From Chloroflexota bacterium (lineage in GTDB: Bacteria > Chloroflexota > Limnocylindria > P2-11E): a stretch of DNA of 58,651 nucleotides. Made by a program: the position numbers and the translations under genes. Of this stretch, positions 1 through 58,651 are shown one piece after another; the stretch's first letter is position 1; each line of letters opens with the position of its first letter. Under the pieces are notes generated by a model, which saw only the letters and a list, made by a program, of their open reading frames with translations, had not been told where the DNA came from and ran no database searches. The DNA lies in contig JAGWSB010000003.1 of NCBI GenBank assembly GCA_028876375.1, positions 1-58,651 on the forward strand, in the 5' to 3' direction.

Positions 1-807
1 CGCGCGCAGACGGGCGCTCTCGATGGGTTTGATGATCCCCTTCCAGACGGCCGGGCCGACGATCTCACCGTTGTGCTCCCGCTGTCCTGCGATACGTCCC
101 GAGACGAGAAGCCGGCGGAGGGCCGTTGTGTACCAAGGTCTGCCCGCCGTTGTCCGTATTCCCCTACTGTTCCACTCGCGCACAATCCCGCGGATGCTTT
201 CACCGGCCAGGACGCGTCGCGCAGCGTCGCTCAGCAGCGCTGCTTCGGAAGCGCGGATTGTTGTGCGGTCGTCGTCATAGCCGAACGGGCGGTCTCCGCC
301 ACCGCTGACCATGCCACCCTGAGCAAGCTCTTCATGCTTGCGGCGGACGCGCTCTGACTTGTGCTCCGATTCGTGGCGAGCAACTGCACCGGCAATCCGG
401 GCCGTCATTCGGCCCGTGGCCGTCGACAGGTCGTACTGACCCGCCTGCACGGTGAGGATCGGGATGCCAGCGACGTCTACGGCGTCAATGAACTCTTCCA
501 GCTCGCGAGGCGAGCGGTGAAGTCGGTCGGGGTGCCAAGCGAGGACGCCATCCAGCCCGCCGGACTTGATGTCCTCAAGGAGCGTTCGGTAGGCGGGGCG
601 TCGCTTGCCCGAATACGCAGACAAGTCGTTATCGGTGTAGACGCGAGCGACCGACCACCCGGTGCCCCTTGCGAGAGCTCGGCAATCCTCTTCTTGGCGT
701 GCGACGCCAAGGCCGGCGCCTACGCGATCGTCGCTGATCCGGCAGTAGATCGCCGCGTGCTGTGGCCTCGAACGGCCGACCGCTGCAACCGCGCGCCTGA
801 TAGACAT
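1..807 (-). CDS. Large serine recombinase (integrase), N-terminal 269 aa; runs off the left edge of the window
   Basis: Manual translation from ATG at 807 (SD GAGGAGG upstream): MSIRRAVAAVGRSRPQHAAIYCRISDDRVGAGLGVARQEEDCRALARGTGWSVARVYTDNDLSAYSGKRRPAYRTLLEDIKSGGLDGVLAWHPDRLHR...ARHESEHKSERVRRKHEELAQGGMVSGGGDRPFGY...; catalytic YxRxS, DRLxR and recombinase-domain PFGY motifs; no stop before base 1; codon usage less GC-skewed than the host genes. Confidence 0.93.
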   Translation of the reverse strand, partial: MSIRRAVAAVGRSRPQHAAIYCRISDDRVGAGLGVARQEEDCRALARGTGWSVARVYTDNDLSAYSGKRRPAYRTLLEDIKSGGLDGVLAWHPDRLHRSPRELEEFIDAVDVAGIPILTVQAGQYDLSTATGRMTARIAGAVARHESEHKSERVRRKHEELAQGGMVSGGGDRPFGYDDDRTTIRASEAALLSDAARRVLAGESIRGIVREWNSRGIRTTAGRPWYTTALRRLLVSGRIAGQREHNGEIVGPAVWKGIIKPIESARLRA

Positions 808-834
808 CCCAGTCGGCCTCCTCTCGTCAGGTAA

Positions 835-865
835 CAAGACGGTAGGCCTGAGTGCGCGAGGCTCA
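835..865 (-). mobile_element. Probable hybrid attachment site (host comM / integrated element junction), crossover near 846-852
   Basis: ComM similarity stops at ...GEVSLAH-S-G (codons 869-846), where the family continues with GVLFLDE; the recombinase SD and ATG follow within about 40 bp. Confidence 0.72.
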
Positions 866-1745
866 CCTCGCCGGGACGTGGCGGGACGCCGCCGCCGACG
901 AGCGCGAGGCGCGACGCGGTGTGGTGCGGCGCCCGGAACGGCCGCGCGGTGAGGAGCGGCCGATCCGGGTCGGTCAGGCCCGCGACGCTGTGGATCGCGC
1001 TCGCGAGCAGGACCTCGTCCGGCTCGAGAGGCGGGAGGATGGAGGGCAAGGCGCGCGCGAGCATCGTCTTGCCCGTGCCCGGCGGACCGATGAAGAGCAG
1101 ATTGTGGCCCCCCGCGGCGGCGATCTCGAGCGCGCGCTTCGGCGTGTCCTGACCCGCGATGTCCGCCAGGTCCACGTCCCACGACGGCTCGCGCGCCGGC
1201 GGAGGCACCGGCGCGGGCGCGAGCGTCGCACGGCCCTCCACGTGCTCGACCGCCGCGCGCAGATGTCCAAGAGGGATGGACTCGCTGCCCAGCGCCGCCG
1301 CCTCGGGCGCGTTGGCCGTCGGCAGGTACGCGCGGTCGATGCCGTTGTCGCGAGCCCGCAGGATCCGAGGCATGACGCCGCGGATCGGGCGGAGGGCGCC
1401 GTCGAGCGACAGCTCCCCCAAGCACAGGCCGTCGATCTCGCGCTCGATCTGGCCGCTTGCCTTGAGGATCGCCAGCGCGATCGCCAGGTCGAAGCCGGTG
1501 CCTTCCTTGCGGCGCTCGGCGGGCGCGAGATTGACGACGATGCGGCGCAGCGGGAACTCGAAGCCGGAATTGCGGATCGCCGACCGCACGCGCTCCCGCG
1601 CCTCCGACACCGCGGTGTCGGGAAGTCCGACGATCGAGAAATGTGGAAGGCCGTTCGCCACGTCCGCCTCGACCCACACGAGCGCCGTCTCGAGGCCCCA
1701 CAGCGCACACGTCCGCACCCGCGCGATCCCGTGAGGCGCGTCCAC
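846..1745 (-). pseudogene. comM: ComM/YifB Mg-chelatase-like AAA+ ATPase, 5' part interrupted by the element (ORF reads through to a stop at 720)
   Basis: IARVRTCALWGLE...GLPHFSIVGLPDTAVSEARERVRSAI, VNLAPAERRKEGTGFDLAIAL, Walker A GPPGTGKT, RPFRAPHHTAS, RPGEVSLAH; Walker B and C-terminal domain absent; about 300 aa; GTG start at 1745 chosen by eye. Confidence 0.92.
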
Positions 1746-1774
1746 CTCGAGGGCTATCCGATCCGCCGGGGAGC

Positions 1775-2470
1775 TCAACCGATGCGCTCCTCGCTCCCGA
1801 GCGGGTCGTAGTCCTCGTCCCACTCGTCCGAGAGCTCCTCTCTCCAGTTCGACATCGCGGCCGTGAGCGTCCTCCTGGACTCGAGGTAGCGCTGCTCGAG
1901 CCGTCGCAGCTCATCCCACGACCCGACCACCCACAGCTTCCGCGCACGGCGCGCTTGTCGCACGAGCAGCTCCCCCTTTTGGAGGCGGGTGACCCACTCC
2001 GCGACCGACATGGGGTGGACACGCGTGTCGCGAGCGGCGACGTTCGAGAGCTGCAGCTCGACGACGCTCTTCGGGACGCTGCTCAGAACGATCAGATCGG
2101 AGCCGACGCACGGATAGCGCACCGTCGGCGACGAGGTCCGAGTGAGCCAGGCGATCATCGGCTGGGACAGGCGAAGCAGCGTCTTTCGCAGACCCGGGAC
2201 GTGTCCGCGAGCCTGTCGGATCAGCCTCCCCAGCTCGCTTCCGAGCGGATCGCCGACAACGACGGTGTACGACGTCCGCCCGCCCTGAGTCGCCGCGCGT
2301 ACCAGGCCCATTTCCACCAGCCACTCGAGCTCCCGGGAAGCGTTCTGGTGGGGCTGCTGCGCCGCGCGCCCGAGCTCGCGGACCCCCCAAGGGTGCGCGT
2401 CGTCGAGGAAGAGGGCCGCCAGGACGTCGGCCCTCGAACGGGAGGCTGTGAGGGCCTCAAGGAGATCCAT
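1775..2470 (-). CDS. Winged-HTH protein with degenerate minimal nucleotidyltransferase-like C-terminal domain
   Basis: From ATG 2470: MDLLEALTASRSRADVLAALFLDDAHPWGVRELGRAAQQPHQNASRELEWLVEMGLV (ArsR/MarR-like wHTH), then IAWL...GSDLIVLS...VHPMSVAEWVTRLQKGE, matching the layout of wHTH-MNT proteins. Confidence 0.65.
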   Translation of the reverse strand: MDLLEALTASRSRADVLAALFLDDAHPWGVRELGRAAQQPHQNASRELEWLVEMGLVRAATQGGRTSYTVVVGDPLGSELGRLIRQARGHVPGLRKTLLRLSQPMIAWLTRTSSPTVRYPCVGSDLIVLSSVPKSVVELQLSNVAARDTRVHPMSVAEWVTRLQKGELLVRQARRARKLWVVGSWDELRRLEQRYLESRRTLTAAMSNWREELSDEWDEDYDPLGSEERIG

Positions 2471-2560
2471 CTGGGTAGGGATCGGAGGCGCATTGCGCGA
2501 CCGGTCGCCCCGGCCGCCGCTCCCCGAACCTGTTCCCTCGCGCAGCAGCGTGCGGGGAAC

Positions 2561-2659
2561 GGCATCACAGACGTACCACTTGTCCCACGTGTGATGCCGA
2601 TCAGTTCGATCGGCATCAGGAGTGGGACGATCGTCCCACGTGTGATGCCACTTTCCTCC
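2561..2659. repeat. Two tandem 38-bp imperfect palindromes (GGCATCA...TGATGCC) with a 13-bp spacer; copy 1 of a dispersed element
   Basis: 2561-2598 and 2612-2649; 17-nt direct repeat GTCCCACGTGTGATGCC at 2582 and 2633; perfect 18-nt palindrome 2622-2639; matches 34772-34823 in reverse complement. Confidence 0.9.
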
Positions 2660-2726
2660 CCTTCGACCGCGACCGCGGTAGGTGGGGAGAGGGGACAGCC
2701 TCACTCGTCGCCTTCCGCCGGGTACA

Positions 2727-3086
2727 TCACCCGTCGATTGCGTCGGCAAGCTGTGCGCGGATACCGCCCGGGCCGACGGTCAACGCCAGGACCGCGATCC
2801 GCCACGGCGAGCCGCGCCGGTGATGCACGCCGAGCCAGTTCTCGGCGAGCCGACCGAGACGTACGACCTTGCGCGGCCCGGCCGCCTCGATGGCCGAGAC
2901 GAAGGACGTCGCGCGCCTGGTCTTGACCTCGACAAAGACGAATCCGCTGCCGTCGTGGCACACGAGGTCGATCTCCCCGAACCGCGTCCGGACGTTCCGG
3001 GCGATGATCCGCCAGCCGCGCTCCGCCAGGGCGCGCTCCGCGAGCTGCTCGCCGTGAACGCCCAGCGCGTGGCGCAAGTCGGGCAC
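2727..3086 (-). CDS. yraN: YraN family (UPF0102) endonuclease-like protein
   Basis: GVHGEQLAERALAERGWRIIARNVRTRFGEIDLV...FVFVEVKTR; usual position between rnhB and comM. Confidence 0.92.
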   Translation of the reverse strand: MPDLRHALGVHGEQLAERALAERGWRIIARNVRTRFGEIDLVCHDGSGFVFVEVKTRRATSFVSAIEAAGPRKVVRLGRLAENWLGVHHRRGSPWRIAVLALTVGPGGIRAQLADAIDG

Positions 3087-3114
3087 GCGGAGACGATCGG
3101 CACGGCCTTGAAGG

Positions 3115-3786
3115 TCAGCCGGCGAGCGTCTCCTTCACCACCTCGTCCATGAGCCCGAGCTCCGTCTGCTCGGCGGCGAGGAGCACTCGGACGGTCCCGA
3201 AGTCCTGCCGATGGAGCGGCGTCAAGCCGCGTTCCTGGAGGGCGGTACGGTGGTCGATCGTGGGGTAGCCGCAGTTGTGCTCCCAGCCATAGCCGGGATA
3301 CCGGAGCGAGAGCTTCGCCATGAGCCGGTCACGCGTCACCTTGGCCACGATCGAGGCGGCGGCGATCGCGAACGAGCGCGCGTCGCCCTTCACGATCTCG
3401 GTGTGCCGACCGGCGGCGAAGGTGGGGTCGACGATGCGACGGCCGTCGACGATCACGTGATCGAACTCGCCGATCTGCCGGAGAGCGCGCCGCATCGCGA
3501 GGTGGCTCGCGTGGTAGATGTTGAGCTGGTGGATCTCGGCCACGGATGCGGCGCCGACGCCCACGCGCACCACGCGGGCGCGGATGACCGGCACGAGCGC
3601 CTCACGCTGCCCGCGGCTGAGGACCTTCGAGTCGCGCACCGCGCGAATGAGCCGACACCCCGGCGTCACGAGCACGGCAGCGGCGACGACGGGGCCCGCG
3701 AGCGCGGCCATGCCGACCTCGTCGACGCCGACGACCCGGGGGAGACCTTGGTCCCAGAAGCGCTTCTCGAAGGCGAGCGACGGCAT
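3115..3786 (-). CDS. rnhB: Ribonuclease HII
   Basis: VVGVDEVGMAALAGPVVAAAV, VRDSKVLS, VKGDARSFAIAAASIVAKVTRD, GYPT..H, HRQDF; ATG at 3786. Confidence 0.93.
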   Translation of the reverse strand: MPSLAFEKRFWDQGLPRVVGVDEVGMAALAGPVVAAAVLVTPGCRLIRAVRDSKVLSRGQREALVPVIRARVVRVGVGAASVAEIHQLNIYHASHLAMRRALRQIGEFDHVIVDGRRIVDPTFAAGRHTEIVKGDARSFAIAAASIVAKVTRDRLMAKLSLRYPGYGWEHNCGYPTIDHRTALQERGLTPLHRQDFGTVRVLLAAEQTELGLMDEVVKETLAG

Positions 3787-3799
3787 TACGCGAGGGAGA

Positions 3800-4165
3800 C
3801 TAGCGGCGCTTCTCCCGAAGGGTGGCGGCTTTTCCGACGCGCTCTCTGAGGAAATAGAGGGCCGCTCGTCTCGCGTGGCCGTGCCGCGTGACCTCGATCT
3901 TCTCGACGCGCGGCGAGTGGAGCATGAACGTTCGCTCGACGCCGACGCCGCTCGCGACACGGCGGACCGTCACCTGCTCGTCCAGCCCGCCGCCGCGCAC
4001 CCGCAGGACGGTGCCCTCGAAGTTCTGCAGCCGCTCCCGGTTGCCCTCGATGACGCGCACGGAAACGCGGACCGTATCTCCCGGACGGATCTCCGGGAGA
4101 TCGGTCTTCATCTGCTCCTGGGCAAGCTGCTTGAGGGCGTCTTCCATCGTCAATGTCATCGTCAC
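3800..4165 (-). CDS. rplS: 50S ribosomal protein L19
   Basis: [31 protein letters not shown]...[26 protein letters not shown]. Confidence 0.97.
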
Positions 4166-4188
4166 GGGGCCGGTCGATCATATCAGAT

Positions 4189-5184
4189 CTAGGGCGTGGA
4201 CCTCCGCAGCCGGTCGATGATCGTCACGTGGGAGACGCCGAAGTGCTTCGCCAGCTCCCGGATCGTCATGCCGGTCTTGCGCATCCGGTGTACGTCGGCG
4301 GCTGTCGGAGCGCGCTGCGCGCCCCGGGCGGGGCGCATCCGAACGCCGGCGTCGCGCAGGCGCGCGCGGACGGTGGCGGGCGACATCCCGAATCGCGCGG
4401 CGATGCGATAGGACCCTATCCCGGACCGATAGGCCCGGATGAGCTCGTCGTCGCCGACGCGGGCGCGCGGCGTCACGGCCCGCGGCAGGCGGGCTCGCTC
4501 CTCCGGCGTCAGGTCGGCCGATGCGAGCAGGTCCGGTCGGCGCTCCGCCGTCCGCCTGATCGACTCGGATCGTCGCCACTCCGCGATCGCCTTGTGGTCG
4601 CCGGACAGCAGCACCGGGGGCACGCGGCTTCCCTCGTGCTCGACCGGCCGTGTGTACTGCGGACCCTCGAGCAGGCCGCCGGTGTGCGACTCCTGCTCGA
4701 GCGACGCCGCCTCGATGACCCCGGGCACGAGGCGCACCACGGCGTCGACGACCACCATCGACGGCAGCTCGCCGCCGGTGAGCACGTAATCGCCGATCGA
4801 CAGCTCTTCGTCGACGTCGCGCTCGACGACGCGCTCGTCGACGCCTTCGTAGTGCCCCGCGACGAGGACGAGGTGCGTGAGCGCGGCGAGCCGCCGGGCC
4901 GTCGGCTCGTCGAAGCGTCGCCCCTGCGCCGAGAGGAGGACGACGTGGCCGTCGCCGCCGCGGACCGAGCGGATCGCGCGGCTCAGCGGCTCCGGCCGCA
5001 TCACCATCCCCGGCCCGCCGCCGTAGGGGGTGTCATCGACCGTCCGATGCCGGTCGGTCGCCCAGTCGCGGATGTCGTGTACGTGGACGTCGACGAGCGC
5101 CGCGTCCTGCGCGCGCTTCAGGATGCTCTCCCCGAAGGGCCCCTCGAACATCCGCGGGAACAGGGTGAGCACGTCGACGCGCAT
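4189..5184 (-). CDS. trmD: tRNA (guanine-N1)-methyltransferase TrmD with C-terminal tandem HTH extension
   Basis: [60 protein letters not shown]; about 90 extra residues with two HTH-like repeats; TGATG overlap with rimM. Confidence 0.95.
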
Positions 5185-5690
5185 CACGCCTCCTCCTGCG
5201 GCGCGAGAACGATGCGTCCGGCGGCGAGGTCCACCTCGCGGACCACGGACTCGAGCATCGGGAAGAGCATCTCTCGCTCGCCGTCGCTCACGACCAGCAC
5301 GTCGGCGCCGCCGGCCCGCAGGATCTCGCGCACCTCTCCGAGGCGCTCTCCGCGAACGGTCAACGCCTCGAGGCCGATGAGGTCGTCCCACAGGTACTCG
5401 CCTTCGCGCCGGACCGCCGCGCGCGCCACGCGCAGCGCACGGTCGCGCAGCCTCTCCGCCGCGTCGCGGTCGACGATGCCCTCGAACGCGACGATCGGCG
5501 CGTCGTCCGTCCCGCGCACGGAGGCGACGCGGAGCGTCCCCTGATCGGTCCGAAGGACGGAGCCGACGCGAAAGCGCTCGGCGACGCGGTCGGTCATGGG
5601 CTCGACGCGTACTTCGCCACGGACGCCGTGCGGCGCGCGCACGACGCCGACGACGATCTCAGTCGATCTCGAGGTCGACCTTCGCGCCAT
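5184..5690 (-). CDS. rimM: 16S rRNA processing protein RimM
   Basis: [18 protein letters not shown]...[12 protein letters not shown]...GGADVLVV...[13 protein letters not shown]. Confidence 0.94.
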
Positions 5691-5901
5691 CGCGCGTCGC
5701 CACCACCTTCAGCAGCGCCCGGACGGCCTTCGCCATCCGGCCCCCGCGGCCGATGACCTTGCCGACGTCCGGCTCGCCGACGCCCAGGTGGAGCTTCAGG
5801 ATGTCGTGGTCCGTCGTCTCGGTGACGACCACGGCGCTGGGGTCCTCGACCAGCTGTCGAGCGATGTGCTCGAGGACCTTTCCCTCGCGCGTCTCGGTCA
5901 T
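5659..5901 (-). CDS. khpA: KH-domain RNA-binding protein KhpA
   Basis: LVEDPSAVVV...DVGKVIGRGGRMAKAVRALL; conserved rpsP-khpA-rimM order. Confidence 0.92.
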   Translation of the reverse strand: MTETREGKVLEHIARQLVEDPSAVVVTETTDHDILKLHLGVGEPDVGKVIGRGGRMAKAVRALLKVVATRDGAKVDLEID

Positions 5902-6167
5902 CGGATGACCGGCGGGACCTCGGCGTCGGGGATGCCGGCCTTCACGAGAAGATCACGCGCGGTCTCGGTCGGCTTGGCGCCGGTCTTGAACCAATGCTTC
6001 GCGCGGTCGAGGTCGACGACCAGCTCGACGGGCTCGCGGCGCGGGTCGTAGTGGCCGAGCGTCTCGATGAAGCGGCCATTGCGGGGCGCGCGGGAGTCGG
6101 CCACGACCAGCCGATACGTCGGCTGCTTCGTCTTCCCTTGGCGGCGCAGGCGGATATGTACGGACAC
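5898..6167 (-). CDS. rpsP: 30S ribosomal protein S16
   Basis: GTG at 6167 after SD GGAGG: VHIRLRRQGKTKQPTYRLVVADSRAPRNGRFIETLGHYDP. Confidence 0.96.
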   Translation of the reverse strand: MSVHIRLRRQGKTKQPTYRLVVADSRAPRNGRFIETLGHYDPRREPVELVVDLDRAKHWFKTGAKPTETARDLLVKAGIPDAEVPPVIR

Positions 6168-6169
6168 AG

Positions 6170-7474
6170 CTACCTCCGGAGAGGTAAATGGTACGGCAGG
6201 CGCCCACCCTTGGCCATTCCGCCCAGCTGCTTCATCAGCTTCTTCATCTCCTCGAACTGCCGGAGGAGCTGATTGACGTCGGCGACCGTCGTCCCGGAGC
6301 CGCGGGCGATCCGCTTCCGCCGGGAGCCGTTGATGGTCGACGGATCGGCGCGCTCGCCGCGGGTCATCGACGAGATGATCGCCTCGACCTTCTTCAGCTC
6401 CTTCTCCGCCTCGGGGCCGCTGGGCATCTGCTTCGCCAGCTGCCCCATCCCGGGGATCATCTTGATCAGGTCGCCGATCGACCCCATCTTCTTGAGCTGC
6501 TGGAGCTGCTTGTAGAAGTCGTCGAGCGTGAAGCGCGCCTCGAAGAGCTTCTTCGCCTGCTCCTCGGCCTCCTTCTGGTCGACGACCTCTTGCGCCTTCT
6601 CGACGAGCGTCACGACGTCGCCCATGCCGAGGATCCGCTGCGCGAGCCGGTCGGGGTGGAAGACCTCGATCGCGTCGAGCTTCTCGCCCGTCCCCAGGAG
6701 CTTGACCGGTATCCCGGTCGCGGCGCGGATCGACAGCGAAGCGCCGCCGCGCGCGTCGCTGTCGACCTTCGCGAGCACGAGGCCGGTGATGGGCAGGCGC
6801 GCGTGGAACGCGGTCGCCGCGTCGACGGCGTCTTGTCCGGCCATCGCGTCGACGACCAGAAGGATCTCGTCCGGTTGCGTCGCGGCGACGATGGACTCGA
6901 CCTCGGACATCATCGCCTCGTCGATGTGGAGGCGGCCGGCCGTGTCGACGATGACGGTGTCCCCGCCCTCCAGCGGTACGTTCTTCGGATCCGCGCGCCG
7001 AACGGGTACGCCGAGCTGCTTCCCCAGCGCCTCGAGTTGATCCATCGCCGCCGGGCGGTGGATGTCCACGGTGACGAGCACCGGCTTCCGCCCCTGCTTG
7101 CGAAGGAGATTCGCGATCTTCGCCGAGCTCGTCGTCTTGCCGGACCCCTGCAGTCCGACCATGACGATGACGGTCGGCGGCGTCGCGGCGCGCGCCAGCG
7201 GCGAGGCCTCTGTGCCGAGCATCTCGACGAGGGCATCGTGCACGATCTTCACGACCTGCTGCGCGCCGGTGACGCTCTGGATCACCTGCTGGCCGATCGC
7301 CCGCTCGCGCACCGTCGCGACGAGCTGCTTGACCACCTTGAAGCTCACGTCGGCCTCGAGCAGCGCGACGCGCACGTCGCGCAGTGCCGCCTCGAGGTCG
7401 GCCTCCGTCACTCGCGGGCGTCCCTGCAGCGTCGCGAACGTCGCGGTCAGACGATCTTGGAGCTGCTCGAACAT
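6170..7474 (-). CDS. ffh: Signal recognition particle protein Ffh
   Basis: ALLEADVS, GLQGSGKTT, DTAGRL, DSDARGG, ILGMGDVVTLVEKA, M-domain SRRKRIARGSG. Confidence 0.97.
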   Translation of the reverse strand: MFEQLQDRLTATFATLQGRPRVTEADLEAALRDVRVALLEADVSFKVVKQLVATVRERAIGQQVIQSVTGAQQVVKIVHDALVEMLGTEASPLARAATPPTVIVMVGLQGSGKTTSSAKIANLLRKQGRKPVLVTVDIHRPAAMDQLEALGKQLGVPVRRADPKNVPLEGGDTVIVDTAGRLHIDEAMMSEVESIVAATQPDEILLVVDAMAGQDAVDAATAFHARLPITGLVLAKVDSDARGGASLSIRAATGIPVKLLGTGEKLDAIEVFHPDRLAQRILGMGDVVTLVEKAQEVVDQKEAEEQAKKLFEARFTLDDFYKQLQQLKKMGSIGDLIKMIPGMGQLAKQMPSGPEAEKELKKVEAIISSMTRGERADPSTINGSRRKRIARGSGTTVADVNQLLRQFEEMKKLMKQLGGMAKGGRLPYHLPLRR

Positions 7475-8376
7475 CAGGGACGCCCGAGCATAGCCGCGAC
7501 GTACGCGCGCGCATCCATCGGGACGAGGTCCTCCGCCTTCTCTCCCACGCCCAGCCAGCGGACGGGCAGCCCCAGATCGTTCGCGATGGCGAAGATCGCG
7601 CCTCCCTTCGCGGTGCCGTCGAGCTTCGTGACGACGAGGCCCGTCACCTTCGCCGCCTTGGTGAACTCGCGCGCCTGCACGATCGCGTTCTGTCCCTGCG
7701 TTCCGTCGAGGACGAGAAGCACCTCGTCCGGCGCGCCCTCACGCGCGCGGCCGGCGACGCGGACGACCTTCTCGAGCTCGTCCATGAGATGACCCTTGGT
7801 GTGCAGCCGGCCCGCCGTGTCGGCGATGACGACGCTGTTCCCGCGCGACCGCGCGGCCTGGATCGCGTCGAACACGACCGCGGCCGGATCGCCGCCGGGC
7901 CGGCCGCTGACGATCGGCAGCCCCGTCCGTCCCGCCCAGCTCTCGAGCTGCTCGATCGCCGCGGCGCGGAAGGTGTCCGCCGCCGCCAGGAGGGGCGTCG
8001 CGCCCTCGTCGCGCATGCGCTTCCCGAGCTTCGCCGCGGTCGTCGTCTTGCCGCTCCCGTTGACGCCGACGACGAGGATCACCCGCGGCGTGCCGCCCGC
8101 CGCCGGCGGCGCCGGCGGGATGACCGCGACGAGCGCGTCGCGCACGGCGTCGAGCACCTTGGGGACCGTCGTCGCCCGTCCCTCGGCCACGACGTCGCGC
8201 ACCTGCAGCATCACCGGGTCGACGAGCGACACGGACAGATCCGCTCGGAGGAGCGCCTCCTCGAGGCGATCGAGCCACTCGTCGCTGACGGGCTCCTCCT
8301 CCGGCTTACGGAACGCGCCGAAGAGCCGGGAGATGAGGCCGCCTCTCGTCTTTTCGAGGCCCTGCTCGATGCTCAT
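7474..8376 (-). CDS. ftsY: SRP receptor FtsY
   Basis: GVNGSGKTTT, AADTFRAAAIEQL, DTAGRLHT, TKLDGTAKGG, GVGEKAEDL. Confidence 0.96.
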   Translation of the reverse strand: MSIEQGLEKTRGGLISRLFGAFRKPEEEPVSDEWLDRLEEALLRADLSVSLVDPVMLQVRDVVAEGRATTVPKVLDAVRDALVAVIPPAPPAAGGTPRVILVVGVNGSGKTTTAAKLGKRMRDEGATPLLAAADTFRAAAIEQLESWAGRTGLPIVSGRPGGDPAAVVFDAIQAARSRGNSVVIADTAGRLHTKGHLMDELEKVVRVAGRAREGAPDEVLLVLDGTQGQNAIVQAREFTKAAKVTGLVVTKLDGTAKGGAIFAIANDLGLPVRWLGVGEKAEDLVPMDARAYVAAMLGRP

Positions 8377-11156
8377 GCGCCGGCGGCGCGACGAGCCTCC
8401 GAGAGCTTCATCGAGATCACCTTGGAGACGCCGCCCTCGTCCATGGACACACCGTACATGGTGTCGGCGGCCTCGATCGTCCCGCGGTTGTGCGTGATGA
8501 CGATGAACTGCGTGCGGTCCGTCAGCTCGCGCAGCGCTTCGGTGAACCGTCCGACGTTGCGCTCGTCGAGCGCGGCGTCGACCTCGTCGAGGACGCAGAA
8601 CGGCGCGGGCCGCACGCGAAGGATGGCCAGGAGAAGAGCGACCGCGGTGAGCGCGCGCTCGCCCCCGGACAGCTGGGTGAGGCTGCCGATGCGCTTCCCG
8701 GGCGGCCGCGCGACGATGTCGATCCCGACGTCCTCGGGATCCGCGCTCGTGCGCAGCCGCGCCTCGCCGCCGTTGAACAGGCGCTGGAAGAAGATCCCGA
8801 ACTCGTGGTCGACGGCCTGGAGCGTCGTCGAGAACTGCTCCGCGATCGTCGTCGCGAGCTCCTCGGCGAGGGCGCGGAGGTCGGCGATCGCTTTCTCCAG
8901 GTCGTCCTTCTGCGTCGTGAGGAAGTCGTGCCGCTGGCCGATGTCCGCGAGCTCCGTCGCCGCCAGCGGGTTGACCGGCTCGAGCGAGATCAGCTTCCGC
9001 CGCAGACGCTGGAGGTCGCGCACGACGTTCTTCTCGTCGACGGGACCCTCGTCCTGGGCTTCGAGGCTCTCCGGGTCGGGCAGCGGCTCGTCGTCCGCCA
9101 GCCCCAGCTCCGCTCTCACCTGCTCTTCCAACAGCCGCAGCGCGCCGCTCGCGCGCTCTTCCTCGACGGCGAGCTTGGACCGCTCCCCGCGCAGCTCGGC
9201 GAGCCGCTCCCGCGCCCGCGCGAGCCGCTGCTCGGACTCGCGGCGCGACCCTTCCGCGGCCAGCGCGCGCTGCCGCGCGATCTCGGCCGAGCGCTCCGCC
9301 TCGCGCGCCTGCGCCGACGCGACGCCGAGCTCGTTCTGCGCCGCCGCGAGGCGCGCCCGCGCGTCGCGCTCCTGCTCCTCGAGCGTGCGCGCGCGCTCGT
9401 CCTCGTCGGCGATGCGCTTCTCGGTCGCCGCGATCTGCTCGTCGAGCGTGTCCCGCAGCCGCACCAGCGACGCGCGCCGCTCCTCGCTCGTCGCCGCCTC
9501 GAGCCGCGCGTCCTCGGCGCTCTTCGTCGCCGTCGCGTGCGCGTCGAAGGCGGCGCGCTCGATCGCCTCAGCCGCCGCGACGTCGGCGGAGCCTTCCGGC
9601 ACGTCGATGTGGATCCGCTCGACGAGCTCCGCGAGGGCGCGCCCCGCGCCGCTGATGTGCACGACGCCGCCGCTCGCGACGAAGCCGTCCTTCGTCACGC
9701 CGATGCCCCCGTTCCGCGCGACGGCGAGCGCCGTGCGACGGTCGGGCGCGAGGGTGACGTTCAGGGCTCCGGTGTCGTCCGGCAGGAACACGGACACTCC
9801 GCGCACGCGCAGGTTGAGCACGGCGGCGTGGGTCGACGCGGTGGCCATGCCCTCACCGAACTCGCTCGCCCACTTCACGCCGGCCGGAAGCTCACCCTTC
9901 AGCTCGCGCTCGACGGCCGCGACCGCCTCGCGCAGCTCGGCCGCCTGGCCGCGCAGCAGCGTCTCGACGCGCTGCGCCTGCGCCTCGGCCAGCGCGACGC
10001 GCGTGCGCGACGCCTCCTCCTCGGCGACGCGCGCGGCGTCGGCGGACTCGCGCGCCCGGCGCGCGGCCGCGAGCGCCTCTTCGTCGTGGCCGCTCCGCTT
10101 GGCGCGGAGCTGCGCGAGCTCGCCGGGCAGGGTCGCAAGCGCGTGGCGCGAGCGCTCGCGCTCATGCGCGACGGCCTCGATGCTCGCGCCCGTGGCGGCG
10201 ATCCGCTCGCGCACCGCGGACTCGGCGGCGAGCGCGTCCGAGAGGCCGATGCGCCGCTTCTCCTCTTCCTCACGGGCCTCGCGCAGCTCCTCGTCGCTCA
10301 CGGCGCCGGCGGAGCCGATCTCGTCGATCCGATCCTCGAGGCGGCCGACCTCGGCGTCGGTGCTCGCGAGCTTCGCGACGAGCTCGGCGCGCGTCTTCGC
10401 CGTCTCGCCGAAGGAGCTGCGGTACCAGCGGATGGCCTTGCGGCGCAGCTCGTTGCGGATGGTCTCGTACTCCTGCCACTTCGCGGCCTGCTCGCGCAGC
10501 ATCTCCACCCGCGGCCCGATCTCGCGGAGGATGTCGACGACGCGCACGAGCTCGGCCTCGGCGCCCTTGAGGCGCTGCAGCGCGTCCTCCCTTCGCTCGT
10601 GCAGCCGCCGCACGCCGGCCGCTTCCTCGATCACGAGCCGCCGCTCCGAGGGACGCAGCGCGAGCACCTGGTCGACGAGGCCCTGCCCGATGAAGGTGAA
10701 CGGGTTGTCGGCGAGGTTCGCGCCGGCCAGCAGCTCCTCCATGTCGCGCAGGCGCACGCGCGCGCCGTTGATGAGGTACTCGGATTGGCCGTCGCGATAG
10801 ATGCGCCGTCCGATCTCGACCTCCGTGAAGTCGATGGGCAGGCGCCGCGACGTGTTGTCGACGTGGAGGATGACCTCGGCCATGCCGAGGCTGCGCCGCG
10901 TCTCCGAGCCGCCGAAGATGAGCTCCTCGCTCTTCTTCGCGCGCAGGTGGCGCGGGTTCGTCTCGGCGAGCACCCAGCGGATCGACTCGCCGAGCACCGA
11001 CTTCCCCGAGCCGTTCGGGCCGATGATCGCGGTGATGCCGGGCGCGAACTCGATCGTCGTCTTGTTCATGAACGACTTGAACCCGACGATCGTCGCCGTG
11101 CGGAGCACCGCGCCGGGCCGCGCGCCGCCCTCGATCACCCGCAGCTCATTCGTCAC
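8373..11156 (-). CDS. smc: Chromosome segregation ATPase SMC, unusually short (927 aa)
   Basis: GFKSF, Walker A GPNGSGKS, signature LSGGE, FCVLDEVDAALD, FIVITH; long coiled coils; reduced hinge-like middle; rnc-smc-ftsY synteny. Confidence 0.93.
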   Translation of the reverse strand: MTNELRVIEGGARPGAVLRTATIVGFKSFMNKTTIEFAPGITAIIGPNGSGKSVLGESIRWVLAETNPRHLRAKKSEELIFGGSETRRSLGMAEVILHVDNTSRRLPIDFTEVEIGRRIYRDGQSEYLINGARVRLRDMEELLAGANLADNPFTFIGQGLVDQVLALRPSERRLVIEEAAGVRRLHERREDALQRLKGAEAELVRVVDILREIGPRVEMLREQAAKWQEYETIRNELRRKAIRWYRSSFGETAKTRAELVAKLASTDAEVGRLEDRIDEIGSAGAVSDEELREAREEEEKRRIGLSDALAAESAVRERIAATGASIEAVAHERERSRHALATLPGELAQLRAKRSGHDEEALAAARRARESADAARVAEEEASRTRVALAEAQAQRVETLLRGQAAELREAVAAVERELKGELPAGVKWASEFGEGMATASTHAAVLNLRVRGVSVFLPDDTGALNVTLAPDRRTALAVARNGGIGVTKDGFVASGGVVHISGAGRALAELVERIHIDVPEGSADVAAAEAIERAAFDAHATATKSAEDARLEAATSEERRASLVRLRDTLDEQIAATEKRIADEDERARTLEEQERDARARLAAAQNELGVASAQAREAERSAEIARQRALAAEGSRRESEQRLARARERLAELRGERSKLAVEEERASGALRLLEEQVRAELGLADDEPLPDPESLEAQDEGPVDEKNVVRDLQRLRRKLISLEPVNPLAATELADIGQRHDFLTTQKDDLEKAIADLRALAEELATTIAEQFSTTLQAVDHEFGIFFQRLFNGGEARLRTSADPEDVGIDIVARPPGKRIGSLTQLSGGERALTAVALLLAILRVRPAPFCVLDEVDAALDERNVGRFTEALRELTDRTQFIVITHNRGTIEAADTMYGVSMDEGGVSKVISMKLSEARRAAGA

Positions 11157-11805
11157 GCTTCAACTCCTCCAGAAGCCTCGCGGCCGCCTGTTCTTGCGCC
11201 GCTTTCATCGAGCGTCCCGCCCCGGTCGCGGCCTTGCCGGCGATACGAGCCTCATAGACGAAGCGCGGGGGCTGATCCACGTCGGCGGACTCCAGCTTCA
11301 CGTACTCGGGCATCGCTCCGAACCGATCCTGCGTGAGCTCCTGGAGCTCACCTTTCGGCGAACGTCGAAGGGGTTGTTCGAGGAGCGGGCCGAGCGTTGA
11401 ACGGACGAACGATCGCGCGGCCTCGAAGCCGCCATCGATGTAGACGGCGCCAACGACGCTCTCGAACAGACGGGTCGTGAATCCGTAGCGGGGTTCGTTG
11501 ACCCCCACGCCCTTCCCCAGTCGGGCGCGTTCCATGAGGCCGAGCTGATCGCCGACACGCGCGAGCGCGACGCGAGAGACCACCTGGGCGCGTCTTTCGG
11601 TCAGCTCACCTTCGGCCGCGTCCGGGAACTTCCTGAACAAGTCGTCCGCCACCACGAAGTCGACGACCCCGTCGCCCAGGAACTCCAGGCGTTCGAAGCT
11701 TTCGATCGGCGGCTCGGCGGCCTCCGGCAGGTAGGACGTGTGCGTCAAGGCTGCCTGCAGCAGCCGCTCGTCCCTGAAGCGATATCCGGCGACGTCGTTA
11801 TCCAT
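11146..11805 (-). CDS. rnc: Ribonuclease III
   Basis: ALTHTSY, ERLEFLGDGVV, EGELT, FESVVGAVYIDGG, dsRBD PKGELQELTQ; start at 11805 or 11823. Confidence 0.95.
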   Translation of the reverse strand: MDNDVAGYRFRDERLLQAALTHTSYLPEAAEPPIESFERLEFLGDGVVDFVVADDLFRKFPDAAEGELTERRAQVVSRVALARVGDQLGLMERARLGKGVGVNEPRYGFTTRLFESVVGAVYIDGGFEAARSFVRSTLGPLLEQPLRRSPKGELQELTQDRFGAMPEYVKLESADVDQPPRFVYEARIAGKAATGAGRSMKAAQEQAAARLLEELKRDE

Positions 11806-11821
11806 GTCCTCCGCTGCATGC

Positions 11822-11850
11822 AAAGAGGCAGCCGCCGAAGCGGCTGCCTC
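11822..11850 (-). terminator. Intrinsic terminator after acpP
   Basis: Minus strand GAGGCAGCCGC-TTCG-GCGGCTGCCTC-TTT; short U tract. Confidence 0.7.
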
Positions 11851-11879
11851 CCCTATTCGCTTGTGACGCTGCGCCCAGT

Positions 11880-12125
11880 CTAGGCCCCGGTCTTCTCCTC
11901 GATGTATTCCATGGCGTCGCCGACGGTCTTGATCTTCTCCGCCTCTTCGTCCGAGATCTCCATCCCGAACTCCTCTTCGAGGCTCATGATCAGCTCGACC
12001 AGGTCGAGCGAGTCGGCGTTGAGGTCGTCGACGAAGGACGCCTCCGGCTTGACCTCGGCCTCATCCACGCCGAGCTGCTCGACGATGATCTTCTTCAGAC
12101 GCTCGTAGGACGGTCCCTCCGCCAA
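11880..12125 (-). CDS. acpP: Acyl carrier protein
   Basis: [12 protein letters not shown]...[21 protein letters not shown]; TTG start at 12125 after SD GAGGAGG. Confidence 0.96.
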
Positions 12126-12192
12126 CTGGTCCTCCTCAAAGCGACGGGCGGATGTGCCCGTGTTGCCGCGCAAGTGTCATCGTCGAGGCGGA

Positions 12193-13041
12193 ATGCGTCA
12201 ATTCCGGGGCCTCGCGGTCCTCGTCATCGCCCTCGCGGCGCTGGGAGCGGCACTCCTGGCGACCCGCGCCGAGACGCCGCCGGTCACCATCGTCTCGCCG
12301 TCCCCGACCGCCACGCGGACGGCGATCGCGACGCCGACGACGCCGCCGCCCAGCGCGACGCCGTCGCCCTCGCCCACCCCGTCACCGACGCCCGCGCCGT
12401 CGCCGACGCCGTCGAAGACCTTCCTCGTGCAGCTGAAGGTCGAGGGCTATTCGGCGCCGGCGACGGTGACCGCGACGACGATGCCCATCGCTACGGGGAC
12501 GACGCGCTTCGTCCTGACGCTCGCCTACGCCGCCCCGCCGCCGTCGCACGCGGTCCCGGCGTTCACGGTCGACCCGGCCGCGGACGGCACGCTCAGCGTG
12601 ACCGTGCCCGGTGGAACGCCCGCGAGCCTCCGCTTCAGCGTCCCGGGCTTCCCGCTGTGGCGCGCGATGGTCGTCTTCGACCCGACGCGCATCGAGATCG
12701 ACGCCGGAGCTCCGCCGGGCGGCGTGTCCGACGACGGCAACACCGCCGTGTACGCGCCGGTCCGCGGCGCGCAGGTCGGCCGCACGTTCCACCTGAGCGG
12801 CGCCGTTCGCGCGTTCGAGGCGACGTACCTCTGGCGCGTCGTCGACACCAACGGCGCGGTGGTCGCCGCCGCGCCCGCGACGGCGAGCATCGGGACGAGC
12901 CCGCTCTGGGGCGCGGCCGAGACGGACGTCACGCTCCCGGCGAGCGTCTCGGGGAACGTGACGCTCGAGGTCTATCAGGTGAGCCCGAAGGACGGCAGCC
13001 AGATCTCGATCGTGGCGGTGCCGCTGGTCGTGCGGCCCTAG
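12193..13041 (+). CDS. Exported/anchored protein with Pro/Thr/Ser linker and C-terminal Gmad2-like Ig domain
   Basis: Hydrophobic N-terminus, TPSPSPTP repeats, SGAVRAFEATYLWRVVD...LEVYQVSPKDGS resembles Gmad2. Confidence 0.7.
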   Translation: MRQFRGLAVLVIALAALGAALLATRAETPPVTIVSPSPTATRTAIATPTTPPPSATPSPSPTPSPTPAPSPTPSKTFLVQLKVEGYSAPATVTATTMPIATGTTRFVLTLAYAAPPPSHAVPAFTVDPAADGTLSVTVPGGTPASLRFSVPGFPLWRAMVVFDPTRIEIDAGAPPGGVSDDGNTAVYAPVRGAQVGRTFHLSGAVRAFEATYLWRVVDTNGAVVAAAPATASIGTSPLWGAAETDVTLPASVSGNVTLEVYQVSPKDGSQISIVAVPLVVRP

Positions 13042-13457
13042 CCTCCGACGGCCGTCGCGAGGACGCCGTTGACGAACTTCGCCGACGCCTCGGAGCCGAA
13101 CAGCTTCGCCAGCTCGACGGCCTCGTCGATGATCACGCTGGCCGGCGCGTCGCCCGCGTAGCGCAGCTCGTACAGCGCGATGCGCAGGACGTTGCGGTCG
13201 ATGCGCGGCATCTGGTCGATGGGGAACTCCGGCGCGAGCTCGGCGATCTCCTCGTCGAGCTCCTTGCGGTGGTCGAGGACGCCGCGCACGATGTCCCACG
13301 CGAACGCGCCCGCCTGCTCGTTGAGGCCGGCGCGGAAGACGCCGCGCTCCCACGTCGCCTGCGCGTCGGCGCCGCGATTGAGGTCGACCTCGAAGAGGGT
13401 CTGCAGCGCGAGGCGGCGCGCGGGATGGCGCCCGCCGCGCGGAGGCCGCTGCTTCAC
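13038..13457 (-). CDS. nusB: Transcription antitermination factor NusB
   Basis: RHPARRLALQTLFEVD...IDRNVLRIALYEL...VIIDEAVELAKLFG...KFVNGVL; GTGA overlap with plsX. Confidence 0.95.
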   Translation of the reverse strand: MKQRPPRGGRHPARRLALQTLFEVDLNRGADAQATWERGVFRAGLNEQAGAFAWDIVRGVLDHRKELDEEIAELAPEFPIDQMPRIDRNVLRIALYELRYAGDAPASVIIDEAVELAKLFGSEASAKFVNGVLATAVGG

Positions 13458-14419
13458 GCGGCGACGCCGAGGGCGGCGATGAGCCCCGACGCGATCGACC
13501 GCTCCGCGACGTCGATCGCGAGCTTGAGCATCCGCGCGCGCGCGCGGCCGTGCGTGACGACGGACACGCCGTTCACGCCCAGGAGCGGGGCCGAGACGTA
13601 CGGCTCGTAGTCCATGCGCGCGCGGAAGCGGCGGATGCCCGGGAGCGCGACGAGCGCGGCGACCTTCCCGCCCGCGCCGCCGAAGATGTCGCGGCGGATC
13701 CCCTCGGTCATGACGTCGAGGACGCCCTCCATCGCTTTCGCGACGGTGTTCCCGGTGAAGCCGTCGGTGACGACGATGTCCGTCGTGCCGTGGAGGATGT
13801 CGCGCCCCTCGACGTTGCCGTAGAAGCGGATGTCGGCCGCGCCGCGGAGCAGCTCGTGCGCCTCGAGCTGAATGCGTCCGCCCTTCTCCGGCTCCTCGCC
13901 GACGTTGAGGAGCCCGACGCTCGGGCTCGGGACGCCGTGGACGCGCTCCATGAAGCGCGACGCCATGCGCGCGAACTGGAGGATGTTCTGCGCCGTCGCG
14001 TCCATCGTCGCGCCGGCGTCGAGGAGGCAGGCGGGGCCGCCCTTCGTCGTCGGCAGCATCCCGCACAGCGCCGGGCGGTCGATGCCGCGCACGCGGCCGA
14101 GGATCAGGAGCGCCGCGGCCATCGTCGCGCCGGTGTTGCCCGCCGACACGACGCCGTCCGCCTTGCCCTCGCGAACGAGGCGCGTCGCGACGGCGATCGA
14201 CGTGTCGCCCCGCCGGCGCAGCGCCGCCCCGGGGTGCTCGCCCATCTCGACCACCTCGGTCGCGGGCTCGACGCCGATCCCGTCGGAGGCGTGGAGGCGC
14301 GCGGGGTCGCCGACGAGGACGATCTCGGCCGCGCCGCCCGACGCCCGGTACAACAGCGCGCCCCGGACGATCTCGTCCGGGGCGTGGTCGCCACCCATGG
14401 CGTCGACGGCGATGCGCAT
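13454..14419 (-). CDS. plsX: Phosphate acyltransferase PlsX
   Basis: MRIAVDAMGGDHAP, VSAGNTGA, IDRPAL, LLNVGEEPEKG, DIVVTDGFTGN. Confidence 0.96.
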   Translation of the reverse strand: MRIAVDAMGGDHAPDEIVRGALLYRASGGAAEIVLVGDPARLHASDGIGVEPATEVVEMGEHPGAALRRRGDTSIAVATRLVREGKADGVVSAGNTGATMAAALLILGRVRGIDRPALCGMLPTTKGGPACLLDAGATMDATAQNILQFARMASRFMERVHGVPSPSVGLLNVGEEPEKGGRIQLEAHELLRGAADIRFYGNVEGRDILHGTTDIVVTDGFTGNTVAKAMEGVLDVMTEGIRRDIFGGAGGKVAALVALPGIRRFRARMDYEPYVSAPLLGVNGVSVVTHGRARARMLKLAIDVAERSIASGLIAALGVAA

Positions 14420-14431
14420 CGGCCTAACAGG

Positions 14432-14638
14432 CTAGGCCGGGCCGGGGGCCGCCCTCTTCGTCTTGATGGTGATGACCTGACGGCCGCGGTAGGTCCCGCA
14501 GCGAGGGCAGGCCTCGTGCGGCTTCTTGAGCGTGCGGCACTGCGGGCACGGCGCCAGCTCGACCTTCGAGAGGGCGAGGTGGCTCCGGCGCTTGCCCTGG
14601 TTCGCGTGGGAATACTTCTTCTTCGGATGTCCAGCCAT
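14432..14638 (-). CDS. rpmF: 50S ribosomal protein L32 (Zn-ribbon type)
   Basis: HPKKKYSHANQGKRRSH...CPQC...PHEACPRCGTYRG. Confidence 0.95.
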   Translation of the reverse strand: MAGHPKKKYSHANQGKRRSHLALSKVELAPCPQCRTLKKPHEACPRCGTYRGRQVITIKTKRAAPGPA

Positions 14639-14642
14639 GCCC

Positions 14643-15179
14643 TTAGTCTTTCACATCCTTCAGCTTCTCGAGCGCGGCCCAGCGCGCGTCGGGCGCCGGC
14701 TCGTGGTCGTGGGGACGCTCGTTGAGGTCCTCCCCGCAGACGGGGCAGAGGCCCCTGCAGCCCGGGCGGCAGAGCGGCGCCTGCGGCGTCGCGAGGATGA
14801 CCTCCTCGCGGATGAGCGGCGTGAGGTCGATGAGGAAGTCCGAGCCGATGGTCTTCGCGTCGCGCGGAGCTGAGGGCATCGGCGCGCCCGTCTCGACGCG
14901 CTCCGTCGCGTAGTACTGCTCCGCGAAGCGCGCGGCGACGGGAGAGTGGATCGGCCGCAGGCAGCGCACGCACTGCTGCGCGACCTCCGCGCGGACGCCG
15001 CCCTCGAGGTACGCGCCGGGGTCCGTGTGCGTCGCCTTGATGTCCGCGTCGAACGCCGTGATGTCGGCGTCGAGGAGCCCCGCGTTGTCACCGCGCGGAT
15101 CGACCGGCGACTCCTGCACGTGCAGATCCATGTGGTCGCCGACCGACTGCTTCAGCAAGGGCGCGACGCTGACCTTCAC
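14643..15179 (-). CDS. yceD: DUF177/YceD family protein
   Basis: CVRCLRP, IDLTPLIREEVIL, LCRPGCRGLCPVCGEDLN, DARWAALEKL; upstream of rpmF. Confidence 0.9.
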   Translation of the reverse strand: MKVSVAPLLKQSVGDHMDLHVQESPVDPRGDNAGLLDADITAFDADIKATHTDPGAYLEGGVRAEVAQQCVRCLRPIHSPVAARFAEQYYATERVETGAPMPSAPRDAKTIGSDFLIDLTPLIREEVILATPQAPLCRPGCRGLCPVCGEDLNERPHDHEPAPDARWAALEKLKDVKD

Positions 15180-15182
15180 CGG

Positions 15183-15647
15183 TCACGCCTCCGCCGGCGC
15201 GGCCTTTCGCTCCTCCAGTACCTCGAGGCTCTTCCGCACGACCCCGAGCGTCTTCTCGAGATCGCCCTGGAGACGAAGGAGGACGTCGGACGCGTACTGG
15301 TCCGCTCCACGCATCGTCTCCTCCGCGCGCTGCTCCGCGCGCCCGGCGATGTCCTCGGCGCGCTTCTCGGCCTCCGCCAAGATGGCTTGATCCTGCAGGA
15401 GGAGTGCCGCCTGCTCCTGACCCGCGGCGATGATCCGCTCGGCCTCCTCGCGCGCATGGCCGAGCACGCGGTCGGTCTCCTGGATCGTGCGCCGTGCCTG
15501 GCGCACCTCTTCCGGGATGGCGACGCGGAGCTGGTCGATGAGGTCGAGGAGCGCGGCCTGCTCGAGGATCACCTGATCCGTCATCGGGACCTTGCGAGCG
15601 TGTACGACGAGGGATTCGAGCCGCTCCACCAGGAACTGCATGTCCAC
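15183..15647 (-). CDS. Coiled-coil protein (ATPase subunit b / DivIVA-like family usually next to rsmD-coaD)
   Basis: LVERLESLVVHARKVPMTDQVILEQAALLDLIDQLRVAIPEEVRQA...GADQYASDVL. Confidence 0.8.
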   Translation of the reverse strand: MDMQFLVERLESLVVHARKVPMTDQVILEQAALLDLIDQLRVAIPEEVRQARRTIQETDRVLGHAREEAERIIAAGQEQAALLLQDQAILAEAEKRAEDIAGRAEQRAEETMRGADQYASDVLLRLQGDLEKTLGVVRKSLEVLEERKAAPAEA

Positions 15648-15661
15648 CCTGGGTCCCTCCC

Positions 15662-16222
15662 TCAGCTCGGTCGCGGGGCATCGTATCGCAGCAGGAGGAG
15701 CGCCTCCTCCCCGATCTCCTTGGTCCGCTCCACCGCGGCGTCCGCGGGGATCGCCGGAAGATGCTTGCGCAGCACACGAGCGACCACGAGCGCGCCCGGC
15801 GCGAGGCCGGCGCGGAGCCCGGGGCTGCGCAGCGTCGCGGAGAGGCCGGCGACGTCGGCGAACGGCGGGTCGCAGAACACGAGATCGAACGGCCCCGCGG
15901 GCGCGCCGCCCAGGAATGCCCCGACGTCCCGCGCGACGACGGTCGACCGCCCCGCGAAGCCCGTCGACGCGAGGTTGCGGCGGAGCGCGGAGAGCGCCCC
16001 GCGGTCGCGCTCGACGAAGGTCGCGTGCTCCGCGCCGCGGGAGAGGGCCTCGATGCCCAGCGTCCCCGCGCCGGCGTAGAGGTCGAGCACCCGCGCTCCC
16101 GCGAGGAGAGGCTCGAGGACGGCGAACAGGCTCTCGCGGATCCGCTCGGTCGCCGCGCGCGTGACGCTCGCCGGCGGGGCGACGAGCGCGCGGCCCTTCG
16201 CCTCGCCGGCCACGACGCGCAT
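15662..16222 (-). CDS. rsmD: 16S rRNA (guanine966-N2)-methyltransferase RsmD
   Basis: MRVVAGEAKGR, RIRESLF, VLDLYAGAGTLGIEALSRGA, FDLVFCDPPF. Confidence 0.94.
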   Translation of the reverse strand: MRVVAGEAKGRALVAPPASVTRAATERIRESLFAVLEPLLAGARVLDLYAGAGTLGIEALSRGAEHATFVERDRGALSALRRNLASTGFAGRSTVVARDVGAFLGGAPAGPFDLVFCDPPFADVAGLSATLRSPGLRAGLAPGALVVARVLRKHLPAIPADAAVERTKEIGEEALLLLRYDAPRPS

Positions 16223-16226
16223 CGTC

Positions 16227-18383
16227 CTAGGCGAAGGCGTAGCGCTCCCAGAGCTCGTCGACGGCATCGCGCAGGCCGCGGTGCTCCGCCCGCTCGAGAT
16301 CGGGATCGGCGGCGACGACCCGGTCCGCCTCGCCCGAAGCGTCGTCGAGGAGGCGGGGGTCGATGTCCGTGAGGTCCACGACGCGCAGCTGATCGGCGAA
16401 GCCGCTCTGCTCCTGCCCGAGGAACTGCCCCGGCCCGCGCATGCGCAGGTCGCGCTGCGCCAGCTCGAACCCGTTCAGGAGCCGATCGGTCCCGTCCTTC
16501 TCGACGCGCTCGCTCATCGCGCGCAGCCGGTCGGAGTCGCTCTGCGGGCTGACGAGGACGCAGAACGCGCGCTGTCCCGCGCGCCGCCCGACGCGGCCGC
16601 GCAGCTGGTGGAGCTGCGCCAGCCCGAAGCGCTCGGCGCCCAGGACGACCATGACCGTCGCGTTCGGGATGTCGATGCCGACCTCGATGACCGTCGTCGC
16701 GACGAGCACGTCGATCTCGCCGTCGCGGAAGCGCGACATGACCGCGTCGCGATCCTTCTGCGGCATGCGGCCGTGGACGAGCCCGACGCGCACGTCGGAC
16801 AGCGCGCCGCCGCGCAGGTCGTCGTACGTCTCGACGGCGCTCGGCTGCCACGCCTGCTCGAACAGCGTCTCCCGCTCCTCGTCGGCCGGGTCGATGCGCG
16901 GGCACACGACGAACGCCTGCTGCCCGGTGCTCACGAGGCCCTTCACCCACGGCCAGACCTTGGGGAGCGCGTCGGGGGTGCGCACCTCCGTCCGGATCTC
17001 GTTGCGGCCCGCCGGCATCTCGTCGAGGACGGAGACGTCGAGATCCCGGTTGAGCGTCTGCCACAGCGTCTGGGGGATCGGCGTCGCCGTCGTCAGCAGG
17101 ACGTGGGGGTAAGCGCCCTTCTCGCGGAGCGTCGCGCGCTGCTCGACGCCGAAGCGGTGCTGCTCGTCGACGATGGCGAGCGCGAGCCGGGCGAAGCCGA
17201 CGCCCTCCTGGATCAGCGCGTGGGTGCCCACGACGACGTCGAGCTCGCCGCGCTGCAGGCCCTCGACGATCCGCGTCCGCTCCGCGGCCGGGGTGCTCGA
17301 GCTGAGCCGGGCGACCGTCGGACCGCCGCGCGCGAAGAGCGCCTCGAGCGTCGCGTAATGCTGGTCCGCGAGGAGCTCCGTGGGCGCCATCAGCGCCGAC
17401 TGCATGCCGCAGCGCGACGCGATGCGCATGGCGAGCGCGGCGACGACCGTCTTCCCCGATCCGACGTCGCCCTCCAGCAGGCGCGACATGGGGACCGCGC
17501 GCGCGAGGTCGGCGCGGATCTGCGCCAGGGCGCGCCGCTGCGCGCCGGTGAGCGCGAAGGGCAGGTCGCCGACCCATCCGTCGAGGACGCCGTCGTCCAC
17601 CGTCAGCGGGGCCGCCTTCGCCTCGGCGATCCACCGCGCGCGCCGCTGCGCCGTGGCGAGCTGGAGGATGAGCAGCTCGTCGAAGGCGAGCCGGCGCCGG
17701 GCGCGGAACAGCTCCGGCGGCGCGTCGGGAAAGTGCACCTGCCGGAGCGCGTCGGCGATGGCCGGCAGCTCCTGGCGCTCGCGGACCTCGGGCGGGAGCG
17801 GATCGGTCACGAGCGCGAGACGCTGCGACGTCACGAGCGAAAGGAGCCAGCGCCGCAGGTAGCCCTCCTTGAGCCCCTCCGTTAGGCGGTACACCGGGAC
17901 GATGCGCGCGGTCTGCACCGCCTCGCGATCCGCCGGCTCCAGCGTGGGATTGGTGAACGAGAGGCCCTGCCCGAACCACTTCGGCTTGCCCGAGATGCGG
18001 ACGGTCTGCCCCTCCTGTACGCGCTGGCGGATGAAGGCGTTCCCGAACCAGACCGCCTTGTGCCGCGAAGGCGCGCCGCTCTCGTCCCGCAGCTCGATCT
18101 CCGTGCGCGGCGGTCCGCGCCGCCCGGGGATCGTCGCGACGTGACCGATCGTCGCGACGACCGTCTGCTCGACCTCGGGCCGCAGCGACCGCAGCGGGAC
18201 GACCTTCGAGTAGTCCTCGTACCGGAAGGGGAGGTGCCACAGCAGGTCCTCGACGGTGCGGATGCCGAGGCGATCGAGCAGCTTCGCGGAATCTTCGCCG
18301 ACGCCGCGCAGTCGCTGGACCGGCTCGGCGAGGGCCGAGCTACTCCGCCTGGACGATGTACGGGTAGTGCGGCTGACCGCCAC
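16227..18383 (-). CDS. recG: ATP-dependent DNA helicase RecG
   Basis: LLWHLPFRYED, RLLEGDVGSGKT, APTELLADQH, IVDEQHRFG, TATPIP, VHGRM, FGLAQLHQLRGRVGR; exact start uncertain. Confidence 0.96.
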   Translation of the reverse strand: MAVSRTTRTSSRRSSSALAEPVQRLRGVGEDSAKLLDRLGIRTVEDLLWHLPFRYEDYSKVVPLRSLRPEVEQTVVATIGHVATIPGRRGPPRTEIELRDESGAPSRHKAVWFGNAFIRQRVQEGQTVRISGKPKWFGQGLSFTNPTLEPADREAVQTARIVPVYRLTEGLKEGYLRRWLLSLVTSQRLALVTDPLPPEVRERQELPAIADALRQVHFPDAPPELFRARRRLAFDELLILQLATAQRRARWIAEAKAAPLTVDDGVLDGWVGDLPFALTGAQRRALAQIRADLARAVPMSRLLEGDVGSGKTVVAALAMRIASRCGMQSALMAPTELLADQHYATLEALFARGGPTVARLSSSTPAAERTRIVEGLQRGELDVVVGTHALIQEGVGFARLALAIVDEQHRFGVEQRATLREKGAYPHVLLTTATPIPQTLWQTLNRDLDVSVLDEMPAGRNEIRTEVRTPDALPKVWPWVKGLVSTGQQAFVVCPRIDPADEERETLFEQAWQPSAVETYDDLRGGALSDVRVGLVHGRMPQKDRDAVMSRFRDGEIDVLVATTVIEVGIDIPNATVMVVLGAERFGLAQLHQLRGRVGRRAGQRAFCVLVSPQSDSDRLRAMSERVEKDGTDRLLNGFELAQRDLRMRGPGQFLGQEQSGFADQLRVVDLTDIDPRLLDDASGEADRVVAADPDLERAEHRGLRDAVDELWERYAFA

Positions 18384-19938
18384 GCCGGACCTCCACCTCC
18401 GCGCCCGCGAGCTCTTCGCGCAGCCGCTCCGCCGCGCACTCGGCGTCGGCGTCGCTCACGTCCGCGCCCGTGTAGAGCGTGGCGATCCCGACGCCCTCGA
18501 GCCCGCGCACGGCCTCGGCGAGGACGTCGAGGGCGTCGCCGCCGTTGGCCACCAGGCGCCCGTCGAGGAGCGCGATGGCGTCCCCGGCGCGCACGCTCCG
18601 GCCATCGATGATCGCGTCGCGCGTCGCGTGCGTCACCTCGACGCCGTGGGCGGCCTCGGCCGCCTCCCTCATCCGCGCGCCGACCTCGTCGGCCGGACGC
18701 ATCGGATCGAAGGCGACGAGGGCGGCCATCCCCTGGGCCACGCTCTTCGTTTCGAGGACGCGCACGGTCGACACGGCCTCCTTGGCCGCCTCGCGGGCGC
18801 CCAGGATCACGTTCTTGTCGTTCGGCAGCAGCAGCACCGTGTGCGCATTCGCCTCGGCGATCGCGGCGATGAGCTCTCCCACCGACGGATTCATGCTCGC
18901 GCCGCCGCGCAGCGGCACGGCGTAGAGGGAGCGCGCGATGTCGGCGAATCCGTCGCCGGGAACGACCGCGATCGCCGCGAGCGGGCGCGGCGGCGAGCGC
19001 AGGACGATGCCCGTCGCGCGCTCGTGCTCGGCGACCATGGCGTCGAAGTCCTCGACGAGGAGGTCCTCGACGGCGCCGGCCGTTTCGCCGACGGCGATGA
19101 CCGTCTCCGGCTTCGCCGCGTGCGCGTGCACCTTGAGGAGAGCGTCGTCGCCGACGACGAGCACGCTGTCCGCGCCGGCGTCGAGCATCTCGCGACGCAG
19201 CTCCTCGGCCGGACGCCGCGGCGACGCCACGAGGTACTGCACGCAGTGCCCGCCCGTCCACGCCGCGACCCCGGAACCGGTGGCGACCGCGCCCCGCGCG
19301 CCGCGCCGCCGCAGCGTCGGCGCCGGCACCGCCGCGCGCGGATCGACCGCCTGGAGCGCTCCGACGAGGAGCAGCCAGATCCCGTAGGCCCCGGCGTCGA
19401 CGACGCCGGCGGCCTTGTTCATGGGGTTGTCCTCCATCGTCCGCGCCAGGGCGTCCGCTCCGGTCTCGACGGCGCTGCGGAGCACGACGGCGATGTCGTC
19501 CTGGGTGCCGCAGCGCTCGTGGATCTCGGCGCACAGCGAGAGCATCGTGCCGCCCGCGGGCCGGTCGACCGCGGCGAAGGCGTTGACGTGCGCGCGCGCG
19601 AACGCGTCGCGCAGCTCGGCCGGCCCGGCGGTCTGCGCCTCGGCGAAAGCCTCGGCGAACCCGCGCAGGATCTGCGACAGGATCACGCCGCTGTTCCCGC
19701 GCGCGCCCATCAGCGCGCCGCGTGCGAGGGCCGCGCTCACCTCCGCCACGGTCGTGCCCGTCGCCGCGTTCGCGCGAACGAGCGCCGCGCTGATGGTCTG
19801 ATGCATGTTGCGGCCGGTGTCGCCGTCGGGGAGCGGATAGACGTTGAGCGCATCCACCTCGGCGGAATCACGCCCCAGACGGGACGCCGCCGCCGTCACG
19901 ACGTGGAGCAGCGCGCGTCCGTCCCATCGTGCTACGAT
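18340..19938 (-). CDS. DAK2-domain fatty acid kinase subunit (FakA/YloV family)
   Basis: ALNVYPLPDGDTGRNM, GARGNSGVILSQ, GVVDAGA, LLPNDKNV, GGQPHYPY; first canonical start GTG 19899, but similarity extends to an ATC codon at 19938. Confidence 0.9.
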   Translation of the reverse strand: MVARWDGRALLHVVTAAASRLGRDSAEVDALNVYPLPDGDTGRNMHQTISAALVRANAATGTTVAEVSAALARGALMGARGNSGVILSQILRGFAEAFAEAQTAGPAELRDAFARAHVNAFAAVDRPAGGTMLSLCAEIHERCGTQDDIAVVLRSAVETGADALARTMEDNPMNKAAGVVDAGAYGIWLLLVGALQAVDPRAAVPAPTLRRRGARGAVATGSGVAAWTGGHCVQYLVASPRRPAEELRREMLDAGADSVLVVGDDALLKVHAHAAKPETVIAVGETAGAVEDLLVEDFDAMVAEHERATGIVLRSPPRPLAAIAVVPGDGFADIARSLYAVPLRGGASMNPSVGELIAAIAEANAHTVLLLPNDKNVILGAREAAKEAVSTVRVLETKSVAQGMAALVAFDPMRPADEVGARMREAAEAAHGVEVTHATRDAIIDGRSVRAGDAIALLDGRLVANGGDALDVLAEAVRGLEGVGIATLYTGADVSDADAECAAERLREELAGAEVEVRRGGQPHYPYIVQAE

Positions 19939-19986
19939 CGATGGACCCTAGCACAGCAGCATCTCCCCAAAAGGAGCACGCCCTCG

Positions 19987-20199
19987 ATGCCACGCGCCTG
20001 CGCCATCTGCGGCAAGCAAGCCGCGCACGGCTCCAACGTCAGCCACTCCAAAGTCCACACGCATCGCCGCTTCGAGGTGAACTTGCACGCCGCCGTGGTC
20101 AAGGGCCAGAAGCTCCTCATCTGCACACGCTGCCGGCGCACGCTCACCAAGGACGCGCGCCTCGCGCAGAAGAAGGCGAAGGCCGCCCGCTCCCGGTAA
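19987..20199 (+). CDS. rpmB: 50S ribosomal protein L28 (Zn-binding type)
   Basis: MPRACAICGK...GSNVSHSKVHTHRRFEVNL...ICTRC; SD AAGGAG. Confidence 0.95.
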   Translation: MPRACAICGKQAAHGSNVSHSKVHTHRRFEVNLHAAVVKGQKLLICTRCRRTLTKDARLAQKKAKAARSR

Positions 20200-20206
20200 C
20201 GGCCGT

Positions 20207-21280
20207 CTACACCGCGGCCGCCGCGCGCCCCTCCGCGACCTTCAGCTGACCGCAGCCCGCCGCGATGTCCTGCCCTTTGCTGATGCGCACCGTGGCCGCG
20301 ATGCCGTGCCGCTCGAGGATCCCCGCGAAGCGCTCCATCTTCTCCGGCGACGGCCGCGCGAAGTCGCCCGCTCCCGGGTTCACCGGGATGAGGTTCACGT
20401 GGTACATCCCCGTACGGCCGAGCCCCGCGATCTTCCGCGCGAGCCGCTCGGCGTGCGCCGCGGAGTCGTTCACGCCGGCAAGGAGGATGTATTCGAAGGT
20501 GAGCCGCCTCTTCGTGCGCTCCACGTAGCGCGCGCACGCGGCGAGAAGCTCGTCCACGTCCCACTTCCGGCCGACCGGCATGATCCGCGTTCGTGTCGCG
20601 TCGTCGGCGGCGTGGAGCGAGACGGCGAGATTGATGGGGATGCCCTCCGCCGCCAGGTCGTCCATCTTCGGGACGATCCCGCACGTCGAGACCGTGATGC
20701 GCCGCGGGCTGATCCCGAACATGTCGACGTCCGTGAGCAGGCGCACGGAAGCCATGACCGGGGCGTAGTTGCGGAGCGGCTCGCCCATCCCCATGTAATC
20801 GACGTGCGAGACGCGCGCGTCGCGTGACCTCAGCTCACGCTGCCAGAAGCGCACCTGGTCGACGATCTCGCCGGCGGTGAGGTCGCGGATCCAGCCCATC
20901 TCTCCCGTCGCGCAGAACGCGCAGGCCATGGGGCATCCGACCTGCGACGAGATGCATACCGCGTCGCGCTCGCCGTGGTGCGGCATGAGCACCGTCTCGA
21001 CGTGATGTCCGTCGTGAAGGCGGAGGAGCGCCTTGCGCGTCTCGCCGTCCGCGCTGGCGATCTCGGTCTCGAGCTCGACCGACGACCAGCGGAACGCCTC
21101 CGCGAGCTTCGAGCGCAGCGCGAGCGGGAGGTCGGTGAGACCGCTCCAGTCGGCTGCCGCCGAGCGCGCGACGCTGCGGCGGATCTGGCGCGCGCGGTAG
21201 GGCGGCTCGCCGTGCTCGGCGAGCCAGCGCGCAAGCGTCTCGTCGCTGACGTCGGTGATGGAGGGTGGCGGCGCAGTCAC
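20207..21280 (-). CDS. rlmN: Dual-specificity RNA methyltransferase RlmN
   Basis: CISSQVGCPMACAFCATG, MGMGEP, LAVSLHA, FEYILL, DIAAGCGQL. Confidence 0.95.
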   Translation of the reverse strand: MTAPPPSITDVSDETLARWLAEHGEPPYRARQIRRSVARSAAADWSGLTDLPLALRSKLAEAFRWSSVELETEIASADGETRKALLRLHDGHHVETVLMPHHGERDAVCISSQVGCPMACAFCATGEMGWIRDLTAGEIVDQVRFWQRELRSRDARVSHVDYMGMGEPLRNYAPVMASVRLLTDVDMFGISPRRITVSTCGIVPKMDDLAAEGIPINLAVSLHAADDATRTRIMPVGRKWDVDELLAACARYVERTKRRLTFEYILLAGVNDSAAHAERLARKIAGLGRTGMYHVNLIPVNPGAGDFARPSPEKMERFAGILERHGIAATVRISKGQDIAAGCGQLKVAEGRAAAAV

Positions 21281-21365
21281 GTTCTCCAGCCTACGTGACG
21301 GGTCCGACGACAAGGAGAGAGCGCGCACCGCCTACCGCTCTTCGACGACCGCGCGAGAAGGGCCG

Positions 21366-22313
21366 CTAGCTCGGGAGGCGCGCCCCCTCGAGGTCGTGTA
21401 AGCCGCGCGCCCAATCCGCCCCGCTCATCGCGCGCTTTCCCGCCGGCTTCACCTCATCGAGGCGCAGCCACCCCGCGCCGGCCGCGACGTGGGGCACGCC
21501 AGCGCGCAGCGACAAGACGCCGTGCTCCGCGGGCGGACCTCCGGCCACGCTCACGCGCAGCACGCCGATCCGCTGCCCGCGGAACGTGGTGAAGGCGCCC
21601 GGGTCCGGCGTGTAGGCCCGCACGACGCGCTCGAGCTCCTCGGCCGGACGTCCCAGGTCCAGCTCGCCGCCCTTGGGGTCCAGCTTCGGCGCCCAGGTGA
21701 CCCGCGCTGGATCCTGCGGCACAGGCGAGGCCTCTCCCCGCAGGTACGGCAGCAGCTCGCGCTCGAGCAGCCGCGCTCCGAGCTCGGCCAGCCTCGCCTC
21801 GAGCTCGCCTGTCGTCTCGGCCGCGACCGCGACCTCCGCCTGCGCGACGATCGCGCCGGCGTCGAGATCGACCGTCCCCTCCATGAGCGTCACGCCCGTC
21901 CGCGTGTCGCCGGCGAGGATCGCGTGCGCCACCGGCTCGGCCCCGCGCCACCGCGGCAGGAGCGAGGGGTGGACGTTGAGGGCGCGGCCTGTGGCGGCGT
22001 CGAGGAGGGCCTTCGGCACGAGGTTCCCGTACGCGGCCCACACGAGCGCGTGGGGCCGGAGGTCGATGGCCTCGCGCAGCGCGCCGCCGCGCAGCCGCGC
22101 CGGCTGCCGCACCGGGATGCCGAGTGCGACGGCGCGCTCCTTGACCGGCGGCGCGGTGATGCGTCCGCGGTGGCCCGGACGGTCGGGCCGCGTGACGACG
22201 CCGACGAGGTCGATCTCGCCGCGGTCGCGCAGGCGGGCGAGGGCGTCGAGCGAAGGGACGGCGAAGGCCGGAGTGCCGAGGAACACGACGCGCGGGGTAC
22301 CGCTCGCGCTTAC
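21366..22313 (-). CDS. fmt: Methionyl-tRNA formyltransferase (start codon ambiguous)
   Basis: RVVFLGTPAFA, AAYGNLVP, NVHPSLLPRWRGAEP, LDAG, EVKPAGKRAM; GTA at 22313 or GTG at 22286. Confidence 0.93.
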   Translation of the reverse strand, partial: VSASGTPRVVFLGTPAFAVPSLDALARLRDRGEIDLVGVVTRPDRPGHRGRITAPPVKERAVALGIPVRQPARLRGGALREAIDLRPHALVWAAYGNLVPKALLDAATGRALNVHPSLLPRWRGAEPVAHAILAGDTRTGVTLMEGTVDLDAGAIVAQAEVAVAAETTGELEARLAELGARLLERELLPYLRGEASPVPQDPARVTWAPKLDPKGGELDLGRPAEELERVVRAYTPDPGAFTTFRGQRIGVLRVSVAGGPPAEHGVLSLRAGVPHVAAGAGWLRLDEVKPAGKRAMSGADWARGLHDLEGARLPS

Positions 22314-22936
22314 GCCCCGACCTCTTCGGTGTCGTCGGGCTCGACCGGGTGCAGATCCTCGCGCGACTTGAGCCGGTCGACGTAGAGCTCGCCGTTCAAG
22401 TGGCCGGTCTCGTGGAGCATGCACTGCGCCCCCAGCTCGTCGCCCGCGATGGCGAAGCGCTTGGCGTTGATGTCGACCGCGCTCACGCGCGCGCCCAGCG
22501 GCCGCTCGAGCATCCCGTAGAAGCCGCGGACCGAGAGGCAACCCTCGCTCGTCTGCTCCGTCTCCTCGGAGACCTCGTCGACGACGGGGTCGATCGCAAC
22601 GATGCCCGCCTCGTCGACGTCCATGATCGCGATGCGCAGGCCGACGCCGATCTGGGGGGCCGCGATCCCGATCCCGCGCGCCGCGACCATCGAGGCGAAC
22701 ATGCGGGCGACCAGCGCTTCCAGCTCCGCCTTCGACAGCTTCGGGTGCTTGGCCGAGGTGTGCAGAACGGGATCGCCCACCTGGCGGATCTCGACGGCGT
22801 GCTCCCGCACGAAGTCCTCGGCCGACCACTTCGCGCGCCGCCCGGCGTCGATGCGCCAGGGCTTGCCCTTGGTGACACGGATGCGCGGCTCGTGCGGCTC
22901 TTCCGCCGCGTCTTCGACGTCCTCGTCGTCGGCCAT
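22310..22936 (-). CDS. def: Peptide deformylase with acidic N-terminal extension
   Basis: GIGIAAPQIG, EGCLSV, HETGHLNG. Confidence 0.92.
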   Translation of the reverse strand: MADDEDVEDAAEEPHEPRIRVTKGKPWRIDAGRRAKWSAEDFVREHAVEIRQVGDPVLHTSAKHPKLSKAELEALVARMFASMVAARGIGIAAPQIGVGLRIAIMDVDEAGIVAIDPVVDEVSEETEQTSEGCLSVRGFYGMLERPLGARVSAVDINAKRFAIAGDELGAQCMLHETGHLNGELYVDRLKSREDLHPVEPDDTEEVGA

Positions 22937-22946
22937 CGGCGACAGC

Positions 22947-24941
22947 CTAGCCGAGGAGCGTCGTCGGATCGACGTCGATGCTCCACTCCGCGCCGATCGG
23001 AACGCGGTCGAGGAGCGCATCCGGACGCGGCCCGCGCAGGACGATCTGCGCGCGGTACGTCCCGGCCTTCTTCGCGGCGAACGCGGGCGCCGGACCGAGC
23101 ACGTCGGCATCGTCACCGGCGGCGTCGCGCAATGCGCTCGCGAGCGCGTCGGCGCGGCGATCGACCGTGGCCTGCTGCTTCGCCGCCGTTTGCAGCAGGA
23201 CGAGACGGCCGAAGGGCGGATGGCCGAAGCGCTTTCGCGCCGCGAGCTCGGCCTCGGCGAACGCGTCGTAGTCGTGCGCCGCGGCCGCGCGGATCGCGTA
23301 GTGGTCGGGGAGGTACGTCTGGAGGATGCCCCTCCCGCCGGCGGCGCCGCGGCCCGACCGGCCGAGCACCTGCGTGAGCAGCTCGAAGGTGCGCTCCGCC
23401 GAGGTGTGGTCGGGGAGGTTGAGGACGGTGTCGGCGTTGACGACGCCGACGAGGGTGACGCCCGGCAGGTCGAAGCCCTTCGCGACCATCTGCGTCCCGA
23501 CGATCACCTGCGCGCGTCCCGAGCGCATGAGCTCGAACGCCGCGGCGTGCGCGCCCTTGCGTCGCACCGCGTCGCGGTCGAGCCGGAGGATGCGCGCCTC
23601 CGGCACCGCCGCGCGCACGTCGTCCTCGACGCGCTGCGTCCCCACCCCGAGCTGACGTATGCGCGCGCCGCCGCAGGAGGGGCAGCGCGCCGGCGGCGAC
23701 GCCTCGCTCCGCCCGCAGCGGTGGCAGACCATGCGGCCGTCGGCGTGCACGGCGTACGGGATCTCGCAGGCCGGACAGGGAACGACGAAGCCGCAGTCGC
23801 GGCAGAGGACGACGGTCGCGTAGCCGCGGCGGTTGAGATAGAGGATCGCCTGCTCGCCCTTCGCGACGGCCGAGGTGAGCGCGGCGCGTAGCGCGGACGA
23901 GAGGGTCGAGCGGTTGTTCGCGCGCAGCTCGAGCCGGAGGTCGACGACCGTCGTCGGCGGCAGCGGCAGCTCGCCCACCCGCTCGGGCAGGGGTAGGAGG
24001 CGGATCGCGCCCTCCCGCGCCGCGGCGTAGGTGGTGACACGAGGCGTCGCGCTGCCGAGGACGACAGCGGCGCGGCAGATCCGCCCGAGCTCGATCGCGG
24101 CGTCGACGGCGTGGTAGCGCGGGTCGCTCTCCTGCTTGTAGGACGGCTCCTGCTCCTCGTCGACGACGATGAGGCCGGGCCGCGCGAGCGGAGCGAACAG
24201 CGCGGAGCGCGAGCCGACGACGACGTCCGCCGCGCCCGCCTGCACGCGCCGCCACTCGTCGAGCCGCTCGCCCTCCGAGAGCGCGCTGTGCAGCAGCGCG
24301 ACCCGCTCGCCGAAGCGCGCGACGAACCGCGCGACGACCTGCGTCGTGAGCGCGATCTCGGGCACCAGCGCGATGACGCCGCGTCCCTGCGCAAGGACGT
24401 CCGCGGCGGCGCGCAGATACACCTCGGTCTTCCCGCTGCCCGTCACGCCGTGGAGGAGGAAGGCGCCGCCGTCCCCGGCGAGCGCGCGCGCGATCTCGCC
24501 GAGCGCCGCGCGCTGCGCCGCGGTCGCGTCGAGGTCGCGCACCGTGTCGTCCTCGGCGAGCGCGAGCTCCGCGGGGATGCGCCGCGGCCGGGCGCGGACG
24601 CGGACCGGAACGCGGGCGCGCCGCGCCAGCCCGGGCGGCACCATCGCGCGGACCGCGTCGGCGAGCGAGCAGCGGTAGTGGCGCGCGATCCAGCGAGCGA
24701 GCTCGAGCTGGTACGGCCGCAGGACCGGGACGGGCTGCGCGAGCGCCTCGACCTGCCGAAGCTCCCGGCCCGCCGACGGCGCATCGACCGCGACGACGAC
24801 CCCGGCCGCGACGCGGGGACCGAGCGCGACGCGAACGAGGTGACCGGGCTCGAGGGCCATCCCGTCGGGGACGCTGTACGTGAAGGTGCGCGCGGGTCCG
24901 CGGAGGCCGGCGAAGACGGCGACCTCCGCCGCGGAGGTCAT
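22947..24941 (-). CDS. priA: Primosomal protein N' (PriA)
   Basis: LHGVTGSGKTEVY, LVPEIALT, IVVDEEQEPSYKQ, LNRRGY, two Cys-rich zinc motifs, GTQMVAKGFD. Confidence 0.95.
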   Translation of the reverse strand: MTSAAEVAVFAGLRGPARTFTYSVPDGMALEPGHLVRVALGPRVAAGVVVAVDAPSAGRELRQVEALAQPVPVLRPYQLELARWIARHYRCSLADAVRAMVPPGLARRARVPVRVRARPRRIPAELALAEDDTVRDLDATAAQRAALGEIARALAGDGGAFLLHGVTGSGKTEVYLRAAADVLAQGRGVIALVPEIALTTQVVARFVARFGERVALLHSALSEGERLDEWRRVQAGAADVVVGSRSALFAPLARPGLIVVDEEQEPSYKQESDPRYHAVDAAIELGRICRAAVVLGSATPRVTTYAAAREGAIRLLPLPERVGELPLPPTTVVDLRLELRANNRSTLSSALRAALTSAVAKGEQAILYLNRRGYATVVLCRDCGFVVPCPACEIPYAVHADGRMVCHRCGRSEASPPARCPSCGGARIRQLGVGTQRVEDDVRAAVPEARILRLDRDAVRRKGAHAAAFELMRSGRAQVIVGTQMVAKGFDLPGVTLVGVVNADTVLNLPDHTSAERTFELLTQVLGRSGRGAAGGRGILQTYLPDHYAIRAAAAHDYDAFAEAELAARKRFGHPPFGRLVLLQTAAKQQATVDRRADALASALRDAAGDDADVLGPAPAFAAKKAGTYRAQIVLRGPRPDALLDRVPIGAEWSIDVDPTTLLG

Positions 24942-25558
24942 AGCCAGTACGTGCGCGGCCGCTCGGCCTCCTTGCGGATGATGTCCGCGACCTGCTCGAC
25001 GGTCTCGTCGAGCTTGCCGTCGGCGTTGACGACGACGTGGTCGTATTCGGGCGCGGCGGCCATCTCGATCTCGGCGTTCTTCATGCGCAGCTCGAGCGCC
25101 TCGGGCGTCTCCGTCCCGCGCGCGACGAGGCGGCGGCGCAGCGACTCGAGCGAGGGCGACTGGATGAAGATGGTGACGGCCTCCGGCAGGACGACCTTGA
25201 GCTTCCGCATCCCTTGCGGATCGGGCTTGACGACGACGATCTTGTGCTTCGACAGCGTGTCCGCGACGGCGTCGCGCCGCACGCCCTTGAACTCGCCGTG
25301 GACCATCGACCACTCGAGGAAGTTGCCCTCCTCTATCTCCTCGCGGAACTTCTGCGGCGAGTAGAAGAAGTAGTGCTTCCCGTGGACCTCGCCCGGGCGT
25401 GGCGCGCGGCTGGTGGCGGTGACGTAGACGGCGGCGTCGTCGAGCCGTTCGCACAGGCGCTCGATGACGCTGTCCTTCCCCCCGCCCGACGGCGCCGAGA
25501 CGATCACGAGCAGCCCCTTCACCGGGCGGCGCTCGCGCGGCGGATCGTCGTCCGTCAC
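24938..25558 (-). CDS. gmk: Guanylate kinase
   Basis: VSAPSGGGKDS, TSRAPRPGEVHGKHYFF, FLEWSMVHG. Confidence 0.94.
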   Translation of the reverse strand: MTDDDPPRERRPVKGLLVIVSAPSGGGKDSVIERLCERLDDAAVYVTATSRAPRPGEVHGKHYFFYSPQKFREEIEEGNFLEWSMVHGEFKGVRRDAVADTLSKHKIVVVKPDPQGMRKLKVVLPEAVTIFIQSPSLESLRRRLVARGTETPEALELRMKNAEIEMAAAPEYDHVVVNADGKLDETVEQVADIIRKEAERPRTYWL

Positions 25559-26529
25559 TCGACCTCCGCGAACGGCTCCGCCGTCACACGCGGCTCGCCG
25601 AGCGATGCGAGGTAGCGGGAGAGGTCCGGCGCGAGCGGCGCGGTGAAGGTCCGCTCGCCCGCGTGAGGCAGACGCACGGTCAGCCGCCAGGCGTGGAGGA
25701 ACTGCCTGCCGAGCTCGCTCCTGTCGCCGCGCCGTCCGTACACGGGGTCGCCCACGATAGGCGTTCTCGCGAACGCGAGGTGCGCGCGGATCTGGTGCGT
25801 GCGCCCGGTGAGCGGCTGGGCGAGGAGGAGCGCCTGCCGCGAGGCACCGTCGCCGTACGCCGCGATGCGCCGGAAGCGCGTGACGGCGTCCCGCCCGACC
25901 GCGCGCACGACCATGCGCCGGCGATCGCTCGCGTCGCGCGTGACCGGCGCCTCGACCACGGCGGGCTCCGCGCCGGGATCGCCCCACACGAGCGCGAGGT
26001 ACTCCTTGCGCACCGTGCGCCCCTGCAGCTGCCGCGCGAGCGCGAGCTGCGCGACGTCGTTCTTCGCGACGATCATGACCCCGCTGGTGTCCTTGTCGAG
26101 GCGGTGGACGATGCCCGGCCGCGCGGCGGTGCGACCCGTCTCCGCCGCGATCCGCCCGACGAGCGCGTTCACGAGCGTGCCGCTCGAGTGGCCGAACGCG
26201 GGGTGCACGACGAGGCCGGCGGGCTTGTTGACGACGATCACGTCCTGGTCCTCGTAGAGGACGTCGACGGGGATGTCCTCGGCCTCGAGCGAGAGCGGCG
26301 GCGCCTCCGCGGGGACGTCGACGACGATCTCGTCGCCACGGTGAACGCGATGGCCGGCCTCGACCGCGCGCCCGCCGATGCGCACGTGTCCGTCCTTCGC
26401 GAGGCGCGCGATCGCGCTCCGCGAGAGCTGACTGTGCTCGGCGACGTAGCGGTCGACGCGCATCGCGGCCGCATCGGCCGCGCGCAGGACTAGGTGCTTG
26501 ACCTCGTCGCCCGTCTCTCCTCCATCCAC
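25555..26529 (-). CDS. rluD: RluA/RluD-family pseudouridine synthase with S4 domain
   Basis: RVDRYV, VVNKPAGLVVHP, GIVHRLDKDTSG, TGRTHQIR, GDPVYG; start 26529 or 26463. Confidence 0.9.
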   Translation of the reverse strand: MDGGETGDEVKHLVLRAADAAAMRVDRYVAEHSQLSRSAIARLAKDGHVRIGGRAVEAGHRVHRGDEIVVDVPAEAPPLSLEAEDIPVDVLYEDQDVIVVNKPAGLVVHPAFGHSSGTLVNALVGRIAAETGRTAARPGIVHRLDKDTSGVMIVAKNDVAQLALARQLQGRTVRKEYLALVWGDPGAEPAVVEAPVTRDASDRRRMVVRAVGRDAVTRFRRIAAYGDGASRQALLLAQPLTGRTHQIRAHLAFARTPIVGDPVYGRRGDRSELGRQFLHAWRLTVRLPHAGERTFTAPLAPDLSRYLASLGEPRVTAEPFAEVE

Positions 26530-26981
26530 AGCAGGAACGTGACGATGATGATCCCGACGACGATCGACGAGTCGGCGACGTTGAACGCCCAGAAGCGCCA
26601 GCCGTCGGGGATGCCGACGTCGACGAAGTCGGTCACGTAGCCCTGCCCGACGCGGTCGACGAGGTTCCCCGCCGCGCCGCCGAGCTGCATCCCGAGGGTG
26701 AAGGCGATGGGCGCCGAGCGCGCCGCCAGGTCGCGGTAGTAGTAGAGGATGACGAGCACCGCGACGACGGACAGGAGCGAGAGGAGCGACGTTCGCTCCG
26801 GCAGCAGTCCGAAGGCCGCGCCCGTGTTGCGCACGTTCGCGACGCGCGCCCATCCGTCGGCCACTTCGCGCGCCTCGCCCAGCGGGATGTTCGCGACCAC
26901 CCAGCTCTTGGTGAAGCGATCGAGGCCGAACGTCACGACGGCCAGCGCCCCGATGAGGACGACGCGGCGCGGAGGGAGCAC
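26490..26981 (-). CDS. lspA: Lipoprotein signal peptidase II
   Basis: DRFTK, NTGAAFG, GGAAGNLVDR, VTDF, AFNVADSSI. Confidence 0.94.
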   Translation of the reverse strand: MLPPRRVVLIGALAVVTFGLDRFTKSWVVANIPLGEAREVADGWARVANVRNTGAAFGLLPERTSLLSLLSVVAVLVILYYYRDLAARSAPIAFTLGMQLGGAAGNLVDRVGQGYVTDFVDVGIPDGWRFWAFNVADSSIVVGIIIVTFLLWMEERRATRSST

Positions 26982-27017
26982 GGCGGCGATGGTAGAGGGG
27001 CGACGGAGGCGAGGTAC

Positions 27018-27770
27018 TCAGGCGGTGACCATGCCTCCGTCGATGACGAGCACCTGTCCGGTGATGTAGCTCGCCTCGTCCGACGCGAGGAAGGCGATCG
27101 CGTTGGCCACGTCCTCGACCGTGCCGAACCGCCCGAGCGGGATCTGCGGCAGGATCGTGTCCTTCATCTTGTCCAGCAGCTCGTTGGTGAGATCGGTCGG
27201 GACGAACCCGGGCGCGACGGCGTTGCACGTCACGTTGCGGCTCGCCATCTCGCGCGCGACGGTCTTGGTGAAGCCGATGAGCCCGGCCTTCGCCGCCGCG
27301 TAGTTCGCCTGGCCCGCGTTGCCCGCGACGCCGGCGACGGACGATACGTTCACGATCCGCCCGTAGCGCTGCTTCATCATCGGCCGCATCGCCGCGCGCG
27401 TGACGAGGAACGCGCCGCGCAGGTCGAGGTCGAGGACCGCGTCCCACGCCTCGGAGGTCATCCGGACGAGCAGGTCGTCGCGCGTGATGCCGGCGTTGTT
27501 GACGAGGATGTCGATGCGTCCGCCGCCGAAGGCGAGAGCCTCCTTCACCACGCGGGCGACGTCGGCCTCGACGGAGACGTCGCCCTGGACGATCGCCGCG
27601 CTCCCGCCGGCCTTCTCGACCAGCGTCTTCGCCTCCTCCGCCGCGGCGGCGTTGCCCCTGTAGTTGATGGCGACCTTCGCGCCGCCGGAGGCGAGCCGCA
27701 GCGCCGTCGCGCGGCCGATACCGCGGGCTCCGCCGGTGACGAGCGCGACCTTGCCGTCGAAGGAGGCCAC
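27018..27770 (-). CDS. fabG: 3-oxoacyl-ACP reductase FabG
   Basis: ALVTGGARGIG, LVNNAGITRD, GQANYAAAKAG, NAVAPGFV. Confidence 0.95.
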   Translation of the reverse strand: MASFDGKVALVTGGARGIGRATALRLASGGAKVAINYRGNAAAAEEAKTLVEKAGGSAAIVQGDVSVEADVARVVKEALAFGGGRIDILVNNAGITRDDLLVRMTSEAWDAVLDLDLRGAFLVTRAAMRPMMKQRYGRIVNVSSVAGVAGNAGQANYAAAKAGLIGFTKTVAREMASRNVTCNAVAPGFVPTDLTNELLDKMKDTILPQIPLGRFGTVEDVANAIAFLASDEASYITGQVLVIDGGMVTA

Positions 27771-27790
27771 GGCGCCGAGCCTAGCGGCGC

Positions 27791-29023
27791 CTACGCCGCG
27801 GTGAGGATGAGCGACGCGTTGTGGCCTCCGAACCCCATCGAGTTCGAAAGGGCCGTCTTCACCTTCGTCGCGCGCGCGGTGTTGGGGACGTAGTCGAGGT
27901 CGAGCTCCGGGTCGGGCGTCGTGTAGTTGATCGTCGGCGGCACGCATCCCGTCCCGATGGCCATCACCGACGCGATCGCCTCGAGCGCCCCCGCGGCGCC
28001 GAGGAGGTGGCCGGTCATCGACTTCGTCGACGAGATCATGAGCTTGCGGGCGTGATCGCCGAAGACCTGCTTGATGGCCGCCGTCTCCTCGCGGTCGTTC
28101 GGCTGCGTCGAGGTGCCGTGCGCGTTGATGTAGTCGACGGCGCTCGGCTCGATCCTCGCCTCCGTGAGCGCCATCTTCATCGCGCGCGCGTTGCCCTCGC
28201 CCTCGGGCGACGGCGAGGTGATGTGATACGCGTCGGCCGTCGCGCCGTAGCCGATGATCTCGGCGTAGATCCGCGCGCCGCGCGCGAGAGCGTGGTCGCG
28301 GTCCTCGAGGACGAGCGCCGCGGACCCCTCGCTGAGGACGAACCCGTCGCGGTCCTTGTCGAACGGGCGCGACGCGCGCGCGGGGTCGTCGTTCCGGCGG
28401 CTCATCGCGTGCATGTTCGAGAAGGCGCCGATGGCGAGCGGGATGACCGCCGCCTCCGCGCCGCCGGCGACCATGACCTCCGCCATGCCGCGCTTGATCA
28501 TCTCCGCGCTCTCGCCGAGCGCGTGCGCGCTCGAGGCGCACGCCGACACGTGGGTGAGGTTCGGCCCGCGCAGCCCGAACTGCATCGAGACCTGCGCCGA
28601 TGCGGCGTTGGCCATGAGCATGGGCACGAGGAACGGCGACAGCCGCCCCGGCCCGCGCTTCTCCATGACCAGGACCTGCTCGATGAGGGTCTCGAGGCCG
28701 CCGACGCCGGTCGCGATCGCGACCCCGATGCGCTCGCGCTCCTTCGCGATGTCGAGCTTGGCGTCCTCGATCGCCTGCTTCGCCGATCCGGTCGCGAGCT
28801 GCGTGAAGCGATCCGTCCGCCGCACGTCCTTGCGGTCCATCGCGACGAGCGGGTCGTAGTCCTTCACCTCGCCGGCGATCTGCGTCTCGTACGGCGCGGG
28901 GTCGAACCGCGTGATGCGGCCGATGCCGCTGCGCCCGGAGCTGAGCCCGTCCCACGTGGAGGCGAGGTCGTTGCCCAGCGGGGTGACGCATCCCATGCCG
29001 GTGATGACGACGCGGCGCGTCAC
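27791..29023 (-). CDS. fabF: 3-oxoacyl-ACP synthase II FabF
   Basis: RRVVITGMG, SACASS, YINAHGTST, SSTKSMTGHLLGAAG, NSMGFGGHN. Confidence 0.96.
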   Translation of the reverse strand: MTRRVVITGMGCVTPLGNDLASTWDGLSSGRSGIGRITRFDPAPYETQIAGEVKDYDPLVAMDRKDVRRTDRFTQLATGSAKQAIEDAKLDIAKERERIGVAIATGVGGLETLIEQVLVMEKRGPGRLSPFLVPMLMANAASAQVSMQFGLRGPNLTHVSACASSAHALGESAEMIKRGMAEVMVAGGAEAAVIPLAIGAFSNMHAMSRRNDDPARASRPFDKDRDGFVLSEGSAALVLEDRDHALARGARIYAEIIGYGATADAYHITSPSPEGEGNARAMKMALTEARIEPSAVDYINAHGTSTQPNDREETAAIKQVFGDHARKLMISSTKSMTGHLLGAAGALEAIASVMAIGTGCVPPTINYTTPDPELDLDYVPNTARATKVKTALSNSMGFGGHNASLILTAA

Positions 29024-30024
29024 TACGAGGCTCCTCTCAGCTTGGCGACGAGGTCCGCGATCGACGGCGGGTCGGAAACGGCGAGCGTGCGCGCGTCGAC
29101 GATGCGCTTCACCAGGCCGCTCACGACCTGCCCCGCGCCGATCTCGACGAACGTCGACGCCCCGCCTTCGCGCATGAACTTCACCGAGCGCAGCCATTCG
29201 ACCCGCTGCGCGAGGTGACGTACGAGCGCGTCCGGGATGGTCTCCGCGCTCGCGTGCGGCAGGCCGTTGATGTTCGCGACGACCGGGACGACCGGCTCGC
29301 GGAAGCGGAGGCCGTCCATGAACTGGCGCAGCTCGCCGCCGATGCGGCCCATCGGCGGGAAGTGGAAGGGCCCGCTGATGCGCAGCGGGACGATCCTCTT
29401 CGCGCCTCGCCGCCGCAGCGCCTCCATGACGCCCTCGACGCTGTCGGCGTCGCCCGCGATCGTCACCTGCGCCGGACCGTTGTCGTTCGCGACGACCGTG
29501 CGTCCGTCGGGCGCGACCTCGCGGATGACCTCCTCGACCTCCGTCGCGGACAGGCCGACGATCGCGGCCATCGCCCCCCTGGCGCCCTTCGTCGCGGCGA
29601 GCCGCCCGCGCTCCGCGACGAGGCGAAGCGCGTCCGCGAACGTGAGCACGCCCGCGGCCACGAGCGCGGTGAACTCCCCGAGCGAATGGCCGGCGACGAA
29701 CGACGGCCGGAGGTCGGCCGGCAGCGCGGCGACGCCGCGCGGGTCGAGGCCCTCGGTGATGCGGCGCCCGAGCGCCGCCGTGCGCTCCGCGAGCGCTTCG
29801 AGGACGGCGACGCTCGTCGTGAGGATCGCCGGCTGCGCGGTGGCGGTGTCGTCGAGCCGCTCGGCGGGTCCCGCGAAGCACACCTCCGACAGCGGGTAGC
29901 CGAGGACGTCGTTCGCCTCTTCGAAGGTGCGCCGCGCGTTGGGCGAGGACTCGTACACGGCGCGGCCCATGCCGACCTTCTGCGAGCCCTGCCCGGGGAA
30001 CACGAACGCGAGCGGCTGCGTCAC
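29023..30024 (-). CDS. fabD: Malonyl-CoA:ACP transacylase FabD
   Basis: AFVFPGQGSQ, QPAIL, AGHSLGEF, SGPFH, FVEIGAG; about 15-aa insert before GHSLG. Confidence 0.94.
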   Translation of the reverse strand: MTQPLAFVFPGQGSQKVGMGRAVYESSPNARRTFEEANDVLGYPLSEVCFAGPAERLDDTATAQPAILTTSVAVLEALAERTAALGRRITEGLDPRGVAALPADLRPSFVAGHSLGEFTALVAAGVLTFADALRLVAERGRLAATKGARGAMAAIVGLSATEVEEVIREVAPDGRTVVANDNGPAQVTIAGDADSVEGVMEALRRRGAKRIVPLRISGPFHFPPMGRIGGELRQFMDGLRFREPVVPVVANINGLPHASAETIPDALVRHLAQRVEWLRSVKFMREGGASTFVEIGAGQVVSGLVKRIVDARTLAVSDPPSIADLVAKLRGAS

Positions 30025-30060
30025 GGAAGACCGAGCGTAGCATCGGCGAGCGAGCTGGCG

Positions 30061-30077
30061 CTGCACAGGCTGTGCAG
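30061..30077. promoter_or_regulatory. Perfect palindrome CTGCACAG-G-CTGTGCAG, candidate TetR operator between fabD and tetR
   Basis: 8-bp arms in the 66-bp divergent intergenic region. Confidence 0.6.
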
Positions 30078-30090
30078 TGAAAATAGACGC

Positions 30091-30684
30091 GTGCGCACCT
30101 ACGTCCAGCGTCTCCGCGCCGAGCGCGCCGACCGCACCGCCGCGGCGATCGAACGCGCCGCGCTGCGCGAGCTGCGCCTGCGCGGATACGCCGCGCTCCG
30201 TCTCGCGGACGTCGCGCGTCGCGCGGGCGTCGCGCTGCGCACCGTGTATCTCCATTCGCGGACGAAGGACGTGCTCGTCACCGCGGCGCTGCGCCATCGC
30301 GCCGCGTCGCTGGCCCGCCGCGTCGAGCGCTGGCGGCCCCCGGAGGCGTCGGGCGCGGCGATCCTCGACGACATCGTCGCGCTGCACGAGCGGACGTACC
30401 GCGCCGAGCGGCAGCTCCTCGAGATCCTCGTCGGCGGCGGCGCGCCGCGCGGCCCCGAGGTCCTGCGGTCGCTCGACCGCGTGCGTCTCGGGCTCATCGA
30501 GCGCGCCGTCGCGTCGCTGGCGCGGCTCGACGCGCTACGCGTGCGCCCGGAAGACGCCATCGCGCTCGCGCACGCGATGCTCGCCTACCCCACCTGGCGC
30601 TCCGCGCTCATCGGCCCGGCCCATCGCCGCGCGCCGCGGCTCATCGCCGAGGCGCTGCGGACGTCGCTGCTCGTCGAGCCTTAG
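30091..30684 (+). CDS. TetR/AcrR family transcriptional regulator
   Basis: RTAAAIERAALREL...GYAALRLADVARRAGVALRTVYLH; divergent from the fab operon. Confidence 0.88.
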   Translation: MRTYVQRLRAERADRTAAAIERAALRELRLRGYAALRLADVARRAGVALRTVYLHSRTKDVLVTAALRHRAASLARRVERWRPPEASGAAILDDIVALHERTYRAERQLLEILVGGGAPRGPEVLRSLDRVRLGLIERAVASLARLDALRVRPEDAIALAHAMLAYPTWRSALIGPAHRRAPRLIAEALRTSLLVEP

Positions 30685-31121
30685 TCGAAGCGCCACCGCC
30701 ACGCGACGCGGGCGACGATCGCCGCGACGATGGCCGCGGCGAGGGGGACGCTGCGGTCGGCGACGACCCCGACGCCGACGCTGCCGACGAGGAAGGCGCT
30801 CACGCCGACGTACAGCGTGATCACCGCGGCGAGGAGCCAGACGGTGACGTACGAGCGGCGGATCCGCGAGAGCCGCTCGCGCGGATCGAGCAGGAACGGC
30901 GCGATGACGAGCAGGTGGGTGAGCCAGACGGGGACCGCGACGAGCAGGAGCACGATCGCGACCCACAGCGTCGCGCTCACCTCGGCCTCCGTGGGCACGC
31001 TGAGGCCGAGCCCGACCGCCTGCGCCATCCGGCTGAGGACCGCCGTGCTGGCGACCGCCACCGCGAGGCCGCAGAGCGTGAGGACGGTGTAGAGGTAGCA
31101 CCGCCGGTAGGCGCCGCCCAC
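30681..31121 (-). CDS. Four-TM membrane protein (DUF5671-like)
   Basis: YRRCYLYTVLTLCGL and a second RRSYVTVWL repeat; four hydrophobic segments. Confidence 0.6.
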   Translation of the reverse strand: MGGAYRRCYLYTVLTLCGLAVAVASTAVLSRMAQAVGLGLSVPTEAEVSATLWVAIVLLLVAVPVWLTHLLVIAPFLLDPRERLSRIRRSYVTVWLLAAVITLYVGVSAFLVGSVGVGVVADRSVPLAAAIVAAIVARVAWRWRFD

Positions 31122-31171
31122 GCTCCGACCCTACGTCGCCGTTCGGACGCTCCGCACCTGTCGTCCGGCCT

Positions 31172-34100
31172 CTAGGACGCCTTCTCGATCTCCAGCTCGG
31201 TCGCGACGCCGTTCAGGTCGCCGCTCCAGCGGTGGCCCTTCCCGCTCACGCCCGGCGTGAGCGCCGTCGCGAGCGTCTCGCTCGCGAGCAGGTCGCGGTG
31301 GCGCTCCAGCACGCTCGCGATGGCCCCGCCGTAGCGCAGGGTGATGCGGTCGCTGATCTCGAGACCGGCCTCCTTGCGCATCTCGTTGACGCGGCGGACG
31401 AGCTCGCGCGCGAGCCCTTCGGCCTCGAGCTCGGGCGTGATGCGCGTGTCGAGGGCGACGACGAGGCCGGAGTCGCGCCCGACGGCGTGGCCCGGCGCGC
31501 CCTCGTGCGACACGAGCACTTCGCTCGCGGCGAGCGTGTGCCCCTCGACGACGTACGAGCCGTCGCGCCGCTCGTAGCGCCCTTCGGCGAGAGCGGCGCG
31601 CACTTTCGGCAGCTCCTTGCCGAGCTTGGGCCCGAGAGCCTTCAGCTCCGGCTTCACGATCTCCTTCACCAGGCCGGCGGCGTCGTCGCGCACCTCGAAG
31701 GCCTTGACGTTGAGCTCGTCGCGGACGATCTCGGCGAGCTCGTCGCGGCCGTCGAGGAGGCCGCGCTCGTGGTCCGTCGGGTCGAACACGGCGACGAGGC
31801 GCGCCAGCGGCATGCGCGTCTTCACGCTCGCCGACTGTCGCGCGGCATGTCCGAGCGTGACGACGCGGCGCACGGCGTCCATGCGGCGCTCGAGCTCGTC
31901 GTCGATGAGGGTGACGTCAGCCTCCGGGTACGCGGTGTGGTGAACGGAGGCCTCGGCGTCCGGGACGACGCGCCGGACCAGCCGCTGGTAGAGCGCCTCG
32001 GCGAAGAACGGCATGGCCGGGGCGACGAGGCGCGCGCTCGTGACCAGCGCTTCGTAGAGGGTCTGCTCCGCGGCGAGGGTGCTCTTCGTGTCGCGCGTGC
32101 CCCAGAAGCGCGGGCGGCTGCGGCGCACGTACCACTGCGAGAGGTCCTCGATGAACGCCTCGACGCGCAGCGTGAGCGTACGGACGTCCCACTCCTCGAG
32201 CGCCGCGCGCCCGTCGCGCACGAGCCGGTGGAGCAGCGAGAGGAGCCAGCGGTCCATCAGCGGCCGCTGCTCGACCGGGATGGGCGCCGCCGCGGGATCG
32301 AAGCCGTTGAGCTCGGCGTACGTCGCGAAGAACGAGTACGTGTTCCAGAGCACGAGCAGGCGGCGCTTGATGTCGTCGAGCGCCTTGAGGCTGAAGAGCA
32401 TCGTCTCGTCCGCGCGCTGGCGGCTGACCGTCCAGCGGATGGCGTCGGCGCCGACCTTCTCCATGACCTCCTCGAGGAGGACGACGTTCTCGCCGGTCTT
32501 GTGGAACTCGCCGCCGGACTCGTCGAGCATCGGCTCGAAGGTCTGCACGACGTCGTACGGCGCTCCGCCGGTCAACGCGACGCTGAAGAAGAGCTGCGAG
32601 TAGAACCACAGGCGGACCTGCTCGACCATCTCGACGACGTAGTCGGCCGGGAACCACTTCGTCCACTCCGGGCTGCCCTGCTGGTACCCGAGCGTGGAGA
32701 ACGGCACGACGCCGGCATCGAGCCAGCAGTCGCCGACCTCCTTCACGCGCGTGCTGTCGGCGCCGCACTGCGGGCAGCCGACGACGACGTTGTCGATCCA
32801 GGGCCGGTGCAGCTCGCGCAGCTGCTCGAGGCCGCTCTTGGCGAGCTTCCGCAGCTCGGCCTCGCTGCCGACCACGAAGAAGTGGCCGTTCGCGCAGGTG
32901 TAGAAGGGCAGCGGCAGGCCCCAGTAGCGCTTGCGGCTGATGTTCCAGTCGCTCATGTTCTCGAGCCAGTTCCGCATCCGCCGTCCGGCGTGCTCCGGCA
33001 CCCAGCGGACCGTCTCCGCCGCCGCGATCATCCGCGGTCGCAGCTCGGCCATCGAGATGAACCACTCGTCGTCGACCCGGAAGACGAGCTCCTCGTGGCA
33101 GCGCCAGCACTCCGGGTAGCGGTGCGTGTACGGCGCCGCGCGGAAGAGCAGACCGCGCCGCTTCAGGTCGTCCGCGATCTCGTGCGCGACGTCGCGCGCG
33201 TCCTTCCCCTCGAGCCAGCCGTAGCCCGAGCGGAAGCGCGCCATGTCGTCGATGGGCACCAGGACGGGGAGGTCGAACTCCTTCGACAGCCCGAAGTCCT
33301 CTTCGCCGCAGCCGGGGGCGATGTGGACGATGCCCGTCCCTTCCTCCTCGCCGACCTCGTTCCAGGGGACGACGACGTGCTTGGGCGCCGACCCCTCTGT
33401 CGCCGGGAGCTCTCCGTCGAACGGCCCGCGGAAGCGCAGCCCCACGAGGTCGCGCCCCTTGACCGTCTGGAGGACGTGGGCCCCTTCCCACTTCGTCGTC
33501 GCGTACACCTTCGCGCCGAGGACGAGCGTCTCCGTCGCGCCTCCCGGCCGCTCGTCGGTGATGCGCACGCGGACGTAGTCGAGGTCGGGGTGCACCGCGA
33601 GGGCGACGTTCGCCGGGAGCGTCCAGGGCGTCGTCGTCCACACCAGGAACGACTCCTTCTCGCGCCCCGCGATGGGGAACCGGACGTAGACGCTCGTGTG
33701 CGTCATCTCGCGGTAGCCGAGCGCGAGCTCGTGCTGCGAGATCGCGGTGCCGCACCGGGCGCACCAGGGCATCGAGCGGTGCCCCTTGTAGAGCCAGCCC
33801 TTCTCCTGGCAGAGCTTCAGCGTCTGCCAGATGTGGCTGATGTTGTCGTCGGTGTACGTGAAGTAGGAGTGGTCCCAGTCCATCCACTGGCCCAGACGCG
33901 CCGACTGGCGCGTGAAGGCCGCCGCGGAGCGATCGACCCGCGCGCGGCAGGCCTCGCTGAAGCGGTCGATGCCGTAGCGCTCGATCTCGCGCTTGTTGGC
34001 GAGCCGCAGGTCGCGCTCGACCCCGACCTCGACCCACAGGCCGTGAGTGTCGAAGCCGTTCTGGTAGCGCTGCTCGAAGCCCTCCATGGCCTTGAAGCGC

Positions 34101-34333
34101 TGGAAGACGTCCTTGTACGTCCGCGCCCAGGCGTGGTGGATGCCCATCGCCTCGGCGTTCGCGGTGATCGGTCCGTCGATGAACGAGAAGCGCGGGTGCC
34201 CGGCGTTCTTCTTCCGCAGCGTGTCGAAGCTCTTCTCGCGCCCCCACATCTCGAGCACCTCGTGCTCGAGCTCCGGCAGGTCGAACGTCGACCCCGCCGC
34301 CTCGAAGCGCGTCTTCTTTCCCGTCGCGGCCAT
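31172..34333 (-). CDS. ileS: Isoleucine-tRNA ligase, type 2
   Basis: FSFIDGPITAN, GFDTHGL, WTTTPWTLPANVAL, GTGIVHIAPGCGEED, DWNISRKRYWG, no C-terminal Zn finger; Ile-specifier T-box upstream. Confidence 0.96.
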   Translation of the reverse strand: MAATGKKTRFEAAGSTFDLPELEHEVLEMWGREKSFDTLRKKNAGHPRFSFIDGPITANAEAMGIHHAWARTYKDVFQRFKAMEGFEQRYQNGFDTHGLWVEVGVERDLRLANKREIERYGIDRFSEACRARVDRSAAAFTRQSARLGQWMDWDHSYFTYTDDNISHIWQTLKLCQEKGWLYKGHRSMPWCARCGTAISQHELALGYREMTHTSVYVRFPIAGREKESFLVWTTTPWTLPANVALAVHPDLDYVRVRITDERPGGATETLVLGAKVYATTKWEGAHVLQTVKGRDLVGLRFRGPFDGELPATEGSAPKHVVVPWNEVGEEEGTGIVHIAPGCGEEDFGLSKEFDLPVLVPIDDMARFRSGYGWLEGKDARDVAHEIADDLKRRGLLFRAAPYTHRYPECWRCHEELVFRVDDEWFISMAELRPRMIAAAETVRWVPEHAGRRMRNWLENMSDWNISRKRYWGLPLPFYTCANGHFFVVGSEAELRKLAKSGLEQLRELHRPWIDNVVVGCPQCGADSTRVKEVGDCWLDAGVVPFSTLGYQQGSPEWTKWFPADYVVEMVEQVRLWFYSQLFFSVALTGGAPYDVVQTFEPMLDESGGEFHKTGENVVLLEEVMEKVGADAIRWTVSRQRADETMLFSLKALDDIKRRLLVLWNTYSFFATYAELNGFDPAAAPIPVEQRPLMDRWLLSLLHRLVRDGRAALEEWDVRTLTLRVEAFIEDLSQWYVRRSRPRFWGTRDTKSTLAAEQTLYEALVTSARLVAPAMPFFAEALYQRLVRRVVPDAEASVHHTAYPEADVTLIDDELERRMDAVRRVVTLGHAARQSASVKTRMPLARLVAVFDPTDHERGLLDGRDELAEIVRDELNVKAFEVRDDAAGLVKEIVKPELKALGPKLGKELPKVRAALAEGRYERRDGSYVVEGHTLAASEVLVSHEGAPGHAVGRDSGLVVALDTRITPELEAEGLARELVRRVNEMRKEAGLEISDRITLRYGGAIASVLERHRDLLASETLATALTPGVSGKGHRWSGDLNGVATELEIEKAS

Positions 34334-34347
34334 CGCCTGCTCCTCCA

Positions 34348-34378
34348 AATACAAAAGCCGTCCCGCTCACGGGACGGC
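34348..34378 (-). terminator. T-box attenuator terminator
   Basis: GCCGTCCC-GTGAGC-GGGACGGC-TTTTGTATTT, followed by SD GGAGG. Confidence 0.8.
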
Positions 34379-34550
34379 TCTCACCGCGGTACCACCCGAG
34401 TTGGCGACATACGTCGCCCTCTCCTTCCGGCGCCGATCAACGCCTGCTGTTCTCTAACGGAGTGCCTCTCCGTCCGCGTCTACTGGCGCAGCCGGCCCCG
34501 GGCTGCGTTTTTCTTGCGGCGGCATCGGGGTGGATAGCCCCTCGAACGCC
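34348..34550 (-). ncRNA. T-box riboswitch (Ile, AUC specifier) with ultrashort Stem I
   Basis: Minus strand GGCGTT-CGA-GGGG-CTATCCA-CCCC-GATGCC (ATC at 34535-34533); Stem II with AAGAA and AGTA; ACGGAG-AGGCA-CTCCGTTA; T-box GGGTGGTACCGCGG at 34397-34384; -10 TACACT at 34566-34561. Confidence 0.9.
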
Positions 34551-34771
34551 TTTGTCGAAAAGTGTACGGGCTGCCCGAGACTGCACGTCCGCGCCCCGGG
34601 ATCACAGCCCAATGGGGCTCCCCGAGGAGCGTGAGGGGTAGGACGACTTTGAGGAAGGCGAGGGGGGAACCCCCTCCTCAGGCGCCTCGTCGGCCGCGGG
34701 ACACGAAAGACGACCTAGAAGACGTGGATCTACGAGCCGTCAGCGGAGGTCGGGGTCATCGCAAAGGGCAT

Positions 34772-34834
34772 GGAGGAAAGTGGCATCACAGACGGGACGA
34801 TCGTCCCGTTCCTGATGCCGATCTGAACAGTCGG
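34772..34834 (+). repeat. Copy 2 of the GGCATCA...TGATGCC palindromic element
   Basis: 47/52 identity to reverse complement of 2608-2659; perfect 18-nt palindrome 34792-34809. Confidence 0.9.
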
Positions 34835-34871
34835 ATTACGCAAAAGGGAAAACCGCCGCGATACCGACCTC

Positions 34872-36179
34872 TTACCGTCCCGTCGGGGTCGGCTGCGAGG
34901 CGATCCTGACGAACCGCTTCGCCTTGAGCTCGAAGCGCGGGAGCGAGCCGGGCTCGGCGAGCGTGACGTCGCAGCGGATGCCGAGCGAGCGGTGGAGGGC
35001 ATCGGCGACGCCGTCGCGGATGCCGCCGGCGACGCCGGGCTGCGGCTCGACGATGACGCGCAGCTCGACCATGCCGCGCTGGTCGAAGGCCTCGACCCGG
35101 TACTCGGCGATGCCGTCGAGGCCGCGCACGATGCTCTCGATCGCCGACGGGAACACGTTGACCCCGCGCACGATGACCATGTCGTCCGCGCGCGCGACGA
35201 TCCCCCCGTCGAGCTTCGCCCACGTCCGCCCGCAGGCGCAGCCGTCGCGCACGAGCTTCACCCGGTCGCCGGTGCGGTAGCGGATCACCGGCCAGCCCCA
35301 GCGGCCGAGGTTGGTGAGCACGAGCTCGCCCTCGCCGTCCTCGGCGACCTCCCCGCTCGCGGGATCGAGGACCTCGGCGATGAACTCGCGTTCGACCAGG
35401 TGCACGCCGTCGCGCGCCTCGCAGGAGAACCCGGTCGGGCCGACCTCCGTCGCGCCGGTGTGGTCGACGGCGACGACGCCGAGGCCCGCCTCGATGCGCT
35501 CGCGGGTGGAGGGGATCGACGCCCCCGGCTCGCCGGCGTGGATCGAGACGCGCAGCGCCGAGCTCGCGAGGTCGACCTTCTCCTCACGCGCGACCTCGGC
35601 GAGACGGAGGGCGTACGTCGGCGTCGAGAGGAGCACGGTCGCGCCGGAGGCGACGATGCTCTGCAGACGCTCCGGCGTGCTCTGCGCGGCGCCCGAGACG
35701 CAGAGCGCGCCGAGGCGCTCGGCTCCGGCGAACGCGGACCAGAAGCCGATGAACGGGCCGAACGAGAAGGCGAAGAAGACGCGGTCGTCGGGCCGCACCC
35801 CGGCCGCGCCGTAGACGAAGTCGGCCCAGATCTCGGCCCACCAGGCCCACGACTCGGCCGTGTCGAGGATCCGCAGCGGCCGGCCCGTCGTCCCGCTCGT
35901 CTGGTGCATCCGCACGTACCGCTCGAGCGGATACGTCAGGTTGCGCCCCCACGGGCCGTGCGCCGCCTGGTCGGCCGACAGCTCCGTCTTCGTCGTGAAC
36001 GGCAGGCCGGCCCAGCCCGCGACGAGCTGCTCCGGCCGCGTCACGCCCGCGGCGGCGAGCTTCTCCCTATAGAAGGTGTTGCCGGCGAGGACGTCCGCCG
36101 CCATGGCGCGGAGCCGCGTCCGCTGCGCCTCGCGCCGCTCGACCTCCGTCCAGGCCTGGACGTTCCCGATCGCGCCCAC
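34872..36179 (-). CDS. Phenylacetate-CoA ligase family (PaaK-like) protein
   Basis: LPFTTK, HQTSGTTGRP, HAGEPG, GATEVG, GELVLTNL, IRYRTGD, RADDMVIVRGVNVFPSAIE; substrate not assignable. Confidence 0.88.
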   Translation of the reverse strand: MGAIGNVQAWTEVERREAQRTRLRAMAADVLAGNTFYREKLAAAGVTRPEQLVAGWAGLPFTTKTELSADQAAHGPWGRNLTYPLERYVRMHQTSGTTGRPLRILDTAESWAWWAEIWADFVYGAAGVRPDDRVFFAFSFGPFIGFWSAFAGAERLGALCVSGAAQSTPERLQSIVASGATVLLSTPTYALRLAEVAREEKVDLASSALRVSIHAGEPGASIPSTRERIEAGLGVVAVDHTGATEVGPTGFSCEARDGVHLVEREFIAEVLDPASGEVAEDGEGELVLTNLGRWGWPVIRYRTGDRVKLVRDGCACGRTWAKLDGGIVARADDMVIVRGVNVFPSAIESIVRGLDGIAEYRVEAFDQRGMVELRVIVEPQPGVAGGIRDGVADALHRSLGIRCDVTLAEPGSLPRFELKAKRFVRIASQPTPTGR

Positions 36180-36211
36180 ATTCCCTCCGCGCCAAGGCTA
36201 TCGTGCCGATC

Positions 36212-37228
36212 GTGCTGAAGATCGACGCCTTCCCCCACATCCTGCCGCGGAAGCTTTACGAAAAGATGTTCGAACACGCGACCGGCGAGGCGCTGAACAT
36301 GAAGAAGCGCACCGCCGGGATCCCCGTCCTGTGGGACCTCGACGCGCGCTTCCGGGTCATGGAGCGCTTCGGCCCGGATTACCGCCAGATCCTCACCATC
36401 GCCTCCCCGCCCATCGAGACGCTCGGCACGCCGGCGGTCGCCCGCGACCTCGCGAAGCTCGCCAACGAGGAGATGGCCGAGCTCTGCCGCGCGCACCCCG
36501 ACCGCTTCATCGGCTTCTCCGCGTCGCTCGCGATGAACGACCCCGACGCGGCCGTGGCCGAGGCGCGTCGCGCCGTCACCCAGCTGGGCGCTCTCGGCGT
36601 GCAGATCTTCACCAACGTCAACGGGCTCCCGCTCGACGACGCGCGCTTCGCGCCGCTCTTCGCCGCGATGGCCGAGCTCGACAAGCCCATCTGGGTCCAT
36701 CCCGCGCGCGCCTCCAGCTTCCCCGACTACCTGACGGAGCAGCGGTCGAAGTTCGAGATGTGGTGGGTCTTCGGCTGGCCCTACGAGACCGCGGTGTTCA
36801 TGTCGCGCCTCATCTTCGGCGGCGTCCTCGACCGGCACCCGCGCCTGCGGATCCTCACGCACCACGCGGGCGGGATGGTGCCCCACTTCGCCGGACGCAT
36901 CGGCCCCGGGCTGGACCAGCTGGGCGCGCGCACGCCGGACGAGGACCTGACGAAGGTCGGCCGCGCGCTCACGAAGCGGCCGTACGACTACTACCGGATG
37001 TTCTACGGCGACACCGCGCTCTTCGGCGCGGAGCACGCGCTCCGCTGCGCCGTCGAGTTCTTCGGCGTCGAGCACCTGCTCTTCGGCAGCGACATGCCGT
37101 TCGATCCCGAGAAGGGCCCCGGCTTCATCCGCGACACGATCGCCAACATCGAGGCGCTCGACCTGGCGCCCGCGCAGCGCGAGGCGCTCTACGAGGGCAA
37201 CGCGCGCACCATCCTCGGCGTCCGGTGA
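36212..37228 (+). CDS. Amidohydrolase_2 family protein (ACMSD/decarboxylase-like)
   Basis: IDAFPHILP, LAKLANEEMA, PIWVHPAR, WPYET, THHAGGMVP, FGSDMPF; TATCGT box 7 nt before GTG 36212 (ORF track start 36203). Confidence 0.88.
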   Translation: MLKIDAFPHILPRKLYEKMFEHATGEALNMKKRTAGIPVLWDLDARFRVMERFGPDYRQILTIASPPIETLGTPAVARDLAKLANEEMAELCRAHPDRFIGFSASLAMNDPDAAVAEARRAVTQLGALGVQIFTNVNGLPLDDARFAPLFAAMAELDKPIWVHPARASSFPDYLTEQRSKFEMWWVFGWPYETAVFMSRLIFGGVLDRHPRLRILTHHAGGMVPHFAGRIGPGLDQLGARTPDEDLTKVGRALTKRPYDYYRMFYGDTALFGAEHALRCAVEFFGVEHLLFGSDMPFDPEKGPGFIRDTIANIEALDLAPAQREALYEGNARTILGVR

Positions 37229-37259
37229 GCTGATCCAGAGCCGTATCGACACGGCGCGC

Positions 37260-37604
37260 GTGGACGCGTGGCTCTGGGCCGTCCGCATCTTCCCGTCGCG
37301 GTCCGCGGCGACGGCCGCCTGTCGCGGAGGCAAGGTCCGCGTCAACGGCCGCGCGGCCAAGGCCGCGACGCCGGTCTCTGCCGGCGATCGGATCGAGGCG
37401 TTCGTCGGCCGCGAGCGCGTCCTCGAGGTCGCGACCGTCATCGAGAAGCGCGTCGGTGCCGCCGCCGCGGCGACGTGCTTCGTCGACCACAGCCCGCCCG
37501 CGCCCGTCGTGAAGCGCGACGCGTCGGTGCTACGTCGCGAGCGCGGCGCGGGCCGGCCGACGAAGCGCGAGCGGCGCGACCTCGATCGCCTTCGCCGCCG
37601 GTAG
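37260..37604 (+). CDS. S4-domain RNA-binding protein (Hsp15/HslR-like)
   Basis: DAWLWAVRIFPSRSAATAACRGGKVRVNG, KRVGA, GRPTKRERRDLDR. Confidence 0.88.
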   Translation: MDAWLWAVRIFPSRSAATAACRGGKVRVNGRAAKAATPVSAGDRIEAFVGRERVLEVATVIEKRVGAAAAATCFVDHSPPAPVVKRDASVLRRERGAGRPTKRERRDLDRLRRR

Positions 37605-37609
37605 CCTCG

Positions 37610-37849
37610 TCAGCGCGTCCCGCGGCAGACGTAGACGCAGTTCTGCAGGCGCGCCGCGTCGTGCATCGTGACCTCGGCGAAGCCCGCCTCGCGCAGCGCC
37701 TGCTGCGTCCGTTCGGTCCCCCACATGATCCCCAGCCCGAGGCCGTCCTCGGCCAGCGAGACCGGCATGCAGTGGAGAAGGCTGATGCCGTAATAGAGCG
37801 AGGCGAAGGGGTCGCCGATGTTCCGCTCGAGCTCGCTCGAGAACTTGGG
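37610..37849 (-). pseudogene. C-terminal remnant of a class I SAM methyltransferase (Rv2258c-like)
   Basis: Manual translation PKFSSELERNIGDPFASLYYGISLLHCMPVSLAEDGLGLGIMWGTERTQQALREAGFAEVTMHDAARLQNCVYVCRGTR*; no SAM-binding N-terminus and no room for it before the ABC permease stop. Confidence 0.65.
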
Positions 37850-37894
37850 CGATGTCGAGAGGCGAGGGGGATGTCGATGCCATCCGAGAAGAAG

Positions 37895-38716
37895 CTAGAC
37901 GGCGCGAGCACCGCGCCAGGGGATGAGCCAGCGCTGCAGCTCGTCGAGGATGAGGAACGAGACGTAGCCGATCACGGACATGACGATGAGCCCGGCGTAC
38001 ATCTTCTCCACCTGGAACGTCTGGTACATGTTGTTGATGAAGTAGCCGAGGCCCGACTGCGAGGCGAACATCTCGCCGACGACGATGAGGATGAGGGCGA
38101 TCCCCCACGCCAGACGGATGCCGGTGAAGACGAGCGGCAGCGCGCCGGGGAGCGCGATCGTCCAGAACGCCTGCAGCCGGCCGGCGCCGAAGTTGCGGCC
38201 GACGTCGAGGTACACGGGCTCGATGCTGAGGACGCCGGCGATGGTGTTGAGCAGGACGAGAAAGAAGACGCCGCTCGCGACGATCGCGTACTTCGAAGGC
38301 TCGCCGATGCCGAAGATGAGGAGGAGCAGCGGCAAGATCGCGCTCTTGGGGATCGGATAGAGCGCGCCGACCATCGGGTTGAGCGCGGCGCGCACGATGC
38401 GCGACATGCCCATGACGAGGCCGAGCACCACGCCCGGCACGGCCCCGATGAGGAAGCCGATGACCACGCGGCCGAGGCTGATGCGCGTCTGGTCGAGGAG
38501 CTCCCCCGATGCGATGAGCTTGGCGAACGTGCCGGCGATCGCGCTCGGCGGCGGAAAGAAGCGCACGTCGACGAGGCCGAGGCGGCCGAGCGCTTCCCAG
38601 AGGACCAGCAGGAGGATGGGCGACCCCACGGAGATGAGCCGCTCGGCGGCGACGCCGCCCATCCGCGCCGGCCCGAGCCGGCGCTGCGAGCGCGCCGTCT
38701 GGACCTTGACGGTCAC
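37895..38716 (-). CDS. NitT/TauT family ABC transporter permease
   Basis: FFPPPSAI, LYPIPKSAILPL, ALPGALPLVFTGIRLAWG, SGLGYFI. Confidence 0.92.
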   Translation of the reverse strand: MTVKVQTARSQRRLGPARMGGVAAERLISVGSPILLLVLWEALGRLGLVDVRFFPPPSAIAGTFAKLIASGELLDQTRISLGRVVIGFLIGAVPGVVLGLVMGMSRIVRAALNPMVGALYPIPKSAILPLLLLIFGIGEPSKYAIVASGVFFLVLLNTIAGVLSIEPVYLDVGRNFGAGRLQAFWTIALPGALPLVFTGIRLAWGIALILIVVGEMFASQSGLGYFINNMYQTFQVEKMYAGLIVMSVIGYVSFLILDELQRWLIPWRGARAV

Positions 38717-39510
38717 GACGCCGCGCCCAAGGCGCCGTAGCCCGCGAGGACCTCGCGGCGCAGCGGCTCCCAGACCTTCGCGACGAGCTCGGAGAACTCC
38801 GGCGTCGACTTGAGGTCGTACACCGAACGCGGCCGCGGCAGCGTGACGGCGATCTCGGCCTTCACGCGGCCCGGGCGGGCGGACATGACGATGACGCGGT
38901 CGCCGAGGACGAGCGCCTCGTCGATCGAATGCGTGATGTACACGACGGTCTTGCGGTCGCTCTCCCACACGCGGAGGAGCTCCTCCTGCAGGAGCGCTCG
39001 CGTCTGCTCGTCGACGCTGGCGAACGGCTCGTCCATGATCAGGATCTCCGGGTCGGTCGCGAACGCGCGGGCGACGCTCGCGCGCTGCTTCATCCCGCCC
39101 GACATCTGGTGCGGATAGGCGCGCGCGAAGTGCGCGAGCCCGACCTTCTCGAGGTAGTGGTCGACGACGCGCTTGCGCACGCTCGCGTGCACGCCGCGCA
39201 TGCGGAGGCCGTAGCCGACGTTCTCCTCGACGGTCATCCACGGGAAGATGCTCTGCTCCTGGAAGACCATCGCGGTGAGCGGCTTCGCCGGATCGCGCAC
39301 CTCGACGTGGAGCTCGCCCGCCGTCTGGCGCTCGAGACCGGCGAGGATGCGGATGAACGTGCTCTTCCCGCAGCCGCTCGGCCCGACGATGCAGCAGAAC
39401 TCGCGGTCGCGGACCTGAAGGTTCACGTCGTCGAGCGCGACGAGGTCCGCGCCGCGCAGCGAGAACCGCATGCCGAGGTGGCGCGCGGCGACGCGGACCC
39501 CGTCGTTCAC
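38713..39510 (-). CDS. NitT/TauT family ABC transporter ATPase
   Basis: GPSGCGKST, MSGGMKQR, ILIMDEPF, YITHSIDEA. Confidence 0.94.
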   Translation of the reverse strand: MNDGVRVAARHLGMRFSLRGADLVALDDVNLQVRDREFCCIVGPSGCGKSTFIRILAGLERQTAGELHVEVRDPAKPLTAMVFQEQSIFPWMTVEENVGYGLRMRGVHASVRKRVVDHYLEKVGLAHFARAYPHQMSGGMKQRASVARAFATDPEILIMDEPFASVDEQTRALLQEELLRVWESDRKTVVYITHSIDEALVLGDRVIVMSARPGRVKAEIAVTLPRPRSVYDLKSTPEFSELVAKVWEPLRREVLAGYGALGAAS

Positions 39511-39520
39511 GACGCTCGGG

Positions 39521-40594
39521 TCACTGGTACGCGCCGATCTCCTTCACCGCCTCGACCGCGAAGGACGCGTCGACGACCTTGCTCATGTCGAGCGCCTTCT
39601 CCTGCGATCCCTTCTGCACGAAGTACTGCTGCCCGGCGTCGAGGCTCGCGACGCTCACCTTGCCGTTGGGGTCGATCCACGGGAAGCGCATCTTGTCGAA
39701 CAGCGCGGCCGGGAGCTTGGTGTCCTTCGAGAGGATGGCGACCGCGTCCTTGAACTTCGCGGGGTCCTTCTTGTCGAAGGCGTCGGTGTACAGGCGCGCG
39801 CCCTTCAGGTACGCGCGCATGAAGCGGACCGCGACGTCCTTGTTCTGCGCCAGCTTCTCCGAGTACAGGATGACCGCCGTCTGCTCGCCGGGGACGACCT
39901 TGTCGGTCCAGGTGATGACGTCGCCGATGTTCGCGCTGATGATGTTCGTCGCGAACGGCTCGATGGGCACCGCGACGTCGACGGACCCGTTCGCGAGCGC
40001 GGCCTGCATGTCGGGGAACTTCAGCGGCACGACGGTGACGTCCTTGACGGTGAGGCCCCCGGTCTTGAGGAACTCGTTGAGCGAGTACTCGGGGACGATG
40101 TCGCGGGCGGCGATGGAGATCTTGAGGCCCTTCATGTCCTTCGCCGACTTCACCTTGTCGGCCAGGGCCTTGCGCACGACGACGGCCTCGTATCCGTGAC
40201 CCGGCGTAAGGCTGCCCTTGTCCGCGACGATGCGCATCTGCACGCCGTGGAGGATGGCGTTGTAGAGGCCCGCGCTCGGCGCGCCGCCCCCGGCGTCGAG
40301 CTCGCCGGTCCCGAGCAGCGGCACCATGTTCGCGGCGGTCTGGAACGTCTGCGTCTCGAGCGTGATCCCCTCTTCCTTGAAGTAGCCCTTGTCGATCGCG
40401 AGGTAGATCGCGCCGTCCGAGACGCCGCCGATCTGACCGAACTTGATGGTCACGGGCGCGGGCGCCGCCGACGCCTTCGCCGACGCGCCCGCGGCCGCGC
40501 TCGGCGCGGACGAGGCGGCCGGTGAGGGCGCCGCCGCGGGTGCGCACGCCGCCGCGACGATCGCCGTGACGAAGACAGCCACCAGGGTCTTCAT
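39521..40594 (-). CDS. NitT/TauT (SsuA/THI5-like) substrate-binding lipoprotein
   Basis: Lipobox IVAAAC, YLAIDKGYFKEEGI, GSVDVAVPIEPF. Confidence 0.88.
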   Translation of the reverse strand: MKTLVAVFVTAIVAAACAPAAAPSPAASSAPSAAAGASAKASAAPAPVTIKFGQIGGVSDGAIYLAIDKGYFKEEGITLETQTFQTAANMVPLLGTGELDAGGGAPSAGLYNAILHGVQMRIVADKGSLTPGHGYEAVVVRKALADKVKSAKDMKGLKISIAARDIVPEYSLNEFLKTGGLTVKDVTVVPLKFPDMQAALANGSVDVAVPIEPFATNIISANIGDVITWTDKVVPGEQTAVILYSEKLAQNKDVAVRFMRAYLKGARLYTDAFDKKDPAKFKDAVAILSKDTKLPAALFDKMRFPWIDPNGKVSVASLDAGQQYFVQKGSQEKALDMSKVVDASFAVEAVKEIGAYQ

Positions 40595-40656
40595 GCCGAT
40601 CCCCTCCAGCGCTCGGATGCGGCGATAGTACGGCCGTCCTGACGTAGGATCGCCCG

Positions 40657-41838
40657 ATGCGGCGGAGCACCGATCGGATCATCACGACCCACGTCGGCAG
40701 CCTCATCCGCCCGCCCGACCTGCTCGACGCCCTGCGCGCGCATCAGCGGGGCGCGGCGTCCGTCGACTGGGACGAGACCGTGCGGCGCGCCGTCGCGGAC
40801 GTCGTCCGGCGCCAGCTCGACGCGGGCATCGACGTGCCGAACGACGGCGAGTACTCCAAGACCGGATTCACCGCCTACCTGGACGAGCGGCTGGCGGGGT
40901 TCGAGATGCGCCCGCCGCCGCCGGGCCAGAGCCGCGTGCTGAACGTCGGCCGTGACCGCCGCGCCTTCGCCGACTTCTATAAGGAGTACGACGCGCAGGA
41001 GGGGCAGCCGGAGGCCGGCGCTCTCGCCGCCACCTGCGTCGCGCCCGTCCGCTACCGCGGCGGCGACGCCCTCCGGCGCGACCTCGCGGCGCTCCGCGAC
41101 GCCACGCGCGCCGCGGGCGTCGAGGAGGCGTTCGTCCCCGCGGCCGCGCCCGGCACGATCGAGCTTCAGCGGCCGAACGCTTTCTACCCCTCCGAGGACG
41201 CGTACCTGGACGCCATCGCCGACGCCATGAGCGAGGAGTACCGCGCCATCGTCGAGGCCGGCTTCGTTCTGCAGGTGGACGACCCGCGCGTCGTGGTGCA
41301 GTTCGACCTGCAGGATCCGGCGCCGACCGTCGACGAGTACCGCGCCTTCGCCGAGCGGAGGATCGACGCGCTCGACCGCGCGCTGGCCGGCCTGCCCGAG
41401 GACCGCATCCGCTACCACCTCTGCTGGGGCAGCTGGCACGGGCCGCACACGACGGACATCCCGCTCGCGGACATCGTCGACCTCGTGCTGCGCGTGCGCG
41501 CGCAGGCCGTCTCCATCGAGTCGGCCAACCCGCGCCACGCGCACGAGTGGACCGTGTGGGAGACGACGAAGCTGCCGCCGGGCAAGATCCTCATCCCCGG
41601 CGTCATCTCGCACAACACCAACGCGGTCGAGCACCCCGAGCTCGTCGCGCAGCGCATCCTGACCTTCGCGCGCCTCGTCGGGCGCGAGAACGTCATCGCC
41701 GGCGCCGACTGCGGCTTCGCCCAGGGCGCGTTCTACCGCCGCGTGCACCCGTCGATCATGTGGGCGAAGCTCCGGGCGCTTGCCGAGGGCGCGCGGATCG
41801 CGAGCGAGCGCCTGTGGCCCGCGCGCGTCCCGGCCTGA
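40657..41838 (+). CDS. Cobalamin-independent methionine synthase II-like (single-barrel MetE fold) protein
   Basis: TTHVGSL, QLDAGIDVPNDGE, LQVDDP, HLCWG, ESANPRH, DCGF Zn ligands. Confidence 0.88.
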   Translation: MRRSTDRIITTHVGSLIRPPDLLDALRAHQRGAASVDWDETVRRAVADVVRRQLDAGIDVPNDGEYSKTGFTAYLDERLAGFEMRPPPPGQSRVLNVGRDRRAFADFYKEYDAQEGQPEAGALAATCVAPVRYRGGDALRRDLAALRDATRAAGVEEAFVPAAAPGTIELQRPNAFYPSEDAYLDAIADAMSEEYRAIVEAGFVLQVDDPRVVVQFDLQDPAPTVDEYRAFAERRIDALDRALAGLPEDRIRYHLCWGSWHGPHTTDIPLADIVDLVLRVRAQAVSIESANPRHAHEWTVWETTKLPPGKILIPGVISHNTNAVEHPELVAQRILTFARLVGRENVIAGADCGFAQGAFYRRVHPSIMWAKLRALAEGARIASERLWPARVPA

Positions 41839-41840
41839 GC

Positions 41841-42434
41841 GTGGACCGCCTCACGAGCGCGGCGCGCGACGAGCTGCGCGCGCTGGCCGCGCGCTACGGC
41901 GAGCCGGTCCACTTCCGCCGGCGCTTGCGCGGCGTCTCCTTCGACCCCATCACGCGAAGCGACCGCTTCGGCGAGGTCGCGATGGCCATCCGCCGGCCGA
42001 GCGGCACGCTGCTCCTGTCGACCAAGGAGTTCTATCCGCCGGGCGCGTACCGCCTGCCGACGGGCGGCATCTCGCACGGCGAGGGGATCCTCGACGCGCT
42101 GCGGCGCGAGGCACACGAGGAGACCGGGCTCGAGACCGAGGTCCGACGCTTCCTCGCGCGGATCGACTACCTCGCGCCCGCGGGCGCCGATGCGGTGTTC
42201 CACACCTTCGCCTTCCTCCTCGACGAGCGCGGAGGGACGCTCGGCTCGCTCGACCCCGCCGAGCGCATCTCGTCGTACCGCGAGGTGCGCCCCGAAGAGC
42301 TCGAGGAGGTCGCGCGCCGTCTCGAGGCGGCGACCGGTGCGGCGCCCGAGATCGGCGGCGAGTGGGCCGACTGGGGCCGCTTCCGGTCCGTCGTCCACGA
42401 TGCGGTCGCGCGCGCGCTGCGGGAAATAGGCTAG
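41841..42434 (+). CDS. Nudix hydrolase
   Basis: Nudix box LPTGGISHGEGILDALRREAHEETGL; GTG 41841. Confidence 0.88.
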   Translation: MDRLTSAARDELRALAARYGEPVHFRRRLRGVSFDPITRSDRFGEVAMAIRRPSGTLLLSTKEFYPPGAYRLPTGGISHGEGILDALRREAHEETGLETEVRRFLARIDYLAPAGADAVFHTFAFLLDERGGTLGSLDPAERISSYREVRPEELEEVARRLEAATGAAPEIGGEWADWGRFRSVVHDAVARALREIG

Positions 42435-42438
42435 GCAG

Positions 42439-43659
42439 GTGACACGCCGCCCCGATCGCGCCCAGCTCGTGTTCATCTCGGCGACCGTCTTCCTGAGCTT
42501 CATCGGCTTCAGCATCCTCGTGCCGGTCCTGCCCTTCCTCGCCCAGGAGTACGTCAGCGGCAGCGATGCCATCGCCCTCGTCACCGGTCTCCTGCTCTCG
42601 TCGTACGCGCTGTTCTCGTTCCTCGCGGCGCCGGCGCTCGGCGCCGTCAGCGACCGCTGGGGGCGCCGCCCCGTCCTCCTCGTGAGCCTGGCCGGCTCGG
42701 TCGTCGGCTATCTGCTCCTGGGGATCGGCGGCGCGCTGTGGGTCCTCTTCCTCGGACGGGTCATCGACGGCATCACCGGCGGCAACGTGAGCACGGCCTT
42801 CGCGTACATGGCCGACGTCACCGAGCCCGCCGACCGGCCGAAGTACTACGGCCTCCTCGGCGCCGCCGCGGGGCTCGGCTTCATGTTCGGCCCGCCCATC
42901 GGCGGCTTCGCCGCGGCCATCTCCATCTCGGCGCCGCTCTTCTTCGCCGCCGCCATCACGCTGCTCAACCTCGCCTGGGGCTACCTCCTCCTGCCGGAGA
43001 GCCTCGCCCGCGAGCACCGCGTCGAGCGCCTCCGCGCGAGCGAGCTGAACCCGCTGGCTCAGTTCGCGCGGGTCTTCGCGCTGCCGTCGCTGGCGCCGCT
43101 CTTCGGCACCGCGTTCCTCTTCTTCGTCGGCTTCAACGCCATGGAGGGGAACGCGTCGGTGTACCTCAAGGACGTCTTCCACTGGGCGGCGCGGGACATC
43201 GGGACGGTGCTCTTCGTCGCCGGGGCCTTCGCCGCGTTCACGCAGGGCTACCTCGTGCGCAAGCTCGTCCCGCGCCTCGGCGCGGACCGCGTCGCGATGC
43301 TCGGCCTCGCGATCGGCGTCGCCGGCCTGCTCCTCGCCGCGCTCACGGCCGCGGTCGTTTCCACGCCGCTCCTGTACGCGGGGGCGATCCTCTTCATCGT
43401 CGGCGACGGCCTCTATGAGCCGTCGAACAACGGCCTCATCTCCGGCGCCGCGGGGCCGCGGATGCAGGGGCGAGTGCAGGGCGCGAACCAGTCGATGCAG
43501 TCGATCTCCCGCATCCTCGGCCCGCTCCTGGCGAACTGGGTCTACGTCCTCGGATCCGCGCTGCCGTGGCTCACCGAGGCGGCGCTCGTCGCCGCGGGCC
43601 TCGTCGTCCTCGCGGCGGCGCTGCCGTCCGTGCGCGCCGCGATGGCCCGAGCGGCGTAG
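42439..43659 (+). CDS. MFS efflux transporter, TetA/DHA1-like
   Basis: LGAVSDRWGRRPVLL, GRVIDGITGGNVS, GFMFGPPIGG; 12 TM. Confidence 0.9.
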   Translation: MTRRPDRAQLVFISATVFLSFIGFSILVPVLPFLAQEYVSGSDAIALVTGLLLSSYALFSFLAAPALGAVSDRWGRRPVLLVSLAGSVVGYLLLGIGGALWVLFLGRVIDGITGGNVSTAFAYMADVTEPADRPKYYGLLGAAAGLGFMFGPPIGGFAAAISISAPLFFAAAITLLNLAWGYLLLPESLAREHRVERLRASELNPLAQFARVFALPSLAPLFGTAFLFFVGFNAMEGNASVYLKDVFHWAARDIGTVLFVAGAFAAFTQGYLVRKLVPRLGADRVAMLGLAIGVAGLLLAALTAAVVSTPLLYAGAILFIVGDGLYEPSNNGLISGAAGPRMQGRVQGANQSMQSISRILGPLLANWVYVLGSALPWLTEAALVAAGLVVLAAALPSVRAAMARAA

Positions 43660-43727
43660 AGCGCGCGCGCCGGCGTGGTCCGCGGCGCGCACGCCGCGAC
43701 GGCAGCGACCCCTACGATGTGAGGCGC

Positions 43728-45038
43728 GTGTATCGGTCGGCGGTCCGCACCCTCCCGCGCGAGCCGCGACGGTCGTCGGGCTTCGCGGCGGTCCTCTCCG
43801 GCATCCTGCCCGGCCTGGGACAGATGTACGGAGCGAGGTGGAAGAGCGGGCTGTTCATGCTCGCGATCCCGTTCGTCGGTCTCGCCCTGTTCGTCGGGCT
43901 CGCGCTGCTCGTCGGTCCGCTCGCGTCGGCGGTCGTACGCCGCGCGACGCTCTTCGTGGTCATCGTCATCGGTGGGCTCTACGCGTTCCACATCGTCATC
44001 GTCGCCGACGCCTTCGCCATCCGGACCGGAGCCGGCGAACGCCGGCGCCCTCTCGACTTCGCGCTCCTCCTCGCGGTCATCCTGGGGCTGTCGCTCGGCT
44101 ACCTCTCCGTCTACCGCCACTCGCAGGCCTGGGCGAACGTCCTCACCGCCGTCTTCGAGCCCGGCGGCCGCACCCTCGGCGCCGGCACGTCGGCGAGCGA
44201 CACGACCGCGCCGGGATGGTCCGGCAGTGAGCGCCTCAACATCCTCGTCCTCGGCGTCGACACGCGCGAGGAGGACCCGCAGAGCTGGAACACCGACACG
44301 ATGATCGTCCTCAGCATCGATCCCATGGGAAAGACCGCCGCGATGCTCTCGATCCCGCGCGACACCCTCGTCGACATCCCCGGTCACGGAAAGGACAAGA
44401 TCAACTCGACGTTCGCGTACGCGGGCTCGATCGCGAAGGGGCCCGACCTCGCGCGCCGCACCGTGTCGCAGTTCCTCGGCATCCCCATCCACGCCTATGC
44501 CGTCATCGACTTCAACGCGTTCCAGCAGACCATCGACGGCGTCGGCGGCGTCCTCGTGGACGTGCAGCGTCCGCTCCGCGACGAGTCGTATCCGGATTGG
44601 GCCTCGGGCGTCGTGCGCATCCAGTTCAACGCCGGCCCGCAGCTCATGGACGGCGCGAACGCCCTGCAGTTCGCCCGCTCGCGCCACGAGAGCAACGACT
44701 TCAGCCGCGCGCAGCGCCAGCAGCAGGTGATCTTCGCGCTCCGTCAGCGCATCGCGCAGCAGGGCCTCTTCCGGCTGCCGTCGGTCATGGAGCGGGTCGG
44801 ACCGCTGGTGCGCACGGACTTCGACCCCGGGAACGTCCTGCCTCTGGCGCGCACGGTCCTCGGCATATCGAGCGCGCGCATCCACAGCGACGTGCTGCTC
44901 CCGTGCGACTCTCCCGGCACCTCGCACTGCGAGCTCACCGAGCAGAACGGGGCGAGCGGGTACTACCTCATCCCGGACGTCGCGAAGGTGCGCGCCTTCA
45001 CCGAGCAGCTCTTCTCGGGGACGGCCTCGGTCGAGTAG
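43728..45038 (+). CDS. LCP (LytR-CpsA-Psr) family protein with N-terminal TM helices
   Basis: RLNILVLGVD, NTDTMIV, SIPRD, KINS, ALQFARSRH, SDFSRAQRQQQ. Confidence 0.9.
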   Translation: MYRSAVRTLPREPRRSSGFAAVLSGILPGLGQMYGARWKSGLFMLAIPFVGLALFVGLALLVGPLASAVVRRATLFVVIVIGGLYAFHIVIVADAFAIRTGAGERRRPLDFALLLAVILGLSLGYLSVYRHSQAWANVLTAVFEPGGRTLGAGTSASDTTAPGWSGSERLNILVLGVDTREEDPQSWNTDTMIVLSIDPMGKTAAMLSIPRDTLVDIPGHGKDKINSTFAYAGSIAKGPDLARRTVSQFLGIPIHAYAVIDFNAFQQTIDGVGGVLVDVQRPLRDESYPDWASGVVRIQFNAGPQLMDGANALQFARSRHESNDFSRAQRQQQVIFALRQRIAQQGLFRLPSVMERVGPLVRTDFDPGNVLPLARTVLGISSARIHSDVLLPCDSPGTSHCELTEQNGASGYYLIPDVAKVRAFTEQLFSGTASVE

Positions 45039-46019
45039 CTAGCCTCGCGCTCCCGCGTACACCGGCGTCACCCACGAGCGATAGCGCGGCTCATCGCCGT
45101 GGACCGCCTTGAAGTACACGTCGCGGATGCGCTTCGTGATCGGTCCGAGCGCTCCGTCGCCGATCGCGCGGTGGTCGATGCTCTCGATGTAGTTCAGCTG
45201 CGTCCCGGTGCCGCAGAGGAACGCCTCGTCGGAGATGTAGAGCTCGGTCCGGTCGACCGTGCGCACCTGGACCGGGATGCCCTCGTCGTGCGCGATGCGC
45301 ATGAGGCTCGAGCGAACGATGCCCTCGAGGATGTTGTCCGTACCCGGAGGCGTGATGAGCGTGCCGTCGCGCACGATGAACAGGTTCTCCGCGCTGCCCT
45401 CGGACACGCTCCCGTCGGCGTTGAGGACGATCGCCTCGTCGTAGCCGGCCTCGACGGCCTCCGTCTTGGCCAGCGCCGCGTTGACGTACGCGCCCGTCAG
45501 CTTGCTGCGCGCGGGGATCGCGTTGTCGTCGGTCCGTCGCCACGACGAGACGCCGCAGCGGACACCGCGGTCGATGTCGAGGTACGTCCCGAAGGGGATG
45601 GCGAACACGGTGAAGGAGTCCTCGAGGTCGTGGAGGCGTACGCCGATGACCTCGCTGCGCTTGAAGGCGATCGGCCGGATGTACGCGTCCTCTTTGTAGC
45701 CCGAGCGCCGCAGCACCTCGAGCGTGATCTCCGACAGCTCGTCCACGCTCTGCGGCAGCGAGATGCGCATGATCCGGCACGACCGGTGGATCCGCTCGAA
45801 GTGCTCGCGCAGGTGGAGCACGTACAGCTGGGTCTCCGCCGCGTTCCAGTAGGCGCGGATCCCTTCGAACACGCCGGTCCCGTAGTTGAACGCGTGGGTC
45901 ATGACGCTGACCTTCGCGTCCTTGAGCGGGACGAACCTCCCGTCGAGGTAGGCCCATGCGCTTTCGGAGGCGGTCCCCTGCTTCGGCCTCGCGGCTGGAC
46001 GCTCGAGCTCCTTGACCAT
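45039..46019 (-). CDS. ilvE: Branched-chain amino acid aminotransferase
   Basis: THAFNYGTGVFEGIRAY, YIRPI, SKLTGAYVN, EGSAENLF, ILEGIVR, FLCGTG. Confidence 0.93.
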   Translation of the reverse strand: MVKELERPAARPKQGTASESAWAYLDGRFVPLKDAKVSVMTHAFNYGTGVFEGIRAYWNAAETQLYVLHLREHFERIHRSCRIMRISLPQSVDELSEITLEVLRRSGYKEDAYIRPIAFKRSEVIGVRLHDLEDSFTVFAIPFGTYLDIDRGVRCGVSSWRRTDDNAIPARSKLTGAYVNAALAKTEAVEAGYDEAIVLNADGSVSEGSAENLFIVRDGTLITPPGTDNILEGIVRSSLMRIAHDEGIPVQVRTVDRTELYISDEAFLCGTGTQLNYIESIDHRAIGDGALGPITKRIRDVYFKAVHGDEPRYRSWVTPVYAGARG

Positions 46020-46149
46020 TCCTCGCTCCTTATACCTGTCCGGTCGCACGGACCGCAGGTCCCGTGCCGCCCTTTTCAGATCGTGACATTAGCGCGTTCC
46101 GAAGGTCCCGAGCCTCTCGACGAATGCTGGAACGGACAGGGCCGAGCAG

Positions 46150-46175
46150 TACCATCCCGCCGGCTGGTCTGACCA
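46150..46175 (+). promoter_or_regulatory. oxlT promoter -10 (TACCAT) and FadR-type operator TGGTCTGACCA
   Basis: TACCAT 46150-46155; TGGT-CTG-ACCA 46165-46175 matches the TGGT-N3-ACCA FadR-subfamily consensus. Confidence 0.7.
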
Positions 46176-46237
46176 AGGCTTCAGGATCCGATGTTCCCCG
46201 GCGATCCGGGGACATACATCCAAAGTGGAGGTTGGGC

Positions 46238-47809
46238 GTGAGTTCCGCGACCACCGCGGCACCCATCAGCGAACGCGAGGACCTGCTTCAGAACCGTTGG
46301 CTCATCCTCGTGGCGGGCATCGTCTGCATGATCGCGATCGCGAACTACCAGTACGGGTGGACGCTCTTCGTGACCCCGCTCCAGAAGGCTCTCCACGCGA
46401 ACAGCGCGGCACCGATCCAGGTCGCGTTCAGCGTCTTCGTGCTCCTCGAAACGTGGCTCGTCCCCTTCGAGGGCTGGCTCGTGGACAAGTTCGGCCCTCG
46501 GAACCTCGTCCTGATCGGCGGCATCCTCGCCGGCGCGGGCTGGTACTTCTCCGGCAGCGCGACGACGCTCACGCAGCTCTACCTGGCATACGCGCTCTCC
46601 GGCGTCGGAGCCGGCATCGTCTACGGAACGTCGGTCGGGAACGGGCTCAAGTGGTTCCCCGACCGCCGCGGGCTGGCCGCGGGCCTCACCGCGATGGGAT
46701 TCGGCGCCGGCGCCGCTCTCACCGTGCTGCCGATCCAGAGCATGATCAGCAGCGCCGGCTATCAGGCGACGTTCCAGCAGTGGGGGATCATGCAAGGGAT
46801 CGTCGTCGTCATCGCCGCGCTCTTCCTCAAGGCACCGCCGAAGGGCTGGCTCCCCCGGACCTGGACGCTCGAGGCGGCCGCCAACGAGGTCCGCAAGCGC
46901 CAGACCGCGCTCGACTTCACGCCGGGCGAGATGGCGGCGACGAAGCAGTTCTGGATCCTCTACGTCATGATGACCTTGGTCGCGACCGGCGGCCTCATGG
47001 CGACCGCTCAGATCGGTCCCATGGCCGCGAGCTTCAAGGTCGACAAGTTCCCCATCTCCTTCCTCTGGATCCAGATGACCGCGCTCACCTTCGCGCTCTC
47101 GGCGAACAACGTCATCAACGGCGTGTGCCGTCCGTTCTGGGGCTGGGTCTCGGACCACATCGGCCGCGAGAGAACGATGTCGCTCGCCTTCGGCCTCGAG
47201 GGCCTGGCGATCACCCTCCTCATCCTCTCGCTCCAGCTCTTCAAGAGCCCCATCCTGTTCGTGGTCATGAGCGCGTTCAGCTTCTTCGGCTGGGCCGAGA
47301 TCTTCTCGCTCTTCCCCGCGACGGCGGGAGACTTCTTCGGCCGCAAGTACGCGACCACGAACTACGGCTTCCTCTACACGGCGAAGGGCACGGCCTCCGT
47401 CTTCGTGCCGATCGGCTCCGCGCTCGCCGCGGGTCAAGCGTTCGACTTCCGCGCCGACGTGCTCTTGCTCATCGGCGCGCTGCTGATCTTCTTCACGATG
47501 TTCCTCGCTCCGACGGCGCTGCGCCTCGCGCTCAGCCCGACCGTCCGTAACGCGCTCTTCGTGGTGGCCGGGGTGTTCCTCCTGTACGGGCTGGCCCTCA
47601 CGGTCGTCCCCACGATGTGGGCGCCGTTCGCGCTCAAGCCGGTCGCGCCGAACGTCGGCTGGGGCGGCGTGTTCGCGGTCGCCGTCGTCTTCGACTGGTG
47701 CGCCGCGATCTTCGCGTTCTTCATCCTGCGCCGGATGGCCATCCCGGCGGCGGGCACGCGGCCGAGCGTCGGCCGGGAGCCCGCGGTGGCGCCCGCGCCC
47801 GCCGACTGA
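46238..47809 (+). CDS. oxlT: Oxalate/formate antiporter family (OFA/OxlT-like) MFS transporter with extra TM hairpin
   Basis: NRWLILVAGIVCMIAIANYQYGWTLF, KWFPDRRGLAAG, NGVCRPFWGWVSDHIGRE, FGRKYATTNYGFLYTAKG; GTG 46238 after SD GGAGG. Confidence 0.82.
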   Translation: MSSATTAAPISEREDLLQNRWLILVAGIVCMIAIANYQYGWTLFVTPLQKALHANSAAPIQVAFSVFVLLETWLVPFEGWLVDKFGPRNLVLIGGILAGAGWYFSGSATTLTQLYLAYALSGVGAGIVYGTSVGNGLKWFPDRRGLAAGLTAMGFGAGAALTVLPIQSMISSAGYQATFQQWGIMQGIVVVIAALFLKAPPKGWLPRTWTLEAAANEVRKRQTALDFTPGEMAATKQFWILYVMMTLVATGGLMATAQIGPMAASFKVDKFPISFLWIQMTALTFALSANNVINGVCRPFWGWVSDHIGRERTMSLAFGLEGLAITLLILSLQLFKSPILFVVMSAFSFFGWAEIFSLFPATAGDFFGRKYATTNYGFLYTAKGTASVFVPIGSALAAGQAFDFRADVLLLIGALLIFFTMFLAPTALRLALSPTVRNALFVVAGVFLLYGLALTVVPTMWAPFALKPVAPNVGWGGVFAVAVVFDWCAAIFAFFILRRMAIPAAGTRPSVGREPAVAPAPAD

Positions 47810-47831
47810 CCTTCGCGCGACCGAAGCGCCT

Positions 47832-47862
47832 CGAAGGGCGGTGGCTGTGCCACCGCCCTTCG
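47832..47862 (+). terminator. GC-rich hairpin after oxlT, probable terminator
   Basis: CGAAGGGCGGTGGC-TGT-GCCACCGCCCTTCG, 14-bp stem, weak U tract. Confidence 0.55.
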
Positions 47863-47886
47863 TCGTTTCCCGCACACTGGCGCGGC

Positions 47887-48975
47887 ATGACCCCGCTCGA
47901 CGTCGTCTTCGTCGTGGGCGCGTTCGCGCTCATCCTCGTCGGAGCCGAGCTCTTCACGGGCGGGATCGAATGGCTGGGCATCAAGCTCGACCTCTCCCAC
48001 GGCGCGACGGGGAGCGTCCTGGCGGCCATCGGCACGGCGACGCCCGAGACGCTCATCCCCATCGTGGCCATCCTCTTCACGCGCAGCGCCGCCGCGGACG
48101 AGATCGGCGTCGGCGCCATCCTCGGAGCGCCCTTCATGCTCGGTACGCTCGTCATGTTCCTCATCGGGCTGACGGCGTACGTGCTCCGCCGCCGGCGGCG
48201 GCGTACGACGCTCCGGATCGACGCCGCGCACGCGTCGCGCGACCTCGCCTTCTTCGTCGTCCTCTACGCGCTCGCTCTCACGCTCGCGCTCCTCCCGCGG
48301 GACCTCCGTTTCCTGAAGGGCTACGTCGGCTGGGTCTTCCTGCCCGCCTACTTCGTGTACCTCTATCTCGTCCTGCGCACGCCCAAGCGGACCACGAAGC
48401 TCGACCGCGAGGAGGAGAAGGAAGAGGAGGAGGCCTTCGAGGACCTCTCCTTCGCCGCCTACCTCCGCCGCCTCGGCGCCAAGGTGCGGACGGGGTCGCC
48501 GCCGCTGTGGCTGATCCTCACCCAGGTGGTCATCTCGTTCGGGGCGATCCTCGTCGGCGCGCGGTTCTTCGCCACGTTCGTCGACGACCTGTCCACGGCG
48601 CTGGGGCTCGACGCGCTCCTCGTCGCGCTGATCCTCGCGCCGCTCGCGACGGAGCTGCCGGAGGCGGCCAACAGCCTCATCTGGACGCGCGAGGGCAAGG
48701 ACGTGATCGCTCTCGGGAACGTCGCGGGCGCGATGGTCTTCCAGTCGACGATCCCCGTCTCGATCGGCGTGCTCCTCACGCCGTGGCAGCTCGGACCCTA
48801 CGGGACGATCGCCGCCGTGTTCGCGCTCCTCTCCGGTGTGGTCGTCTACGCCCAGATCCGGCTGCGCGCGCGCCAGAACTCGCTGCCCCTGTCATCGCTC
48901 ATGATCGGCGGCAGCCTGTACGTCCTTTTCATCGTCTATGTGGTCTGGACGGTGGCGACCGGCCAGACCTCTTGA
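47887..48975 (+). CDS. Sodium/calcium exchanger (CaCA, YrbG-like) family antiporter
   Basis: Two alpha repeats: LAAIGTATPET and LAPLATELPE...GNVAG. Confidence 0.85.
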   Translation: MTPLDVVFVVGAFALILVGAELFTGGIEWLGIKLDLSHGATGSVLAAIGTATPETLIPIVAILFTRSAAADEIGVGAILGAPFMLGTLVMFLIGLTAYVLRRRRRRTTLRIDAAHASRDLAFFVVLYALALTLALLPRDLRFLKGYVGWVFLPAYFVYLYLVLRTPKRTTKLDREEEKEEEEAFEDLSFAAYLRRLGAKVRTGSPPLWLILTQVVISFGAILVGARFFATFVDDLSTALGLDALLVALILAPLATELPEAANSLIWTREGKDVIALGNVAGAMVFQSTIPVSIGVLLTPWQLGPYGTIAAVFALLSGVVVYAQIRLRARQNSLPLSSLMIGGSLYVLFIVYVVWTVATGQTS

Positions 48976-49105
48976 GCGGGACCTCCGGACCATGCGGGAG
49001 CGACCGCTCGACCGGTCCGGCGGCATGCGCCTGAGATAGCATCCGGCGCGGCCTCCCCGACCGACGCTTCCCGGGCAGGCGGGGCCAGAGGGAGGGCATG
49101 CCTTC

Positions 49106-50188
49106 ATGAAGCGTCTCCTCGCGTTCGCACTCATGACCATGACCGTCGCCGCCGCCTGCGGCGGCGGGGCCGGGACCGCGAGCCCGAGCCCCTCGGCGGC
49201 CGCGACCAGCGCGGCACCGAGCAAGACGGCCGCGCCGACGGCGGCGGCCGTCAAGGTCGGCCTCGTCACCGACGTCGGGGGCCTCAACGACAAGAGCTTC
49301 AACGCGCTGGCGAACCAGGGTCGCCTCGACGCCGAGAAGGACCTCAAGGTCCAGACGTCGGTCACCGAATCCAAGAAGCAGGAGGACTACGTCCCGAACC
49401 TGACCAACTACGCGCAGCAGAAGTACGACCTCGTCATCGCCGTCGGCTTCCTCATGACGAACGCCACGTGGAAGGTCGCGAAGCAGTTCCCCGACGTCAA
49501 GTTCGCGATCATCGACGGCGCTCCGGCGAACGACAAGGGCGACACCGAGAACCTGCCGAACGTCGCGAACCTGTTCTTCAAGGAGCAGGAGGCCGGATAC
49601 CTCGTCGGCGTCATCGCCGCGACGATGGCGAAGAACAAGGTGGGCAAAGCGACGCACAACACGGTGTGCTCGATGGGCGGCATCCCCATCCCGCCGGTCG
49701 ATCGCTACATCGCGGGCTACCAGGACGCGGTCAAGACCGTCAGCCCGACGACGACGATCCTCAACGGCTACAGCAATGACTTCGTCGACCAGGCCAAGGG
49801 CAAAGAGGTCGGGCTCAACCACATCAGCAAGAACTGCGACATCCTCTTCCAGGTCGCGGGCGCCAGCGGCCTCGGCTACATCCAGGCCGCGAAGGACAAG
49901 GGCGTCTACGCCATCGGCGTCGACGCCGACCAGGCCTACGTCGCCCCCGGAACGGTGCTCACGAGCGCGCTCAAGCGCGTCAACAAGGCGGTCTACGACA
50001 CCATCAAGGCCGTCGTGAACAAGACCTTCAAGGCCGGCGACAACTCCTTCAACGCGACGAACGACGGCGTCGGCTACGGCACGCTCGACCCGGCGGTCCC
50101 CGCCGACGCGAAGGCCGCCGCCGACAAGGCCCTCGCGGACATCAAGAGCGGGAAGATCACGCCCAAGGACGCGGTCCAGGTCAAGTAA
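49106..50188 (+). CDS. BMP-family ABC substrate-binding lipoprotein (nucleoside-type)
   Basis: Lipobox VAAAC, DVGGLNDKSFN, FKEQEAGYLVG, AGASGLG, IGVDADQ. Confidence 0.92.
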   Translation: MKRLLAFALMTMTVAAACGGGAGTASPSPSAAATSAAPSKTAAPTAAAVKVGLVTDVGGLNDKSFNALANQGRLDAEKDLKVQTSVTESKKQEDYVPNLTNYAQQKYDLVIAVGFLMTNATWKVAKQFPDVKFAIIDGAPANDKGDTENLPNVANLFFKEQEAGYLVGVIAATMAKNKVGKATHNTVCSMGGIPIPPVDRYIAGYQDAVKTVSPTTTILNGYSNDFVDQAKGKEVGLNHISKNCDILFQVAGASGLGYIQAAKDKGVYAIGVDADQAYVAPGTVLTSALKRVNKAVYDTIKAVVNKTFKAGDNSFNATNDGVGYGTLDPAVPADAKAAADKALADIKSGKITPKDAVQVK

Positions 50189-50192
50189 GGCC

Positions 50193-51323
50193 TTGACCGT
50201 CCACGCACAGACGTCACCGACGGGGCCGCCAGCGGCCCCGTCGGTGCGTCAACCGAGCTTCGACTGGACGCAGGGTCCCGCGATCCCGGTGGTGTCGGTC
50301 CTATTCGCGCTCGTGCTCGGCGGCCTCTTCGTGTGGATCAGCGGGCACGACCCCATCCAGGCGTACGCGGCGCTCTTCCGCGGCGCGTTCGGCAGTCCCT
50401 ACGACGTCAGCGAGACGCTCGTCATCGCCGTTCCCCTCCTGCTCGCCGGCCTCTCCGTCGCCGTCGCGTTCCGCGCCGGGCTCTTCAACATCGGCGCGCA
50501 GGGGCAGCTCCTCGTCGGCGCGGTCGCCGCGGGCTGGGTCGGCGCGCTGTGGCCCGACCTTCCCGGGATCCTCCTCCTCCCGCTCACCCTCGCCGCGGGC
50601 GTTCTCGGCGGCGCGGCCTACGGCGGGATAGCCGGGTGGCTGAAGGCCGCGCGCGGGGTGAACGAGGTGATCACGACGATCATGCAGAACTACACCATCG
50701 TCTTCGTCATGCACTGGCTGCTCCAGAACGGTCCGATGCAGGCGCCGAACGCGTTCGGCACGCCGGCGTCGGCGCCGATCGGCGCCGGCGCGATCCTCCC
50801 GATCGTCCTCCCCGACTTCCTCGTCCCCTCGTCGCGCCTCCACGCGGGGATCGTCCTCGCGCTCCTGGCGACGCTCGGCTTCTGGTTCCTGCTCTGGCGG
50901 ACCTCGCTCGGGTACGAGCTGCGCGCGGTGGGGCTCGGGATGCGCGCGGCGGCGCAGGCGGGGATCGACCCGCGGAAGCGGATGGTGATCGTGATGGCCA
51001 TCGCCGGCGGCTTCGCCGGCCTCGCGGGCATGATCCAGGTGAGCGGGCTCTTCCACCGCGTGTACGACGGGTTCTCCGCGGGCTTCGGCTTCGACGCCAT
51101 CGCGGTCGCGCTCCTCGGCAAGAACACCCCGGTGGGCGTCCTGCTCTCGGCGCTCCTCTTCGCCGCCTTCTCGCGCGGCGGGACGCTCATGCAGTCCGAC
51201 GCCGAGATCTCGTCCCACCTCGTCGAGATCGTCGAGGCCCTCGTGCTGTTCGTCATCGCCGCCGAGACCGTCGTGCGCGCCGTCGCGCGGCGCTGGGGCC
51301 GACCCGTCAAGGCGGCGAGCTAG
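50193..51323 (+). CDS. Nucleoside ABC transporter permease 1
   Basis: AFRAGLFNIGAQGQ, GVNEVITTIM, GFDAIAVALLG. Confidence 0.9.
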   Translation: MTVHAQTSPTGPPAAPSVRQPSFDWTQGPAIPVVSVLFALVLGGLFVWISGHDPIQAYAALFRGAFGSPYDVSETLVIAVPLLLAGLSVAVAFRAGLFNIGAQGQLLVGAVAAGWVGALWPDLPGILLLPLTLAAGVLGGAAYGGIAGWLKAARGVNEVITTIMQNYTIVFVMHWLLQNGPMQAPNAFGTPASAPIGAGAILPIVLPDFLVPSSRLHAGIVLALLATLGFWFLLWRTSLGYELRAVGLGMRAAAQAGIDPRKRMVIVMAIAGGFAGLAGMIQVSGLFHRVYDGFSAGFGFDAIAVALLGKNTPVGVLLSALLFAAFSRGGTLMQSDAEISSHLVEIVEALVLFVIAAETVVRAVARRWGRPVKAAS

Positions 51324-52262
51324 GTGGAGGTCCTCATCGGCGCGGGCGTCCTCGCCGCGACCATCCGCCTCGCCACGCCCGTCGCCCTCGCCGCGCTGGG
51401 CGGCGTCGTCACCGAGCGCTCCGGCGTCGTGAACATCGCGCTCGAGGGCTGCATGCTCGTCGGCGCCTTCTTCGGCGTGTTCGCCGCCGACAAGACCGGC
51501 AGCCTCCCCGCGGCGCTCGCGGTCGCGATCCTCGCGGGCCTCGCGCTCGCGGCGATGCACGCCGTCGCCGCGATCACGTTCCGCGCCGACCAGATCGTGA
51601 GCGGCATGGCGCTCAACATCCTGGCGCTCGGGCTCACCTCCTACCTCGACTACCAGCTGTACAGCAGCACCGGGACGCCGCCGACGATCCCGCTCGTGCC
51701 CAACGTCCACCTCGGCTTCCTGGAGAAGGTGCCCGTCCTCGGCGGCGCGGTCGGCGACCAGAGCGCGATCGTGTGGGTGACGCTCGCGATCGTCGTGTTC
51801 CTCCAGCTCTTCCTCTTCCGCACCGTCCCCGGCCTGCGCCTGCGCTCGGTCGGGGAGCACCCGCGGGCGGCCGACACGCTCGGCATCGACGTCCGCCGCA
51901 CGCGCTACTGGGCCGTCCTCGCGTCGGGCGCGCTCGCCGCGCTCGGCGGGGTGTACCTCTCGCTCTCGGTCGCCGGCTCCTTCAGCGACAACATGACGAA
52001 CGGCAAGGGGTTCATCGGGCTGGCCGCGATGATCTTCGGACGCTGGACGCCGCTCGGCGCTCTCGGCGCCGCGCTCGTCTTCGGCTACGGCGACGCGCTC
52101 TCCGTCTCGCTCCAGGGTGTCGAGGTCGCGGGCTTCGTCTTCCCCGTGCAGCTCCTCTCGACCATCCCCTATCTGCTCACCATCCTCGCCGTCGCCGGCT
52201 TCGTCGGCAGGTCGCGGATGCCGGCCGCCGACGGCCAGCCGTACGAGAGCGAAGGGCACTGA
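51324..52262 (+). CDS. Nucleoside ABC transporter permease 2
   Basis: ERSGVVNIALEG, GLRLRSVGEHP, GKGFIGLAAMIFGRW, TIPYLLT. Confidence 0.92.
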   Translation: MEVLIGAGVLAATIRLATPVALAALGGVVTERSGVVNIALEGCMLVGAFFGVFAADKTGSLPAALAVAILAGLALAAMHAVAAITFRADQIVSGMALNILALGLTSYLDYQLYSSTGTPPTIPLVPNVHLGFLEKVPVLGGAVGDQSAIVWVTLAIVVFLQLFLFRTVPGLRLRSVGEHPRAADTLGIDVRRTRYWAVLASGALAALGGVYLSLSVAGSFSDNMTNGKGFIGLAAMIFGRWTPLGALGAALVFGYGDALSVSLQGVEVAGFVFPVQLLSTIPYLLTILAVAGFVGRSRMPAADGQPYESEGH

Positions 52263-53779
52263 TGGACACGCCGATCGTCGAGATGGCCCGCATCAGCAAG
52301 CGGTTCGGCGATCTGCAGGCGCTCGCCGAGGTCGACCTCACCGTCCACAAGGGCGACATCCACGCGCTCGTGGGCGAGAACGGCGCGGGCAAGACGACGC
52401 TCATGAACATCCTCTACGGCCTCTACCGCCCGGACGCGGGGACCATCCGCGTGCGCGGCACGGAAGCGCACATCGCGGGGCCGCGCGACGCCATCGCGCT
52501 CGGGATCGGCATGATCCACCAGCATTTCATGCTCGTTCCGCCCCTCACCGTCGCCGAGAACGTCGTGCTCGGCGACGAGCGCGGCGGCCCGGTCCTCGAC
52601 ACGCGCGGCATCGAGGCGCGCGTCGCCGAGCTGGAGAAGCGATTCGGCATCCAGGCCGAACCCCGCGCGAAGATCGAGGACGTTCCGCTGGGGATCCAGC
52701 AGCGCGTCGAGATCCTCAAGGTCCTCTACCGCGGCAGCGAGATCCTCATCTTCGACGAGCCGACGGCCGTGCTCACGCCGCAGGAGGTCGACGATCTGTT
52801 CCACATCGTCCGTACGCTCCGCGACGAAGGAAAGACCGTGATCCTCATCACGCACAAGCTCCGCGAGGTGATGGCGGTCTCCGACCACGTCACGGTCCTG
52901 CGCGAAGGCCGCAACGCCGCCCACCTCGTCACGAAGGAGACGGACCCGAGGGCGATCGCGGTCGCGATGGTCGGGCGAGAGCTGCGCGACATCCGCGTCC
53001 GGCCGGGCAACGTCGGCCCGGCCGTGCTCGAGATCACGAGCCTCAGCGCCGAGTCCGACCGCGGTGGCCTCGCGCTGAAGGGCGTCGACGTCGAGGTCCA
53101 CGCCGGCGAGGTCGTGGGCATCGCCGGCGTCGGCGGGAACGGCCAGAGCGAGCTCGCGCAGTGCATCCTCGGGCTGCGCAAGGTCACCGGCGGTGTCATC
53201 AAGGTCGGCGGCAGCGACGTCGCCCACGACGATCCGCGCCGCACGCGACAGCGCGGCGTGGCCTACGTCCCCGAGGACCGTCGGGCGGAAGGCCTCGTGC
53301 TCCCGTTCACCCTCGCCGACAACTTCATCCTCGGCCGGCAGGACCAGCCGCCGTACGCGCGTCGCGGCATCCTCCAGGGCCGGGTCATCCGTCGCGAGGG
53401 CGAGCGCCTGGCCAAGGAGTTCGACGTGCGCCCGCCCGACCCCGACGTCGAGGTGGGAACGCTGTCGGGTGGGAACCAGCAGAAGGTCGTCCTCGGCCGC
53501 GAGATCTCCGAGTCTCCAAGGCTCATCGTCGCGAACCAGCCGACGCGCGGCCTCGACATCGCGGCGACGGAGTACGTCCACGAGCGCCTCCTCGAGCAGC
53601 GCTCGCGCGGCTGCGCGATCCTCCTCATCTCGAGCGAGCTCGACGAGATCCTCGACCTCTCCGATCGGATCGCGGTGATGTTCGAGGGTCGCATCGTCGC
53701 CGTCCTGCCGGCCGCCGAGGCCACCGAGGAGCGGCTGGGCCTCCTCATGGCCGGCCACGTCGAGGGGGTCCCGGCCTAA
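52262..53779 (+). CDS. Nucleoside/sugar ABC transporter ATPase (two NBDs)
   Basis: GENGAGKTT, FDEPTAVL, AGVGGNGQ, LSGGNQQK, NQPTRGLD. Confidence 0.94.
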   Translation: MDTPIVEMARISKRFGDLQALAEVDLTVHKGDIHALVGENGAGKTTLMNILYGLYRPDAGTIRVRGTEAHIAGPRDAIALGIGMIHQHFMLVPPLTVAENVVLGDERGGPVLDTRGIEARVAELEKRFGIQAEPRAKIEDVPLGIQQRVEILKVLYRGSEILIFDEPTAVLTPQEVDDLFHIVRTLRDEGKTVILITHKLREVMAVSDHVTVLREGRNAAHLVTKETDPRAIAVAMVGRELRDIRVRPGNVGPAVLEITSLSAESDRGGLALKGVDVEVHAGEVVGIAGVGGNGQSELAQCILGLRKVTGGVIKVGGSDVAHDDPRRTRQRGVAYVPEDRRAEGLVLPFTLADNFILGRQDQPPYARRGILQGRVIRREGERLAKEFDVRPPDPDVEVGTLSGGNQQKVVLGREISESPRLIVANQPTRGLDIAATEYVHERLLEQRSRGCAILLISSELDEILDLSDRIAVMFEGRIVAVLPAAEATEERLGLLMAGHVEGVPA

Positions 53780-53826
53780 GGGCGAAGCCCGATCGGCGCC
53801 GATCCATTTCCGACCTCCTCGCGGGG

Positions 53827-53887
53827 TTGACCGTGGTCACCGCCCAACGTACCGTTCCCCGGTCGGGTGGTCAGGCCACCTGACCGG
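53827..53887 (+). promoter_or_regulatory. Sigma70 promoter and overlapping FadR-type operator palindrome
   Basis: TTGACC 53827-53832, 17-bp spacer, TACCGT 53850-53855; CCGGTCGGGTGG-TCAGG-CCACCTGACCGG 53859-53887 containing TGGTCAGGCCA 53868-53878. Confidence 0.78.
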
Positions 53888-53913
53888 AACCAGTGACGAA
53901 GGCGGGAGGTGCG

Positions 53914-54675
53914 ATGGCTCTCGTTCAGCCCGTCCGGCGTGACCGGCTCTATCAGGGCATCGTCGCGCAGATCGAGGGTCTCCTCGAGCGCGGCGAGCTG
54001 AAGGCGGGCGATCAGCTGCCGCCCGAGCGCCAGCTGGCGGAGCAGCTCCAGGTCAGCCGCGCGTCGGTGCGCGAAGCGCTCCGATCCCTCGAGCTCCTCG
54101 GGATCGTCGAGACGCACGCGGGCGGCGGAACGTTCGTGAGGCACGCCCAGCCCGACGACCTGGCGCGACCCCTCACCAGCCTCATCAGCCGCGGCCACAC
54201 CATCGCCGACGTCATCGACGTCCGCGGTCTGCTCGAGCCCGCCATCGCGGAGCGCGCCGCGCGCAACATCGCGCCCGCCGAGATCTCCGAGCTGCGCGAG
54301 ATCCTCGCCGCGCAGGAGAAGAAGGTCGCGGCCGGCGAGCCCTACGTCGAGGAGGACACGCGCTTCCACGAGCTCATCGGCCAGGCGGCGGGCAACGAGC
54401 TCCTGGTCACGGTCGTGGGGGTGATCTGGGACGTCCTCCGCTCCTCGCGTGAGCAGTGGCTGCAGAACGAGGACCGCGCCCATGCTTCGCTCGAGGCCCA
54501 TCGGCGGATCCTCGTCGCGCTCGAGAAGCACGAGCCCGCGGCCGCCAAGGCGGCGGCGGCGGACCACATCCGCGCCGTCGGGGAAGGGATCCTCCGCCTC
54601 CTCGGGGAGGACGGGGCATCCCGGCGGGCGCACCCGGGACGGACACACAAGGATCAGGAGGTGGACACGGCGTGA
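53914..54675 (+). CDS. FadR-subfamily GntR regulator (PdhR/LldR/GlcC-like)
   Basis: GDQLPPERQLAEQLQVSRASVREALRSL; FCD with DTRFH, H and H metal-type residues. Confidence 0.93.
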   Translation: MALVQPVRRDRLYQGIVAQIEGLLERGELKAGDQLPPERQLAEQLQVSRASVREALRSLELLGIVETHAGGGTFVRHAQPDDLARPLTSLISRGHTIADVIDVRGLLEPAIAERAARNIAPAEISELREILAAQEKKVAAGEPYVEEDTRFHELIGQAAGNELLVTVVGVIWDVLRSSREQWLQNEDRAHASLEAHRRILVALEKHEPAAAKAAAADHIRAVGEGILRLLGEDGASRRAHPGRTHKDQEVDTA

Positions 54676-55805
54676 CCCAAGCGACAGCAGCACCGCCACA
54701 GACCGCGGCGGCGACGGACATCACGATCGAGGTCGTCTACCGCGGGATCTTCCAGAAGACGCTCGCGCAGCGCATCACGCGCGGCGTCGTCCTGGCCGCC
54801 CGGCAGAAGGGACTGCCGGGGACCGCGTTCTCGCGCTACGGCGACTCGCCGGAGCGCAACGGCGTGCCCGCGAAGCAGTTCGCCGTCGTCGCCGTGAACG
54901 ACATCGAGCTCGAGGCCTCGATGGCGCGCTACGAGCCGGCCGTCGTGGACGTCTCGGTCGCCGTCGACGACACGCTCGTCAAGGGCGTCGAGTCGTGGGC
55001 CTGGTACGGGCGCCAGCCGATCTGGAAGCCCGTGCGCCCGAACGGCGTCGTCCTCGTGACCAGCGACAAGTCGCCCGACGAGATCGTCGCGCAGACGGAC
55101 AAGACGGACCGTCCCTACACGCTCGGCGTGGTCCCCGGCGGCGCGTCCTTCGCCGGACTGTGGGTCTACAAGGACGACCACACCGATTGGCGCGTCCTCG
55201 GCGCGCTGTCCAAGGTCCTTCCCGAGTGGCTTCCGCTCGAAGAGGTCAAGGCGCAGGTGCGGCGGCAGACCAAGGACGAGAACGCCGTCGCGTCCGTCCA
55301 GTCCGGCCACGACGCGACGAAGCTCCGCCAGGTCAAGGTCGGCGAGGGCACCGACGCGCACGAGAAGCTCGGCTTCACGAAGCCCGGCTGGACGACGATG
55401 CGCACCGGCGTCATCGTCGACGCGCGGAAGCCCGGCGAGCGCAATCCGCAGTACAAGCGCTACGCCACGCGCACCCAGCGTCCCGTCGTCAACTTCGACA
55501 CCTGCATCAAGTGCACGATGTGCTGGCTCGACTGCCCCGACGAGTGCTTCGAGGTGACGCCGAGCGGCCACTTCGAGGTCGTCTACGAGGCCTGCGTGGG
55601 CTGCGGCATCTGCGCGCAGGTGTGTCCGGTCAAGGACTGCATCGTCATGGTCGACGAGCTCAAGTTCGACTCCAACAAGCTCGTCTTCCCGGTATGGGAG
55701 AAGGACCGCAACACGTACAACGCGTGGTTCGAGAGGACGAGCGGCCGCTCGGCCGCGCCCCCCACGGGCGAGAAGGCCGCTGTCGCGGCGGGAGGTGACG
55801 AGTAA
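54672..55805 (+). CDS. 2-oxoacid:ferredoxin oxidoreductase gamma-delta fusion subunit, oxalate oxidoreductase delta-like
   Basis: N-terminal gamma-like domain (YGDSPERNGVP) plus TRTQRPV and two CxxCxxCxxxCP ferredoxin motifs (CIKCTMCWLDCP, CVGCGICAQVCP). Confidence 0.85.
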   Translation: MTQATAAPPQTAAATDITIEVVYRGIFQKTLAQRITRGVVLAARQKGLPGTAFSRYGDSPERNGVPAKQFAVVAVNDIELEASMARYEPAVVDVSVAVDDTLVKGVESWAWYGRQPIWKPVRPNGVVLVTSDKSPDEIVAQTDKTDRPYTLGVVPGGASFAGLWVYKDDHTDWRVLGALSKVLPEWLPLEEVKAQVRRQTKDENAVASVQSGHDATKLRQVKVGEGTDAHEKLGFTKPGWTTMRTGVIVDARKPGERNPQYKRYATRTQRPVVNFDTCIKCTMCWLDCPDECFEVTPSGHFEVVYEACVGCGICAQVCPVKDCIVMVDELKFDSNKLVFPVWEKDRNTYNAWFERTSGRSAAPPTGEKAAVAAGGDE

Positions 55806-57037
55806 TGGCTGTCGCCGTCAAGACCACGGAGACCAGCGACGTCCAGACCGAGCAGCTCATGACGGGCTGCGAGGCCATCGCCGAGGCGATCCGCCTCGCG
55901 GACGTCGACGTCATGGCCGCCTTCCCCATCCGGCCGTACGACACGGTCATGCAGGCCGCCGCGAAGCTCATCGCCAACGGCAAGCTGGACTGCGAGTACA
56001 TCGTCGCCGACGGCGAGCACAGCCAGTTCGAGATCGTGAAGCACGCCTGCGCCGTCGGCTCGCGCGTCTTCGTCGGCTCCTCGGGCGTCGGCTGGTTCTA
56101 CGCCTTCGAGGCCATCGCCGTCACCGCCGGCCTGCGCCTTCCGGTCGTCGCCATCTGCGGCAACCGCGCCCTCGACGACCCCGGCGCGTTCGGCACCGAG
56201 CACAACGACTCGCTCGCCGTCCGCGACCTCGGATGGCTGCTCCCGTGGGCCGAGACGGCGCAGGAGTGCCTCGACCTCGCGCTCATGGCGTGGCGCGTCG
56301 GCGAGGACAAGCGCGTCTCGCTGCCGGTCGCCATCGGCCTGGACGGCGGCTTCCTCACCCATTCCCAGCAGCTCGTGAGCGTCCCGACGAAGGCCGCCGC
56401 GGACGCCTACCTTCCGCGCTTCGACCTCGGCGACCGCCTCCTGCACCCCGACAACCCCATCACCATCGCGCCGCAGGTCGACCAGGACTGGCTCATGGAG
56501 ATCCGGCGTCAGAACGACGCGGCGATGCGCCGCGCGCTCGAGGTCATCGCCGAGGCGCACGCGGACCTCAAGAAGCTCTTCGGCCGCGGCGGCGACAGCC
56601 CGTTCCTCGACGAGTACATGACCGATGACGCCGACGTCGTGTTCTTCGGCCAGGGCACGCTCGCCCTGCCGATGAAGGTCGCCATCCGGCGCCTGCGCAA
56701 GCAGGGCCACAAGGTCGGACTCGTCCGGCTCAAGTGGTTCCGGCCCTTCCCGACCGACGAGGTCGTCAGGAGCCTCTCGCGCTTCAAGGCCGTCGGCATC
56801 GTGGACCGCGACTACAGCTTCGGCTCGCCGTACTACGGCGGCGTCCTCTACAACGAGGTGCGCTCCGCCCTGTACTCGCGCGACGAGCGTCCGACCATCG
56901 TCGGCTTCGTCGCCGGCCTCGGCGGGCGCGAGATCGACCAGACCATGGCCCAGGACATCTACGACAAGACGGCCGCCGCCGCGGCGGGCGGCCTGGCGGC
57001 CGGCGACCAGTGCCACTGGATCGGAGTTCGGGAGTGA
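55805..57037 (+). CDS. 2-oxoacid:ferredoxin oxidoreductase alpha subunit, oxalate oxidoreductase-like
   Basis: RLADVDV, FPIRPY, DGEHSQ, GSSGVG, NRALDDPGAFGTEH, RVGEDKRV, FRPFP, AGLGG. Confidence 0.9.
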   Translation: MAVAVKTTETSDVQTEQLMTGCEAIAEAIRLADVDVMAAFPIRPYDTVMQAAAKLIANGKLDCEYIVADGEHSQFEIVKHACAVGSRVFVGSSGVGWFYAFEAIAVTAGLRLPVVAICGNRALDDPGAFGTEHNDSLAVRDLGWLLPWAETAQECLDLALMAWRVGEDKRVSLPVAIGLDGGFLTHSQQLVSVPTKAAADAYLPRFDLGDRLLHPDNPITIAPQVDQDWLMEIRRQNDAAMRRALEVIAEAHADLKKLFGRGGDSPFLDEYMTDDADVVFFGQGTLALPMKVAIRRLRKQGHKVGLVRLKWFRPFPTDEVVRSLSRFKAVGIVDRDYSFGSPYYGGVLYNEVRSALYSRDERPTIVGFVAGLGGREIDQTMAQDIYDKTAAAAAGGLAAGDQCHWIGVRE

Positions 57038-57133
57038 GAACGAAGAGCGAGCGAGATCCGGCTTCGCCGGGCGAGCAAGCGACAAACGATGCACGCGGCG
57101 CAGCCGCGAGCCTGCACTAGGAGGGAGATGGAA

Positions 57134-58189
57134 ATGGCTGTGGAAGCACCGACCGGGACCGGCACCCTCCCCCAGATCAAGGGCGTCAAGGAGGTCCCCT
57201 ACGACGAGCTCTTCGTCTCCGGCCACCGCACGTGCCAGGGCTGCGAGTCGGCGCTCGTCATGCGTCACATGGTCAAGGCGTCGGGTCCGCGCACGATCGT
57301 GCTCGGCTCGACGGGCTGCATGTACGTCGCGAACACGACGTACTACTCGACCCCGTGGGTGGTGCCGTGGATGCACACCCAGCTGGGCGCGGCCGGATCG
57401 GCCGCGCTCGGGACCGCCGCGGGCCTCAAGGTCCTCATGCGCAAGGGCAAGCTCGCTCGCGAGAAGATCAACGTCATCGCGTTCTGCGGCGACGGCGGCG
57501 GAGCGGACATGGGGATCGGCGCGATCTCCGCGGCGCTGACGCACAAGGAGTACGACCTCCTCGTCCTCCTCTACGACAACGAGTCGTACGCGAACACCGA
57601 CATCCAGCTGTCGAGCCAGACGCCGTGGGGCGCGGTCACGACGTTCTCTCCGACCGGGAGCGAGCGCCGGATCATGCACACGCGCTGGAAGAAGAACGTC
57701 CCCGGCATGCTCGCGGCCGGCCACCCCGAGTCCCGCTACATCGCCGCGGGCTGCGCGGCCTACGCCGTCGACCTGATGAACAAGATCCGCAAGGCGCTCG
57801 AGGTCGGCGGTCCGACGTTCGTGCACACGCTCGACCCGTGCCCCAAGGGCTGGGACTACCACCCGCAGTACAGCCAGGAGCTCGGCCACCTCGCCGTCGA
57901 GGCGGGGATCTGGCCGCTCTACGAAGTGCTGGACGGCGTCGTGAACCTCACCGGCCCGACGCGGCAGATCGCCGAGGGCCGCAAGAAGCGCAAGCCCGTC
58001 GAGGACTACCTGCGCCGGCAGGGCCGCTTCGCGCACTTCACCACGGAGGACGTCGAGCACTTCCAGGCCGAGGTCGACAAGATGTGGGAGGAGTGGCTCA
58101 TCCCCGGCGTCATCCCGTTCACCATCCCGCAGAAGGACGTGACCCTCCTCAACATCGACAAGAAGAAGCCGCTGCACGCGACCGCCTGA
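57134..58189 (+). CDS. 2-oxoacid:ferredoxin oxidoreductase beta (TPP-binding) subunit, oxalate oxidoreductase-like
   Basis: GHRTCQGC, TGCMYVANT, TPP motif GDG...YDNESYANT, GHPE, PCPKGW. Confidence 0.9.
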   Translation: MAVEAPTGTGTLPQIKGVKEVPYDELFVSGHRTCQGCESALVMRHMVKASGPRTIVLGSTGCMYVANTTYYSTPWVVPWMHTQLGAAGSAALGTAAGLKVLMRKGKLAREKINVIAFCGDGGGADMGIGAISAALTHKEYDLLVLLYDNESYANTDIQLSSQTPWGAVTTFSPTGSERRIMHTRWKKNVPGMLAAGHPESRYIAAGCAAYAVDLMNKIRKALEVGGPTFVHTLDPCPKGWDYHPQYSQELGHLAVEAGIWPLYEVLDGVVNLTGPTRQIAEGRKKRKPVEDYLRRQGRFAHFTTEDVEHFQAEVDKMWEEWLIPGVIPFTIPQKDVTLLNIDKKKPLHATA

Positions 58190-58209
58190 GCACGGTCGAG
58201 CGCACGTGA

Positions 58210-58238
58210 AGAGGGCCCGCCGTGACGGCGGGCCCTCT
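58210..58238. terminator. Hairpin between convergent beta-subunit gene and rpsR
   Basis: AGAGGGCCCGCCG-TGA-CGGCGGGCCCTCT, 13-bp stem. Confidence 0.7.
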
Positions 58239-58258
58239 CTCTGTCGCGTCGTGAACGA

Positions 58259-58651
58259 CTACGACGACGGTGGCGGCGCGGCCGGAGGCGGAGGCGTTCC
58301 GCCGCCCGCGGGAGAGCCGCCCGCCGGCGCGGGAGCGCTGGGCGCCGGACGTGGGCCGGCGGAGTACGGCCGGTAGGGTGGACGCTCGGGACGGGGCGGC
58401 GGCGGGCCGCCCGCGAGCGCGCGGTCGCGCGCCGACATCATCCCGCGGATGTGCTCCGCGGTGTACGGCAGGAGCGCCATGTAGCGCGCGCGCTTGAGCG
58501 CGGTCGTGAGCATCCGCTGGTGCTTCGCGCAGGTGCCGCTCTTGCGGCGCGGCTCGATGCGCGCACGGTCGCTGAGGAATCGCTGGAGACGCGGACGGTC
58601 CTTGTAGTCGATGCGCTTGACCTTCTCGAGGCAGAACACGCAGACCTTGCG
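58259..58651 (-). CDS. rpsR: 30S ribosomal protein S18 (Zn-binding type), 5' end outside the window, Pro-rich C-terminal tail
   Basis: RKVCVFC...IDYKD...[21 protein letters not shown]...[11 protein letters not shown]. Confidence 0.95.

Follow-up and report, generated by a model that had tools for sequence, protein, structure and literature searches.

A FadR-subfamily GntR regulator, encoded in the 2.6-Mb genome of an uncultured soil Chloroflexota bacterium, quite probably acts as an autoregulated repressor that blocks two promoters until a small carboxylate, probably oxalate, binds. One promoter precedes a gene for carboxylate uptake and the other precedes the regulator gene itself, which heads an operon for a three-subunit oxalate-oxidoreductase-like enzyme. 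Both promoters carry a palindromic box directly 3' of the -10 hexamer, the boxes are conserved at both positions across the family, and the regulator has the domain content of the subfamily. The regulatory logic is textbook, and the small regulon is well supported but ordinary. The features of the locus are listed below with their positions in the window, that is, the whole stretch of 58,651 nucleotides that was analysed.

45039-46049, minus strand: class IV aminotransferase gene (PF01063, E 1.7e-44), divergent from the transporter promoter
46080-46091, no strand: conserved ATTGTGACA-like element, here ATCGTGACATTA, a block kept in the transporter-upstream alignment
46150-46155, plus strand: transporter -10 box TACCAT; across 19 aligned upstream regions TAnnnT has an invariant A and an invariant last T
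46165-46175, no strand: operator O-T, perfect palindrome TGGTCTGACCA, predicted at about +3 to +13 (conservation and genome scan)
46196-46211, plus strand: putative 5'-UTR hairpin CCCCGG-cgat-CCGGGG in the interval between operator and ribosome-binding site, read from the sequence
46238-47809, plus strand: OxlT-type MFS transporter of 523 amino acids with a C-terminal extension of ~100 amino acids (TIGR04259 and PDB 8hpj)
47833-47861, plus strand: GC-rich hairpin 3' of the MFS gene, 13-bp stem GAAGGGCGGTGGC / GCCACCGCCCTTC, read from the sequence
47888-48975, plus strand: Na+/Ca2+ exchanger-family gene (PF01699), ATG at 47888 read from the sequence, syntenic in relatives
49106-53779, plus strand: Bmp-family ABC operon of binding protein, two permeases and ATPase (Pfam)
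53827-53832, plus strand: regulator -35 box TTGACC; TTGAC is (nearly) invariant in 31 orthologous regions
53850-53855, plus strand: regulator -10 box TACCGT; TAnnnT is nearly invariant in both regulator-upstream alignments
53859-53887, no strand: composite operator O-R, 29-bp palindrome with core TGGTCAGGCCA at 53868-53878 and outer GGTC / GACC half-sites 8 bp off each side
53914-54675, plus strand: FadR-subfamily GntR regulator of 253 amino acids (PF00392, winged helix-turn-helix, and PF07729, FCD)
54672-55805, plus strand: oxalate-oxidoreductase-like delta subunit with a C-terminal 2x[4Fe-4S] domain (NF045790; PDB 5c4i_B, E 3.8e-17)
55805-57037, plus strand: oxalate-oxidoreductase-like alpha subunit (PDB 5c4i_A, E 2.3e-99)
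57089-58189, plus strand: oxalate-oxidoreductase-like beta (TPP-binding) subunit (NF045792 best match)

Predicted operators at the transporter and regulator promoters

At the transporter promoter the -10 box TACCAT is followed after 9 nt by the perfect palindrome TGGTCTGACCA, and at the regulator promoter the core TGGTCAGGCCA, which has one mismatch, lies 12 nt after the -10 box of TTGACC-17-TACCGT. Both motifs had been described in a first-pass annotation of this DNA, and their coordinates and spacings are exact on re-reading. The embedding of the mismatched core in a 29-bp palindrome was likewise borne out, the palindrome being composed of 12-nt arms that are 92% complementary with 5 nt between them. 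An E. coli-consensus promoter scan called neither promoter because each -10 box fits only three of the six consensus bases; the transporter promoter has only a weak -35, and conservation was used instead.

A single copy of the string TGGTNNNACCA is present in the window, where 0.07 would be expected, and TGGTCTGACCA with up to one mismatch gives three strand-hits at two sites against 0.34 expected, a result equalled by 1 of 100 shuffles. The genome-wide motif scan suggested earlier places the transporter box first, as the sole perfect TGGTC[A/T]GACCA in the genome and the top PWM match (20.8 bits). The core at the regulator promoter scores 15.3 bits by PWM, with the reversed-genome control likewise reaching up to 15.3, and GGTCWGACC cores with up to one mismatch occur in the window at the chance rate (11 found, 15.9 expected). 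Taken alone this core is not above chance, and its reality rests on the orthologous alignments.

These comprise 20 and 31 aligned orthologous regions from ~44 Ca. Limnocylindria genomes, in which the 20-nt box cTGGTCAGACCACCTGACCA is near-invariant upstream of the orthologous regulator gene and the -35 TTGAC and -10 TAnnnT are kept too, with flanks that are saturated at 35-43% mean column identity. The transporter-upstream regions have a mean identity of 33%, yet the -10 box and the core GGTC[A/T]GACC are kept in 17 of 19, with either tctC or an MFS gene behind them. A search for orthologues of the MFS gene in 40 relatives returned only one genome (G004), with an upstream region that is 87% identical and barely informative; tctC was found in the same slot in relatives, and two more divergent MFS loci (L118 and L119) were added. 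In each of these independent loci the core occurs exactly twice over 15-19 kb, ahead of the MFS gene and ahead of the regulator gene, and together the two loci bring the count of genomes with an intact -10 box and GGTC[A/T]GACC at the transporter promoter to 19 of 21. Conservation upstream of orthologues had been set beforehand as the test of the first reading, and the regulator box is present in every orthologue examined. An MFS homologue located in an unrelated setting, where the regulator is missing, served as a negative control and lacks the box.

The regulator and related systems

The regulator is composed of an N-terminal GntR winged helix-turn-helix domain (PF00392, 72.4 bits against a cut-off of 27) and a C-terminal all-helical FCD domain (PF07729, 102.2 bits against 24.3). 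The sites TGGTCTGACCA and TGGTCAGGCCA, near its own and a neighbouring promoter, fit TNGT-N3-ACNA, the operator consensus for the FadR subfamily (PMC11472048). The best relatives in the PDB are 6az6, NanR, C. glutamicum LldR (CgLldR) and PdhR, and the helix-turn-helix LPPERQLAEQLQVSRASVREAL is a close match to CgLldR and E. coli PdhR. The NCBIfam scores lie below the cut-offs for NanR (126.5 against 260 bits), LldR (111.4 against 311), PdhR (101.9 against 330) and GlcC (95.2 against 301). Judged by its sequence, the regulator works like LldR, PdhR, GlcC and NanR but is the orthologue of none of them.

The assignment of TGGT-N3-ACCA as an LldR/PdhR-type site, given in the first-pass annotation, holds literally for TGGTCTGACCA, which is identical to the core of the experimentally proven LldR operator of Corynebacterium glutamicum, located at -4 to +13 of the MFS permease-lldD promoter (cgl2917/cg3226 operon) and bound with a Kd of ~81 nM (PMC2602784). 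The two regulators share the fold of winged helix-turn-helix and FCD domains, an operator overlapping the transcription start (predicted here), an MFS carboxylate permease as the first regulated gene and a second, weaker adjacent site that would accommodate a cooperative second dimer (predicted here). The regulator is nevertheless distant from CgLldR (E 8e-15 to PDB 2DI3), the host belongs to the Chloroflexota instead of the Actinomycetota, and an oxalate-oxidoreductase-like ferredoxin oxidoreductase is regulated in place of L-lactate dehydrogenase. A further difference is that the regulator gene here heads the enzyme operon, with autoregulation predicted through the 29-bp four-half-site palindrome.

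The pyruvate, lactate and glycolate sensors PdhR, LldR and GlcC of E. coli also have TGGT-N3-ACCA-type palindromes and autoregulated operons that start with the regulator gene, and PdhR has a very similar recognition helix (5kvr, E 1e-13), whereas the regulator here falls under every equivalog cut-off and the sets of regulated genes are not the same. NanR of E. coli (PDB 6ON4) is the best NCBIfam match and the second-best PDB match, but the score is under the subfamily cut-off and NanR has the half-site GGTATA, sialic acid as effector and other regulated genes. NanR binds repeated hexamers cooperatively at a spacing of ~8-9 bp, an arrangement similar to that of the GGTC/GACC half-sites, 8 bp apart, in the operator at the regulator promoter. 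The literature searched describes neither a FadR-type regulator for oxlT or for oxalate oxidoreductase nor a link between Limnocylindria and oxalate.

Transporter, enzyme and substrate

The MFS protein scores 501.5 bits against the OxlT equivalog TIGR04259 (cut-off 335) and matches OxlT in PDB 8hpj with an E-value of 9e-70. Its segments GVCRPFWG and YTAKGTAS align with Arg272 and Lys355, the basic substrate-binding residues of OxlT, and both are kept; the lactate transporter SfMCT has a cysteine at the Lys355 position. The L-lactate MFS model is likewise matched above its cut-off (327.8 against 320 bits). Differences from OxlT of Oxalobacter formigenes are the additional C-terminal stretch and the lack of a formate-producing partner, there being no formate-yielding enzyme in the locus. 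The gene behind the transporter promoter is tctC, of a tripartite tricarboxylate transporter, in 17 of the 21 genomes, and an OxlT-type MFS gene occupies the slot in four. It follows that the present transporter gene is younger than the promoter and operator ahead of it; in this comparison tctCBA is the ancestral transporter of the regulon and the OxlT-type MFS its replacement. That the promoter and operator stayed unchanged through the exchange is an argument for a common substrate of the two transporters.

For each enzyme subunit oxalate oxidoreductase is the best-scoring family despite scores below the equivalog cut-offs (alpha, 382.6 against 500 bits; beta, 343.5 against 590; delta, 96.3 against 230). 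The delta-alpha-beta gene order is that of the Moorella thermoacetica enzyme, and FPIRP and ...GNR of the alpha subunit align with YPIRP (Arg31) and ...ADR109, so that both arginines are kept. Arg31 of the alpha-subunit YPIRP motif, replacing the threonine of YPITP, has been described as unique to oxalate oxidoreductase (PMC5020499). In a difference with that enzyme, Asp116 of the alpha-subunit switch/plug loop is an alanine, with an aspartate present three residues earlier. The regulon would import and oxidise a carboxylic acid, probably oxalate; the assignment to oxalate is weakened by the sub-cut-off enzyme scores, the change of Asp116 to alanine and the ancestral TctC-type system of unassigned substrate.

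Proposed mechanism and alternative readings

In the proposed mechanism the regulator would bind TGGTC-N-GACCA as a dimer or, at its own promoter, alternatively as two cooperating dimers. The two operators, directly 3' of the -10 boxes of the uptake gene and of the regulator-enzyme operon, both span the predicted transcription start, so that bound repressor would stop RNA polymerase or promoter escape. Once a small carboxylate occupied the FCD domain, the repressor would leave the DNA, and uptake, oxidation and repressor would then increase jointly in a negative autoregulatory loop. The earlier interpretation, in which transporter and enzyme form one regulon despite the intervening antiporter and nucleoside ABC genes, is supported by the retention of the box at both promoters. 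The Bmp-type ABC operon, for which 'nucleoside' is a family label only, belongs to the conserved content of the locus, and in the upstream alignment it has a box of its own in 4 of 10 relatives and none in this genome.

Under the same mechanism of local repressor and two operators, effector and substrate might instead be some small 2-oxo-, hydroxy- or dicarboxylic acid other than oxalate, and the enzyme would then be a different 2-oxoacid:ferredoxin oxidoreductase, a reading that we consider possible but doubtful. All three enzyme subunits score below the oxalate oxidoreductase cut-offs and alpha Asp116 is replaced, but the alpha subunit keeps the distinctive YPIRP-motif arginine and matches oxalate oxidoreductase with an E-value of 2.3e-99 against 9e-62 for PFOR. 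Similarly, the MFS protein clears the L-lactate cut-off but scores far higher for OxlT and has the lysine that is a cysteine in SfMCT. The diverse substrates of TctCBA-type transporters, the class IV aminotransferase and Bmp ABC system as conserved neighbours and the identical operator in the C. glutamicum lactate regulon speak for a substrate other than oxalate.

The binder of both boxes is predicted to be the local regulator, whose gene co-occurs with them in one locus in every genome examined and through the exchange of the transporter. Against this co-occurrence it appears improbable that a different FadR-family protein occupies the boxes, or that they answer to different regulators and leave transporter and enzyme unlinked, even though TGGTC-N-GACCA is generic for the subfamily and remote homologues within the same class have the motif upstream of themselves or beside unrelated genes. 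The generic core and a 34%-identical paralogue in the same genome (contig C32, 20311-20985), also present in most relatives, make cross-recognition conceivable, but the neighbourhood of the paralogue carries a different palindrome, TGGTAATACCA. Activation, or activation and repression depending on the promoter, is very improbable: in four relatives the Bmp-operon box precedes a TACCAT -10-like hexamer by ~40 nt, as is more usual for activator sites, whereas the boxes at both promoters here follow the -10 after 9-12 nt, where repressors classically bind and in agreement with CgLldR. It is also conceivable, at a very small fraction of the probability, that the conserved sequence is an RNA element, a 5'-terminal leader hairpin GGUCAG-N5-CUGACC, and not a DNA operator. 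The 6-bp stem that the regulator leader allows lies in the predicted 5'-UTR and has 95% of its cells paired, but covariation is absent, 121 of 500 shuffles are as good and seven sequences break pair 5 uncompensated. The transporter box is a short palindrome only, a scan of positions 45000-55000 against Rfam by E-value gave no match, and the invariance of the primary sequence suits a protein-DNA site.

With the local repressor acting at both promoters, the locus would provide a concrete regulon, of two operators, one regulator and few candidate effectors, for an uncultured and abundant Chloroflexota class. The functional linkage of an OxlT-type transporter with an oxalate-oxidoreductase-like enzyme supports the idea of oxalate oxidation in these bacteria, a pathway so far characterised in the acetogen Moorella thermoacetica; oxalate is a major soil carbon flux. 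The exchange of TctCBA for an MFS transporter, which left promoter and operator as they were, is a clean example from nature of modular regulon evolution. Tentatively, the regulator may be the first described oxalate-responsive FadR-type factor, governing ferredoxin-dependent oxalate oxidation in Ca. Limnocylindria, an uncultured class of soil and fresh water, with an unusual 29-bp two-dimer operator of four 8-bp-spaced half-sites and a promoter-operator 'socket' that stayed fixed while the uptake system was swapped by horizontal transfer. Should oxalate be the effector, regulator and operator could be put to use together as a simple oxalate biosensor.

Further perfect boxes occur in the genomes of relatives and were left out of the regulon, the chance expectation being ~0.6 copies per genome. 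Two (G001:C10 and G003:C112) are coding, with Trp-Ser-Asp-Gln codons read through them in the genes of a membrane protein and of an M50 protease, and related matches in the present genome likewise lie in coding sequence. Three more (G007:C66, G011:C8 and G012:C124) are intergenic and adjoin unrelated genes, for example those of a DEAD helicase and a UbiD decarboxylase.

The true frame of the transporter gene begins with GTG at 46238, and the open reading frame start at 46225 is not that of the gene. The terminator scan missed the hairpin 3' of the gene, the T-tail of which is too short; the hairpin is likely a terminator that leaves the MFS gene monocistronic. A hairpin is located at the same place in the 5'-UTR in the alignment of G004 and L118, with different letters in the stem. 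The regulator gene has a ribosome-binding site GGAGG placed 6 nt 5' of its ATG, and the start of the delta-subunit gene overlaps its stop codon, the overlap being 4 nt. In the synteny comparison the aminotransferase orthologues are divergent to the transporter gene in most relatives, and the ATCGTGACATTA element may supply the -10 region of the aminotransferase promoter on the divergent side or be the site of another factor.

Promoters, boxes and genes of the locus

The promoter elements that the first-pass annotation had proposed for the OxlT-type transporter and the FadR-type regulator are all present in the window. At the transporter promoter the -10 hexamer is followed after 9 nt by a perfect palindrome, and at the regulator promoter -35 and -10 hexamers 17 nt apart are followed after 12 nt by a related core, embedded as claimed in a 29-bp palindrome with 12-nt arms that are 92% complementary. 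High G+C gives rise to numerous false ORFs in the window, and the true start of the MFS reading frame is GTG 46238.

Features of the locus (window coordinates, strand for genes and hairpin, description)
45039-46049, -, class IV aminotransferase
46150-46155, -10 TACCAT of the transporter promoter
46165-46175, transporter box TGGTCTGACCA, perfect palindrome
46238-47809, +, OxlT-type MFS
47833-47861, +, GC-rich hairpin
47888-48975, +, Na/Ca-exchanger family gene
49106-53779, +, Bmp-type ABC operon
53827-53832, -35 TTGACC of the regulator promoter
53850-53855, -10 TACCGT of the regulator promoter
53859-53887, regulator box, 29-bp palindrome with core TGGTCAGGCCA at 53868-53878
53914-54675, +, regulator with GntR winged helix-turn-helix and FCD domains
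54672-55805, 55805-57037 and 57089-58189, +, three subunits of a 2-oxoacid:ferredoxin oxidoreductase, predicted to be translationally coupled to the regulator gene

The window contains a single TGGTNNNACCA (0.07 expected), and with up to one mismatch the 11-mer has two sites against 0.34 expected strand-hits, a count equalled by one of 100 shuffles. The 2.6-Mb genome (71.5% G+C) has no perfect TGGTC[A/T]GACCA other than the transporter box, which is also the top genome-wide match (20.8 bits) of a matrix built from the sites of relatives. The core at the regulator promoter, with one mismatch, scores 15.3 bits, a reversed-genome control also reaches 15.3 bits, and one-mismatch cores occur in the window at chance frequency. 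By score this core is not above the control, so the support for the site is the comparative evidence.

Conserved promoters and a probably exchanged transporter gene

Of 25 genomes from the family and order, 19 have regulator orthologues (59-91% identity), which also occur on 30 MAG contigs, giving about 44 distinct genomes once overlaps are removed. Their upstream regions have a mean column identity of 35-43% (alignments A1 and A4), within which the -35 TTGAC, the -10 TAnnnT and a near-invariant 20-nt box, cTGGTCAGACCACCTGACCA, placed 8-13 nt past the -10, are kept. The box is composed of the palindrome TGGTC-N-GACCA and, 8 bp after it, one more GACCA half-site; the genus of the window and its nearest relatives also have a mirror-image GGTC 8 bp before the core, which produces the 29-bp palindrome. 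This primary-sequence invariance points to a putative protein-DNA site. An RNA hairpin in the regulator leader (GGUCAG/CUGACC) was rejected, with no covariation, 121 of 500 shuffles as good and an uncompensated break in seven sequences.

Among 40 relatives only G004 has an orthologue of the MFS, and its upstream region, 87% identical to the window, is a weak footprint. In the other relatives the corresponding syntenic position, with the aminotransferase gene divergent on one side and the Na/Ca-exchanger gene downstream, is taken by tctC-tctA, of a tripartite tricarboxylate transporter; the tctC of this slot is missing from the genome of the window and from G004. Across 19 transporter-upstream regions (alignment A3, 33% mean identity) the -10 is kept as TACGAT, TACCAT or TAGGAT, with the A and final T invariant, and GGTC[A/T]GACC lies 6-9 nt past it in 17 of the 19 regardless of the transporter behind, the exceptions being a one-base insertion in G012 and a degenerate box in G025. 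In several regions another box follows after 7-10 nt. Two more genomes have the MFS version of the locus (loci L118 and L119, with 77% and 82% MFS protein identity); in each, the 15-19 kb contain two GGTCWGACC cores and no others, the first ahead of the MFS and the second ahead of the regulator gene. An MFS that is 75% identical but lies at an unrelated locus without the regulator gene has no core. Conservation of the motif upstream of orthologues, on which the proposal of a common operator had been staked, is found at both promoters across the relatives.

Of 21 genomes, 17 have tctC-tctA behind the transporter promoter and the other four have an OxlT-type MFS. Because the box is kept whichever transporter follows, the promoter and operator are predicted to be ancestral and the transporter gene behind them to have been exchanged. 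Homologues annotated as coming from Acidobacteriota and Myxococcota share 64-67% identity with the MFS, and the G+C around the MFS gene (0.64-0.69) is under the genome mean, which together suggest acquisition by horizontal transfer.

The Bmp-type ABC operon separates transporter and regulator in all loci compared. In four of 10 relatives (G016, G023, G008 and G021) a separate box precedes this operon, ~40 nt before a TACCAT, and is perfect in one genus and in G021 (L052 9499 in G016:C118, L053 8413 in G008:C1). No such box is found in G004 or in the genome of the window (48960-49105 compared), which either lost it or never acquired it, and the predicted direct targets in the genome of the window are the transporter and regulator promoters only.

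Two further elements accompany the transporter promoter. The 5'-UTR contains a hairpin (46196-46211, CCCCGG-cgat-CCGGGG) that recurs at the same spot in G004 and L118 with other stem letters, an apparent compensation. At 46080-46091 is a conserved ATTGTGACA(C), ATCGTGACATTA in the window, which most relatives have 50-70 nt ahead of the transporter -10. This element may represent the -10 of the promoter that drives the divergent aminotransferase gene, or a different factor that uses a TGTGA half-site may bind there.

Relation to known regulators and predicted repression

The LldR operator of C. glutamicum has the same sequence as the transporter box, TGGTCTGACCA (PMC2602784; also quoted in PMC11472048). 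It spans -4 to +13 of the MFS permease-lldD promoter, where one dimer is bound at a Kd of ~81 nM and an adjacent weak site recruits a second (PMC2602784). The recognition region of the regulator, LPPERQLAEQLQVSRASVREAL, is very near those of CgLldR and E. coli PdhR. All NCBIfam equivalog scores are under their cut-offs (NanR 126/260, LldR 111/311, PdhR 102/330, GlcC 95/301); the regulator is predicted to be orthologous to none of the four and to work like them. The core is generic, distant FadR homologues of the same class having it beside unrelated genes, and the boxes are therefore assigned to the local regulator on evolutionary co-location.

Each box is separated by 9-12 nt from a conserved -10 upstream of it, which puts it at a predicted ~+3 to +16, a classical position for steric repression. 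This placement matches that in CgLldR and leads us to read the regulator as an autoregulated repressor, which would keep both the uptake gene and the operon it shares with the enzyme genes silent until released by the sensed carboxylate. At its own promoter, the extra half-sites would probably bring in a second dimer and make autoregulation tighter or more cooperative, by analogy with LldR sites 1-2 and with NanR. The interpretation that transporter and enzyme form one regulon through a shared operator is supported as far as sequence comparison reaches. No description of this regulon was found in the open literature, and it is a previously uncharacterised case of a well-known type of regulatory system, of note for the exchange of transporters behind an unchanged operator, for its composite operator and for a possible connection between an uncultured class and oxalate oxidation.

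Further FadR-type palindromes lie outside the window in the same genome (contigs C88:982, C32:18602 and C79:11337). TGGTCATACCA is in an AT-rich divergent intergenic region, and TGGTAATACCA has two copies, one 1.7 kb from a FadR paralogue on C32; these probably belong to separate FadR-family regulons. In G012:C124 (L058 3192) a UbiD-family decarboxylase gene is preceded by a divergent intergenic region with a perfect TGGTCAGACCA directly behind a TAGAAT -10-like hexamer; this site could mark an additional member of the regulon or be bound by a paralogue.

The regulator starts at ATG 53914 in the window, and at the same position 39 of 51 aligned orthologue rows (A1, A4) have CTG, 5-8 nt behind a strong GGGAGG; many rows have no in-frame ATG, GTG or TTG from the preceding stop to this codon. 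The predicted repressor gene of the relatives looks to have a conserved non-canonical CTG start.

Candidate substrate and effector

Oxalate or a very close analogue is tentatively proposed as both effector and substrate, at even confidence or somewhat less. In its favour, the MFS passes the OxlT equivalog (501 bits, cut-off 335) and keeps the equivalents of OxlT Arg272 and Lys355, the Lys position being Cys in the lactate transporter SfMCT. For the alpha subunit the match to Moorella oxalate oxidoreductase has E 2e-99, compared with 9e-62 for a PFOR; the subunit has Arg109 and also the YPIRP Arg (FPIRP in this protein; equivalent to Arg31), which is described as unique to oxalate oxidoreductase (PMC5020499). 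Against oxalate, all three enzyme subunits fall under the equivalog cut-offs, the plug-loop Asp116 position of the alpha subunit is Ala (56186-56188) with an Asp three residues before, and the ancestral tctCBA is without a known substrate. A hydrophobic C-terminal extension (47500-47809) makes the MFS ~100 amino acids longer than O. formigenes OxlT, and this ~520-amino acid form is common in soil metagenomes.

Follow-up and report, generated by a model that had tools for sequence, protein, structure and literature searches.

A 58,651-nucleotide stretch of DNA, the whole of which we call the window, carries an operon for a three-subunit, thiamine- and iron-sulfur-dependent 2-oxoacid:ferredoxin oxidoreductase (OFOR) whose best sequence and fold match is the oxalate oxidoreductase (OOR) of Moorella thermoacetica (MtOOR). 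By sequence comparison, the group to which the window enzyme belongs (clade B) is a large uncharacterized sister group of the only known OOR. Judged from its distribution, the replacement of the MtOOR switch-loop Asp116 by Ala and of Pro113 by Asp is fixed throughout this clade and not a one-off. A Gly-to-Asp change in the beta subunit, following a pocket Asn and strictly co-varying with the alpha loop change, is new here. We give about an even chance to the interpretation that the operon encodes a regulated OOR-type enzyme of a sister clade with an oxalate-like substrate and a relocated negative charge.

Operon layout and family assignment

The gene order in the operon is gntR, delta (a gamma-delta fusion), alpha, and beta (Table 1). 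The likely start of delta, GTG at 54672, overlaps the gntR stop (GTGA) within an ORF that is open from 54456, and the alpha start overlaps the delta stop (TAATG). For beta, the ATG at 57134, 9 nt after an AGGAGG at 57119-57124, is the likelier start; beta residue numbers are counted from 57089. Delta contains the CxxCxxCxxxCP motifs CIKCTMCWLDCP and CVGCGICAQVCP, and beta contains the TPP/Mg motif GDGGGADMG...YDNESYANT and C-x2-C...C...C cysteines. The operon matches the three-subunit OFOR layout, with the cysteines for three [4Fe-4S] clusters and the TPP/Mg motif kept.

Table 1. Positions of the operon genes, active-site codons, and associated features in the window.
Feature	Position	Strand	Basis
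Operator-like palindrome TGGTCTGACCA between divergent ilvE and OxlT-like gene	46165..46175	.	
OxlT-type (oxalate/formate antiporter family) MFS transporter	46238..47809	+	TIGR04259
Operator TGGTCAGGCCA, a one-mismatch variant within a longer palindrome immediately before gntR	53868..53878	.	
GntR/FadR-family regulator (GntR HTH + FCD), first operon gene	53893..54675	+	Pfam PF00392, PF07729
Delta subunit: gamma-like domain III fused to 2x[4Fe-4S] ferredoxin domain	54672..55805	+	
Alpha subunit (domains I-II), 410 aa	55805..57037	+	ORF list and direct reading
Arg43 (= MtOOR Arg31) in FPIRP, codon CGG	55931..55933	+	Alignment to 5c4i_A
Arg121 (= MtOOR Arg109 = DaPFOR Arg114), carboxylate-binding Arg, codon CGC	56165..56167	+	Alignment
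Asp125 at MtOOR Pro113 position, codon GAC	56177..56179	+	Clade-specific new loop Asp
Ala128 at MtOOR switch-loop Asp116 position, codon GCG	56186..56188	+	Alignment to 5c4i_A
Beta subunit (TPP-binding domain VI + proximal [4Fe-4S] cluster)	57089..58189	+	
Beta Asn169-Thr170-Asp171 (Asp171 codon 57599-57601)	57593..57601	+	

The delta, alpha, and beta subunits of OOR were the best NCBIfam and PDB matches of all three subunits. The top PDB sequence match of alpha was 5c4i_A (phmmer, E=2.3e-99; 44% identity), which was also the best fold match of its AF2 model (pLDDT 83; TM-scores 0.89/0.92), and delta aligned with 5c4i_B (OOR delta) over residues 15-313. All three subunits scored below the curated OOR equivalog cut-offs (NF045790-NF045792), with 382.6 versus 500 for alpha, 343.5 bits versus 590 for beta (NF045792), and 95.7 bits versus 230 for delta (NF045790). 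As a control, a clade A (Moorella-type) alpha, that of locus L083, passed the OOR cut-off at 556.4 versus 500. The PorA and PorB family models gave the next-best scores after OOR. Here too the scores were below the cut-offs (PorA, 320.5 versus 550; PorB, 283.6 versus 405), as was that of the VorA-type model (232.5 versus 646).

Active-site residues and their distribution among clades

The sequence-only reading had placed an OOR-like Arg in FPIRPY and an Ala at the switch-loop position, and it had given a Moorella sequence and its numbering for comparison. Direct reading and the ORF list bore out both positions, and that sequence and numbering matched exactly in the phmmer alignment to PDB 5c4i_A, where the Moorella protein reads YPIRPY (Arg31) and ADRTLDPPGDFGEEH (Arg109, Pro113, Asp116). 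FPIRPY spans alpha residues 40-45 and NRALDDPGAFGTEH spans residues 120-133. The residue equivalences in this alignment therefore place Ala128 at the Asp116 position and Asp125 at the Pro113 position. Both arginines are kept, as had been claimed; Arg43 stands where the YPITP motif has Thr, and Arg121 is invariant in the clade comparison. Asp124 (= Asp112) is common to the window enzyme and Moorella OOR. No Asp is conserved at the position equivalent to Asp116, and pyruvate enzymes do not have PGAFG as their motif but read, for example, NRAVSAPINIWNDH or ARALSTHALSIFGDH. Because the motif GNRALDDPGAFG[TVC]EHN is shared by essentially all homologues with identities of 60-100%, the Ala128/Asp125 loop is no quirk of the assembly.

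A second change is found in the beta subunit. Beta Asn169 corresponds to the pocket residue Asn143-beta of MtOOR and Asn996 of DaPFOR, and Asp171 stands where OOR and PFOR have a conserved Gly (MtOOR Gly145-beta, DaPFOR Gly998). NTD was present in 72 of 73 clade B betas. NTG was present in all 117 clade A betas with a readable motif (of 120), in 4 clade A loci, and in every solved OOR and PFOR structure, among them MtOOR, MaPFOR, DaPFOR, and MtPFOR. DaPFOR Leu121, in the loop of position 116, and Asn996 line the same R-group pocket, and the role of Arg31 in MtOOR has been described, with the YPIRP motif called unique to that enzyme (PMC5020499).

All sequences with Arg31 (YPIRP) formed one clade in the tree (SH-aLRT 96; clades A and B together, 92-96), with support of 99 for clade A and 100 for clade B. 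The window enzyme was placed in the sister clade of clade A, outside the clade that holds the characterized OOR. The motif census returned 124 sequences with R, D113, and A116 and 117 with R, P113, and D116, among which no mixed state of positions 113 and 116 was found. Position 116 was A in all clade B alphas, D in all clade A alphas, and N, S, or G in PFOR-like representatives, and position 113 was D throughout clade B and P throughout clade A. The co-variation of alpha A116 with beta D171 amounts to a single evolutionary event. Other combinations are found in the sister lineage P0128, with Asn116 and a beta Gly, and in P0228, with Ser116 and a beta Asn. One sequence, P0106, is a natural alpha-beta chimera.

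Clade B hosts include Chloroflexota, Rubrobacter, Acidobacteriota, Methylomirabilota, Proteobacteria, and others. The suggestion that the window enzyme represents a distinct OFOR subclass is supported by the sister-clade placement, the scores below the OOR cut-offs for all three subunits, and an invariant loop motif that differs from those of both OOR and PFOR/VOR. The sequence-only reading had also offered two options, rewired acid-base catalysis or a different anionic substrate; the observation that speaks for rewiring is the co-varying Gly-to-Asp change in beta. We found no description of clade B in a limited literature collection; its database name (NCBI, JGI) is "pyruvate ferredoxin oxidoreductase (alpha subunit)."

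Regulator, operator, and neighboring genes

The best NCBIfam matches of the regulator were NanR, LldR, PdhR, and GlcC, all under cut-off (NanR, 126 bits versus 260). A tblastn search found homologues of the regulator in 48 of 80 related loci. Of 37 related loci, 34 have the consensus TGGTCWGACCA upstream of gntR, and the position of the variant at 53868 agrees with that of this conserved site, which is found 3-92 bp upstream of gntR. The exact form TGGTC[AT]GACCA occurs once in the whole 2.6 Mb assembly, at 46165..46175 in front of the OxlT-like gene; this is also the sole occurrence of TGGTNNNACCA in the window. Because the site lies between the OxlT-like gene and the divergent ilvE, the operator may serve either one. 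As a general operon partner, ilvE was rejected, since L020 and the window are the only loci in which it was seen. Eight other one-mismatch sites in the genome were taken as chance occurrences, and not as a wider regulon, because the adjoining genes, which include a GGDEF/HD regulator, cytochrome bd, and ribosome recycling factor, are unrelated.

The transporter, whose specificity is predicted, scored 500.6 bits against TIGR04259, above the equivalog cut-off of 335. Its putative start is that of the sequence-only reading, within an ORF open from 46064. OxlT equivalogs also lie directly upstream of the operon in L065 (545 bits) and L074 (494 bits), and others are found at a clade C locus (L085, 419 bits) and at one clade A locus. 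Among the five clade B genomes having an OxlT gene, it adjoins the operon or lies within ~8 kb of it in three. Above the cut-off, OxlT was found in only 4 of 50 clade B genomes; the other 46 had none above it, and a general co-occurrence of OxlT with the clade was thus not found. No Oxc or Frc match above cut-off was found in the window genome.

Other neighbors vary with lineage. In a block of Dehalococcoidia loci, the operon stands beside genes for an FMN 2-hydroxyacid dehydrogenase/oxidase, a ThiO/glycine-oxidase-like FAD enzyme, family III CoA-transferases, and an ALS/Xsc-like TPP enzyme. These were rejected as oxalate-pathway enzymes: their scores all fall far short of the cut-offs for Oxc, Frc, and LldD, so that they name no substrate. 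In L041 and L047, beta is followed by threonine-dehydratase-like genes, and in L015 and L016 a BMP-type ABC transporter also has the operator in front of it. Across phyla, TctCBA (generic carboxylate uptake) is found in the operon more often than any other partner. The genomic context points to a small carboxylate as the substrate, with oxalate the most probable one, and as substrate evidence the OxlT links and the operator shared in the window genome favor oxalate.

Candidate explanations and comparison with known systems

To our knowledge, only one OOR has been characterized to date. The mechanism proposed for it is built on Arg31, Arg109, and a swinging Asp116, a "bait-and-switch" in which the mobile Asp116 is swung in and its negative charge drives decarboxylation; we know of no mutagenesis of this residue in the Moorella enzyme. 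PFORs need CoA. If the window enzyme is an OOR-type enzyme with a relocated charge, its substrate would be oxalate or a small anionic 2-oxoacid much like it, oxidized to CO2 in a CoA-independent reaction, and the electrons would pass via the clusters to ferredoxin. Arg43 and Arg121 would hold the substrate between them, and the charge of Asp116 would be supplied elsewhere, by beta Asp171 beside Asn169 and/or by alpha Asp125. In the window genome, the GntR/FCD repressor would control both the operon and the OxlT-type transporter via TGGTCWGACCA.

A credible though less probable account keeps the clade and fold and supposes that the pocket (Ala116, Asp113, and the beta Asp aligned with Gly145) has been retuned to a different 2-oxoacid, small and polar or anionic, such as glyoxylate (from glycolate or glycine), oxaloacetate, oxamate, or mesoxalate, or else 2-oxobutyrate or pyruvate from amino acid deamination. 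The FMN dehydrogenase, ThiO-like oxidase, CoA-transferases, and ALS/Xsc-like TPP enzyme of the Dehalococcoidia loci, the threonine-dehydratase-like genes, TctCBA, and the BMP-type ABC transporter would fit other 2-oxoacids. The scarcity of OxlT across clade B genomes points the same way, as do the regulator's nearest named relatives, which sense lactate, pyruvate, and glycolate, though these matches are far below cut-off. However, the two arginines by which MtOOR holds oxalate do not vary, and OxlT equivalogs recur near the operon in clade B as well as at the clade C and clade A loci. Moreover, because the neighbor sets vary by lineage and all fall below curated cut-offs, none of them names a substrate. 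It is very improbable that the NCBI/JGI annotation is right and the enzyme an ordinary pyruvate or 2-ketoisovalerate:ferredoxin oxidoreductase. The database names, the next-best scores of PorA and PorB, and the retention in clade B of PFOR-like residues that are changed in clade A (e.g., Asn108 and Ala110) are consistent with that assignment, but the essential Thr of YPITP is Arg here, the loop and NTD motifs are unlike those of all PFOR/VOR representatives and solved structures, and the PorA and PorB scores (320 versus 550 bits and 284 versus 405) fall short. The tree also groups the window enzyme with OOR, apart from the YPITP enzymes, and the genome already has a separate canonical OFOR of the YPITP type (FPITPS/NTG) on contig C60.

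It is also unlikely, if less so, that the loss of Asp116 is functionally unimportant, with the beta Asp and alpha Asp125 being unrelated lineage changes and nothing rewired. A single split in the tree accounts for the co-variation of the three positions, and the Asn116 and Ser116 sequences show that enzymes of the Arg31 clade can have various residues at position 116. Yet none of the three positions varies within either clade, in several phyla and at identities as low as ~60%, which argues for selection and against drift. In addition, both the loop and the NTG positions belong to substrate-pocket elements of DaPFOR, and elsewhere NTG is retained from PFOR through OOR.

More tentatively, clade B could represent a widespread and unrecognized CoA-free oxidation of oxalate (a C2 acid), with the charge moved from Asp116 to a fixed Asp in the beta NTG motif; we regard this broader proposal as rather doubtful. 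Its hosts would be Limnocylindria, Dehalococcoidia, Rubrobacter, Acidobacteriota, Methylomirabilota, and some Proteobacteria, which are mostly aerobic bacteria of soil and water. If it is true, one-carbon TPP chemistry would have at least two solutions, the Moorella bait-and-switch being only one of them, and oxalate surveys using frc/oxc and Moorella-type OOR models would miss a major route. Oxalate is a major flux in soil carbon, and if these enzymes oxidize it, abundant uncultured Chloroflexota and others would take part in its turnover, hidden by marker-gene surveys and database names. Because the arginines are kept, Asp116 never is, and a new beta Asp lies by the pocket Asn, clade B is a ready-made test of mechanism: the Asp may be essential, its role may be movable, or the pocket change may mark a new substrate.

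In its GntR HTH and FCD domains, autoregulatory placement, and palindromic TGGTCWGACCA site, the window regulator resembles FadR-subfamily GntR repressors of the LldR/PdhR/GlcC type, which have TGGT-N3-ACCA operators, but it scores below every named equivalog cut-off. With the four-subunit and single-chain PFORs of Methanosarcina acetivorans (9BT4), Desulfovibrio africanus (1B0P), and Moorella (6CIN), the window enzyme shares the fold, the domain set, the Arg114/Arg109 and Asn996 equivalents, and the cluster and TPP motifs. Whereas those enzymes have Thr in YPITP, the loop APINIWNDH or THALSIFGDH, and NTG(G/I)Q, the corresponding features of the window enzyme are Arg, DDPGAFGTEH, and NTDIQ. 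Moorella thermoacetica OOR (EC 1.2.7.10; PDB 5C4I, 5EXD, and 5EXE) has the same three-subunit layout with a gamma-delta fusion and the same Arg31, Arg109, Asp112, Gly/Pro-rich loop, and Asn143-beta. Its clade, like clade B, has GntR/FCD regulators nearby and, in places, OxlT-like genes. The window enzyme differs from it in belonging to the sister clade, with an alpha subunit that is 44% identical and three subunits below the OOR cut-offs, in having Ala for Asp116, Asp for Pro113, and Asp for beta Gly145, and in the further fixed alpha differences T34D, S64E, G68H, V85W, and D108N. A further fixed difference is in the beta Cys motif (CAGCGP versus CQGCES), and the window delta is ~60 residues longer. 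Finally, unlike the Moorella enzyme, clade B is found mostly in aerobic bacteria of soil and water rather than in acetogens.

The alpha subunit and its operon partners

The best PDB match of the alpha subunit was subunit alpha of the Moorella oxalate oxidoreductase (OOR), MtOOR (5c4i_A; E = 2.3e-99, phmmer), and the printed alignment sets the numbering used here. The sequence-only reading had proposed that both active-site arginines are retained, that the switch-loop Asp is replaced by Ala, and that a new Asp lies three residues earlier; all of these details were borne out by the alignment to 5c4i_A. The Moorella loop that it gave, ADRTLDPPGDFGEEH, is identical to the crystal-structure sequence. 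When alpha was modeled with AlphaFold2 (mean pLDDT, 83), the best fold match was again 5c4i_A (TM-scores, 0.89/0.92), followed by a Methanosarcina pyruvate:ferredoxin oxidoreductase (PFOR). The low model confidence of loop residues 121 to 130 (pLDDT, 59) would be compatible with a mobile loop and, equally, with the absence of partner subunits and cofactor.

Features of the delta-alpha-beta operon and nearby genes in the window
Feature	Position (nt)	Strand	Detail
ilvE	45039-46049	-	branched-chain aminotransferase, above cutoff
OxlT-like ORF	46064-47809		581 aa from first start
Exact operator	46165		
BMP/PnrA-type transporter	49106-53779		
Operator variant	53868		one mismatch
GntR/FCD regulator	53893-54675		neighbors delta-alpha-beta
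delta	open from 54456		likely start GTG 54672, overlapping gntR stop
alpha	55805-57037	+	ORF, 410 aa
FPIRPY	55931-55933 (Arg43, CGG)		alpha residues 40-45; Arg43 = MtOOR Arg31
NRALDDPGAFGTEH	56186-56188 (Ala128, GCG)		alpha residues 120-133; Arg121, Asp124, Asp125, Ala128 = MtOOR Arg109, Asp112, Pro113, Asp116
beta	57089-58189		likelier start 57134, preceded by AGGAGG
beta cysteine motif	57230-57250		residues 48-54, proximal cluster
beta Asp171	57599-57601		GAC
S18-like gene	58259-58651	-	runs off contig end

The delta subunit aligned over its full length with the OOR gamma-delta fusion subunit (5c4i_B), and beta aligned with 5c4i_C. Compared with the Moorella subunit, delta has about 60 additional residues. 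Intact copies of the GDG...N TPP motif and of the cysteine motifs for three [4Fe-4S] clusters are present. In NCBIfam, the OOR models for alpha, beta, and delta were the top matches of the three subunits, with scores far under the curated cutoffs (382.6 versus 500, 343.5 versus 590, and 95.7 versus 230, respectively); as a control, a Moorella-type alpha from a related genome (locus L083) cleared the alpha cutoff at 556.4 bits. In the gamma-like N-terminal domain of delta (54672-55400), Pfam POR (PF01558) had no match, and the ferredoxin domain alone was recognized.

Among 81 related loci, 78 had a called alpha by ORF clustering; delta adjoins it in 74 of these and beta in 71, and a gntR homolog was detected by tblastn in 48 of 80. 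The core [gntR]-delta-alpha-beta unit is conserved. The window is an entire contig (C100), so that the sequence downstream of beta ends there, within a gene for an S18-like ribosomal protein whose C-terminal tail is long and rich in Pro, Ala, and Gly.

Clades within the Arg31 lineage

Searches of 5.8 billion proteins and 1.84 billion cluster representatives returned thousands of relatives of alpha. In a joint alignment, all homologs at 60 to 100% identity had YPIRPY and GNRALDDPGAFG[TVC]EHN, with FPIRPY replacing YPIRPY in the window sequence and those nearest to it; the Moorella-type group had YPIRPY and ADRTLDPPGDFG[SE]EH[TS]. A motif census of this alignment counted 117 sequences with Arg31/Pro113/Asp116 (clade A, Moorella-type) and 124 with Arg31/Asp113/Ala116 (clade B, the window's group), and no mixed Arg31 forms combining the two 113/116 motifs.

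In a maximum-likelihood tree of 96 representatives, all Arg31 sequences formed one clade (SH-aLRT, 96). [quoted passage not shown] A single Asn116 lineage (P0128) was sister to clade B (support, 94), and a divergent LPIRPT lineage (P0228) was basal. Judged by alignment and tree, Ala116/Asp113 is a clade trait, not an isolated oddity, and the window enzyme belongs to a large, distinct sister clade of OOR known from sequence. Further fixed differences in alpha, from A to B, are T34D beside YPIRPY, S64E, G68H, V85W, and D108N. The P0228 genes (L086:4146-6563), which combine LPIRPT with the loop GNRVLDQPGSFGPEMT and beta NTN, represent a further active-site variant among OOR-like enzymes and adjoin an AAA ATPase gene.

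Relatives are encoded in at least 590 stretches of GTDB species genomes, and the hosts of the best 80 include Limnocylindria and other Chloroflexota, Dehalococcoidia, Rubrobacter, Armatimonadota, Nitrospinota, Binatia, Acidobacteriota, Methylomirabilota, Acetothermia, and Alpha- and Gammaproteobacteria. In JGI annotations, clade A carries the name "PFOR alpha/oxalate oxidoreductase alpha" and clade B just "PFOR alpha"; among the papers that we searched, none describes clade B.

At two clade A loci of an environmental subgroup (L083:8193-9998 and L082:8045-9884), alpha is directly preceded not by OOR delta but by a gene for an NAD(P)-binding Fe-S flavoprotein resembling the glutamate synthase small subunit (NF009410; 534 bits versus a cutoff of 516), a hint of an NAD(P)-linked OOR. 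In clade B locus L074, a comparable gene (12566-13975) comes after beta.

The beta-subunit Gly-to-Asp change

In MtOOR, the pocket residue Asn143-beta lies within YDNESYANTGIQ. The Methanosarcina, Desulfovibrio, and Moorella PFORs likewise have NTG(G/I)Q, the Asn and Gly being Asn996 and Gly998 of Desulfovibrio africanus PFOR (DaPFOR). The window beta subunit reads YDNESYANTDIQ, giving Asn169-Thr170-Asp171. NTD was present in 72 of 73 clade B beta genes from related loci, and NTG in all 117 clade A beta proteins with a readable motif (of 120) and in four clade A loci; the Asn116 sister lineage has NTG and the Ser116 basal lineage NTN. In the sequences compared, this change, new in the present analysis, co-varies with that in the alpha loop. 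These motif states indicate that no Arg31 lineage lacks a polar or acidic residue at both alpha-116 and beta-145; in clade B alone, such a residue is gone from the alpha loop and an Asp is gained in beta.

The DaPFOR R-group pocket consists of Leu121, Ala219, Ile843, Asn996, and Met1202; Asn996 shifts upon substrate binding, and its equivalent governs specificity in a Sulfolobus OFOR (PMC5020499). Leu121 lies in the loop shared with position 116. Given this pocket makeup, both altered positions fall in two elements shaping the presumed site of oxalate's second carboxylate, and beta Asp171, two residues from the pocket Asn, could reach the substrate. The proximal-cluster motif of beta also differs: clade B has CQGCES, separated from the clade A motif CAGCGP by the fixed substitutions A25Q, G28E, and P29S, which could shift the cluster potential.

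Operator, transporters, and candidate substrates

Of 37 loci with an adjacent co-directional gntR, 34 have the palindrome TGGTC[AT]GACCA 3 to 92 bp ahead of this gene; its density is 3.7 per kb upstream of gntR versus 0.26 per kb across loci overall. In the window, a one-mismatch variant precedes gntR. The whole 2.6-Mb assembly has a single exact copy of the consensus, which lies in the window at 46165. We estimate that chance would yield about 0.7 exact sites genome-wide and would place one no more than 8 kb from the operon with a probability of about 0.004. This site precedes the OxlT-like MFS transporter gene and, in the same intergenic region, faces the divergent ilvE. The OxlT-like ORF is unusually long, with extra sequence past the family-model match. 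Elsewhere in Limnocylindria, a second exact operator lies just upstream of BMP/PnrA-type ABC transporter genes preceding gntR-delta-alpha-beta (L015:2086 and L016:1772), so that this transporter seems part of the regulon in some members; the window's own copy has no matching operator in front.

The window transporter passes the OxlT (oxalate/formate antiporter) equivalog cutoff (500.6 bits versus 335). OxlT equivalogs also lie directly upstream and co-directional in two alphaproteobacterial loci of clade B (L065, 545 bits; L074, 494 bits) and 2 kb upstream in Asn116-lineage locus L085 (419 bits), and an OxlT fragment lies near clade A locus L081. No oxalyl-CoA decarboxylase or formyl-CoA transferase scored above cutoff in the genome, which has a separate canonical OFOR (FPITPS, NTG) on contig C60. 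The operator and OxlT links, together with these two observations, favor oxalate. The C60 enzyme (about 19985-22200, minus strand; loop AARTVSGPLDIRGDHSD, beta MNTGAQ) has alpha and beta apparently fused in one frame and a gamma/delta-like gene upstream.

We consider the chances about even that the window enzyme oxidizes oxalate or a near-identical C2 dicarboxylate, presumably independently of CoA, with beta Asp171 and/or alpha Asp125 taking over the acidic function of Asp116. A less probable, though substantial, candidate substrate is some other small 2-oxoacid, anionic or polar. OxlT scored above cutoff in only 4 of 50 clade B genomes, and TctCBA is the commonest operonic partner. Other partners include the BMP-type transporter and, in two loci, a threonine-dehydratase-like gene after beta. 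A block of Dehalococcoidia loci has an FMN 2-hydroxyacid dehydrogenase, an ALS/Xsc-like TPP enzyme, CoA-transferases, and a ThiO-like oxidase, each of these scoring under named cutoffs. OxlT scarcity, varied partners, and the ilvE-facing operator argue against generalizing the oxalate reading, whereas the OxlT equivalogs and the window's operator point to oxalate. We give little weight to an ordinary PFOR or 2-ketoisovalerate:ferredoxin oxidoreductase (VOR). Neither outcome that would have overturned the sequence-only reading was observed: the switch-loop Asp is not conserved in the window's alpha subunit, Ala128 aligning with Asp116, and PGAFG is absent from the PFOR/VOR-type representatives, which carry Thr31 and, at position 116, mostly N, S, or G.
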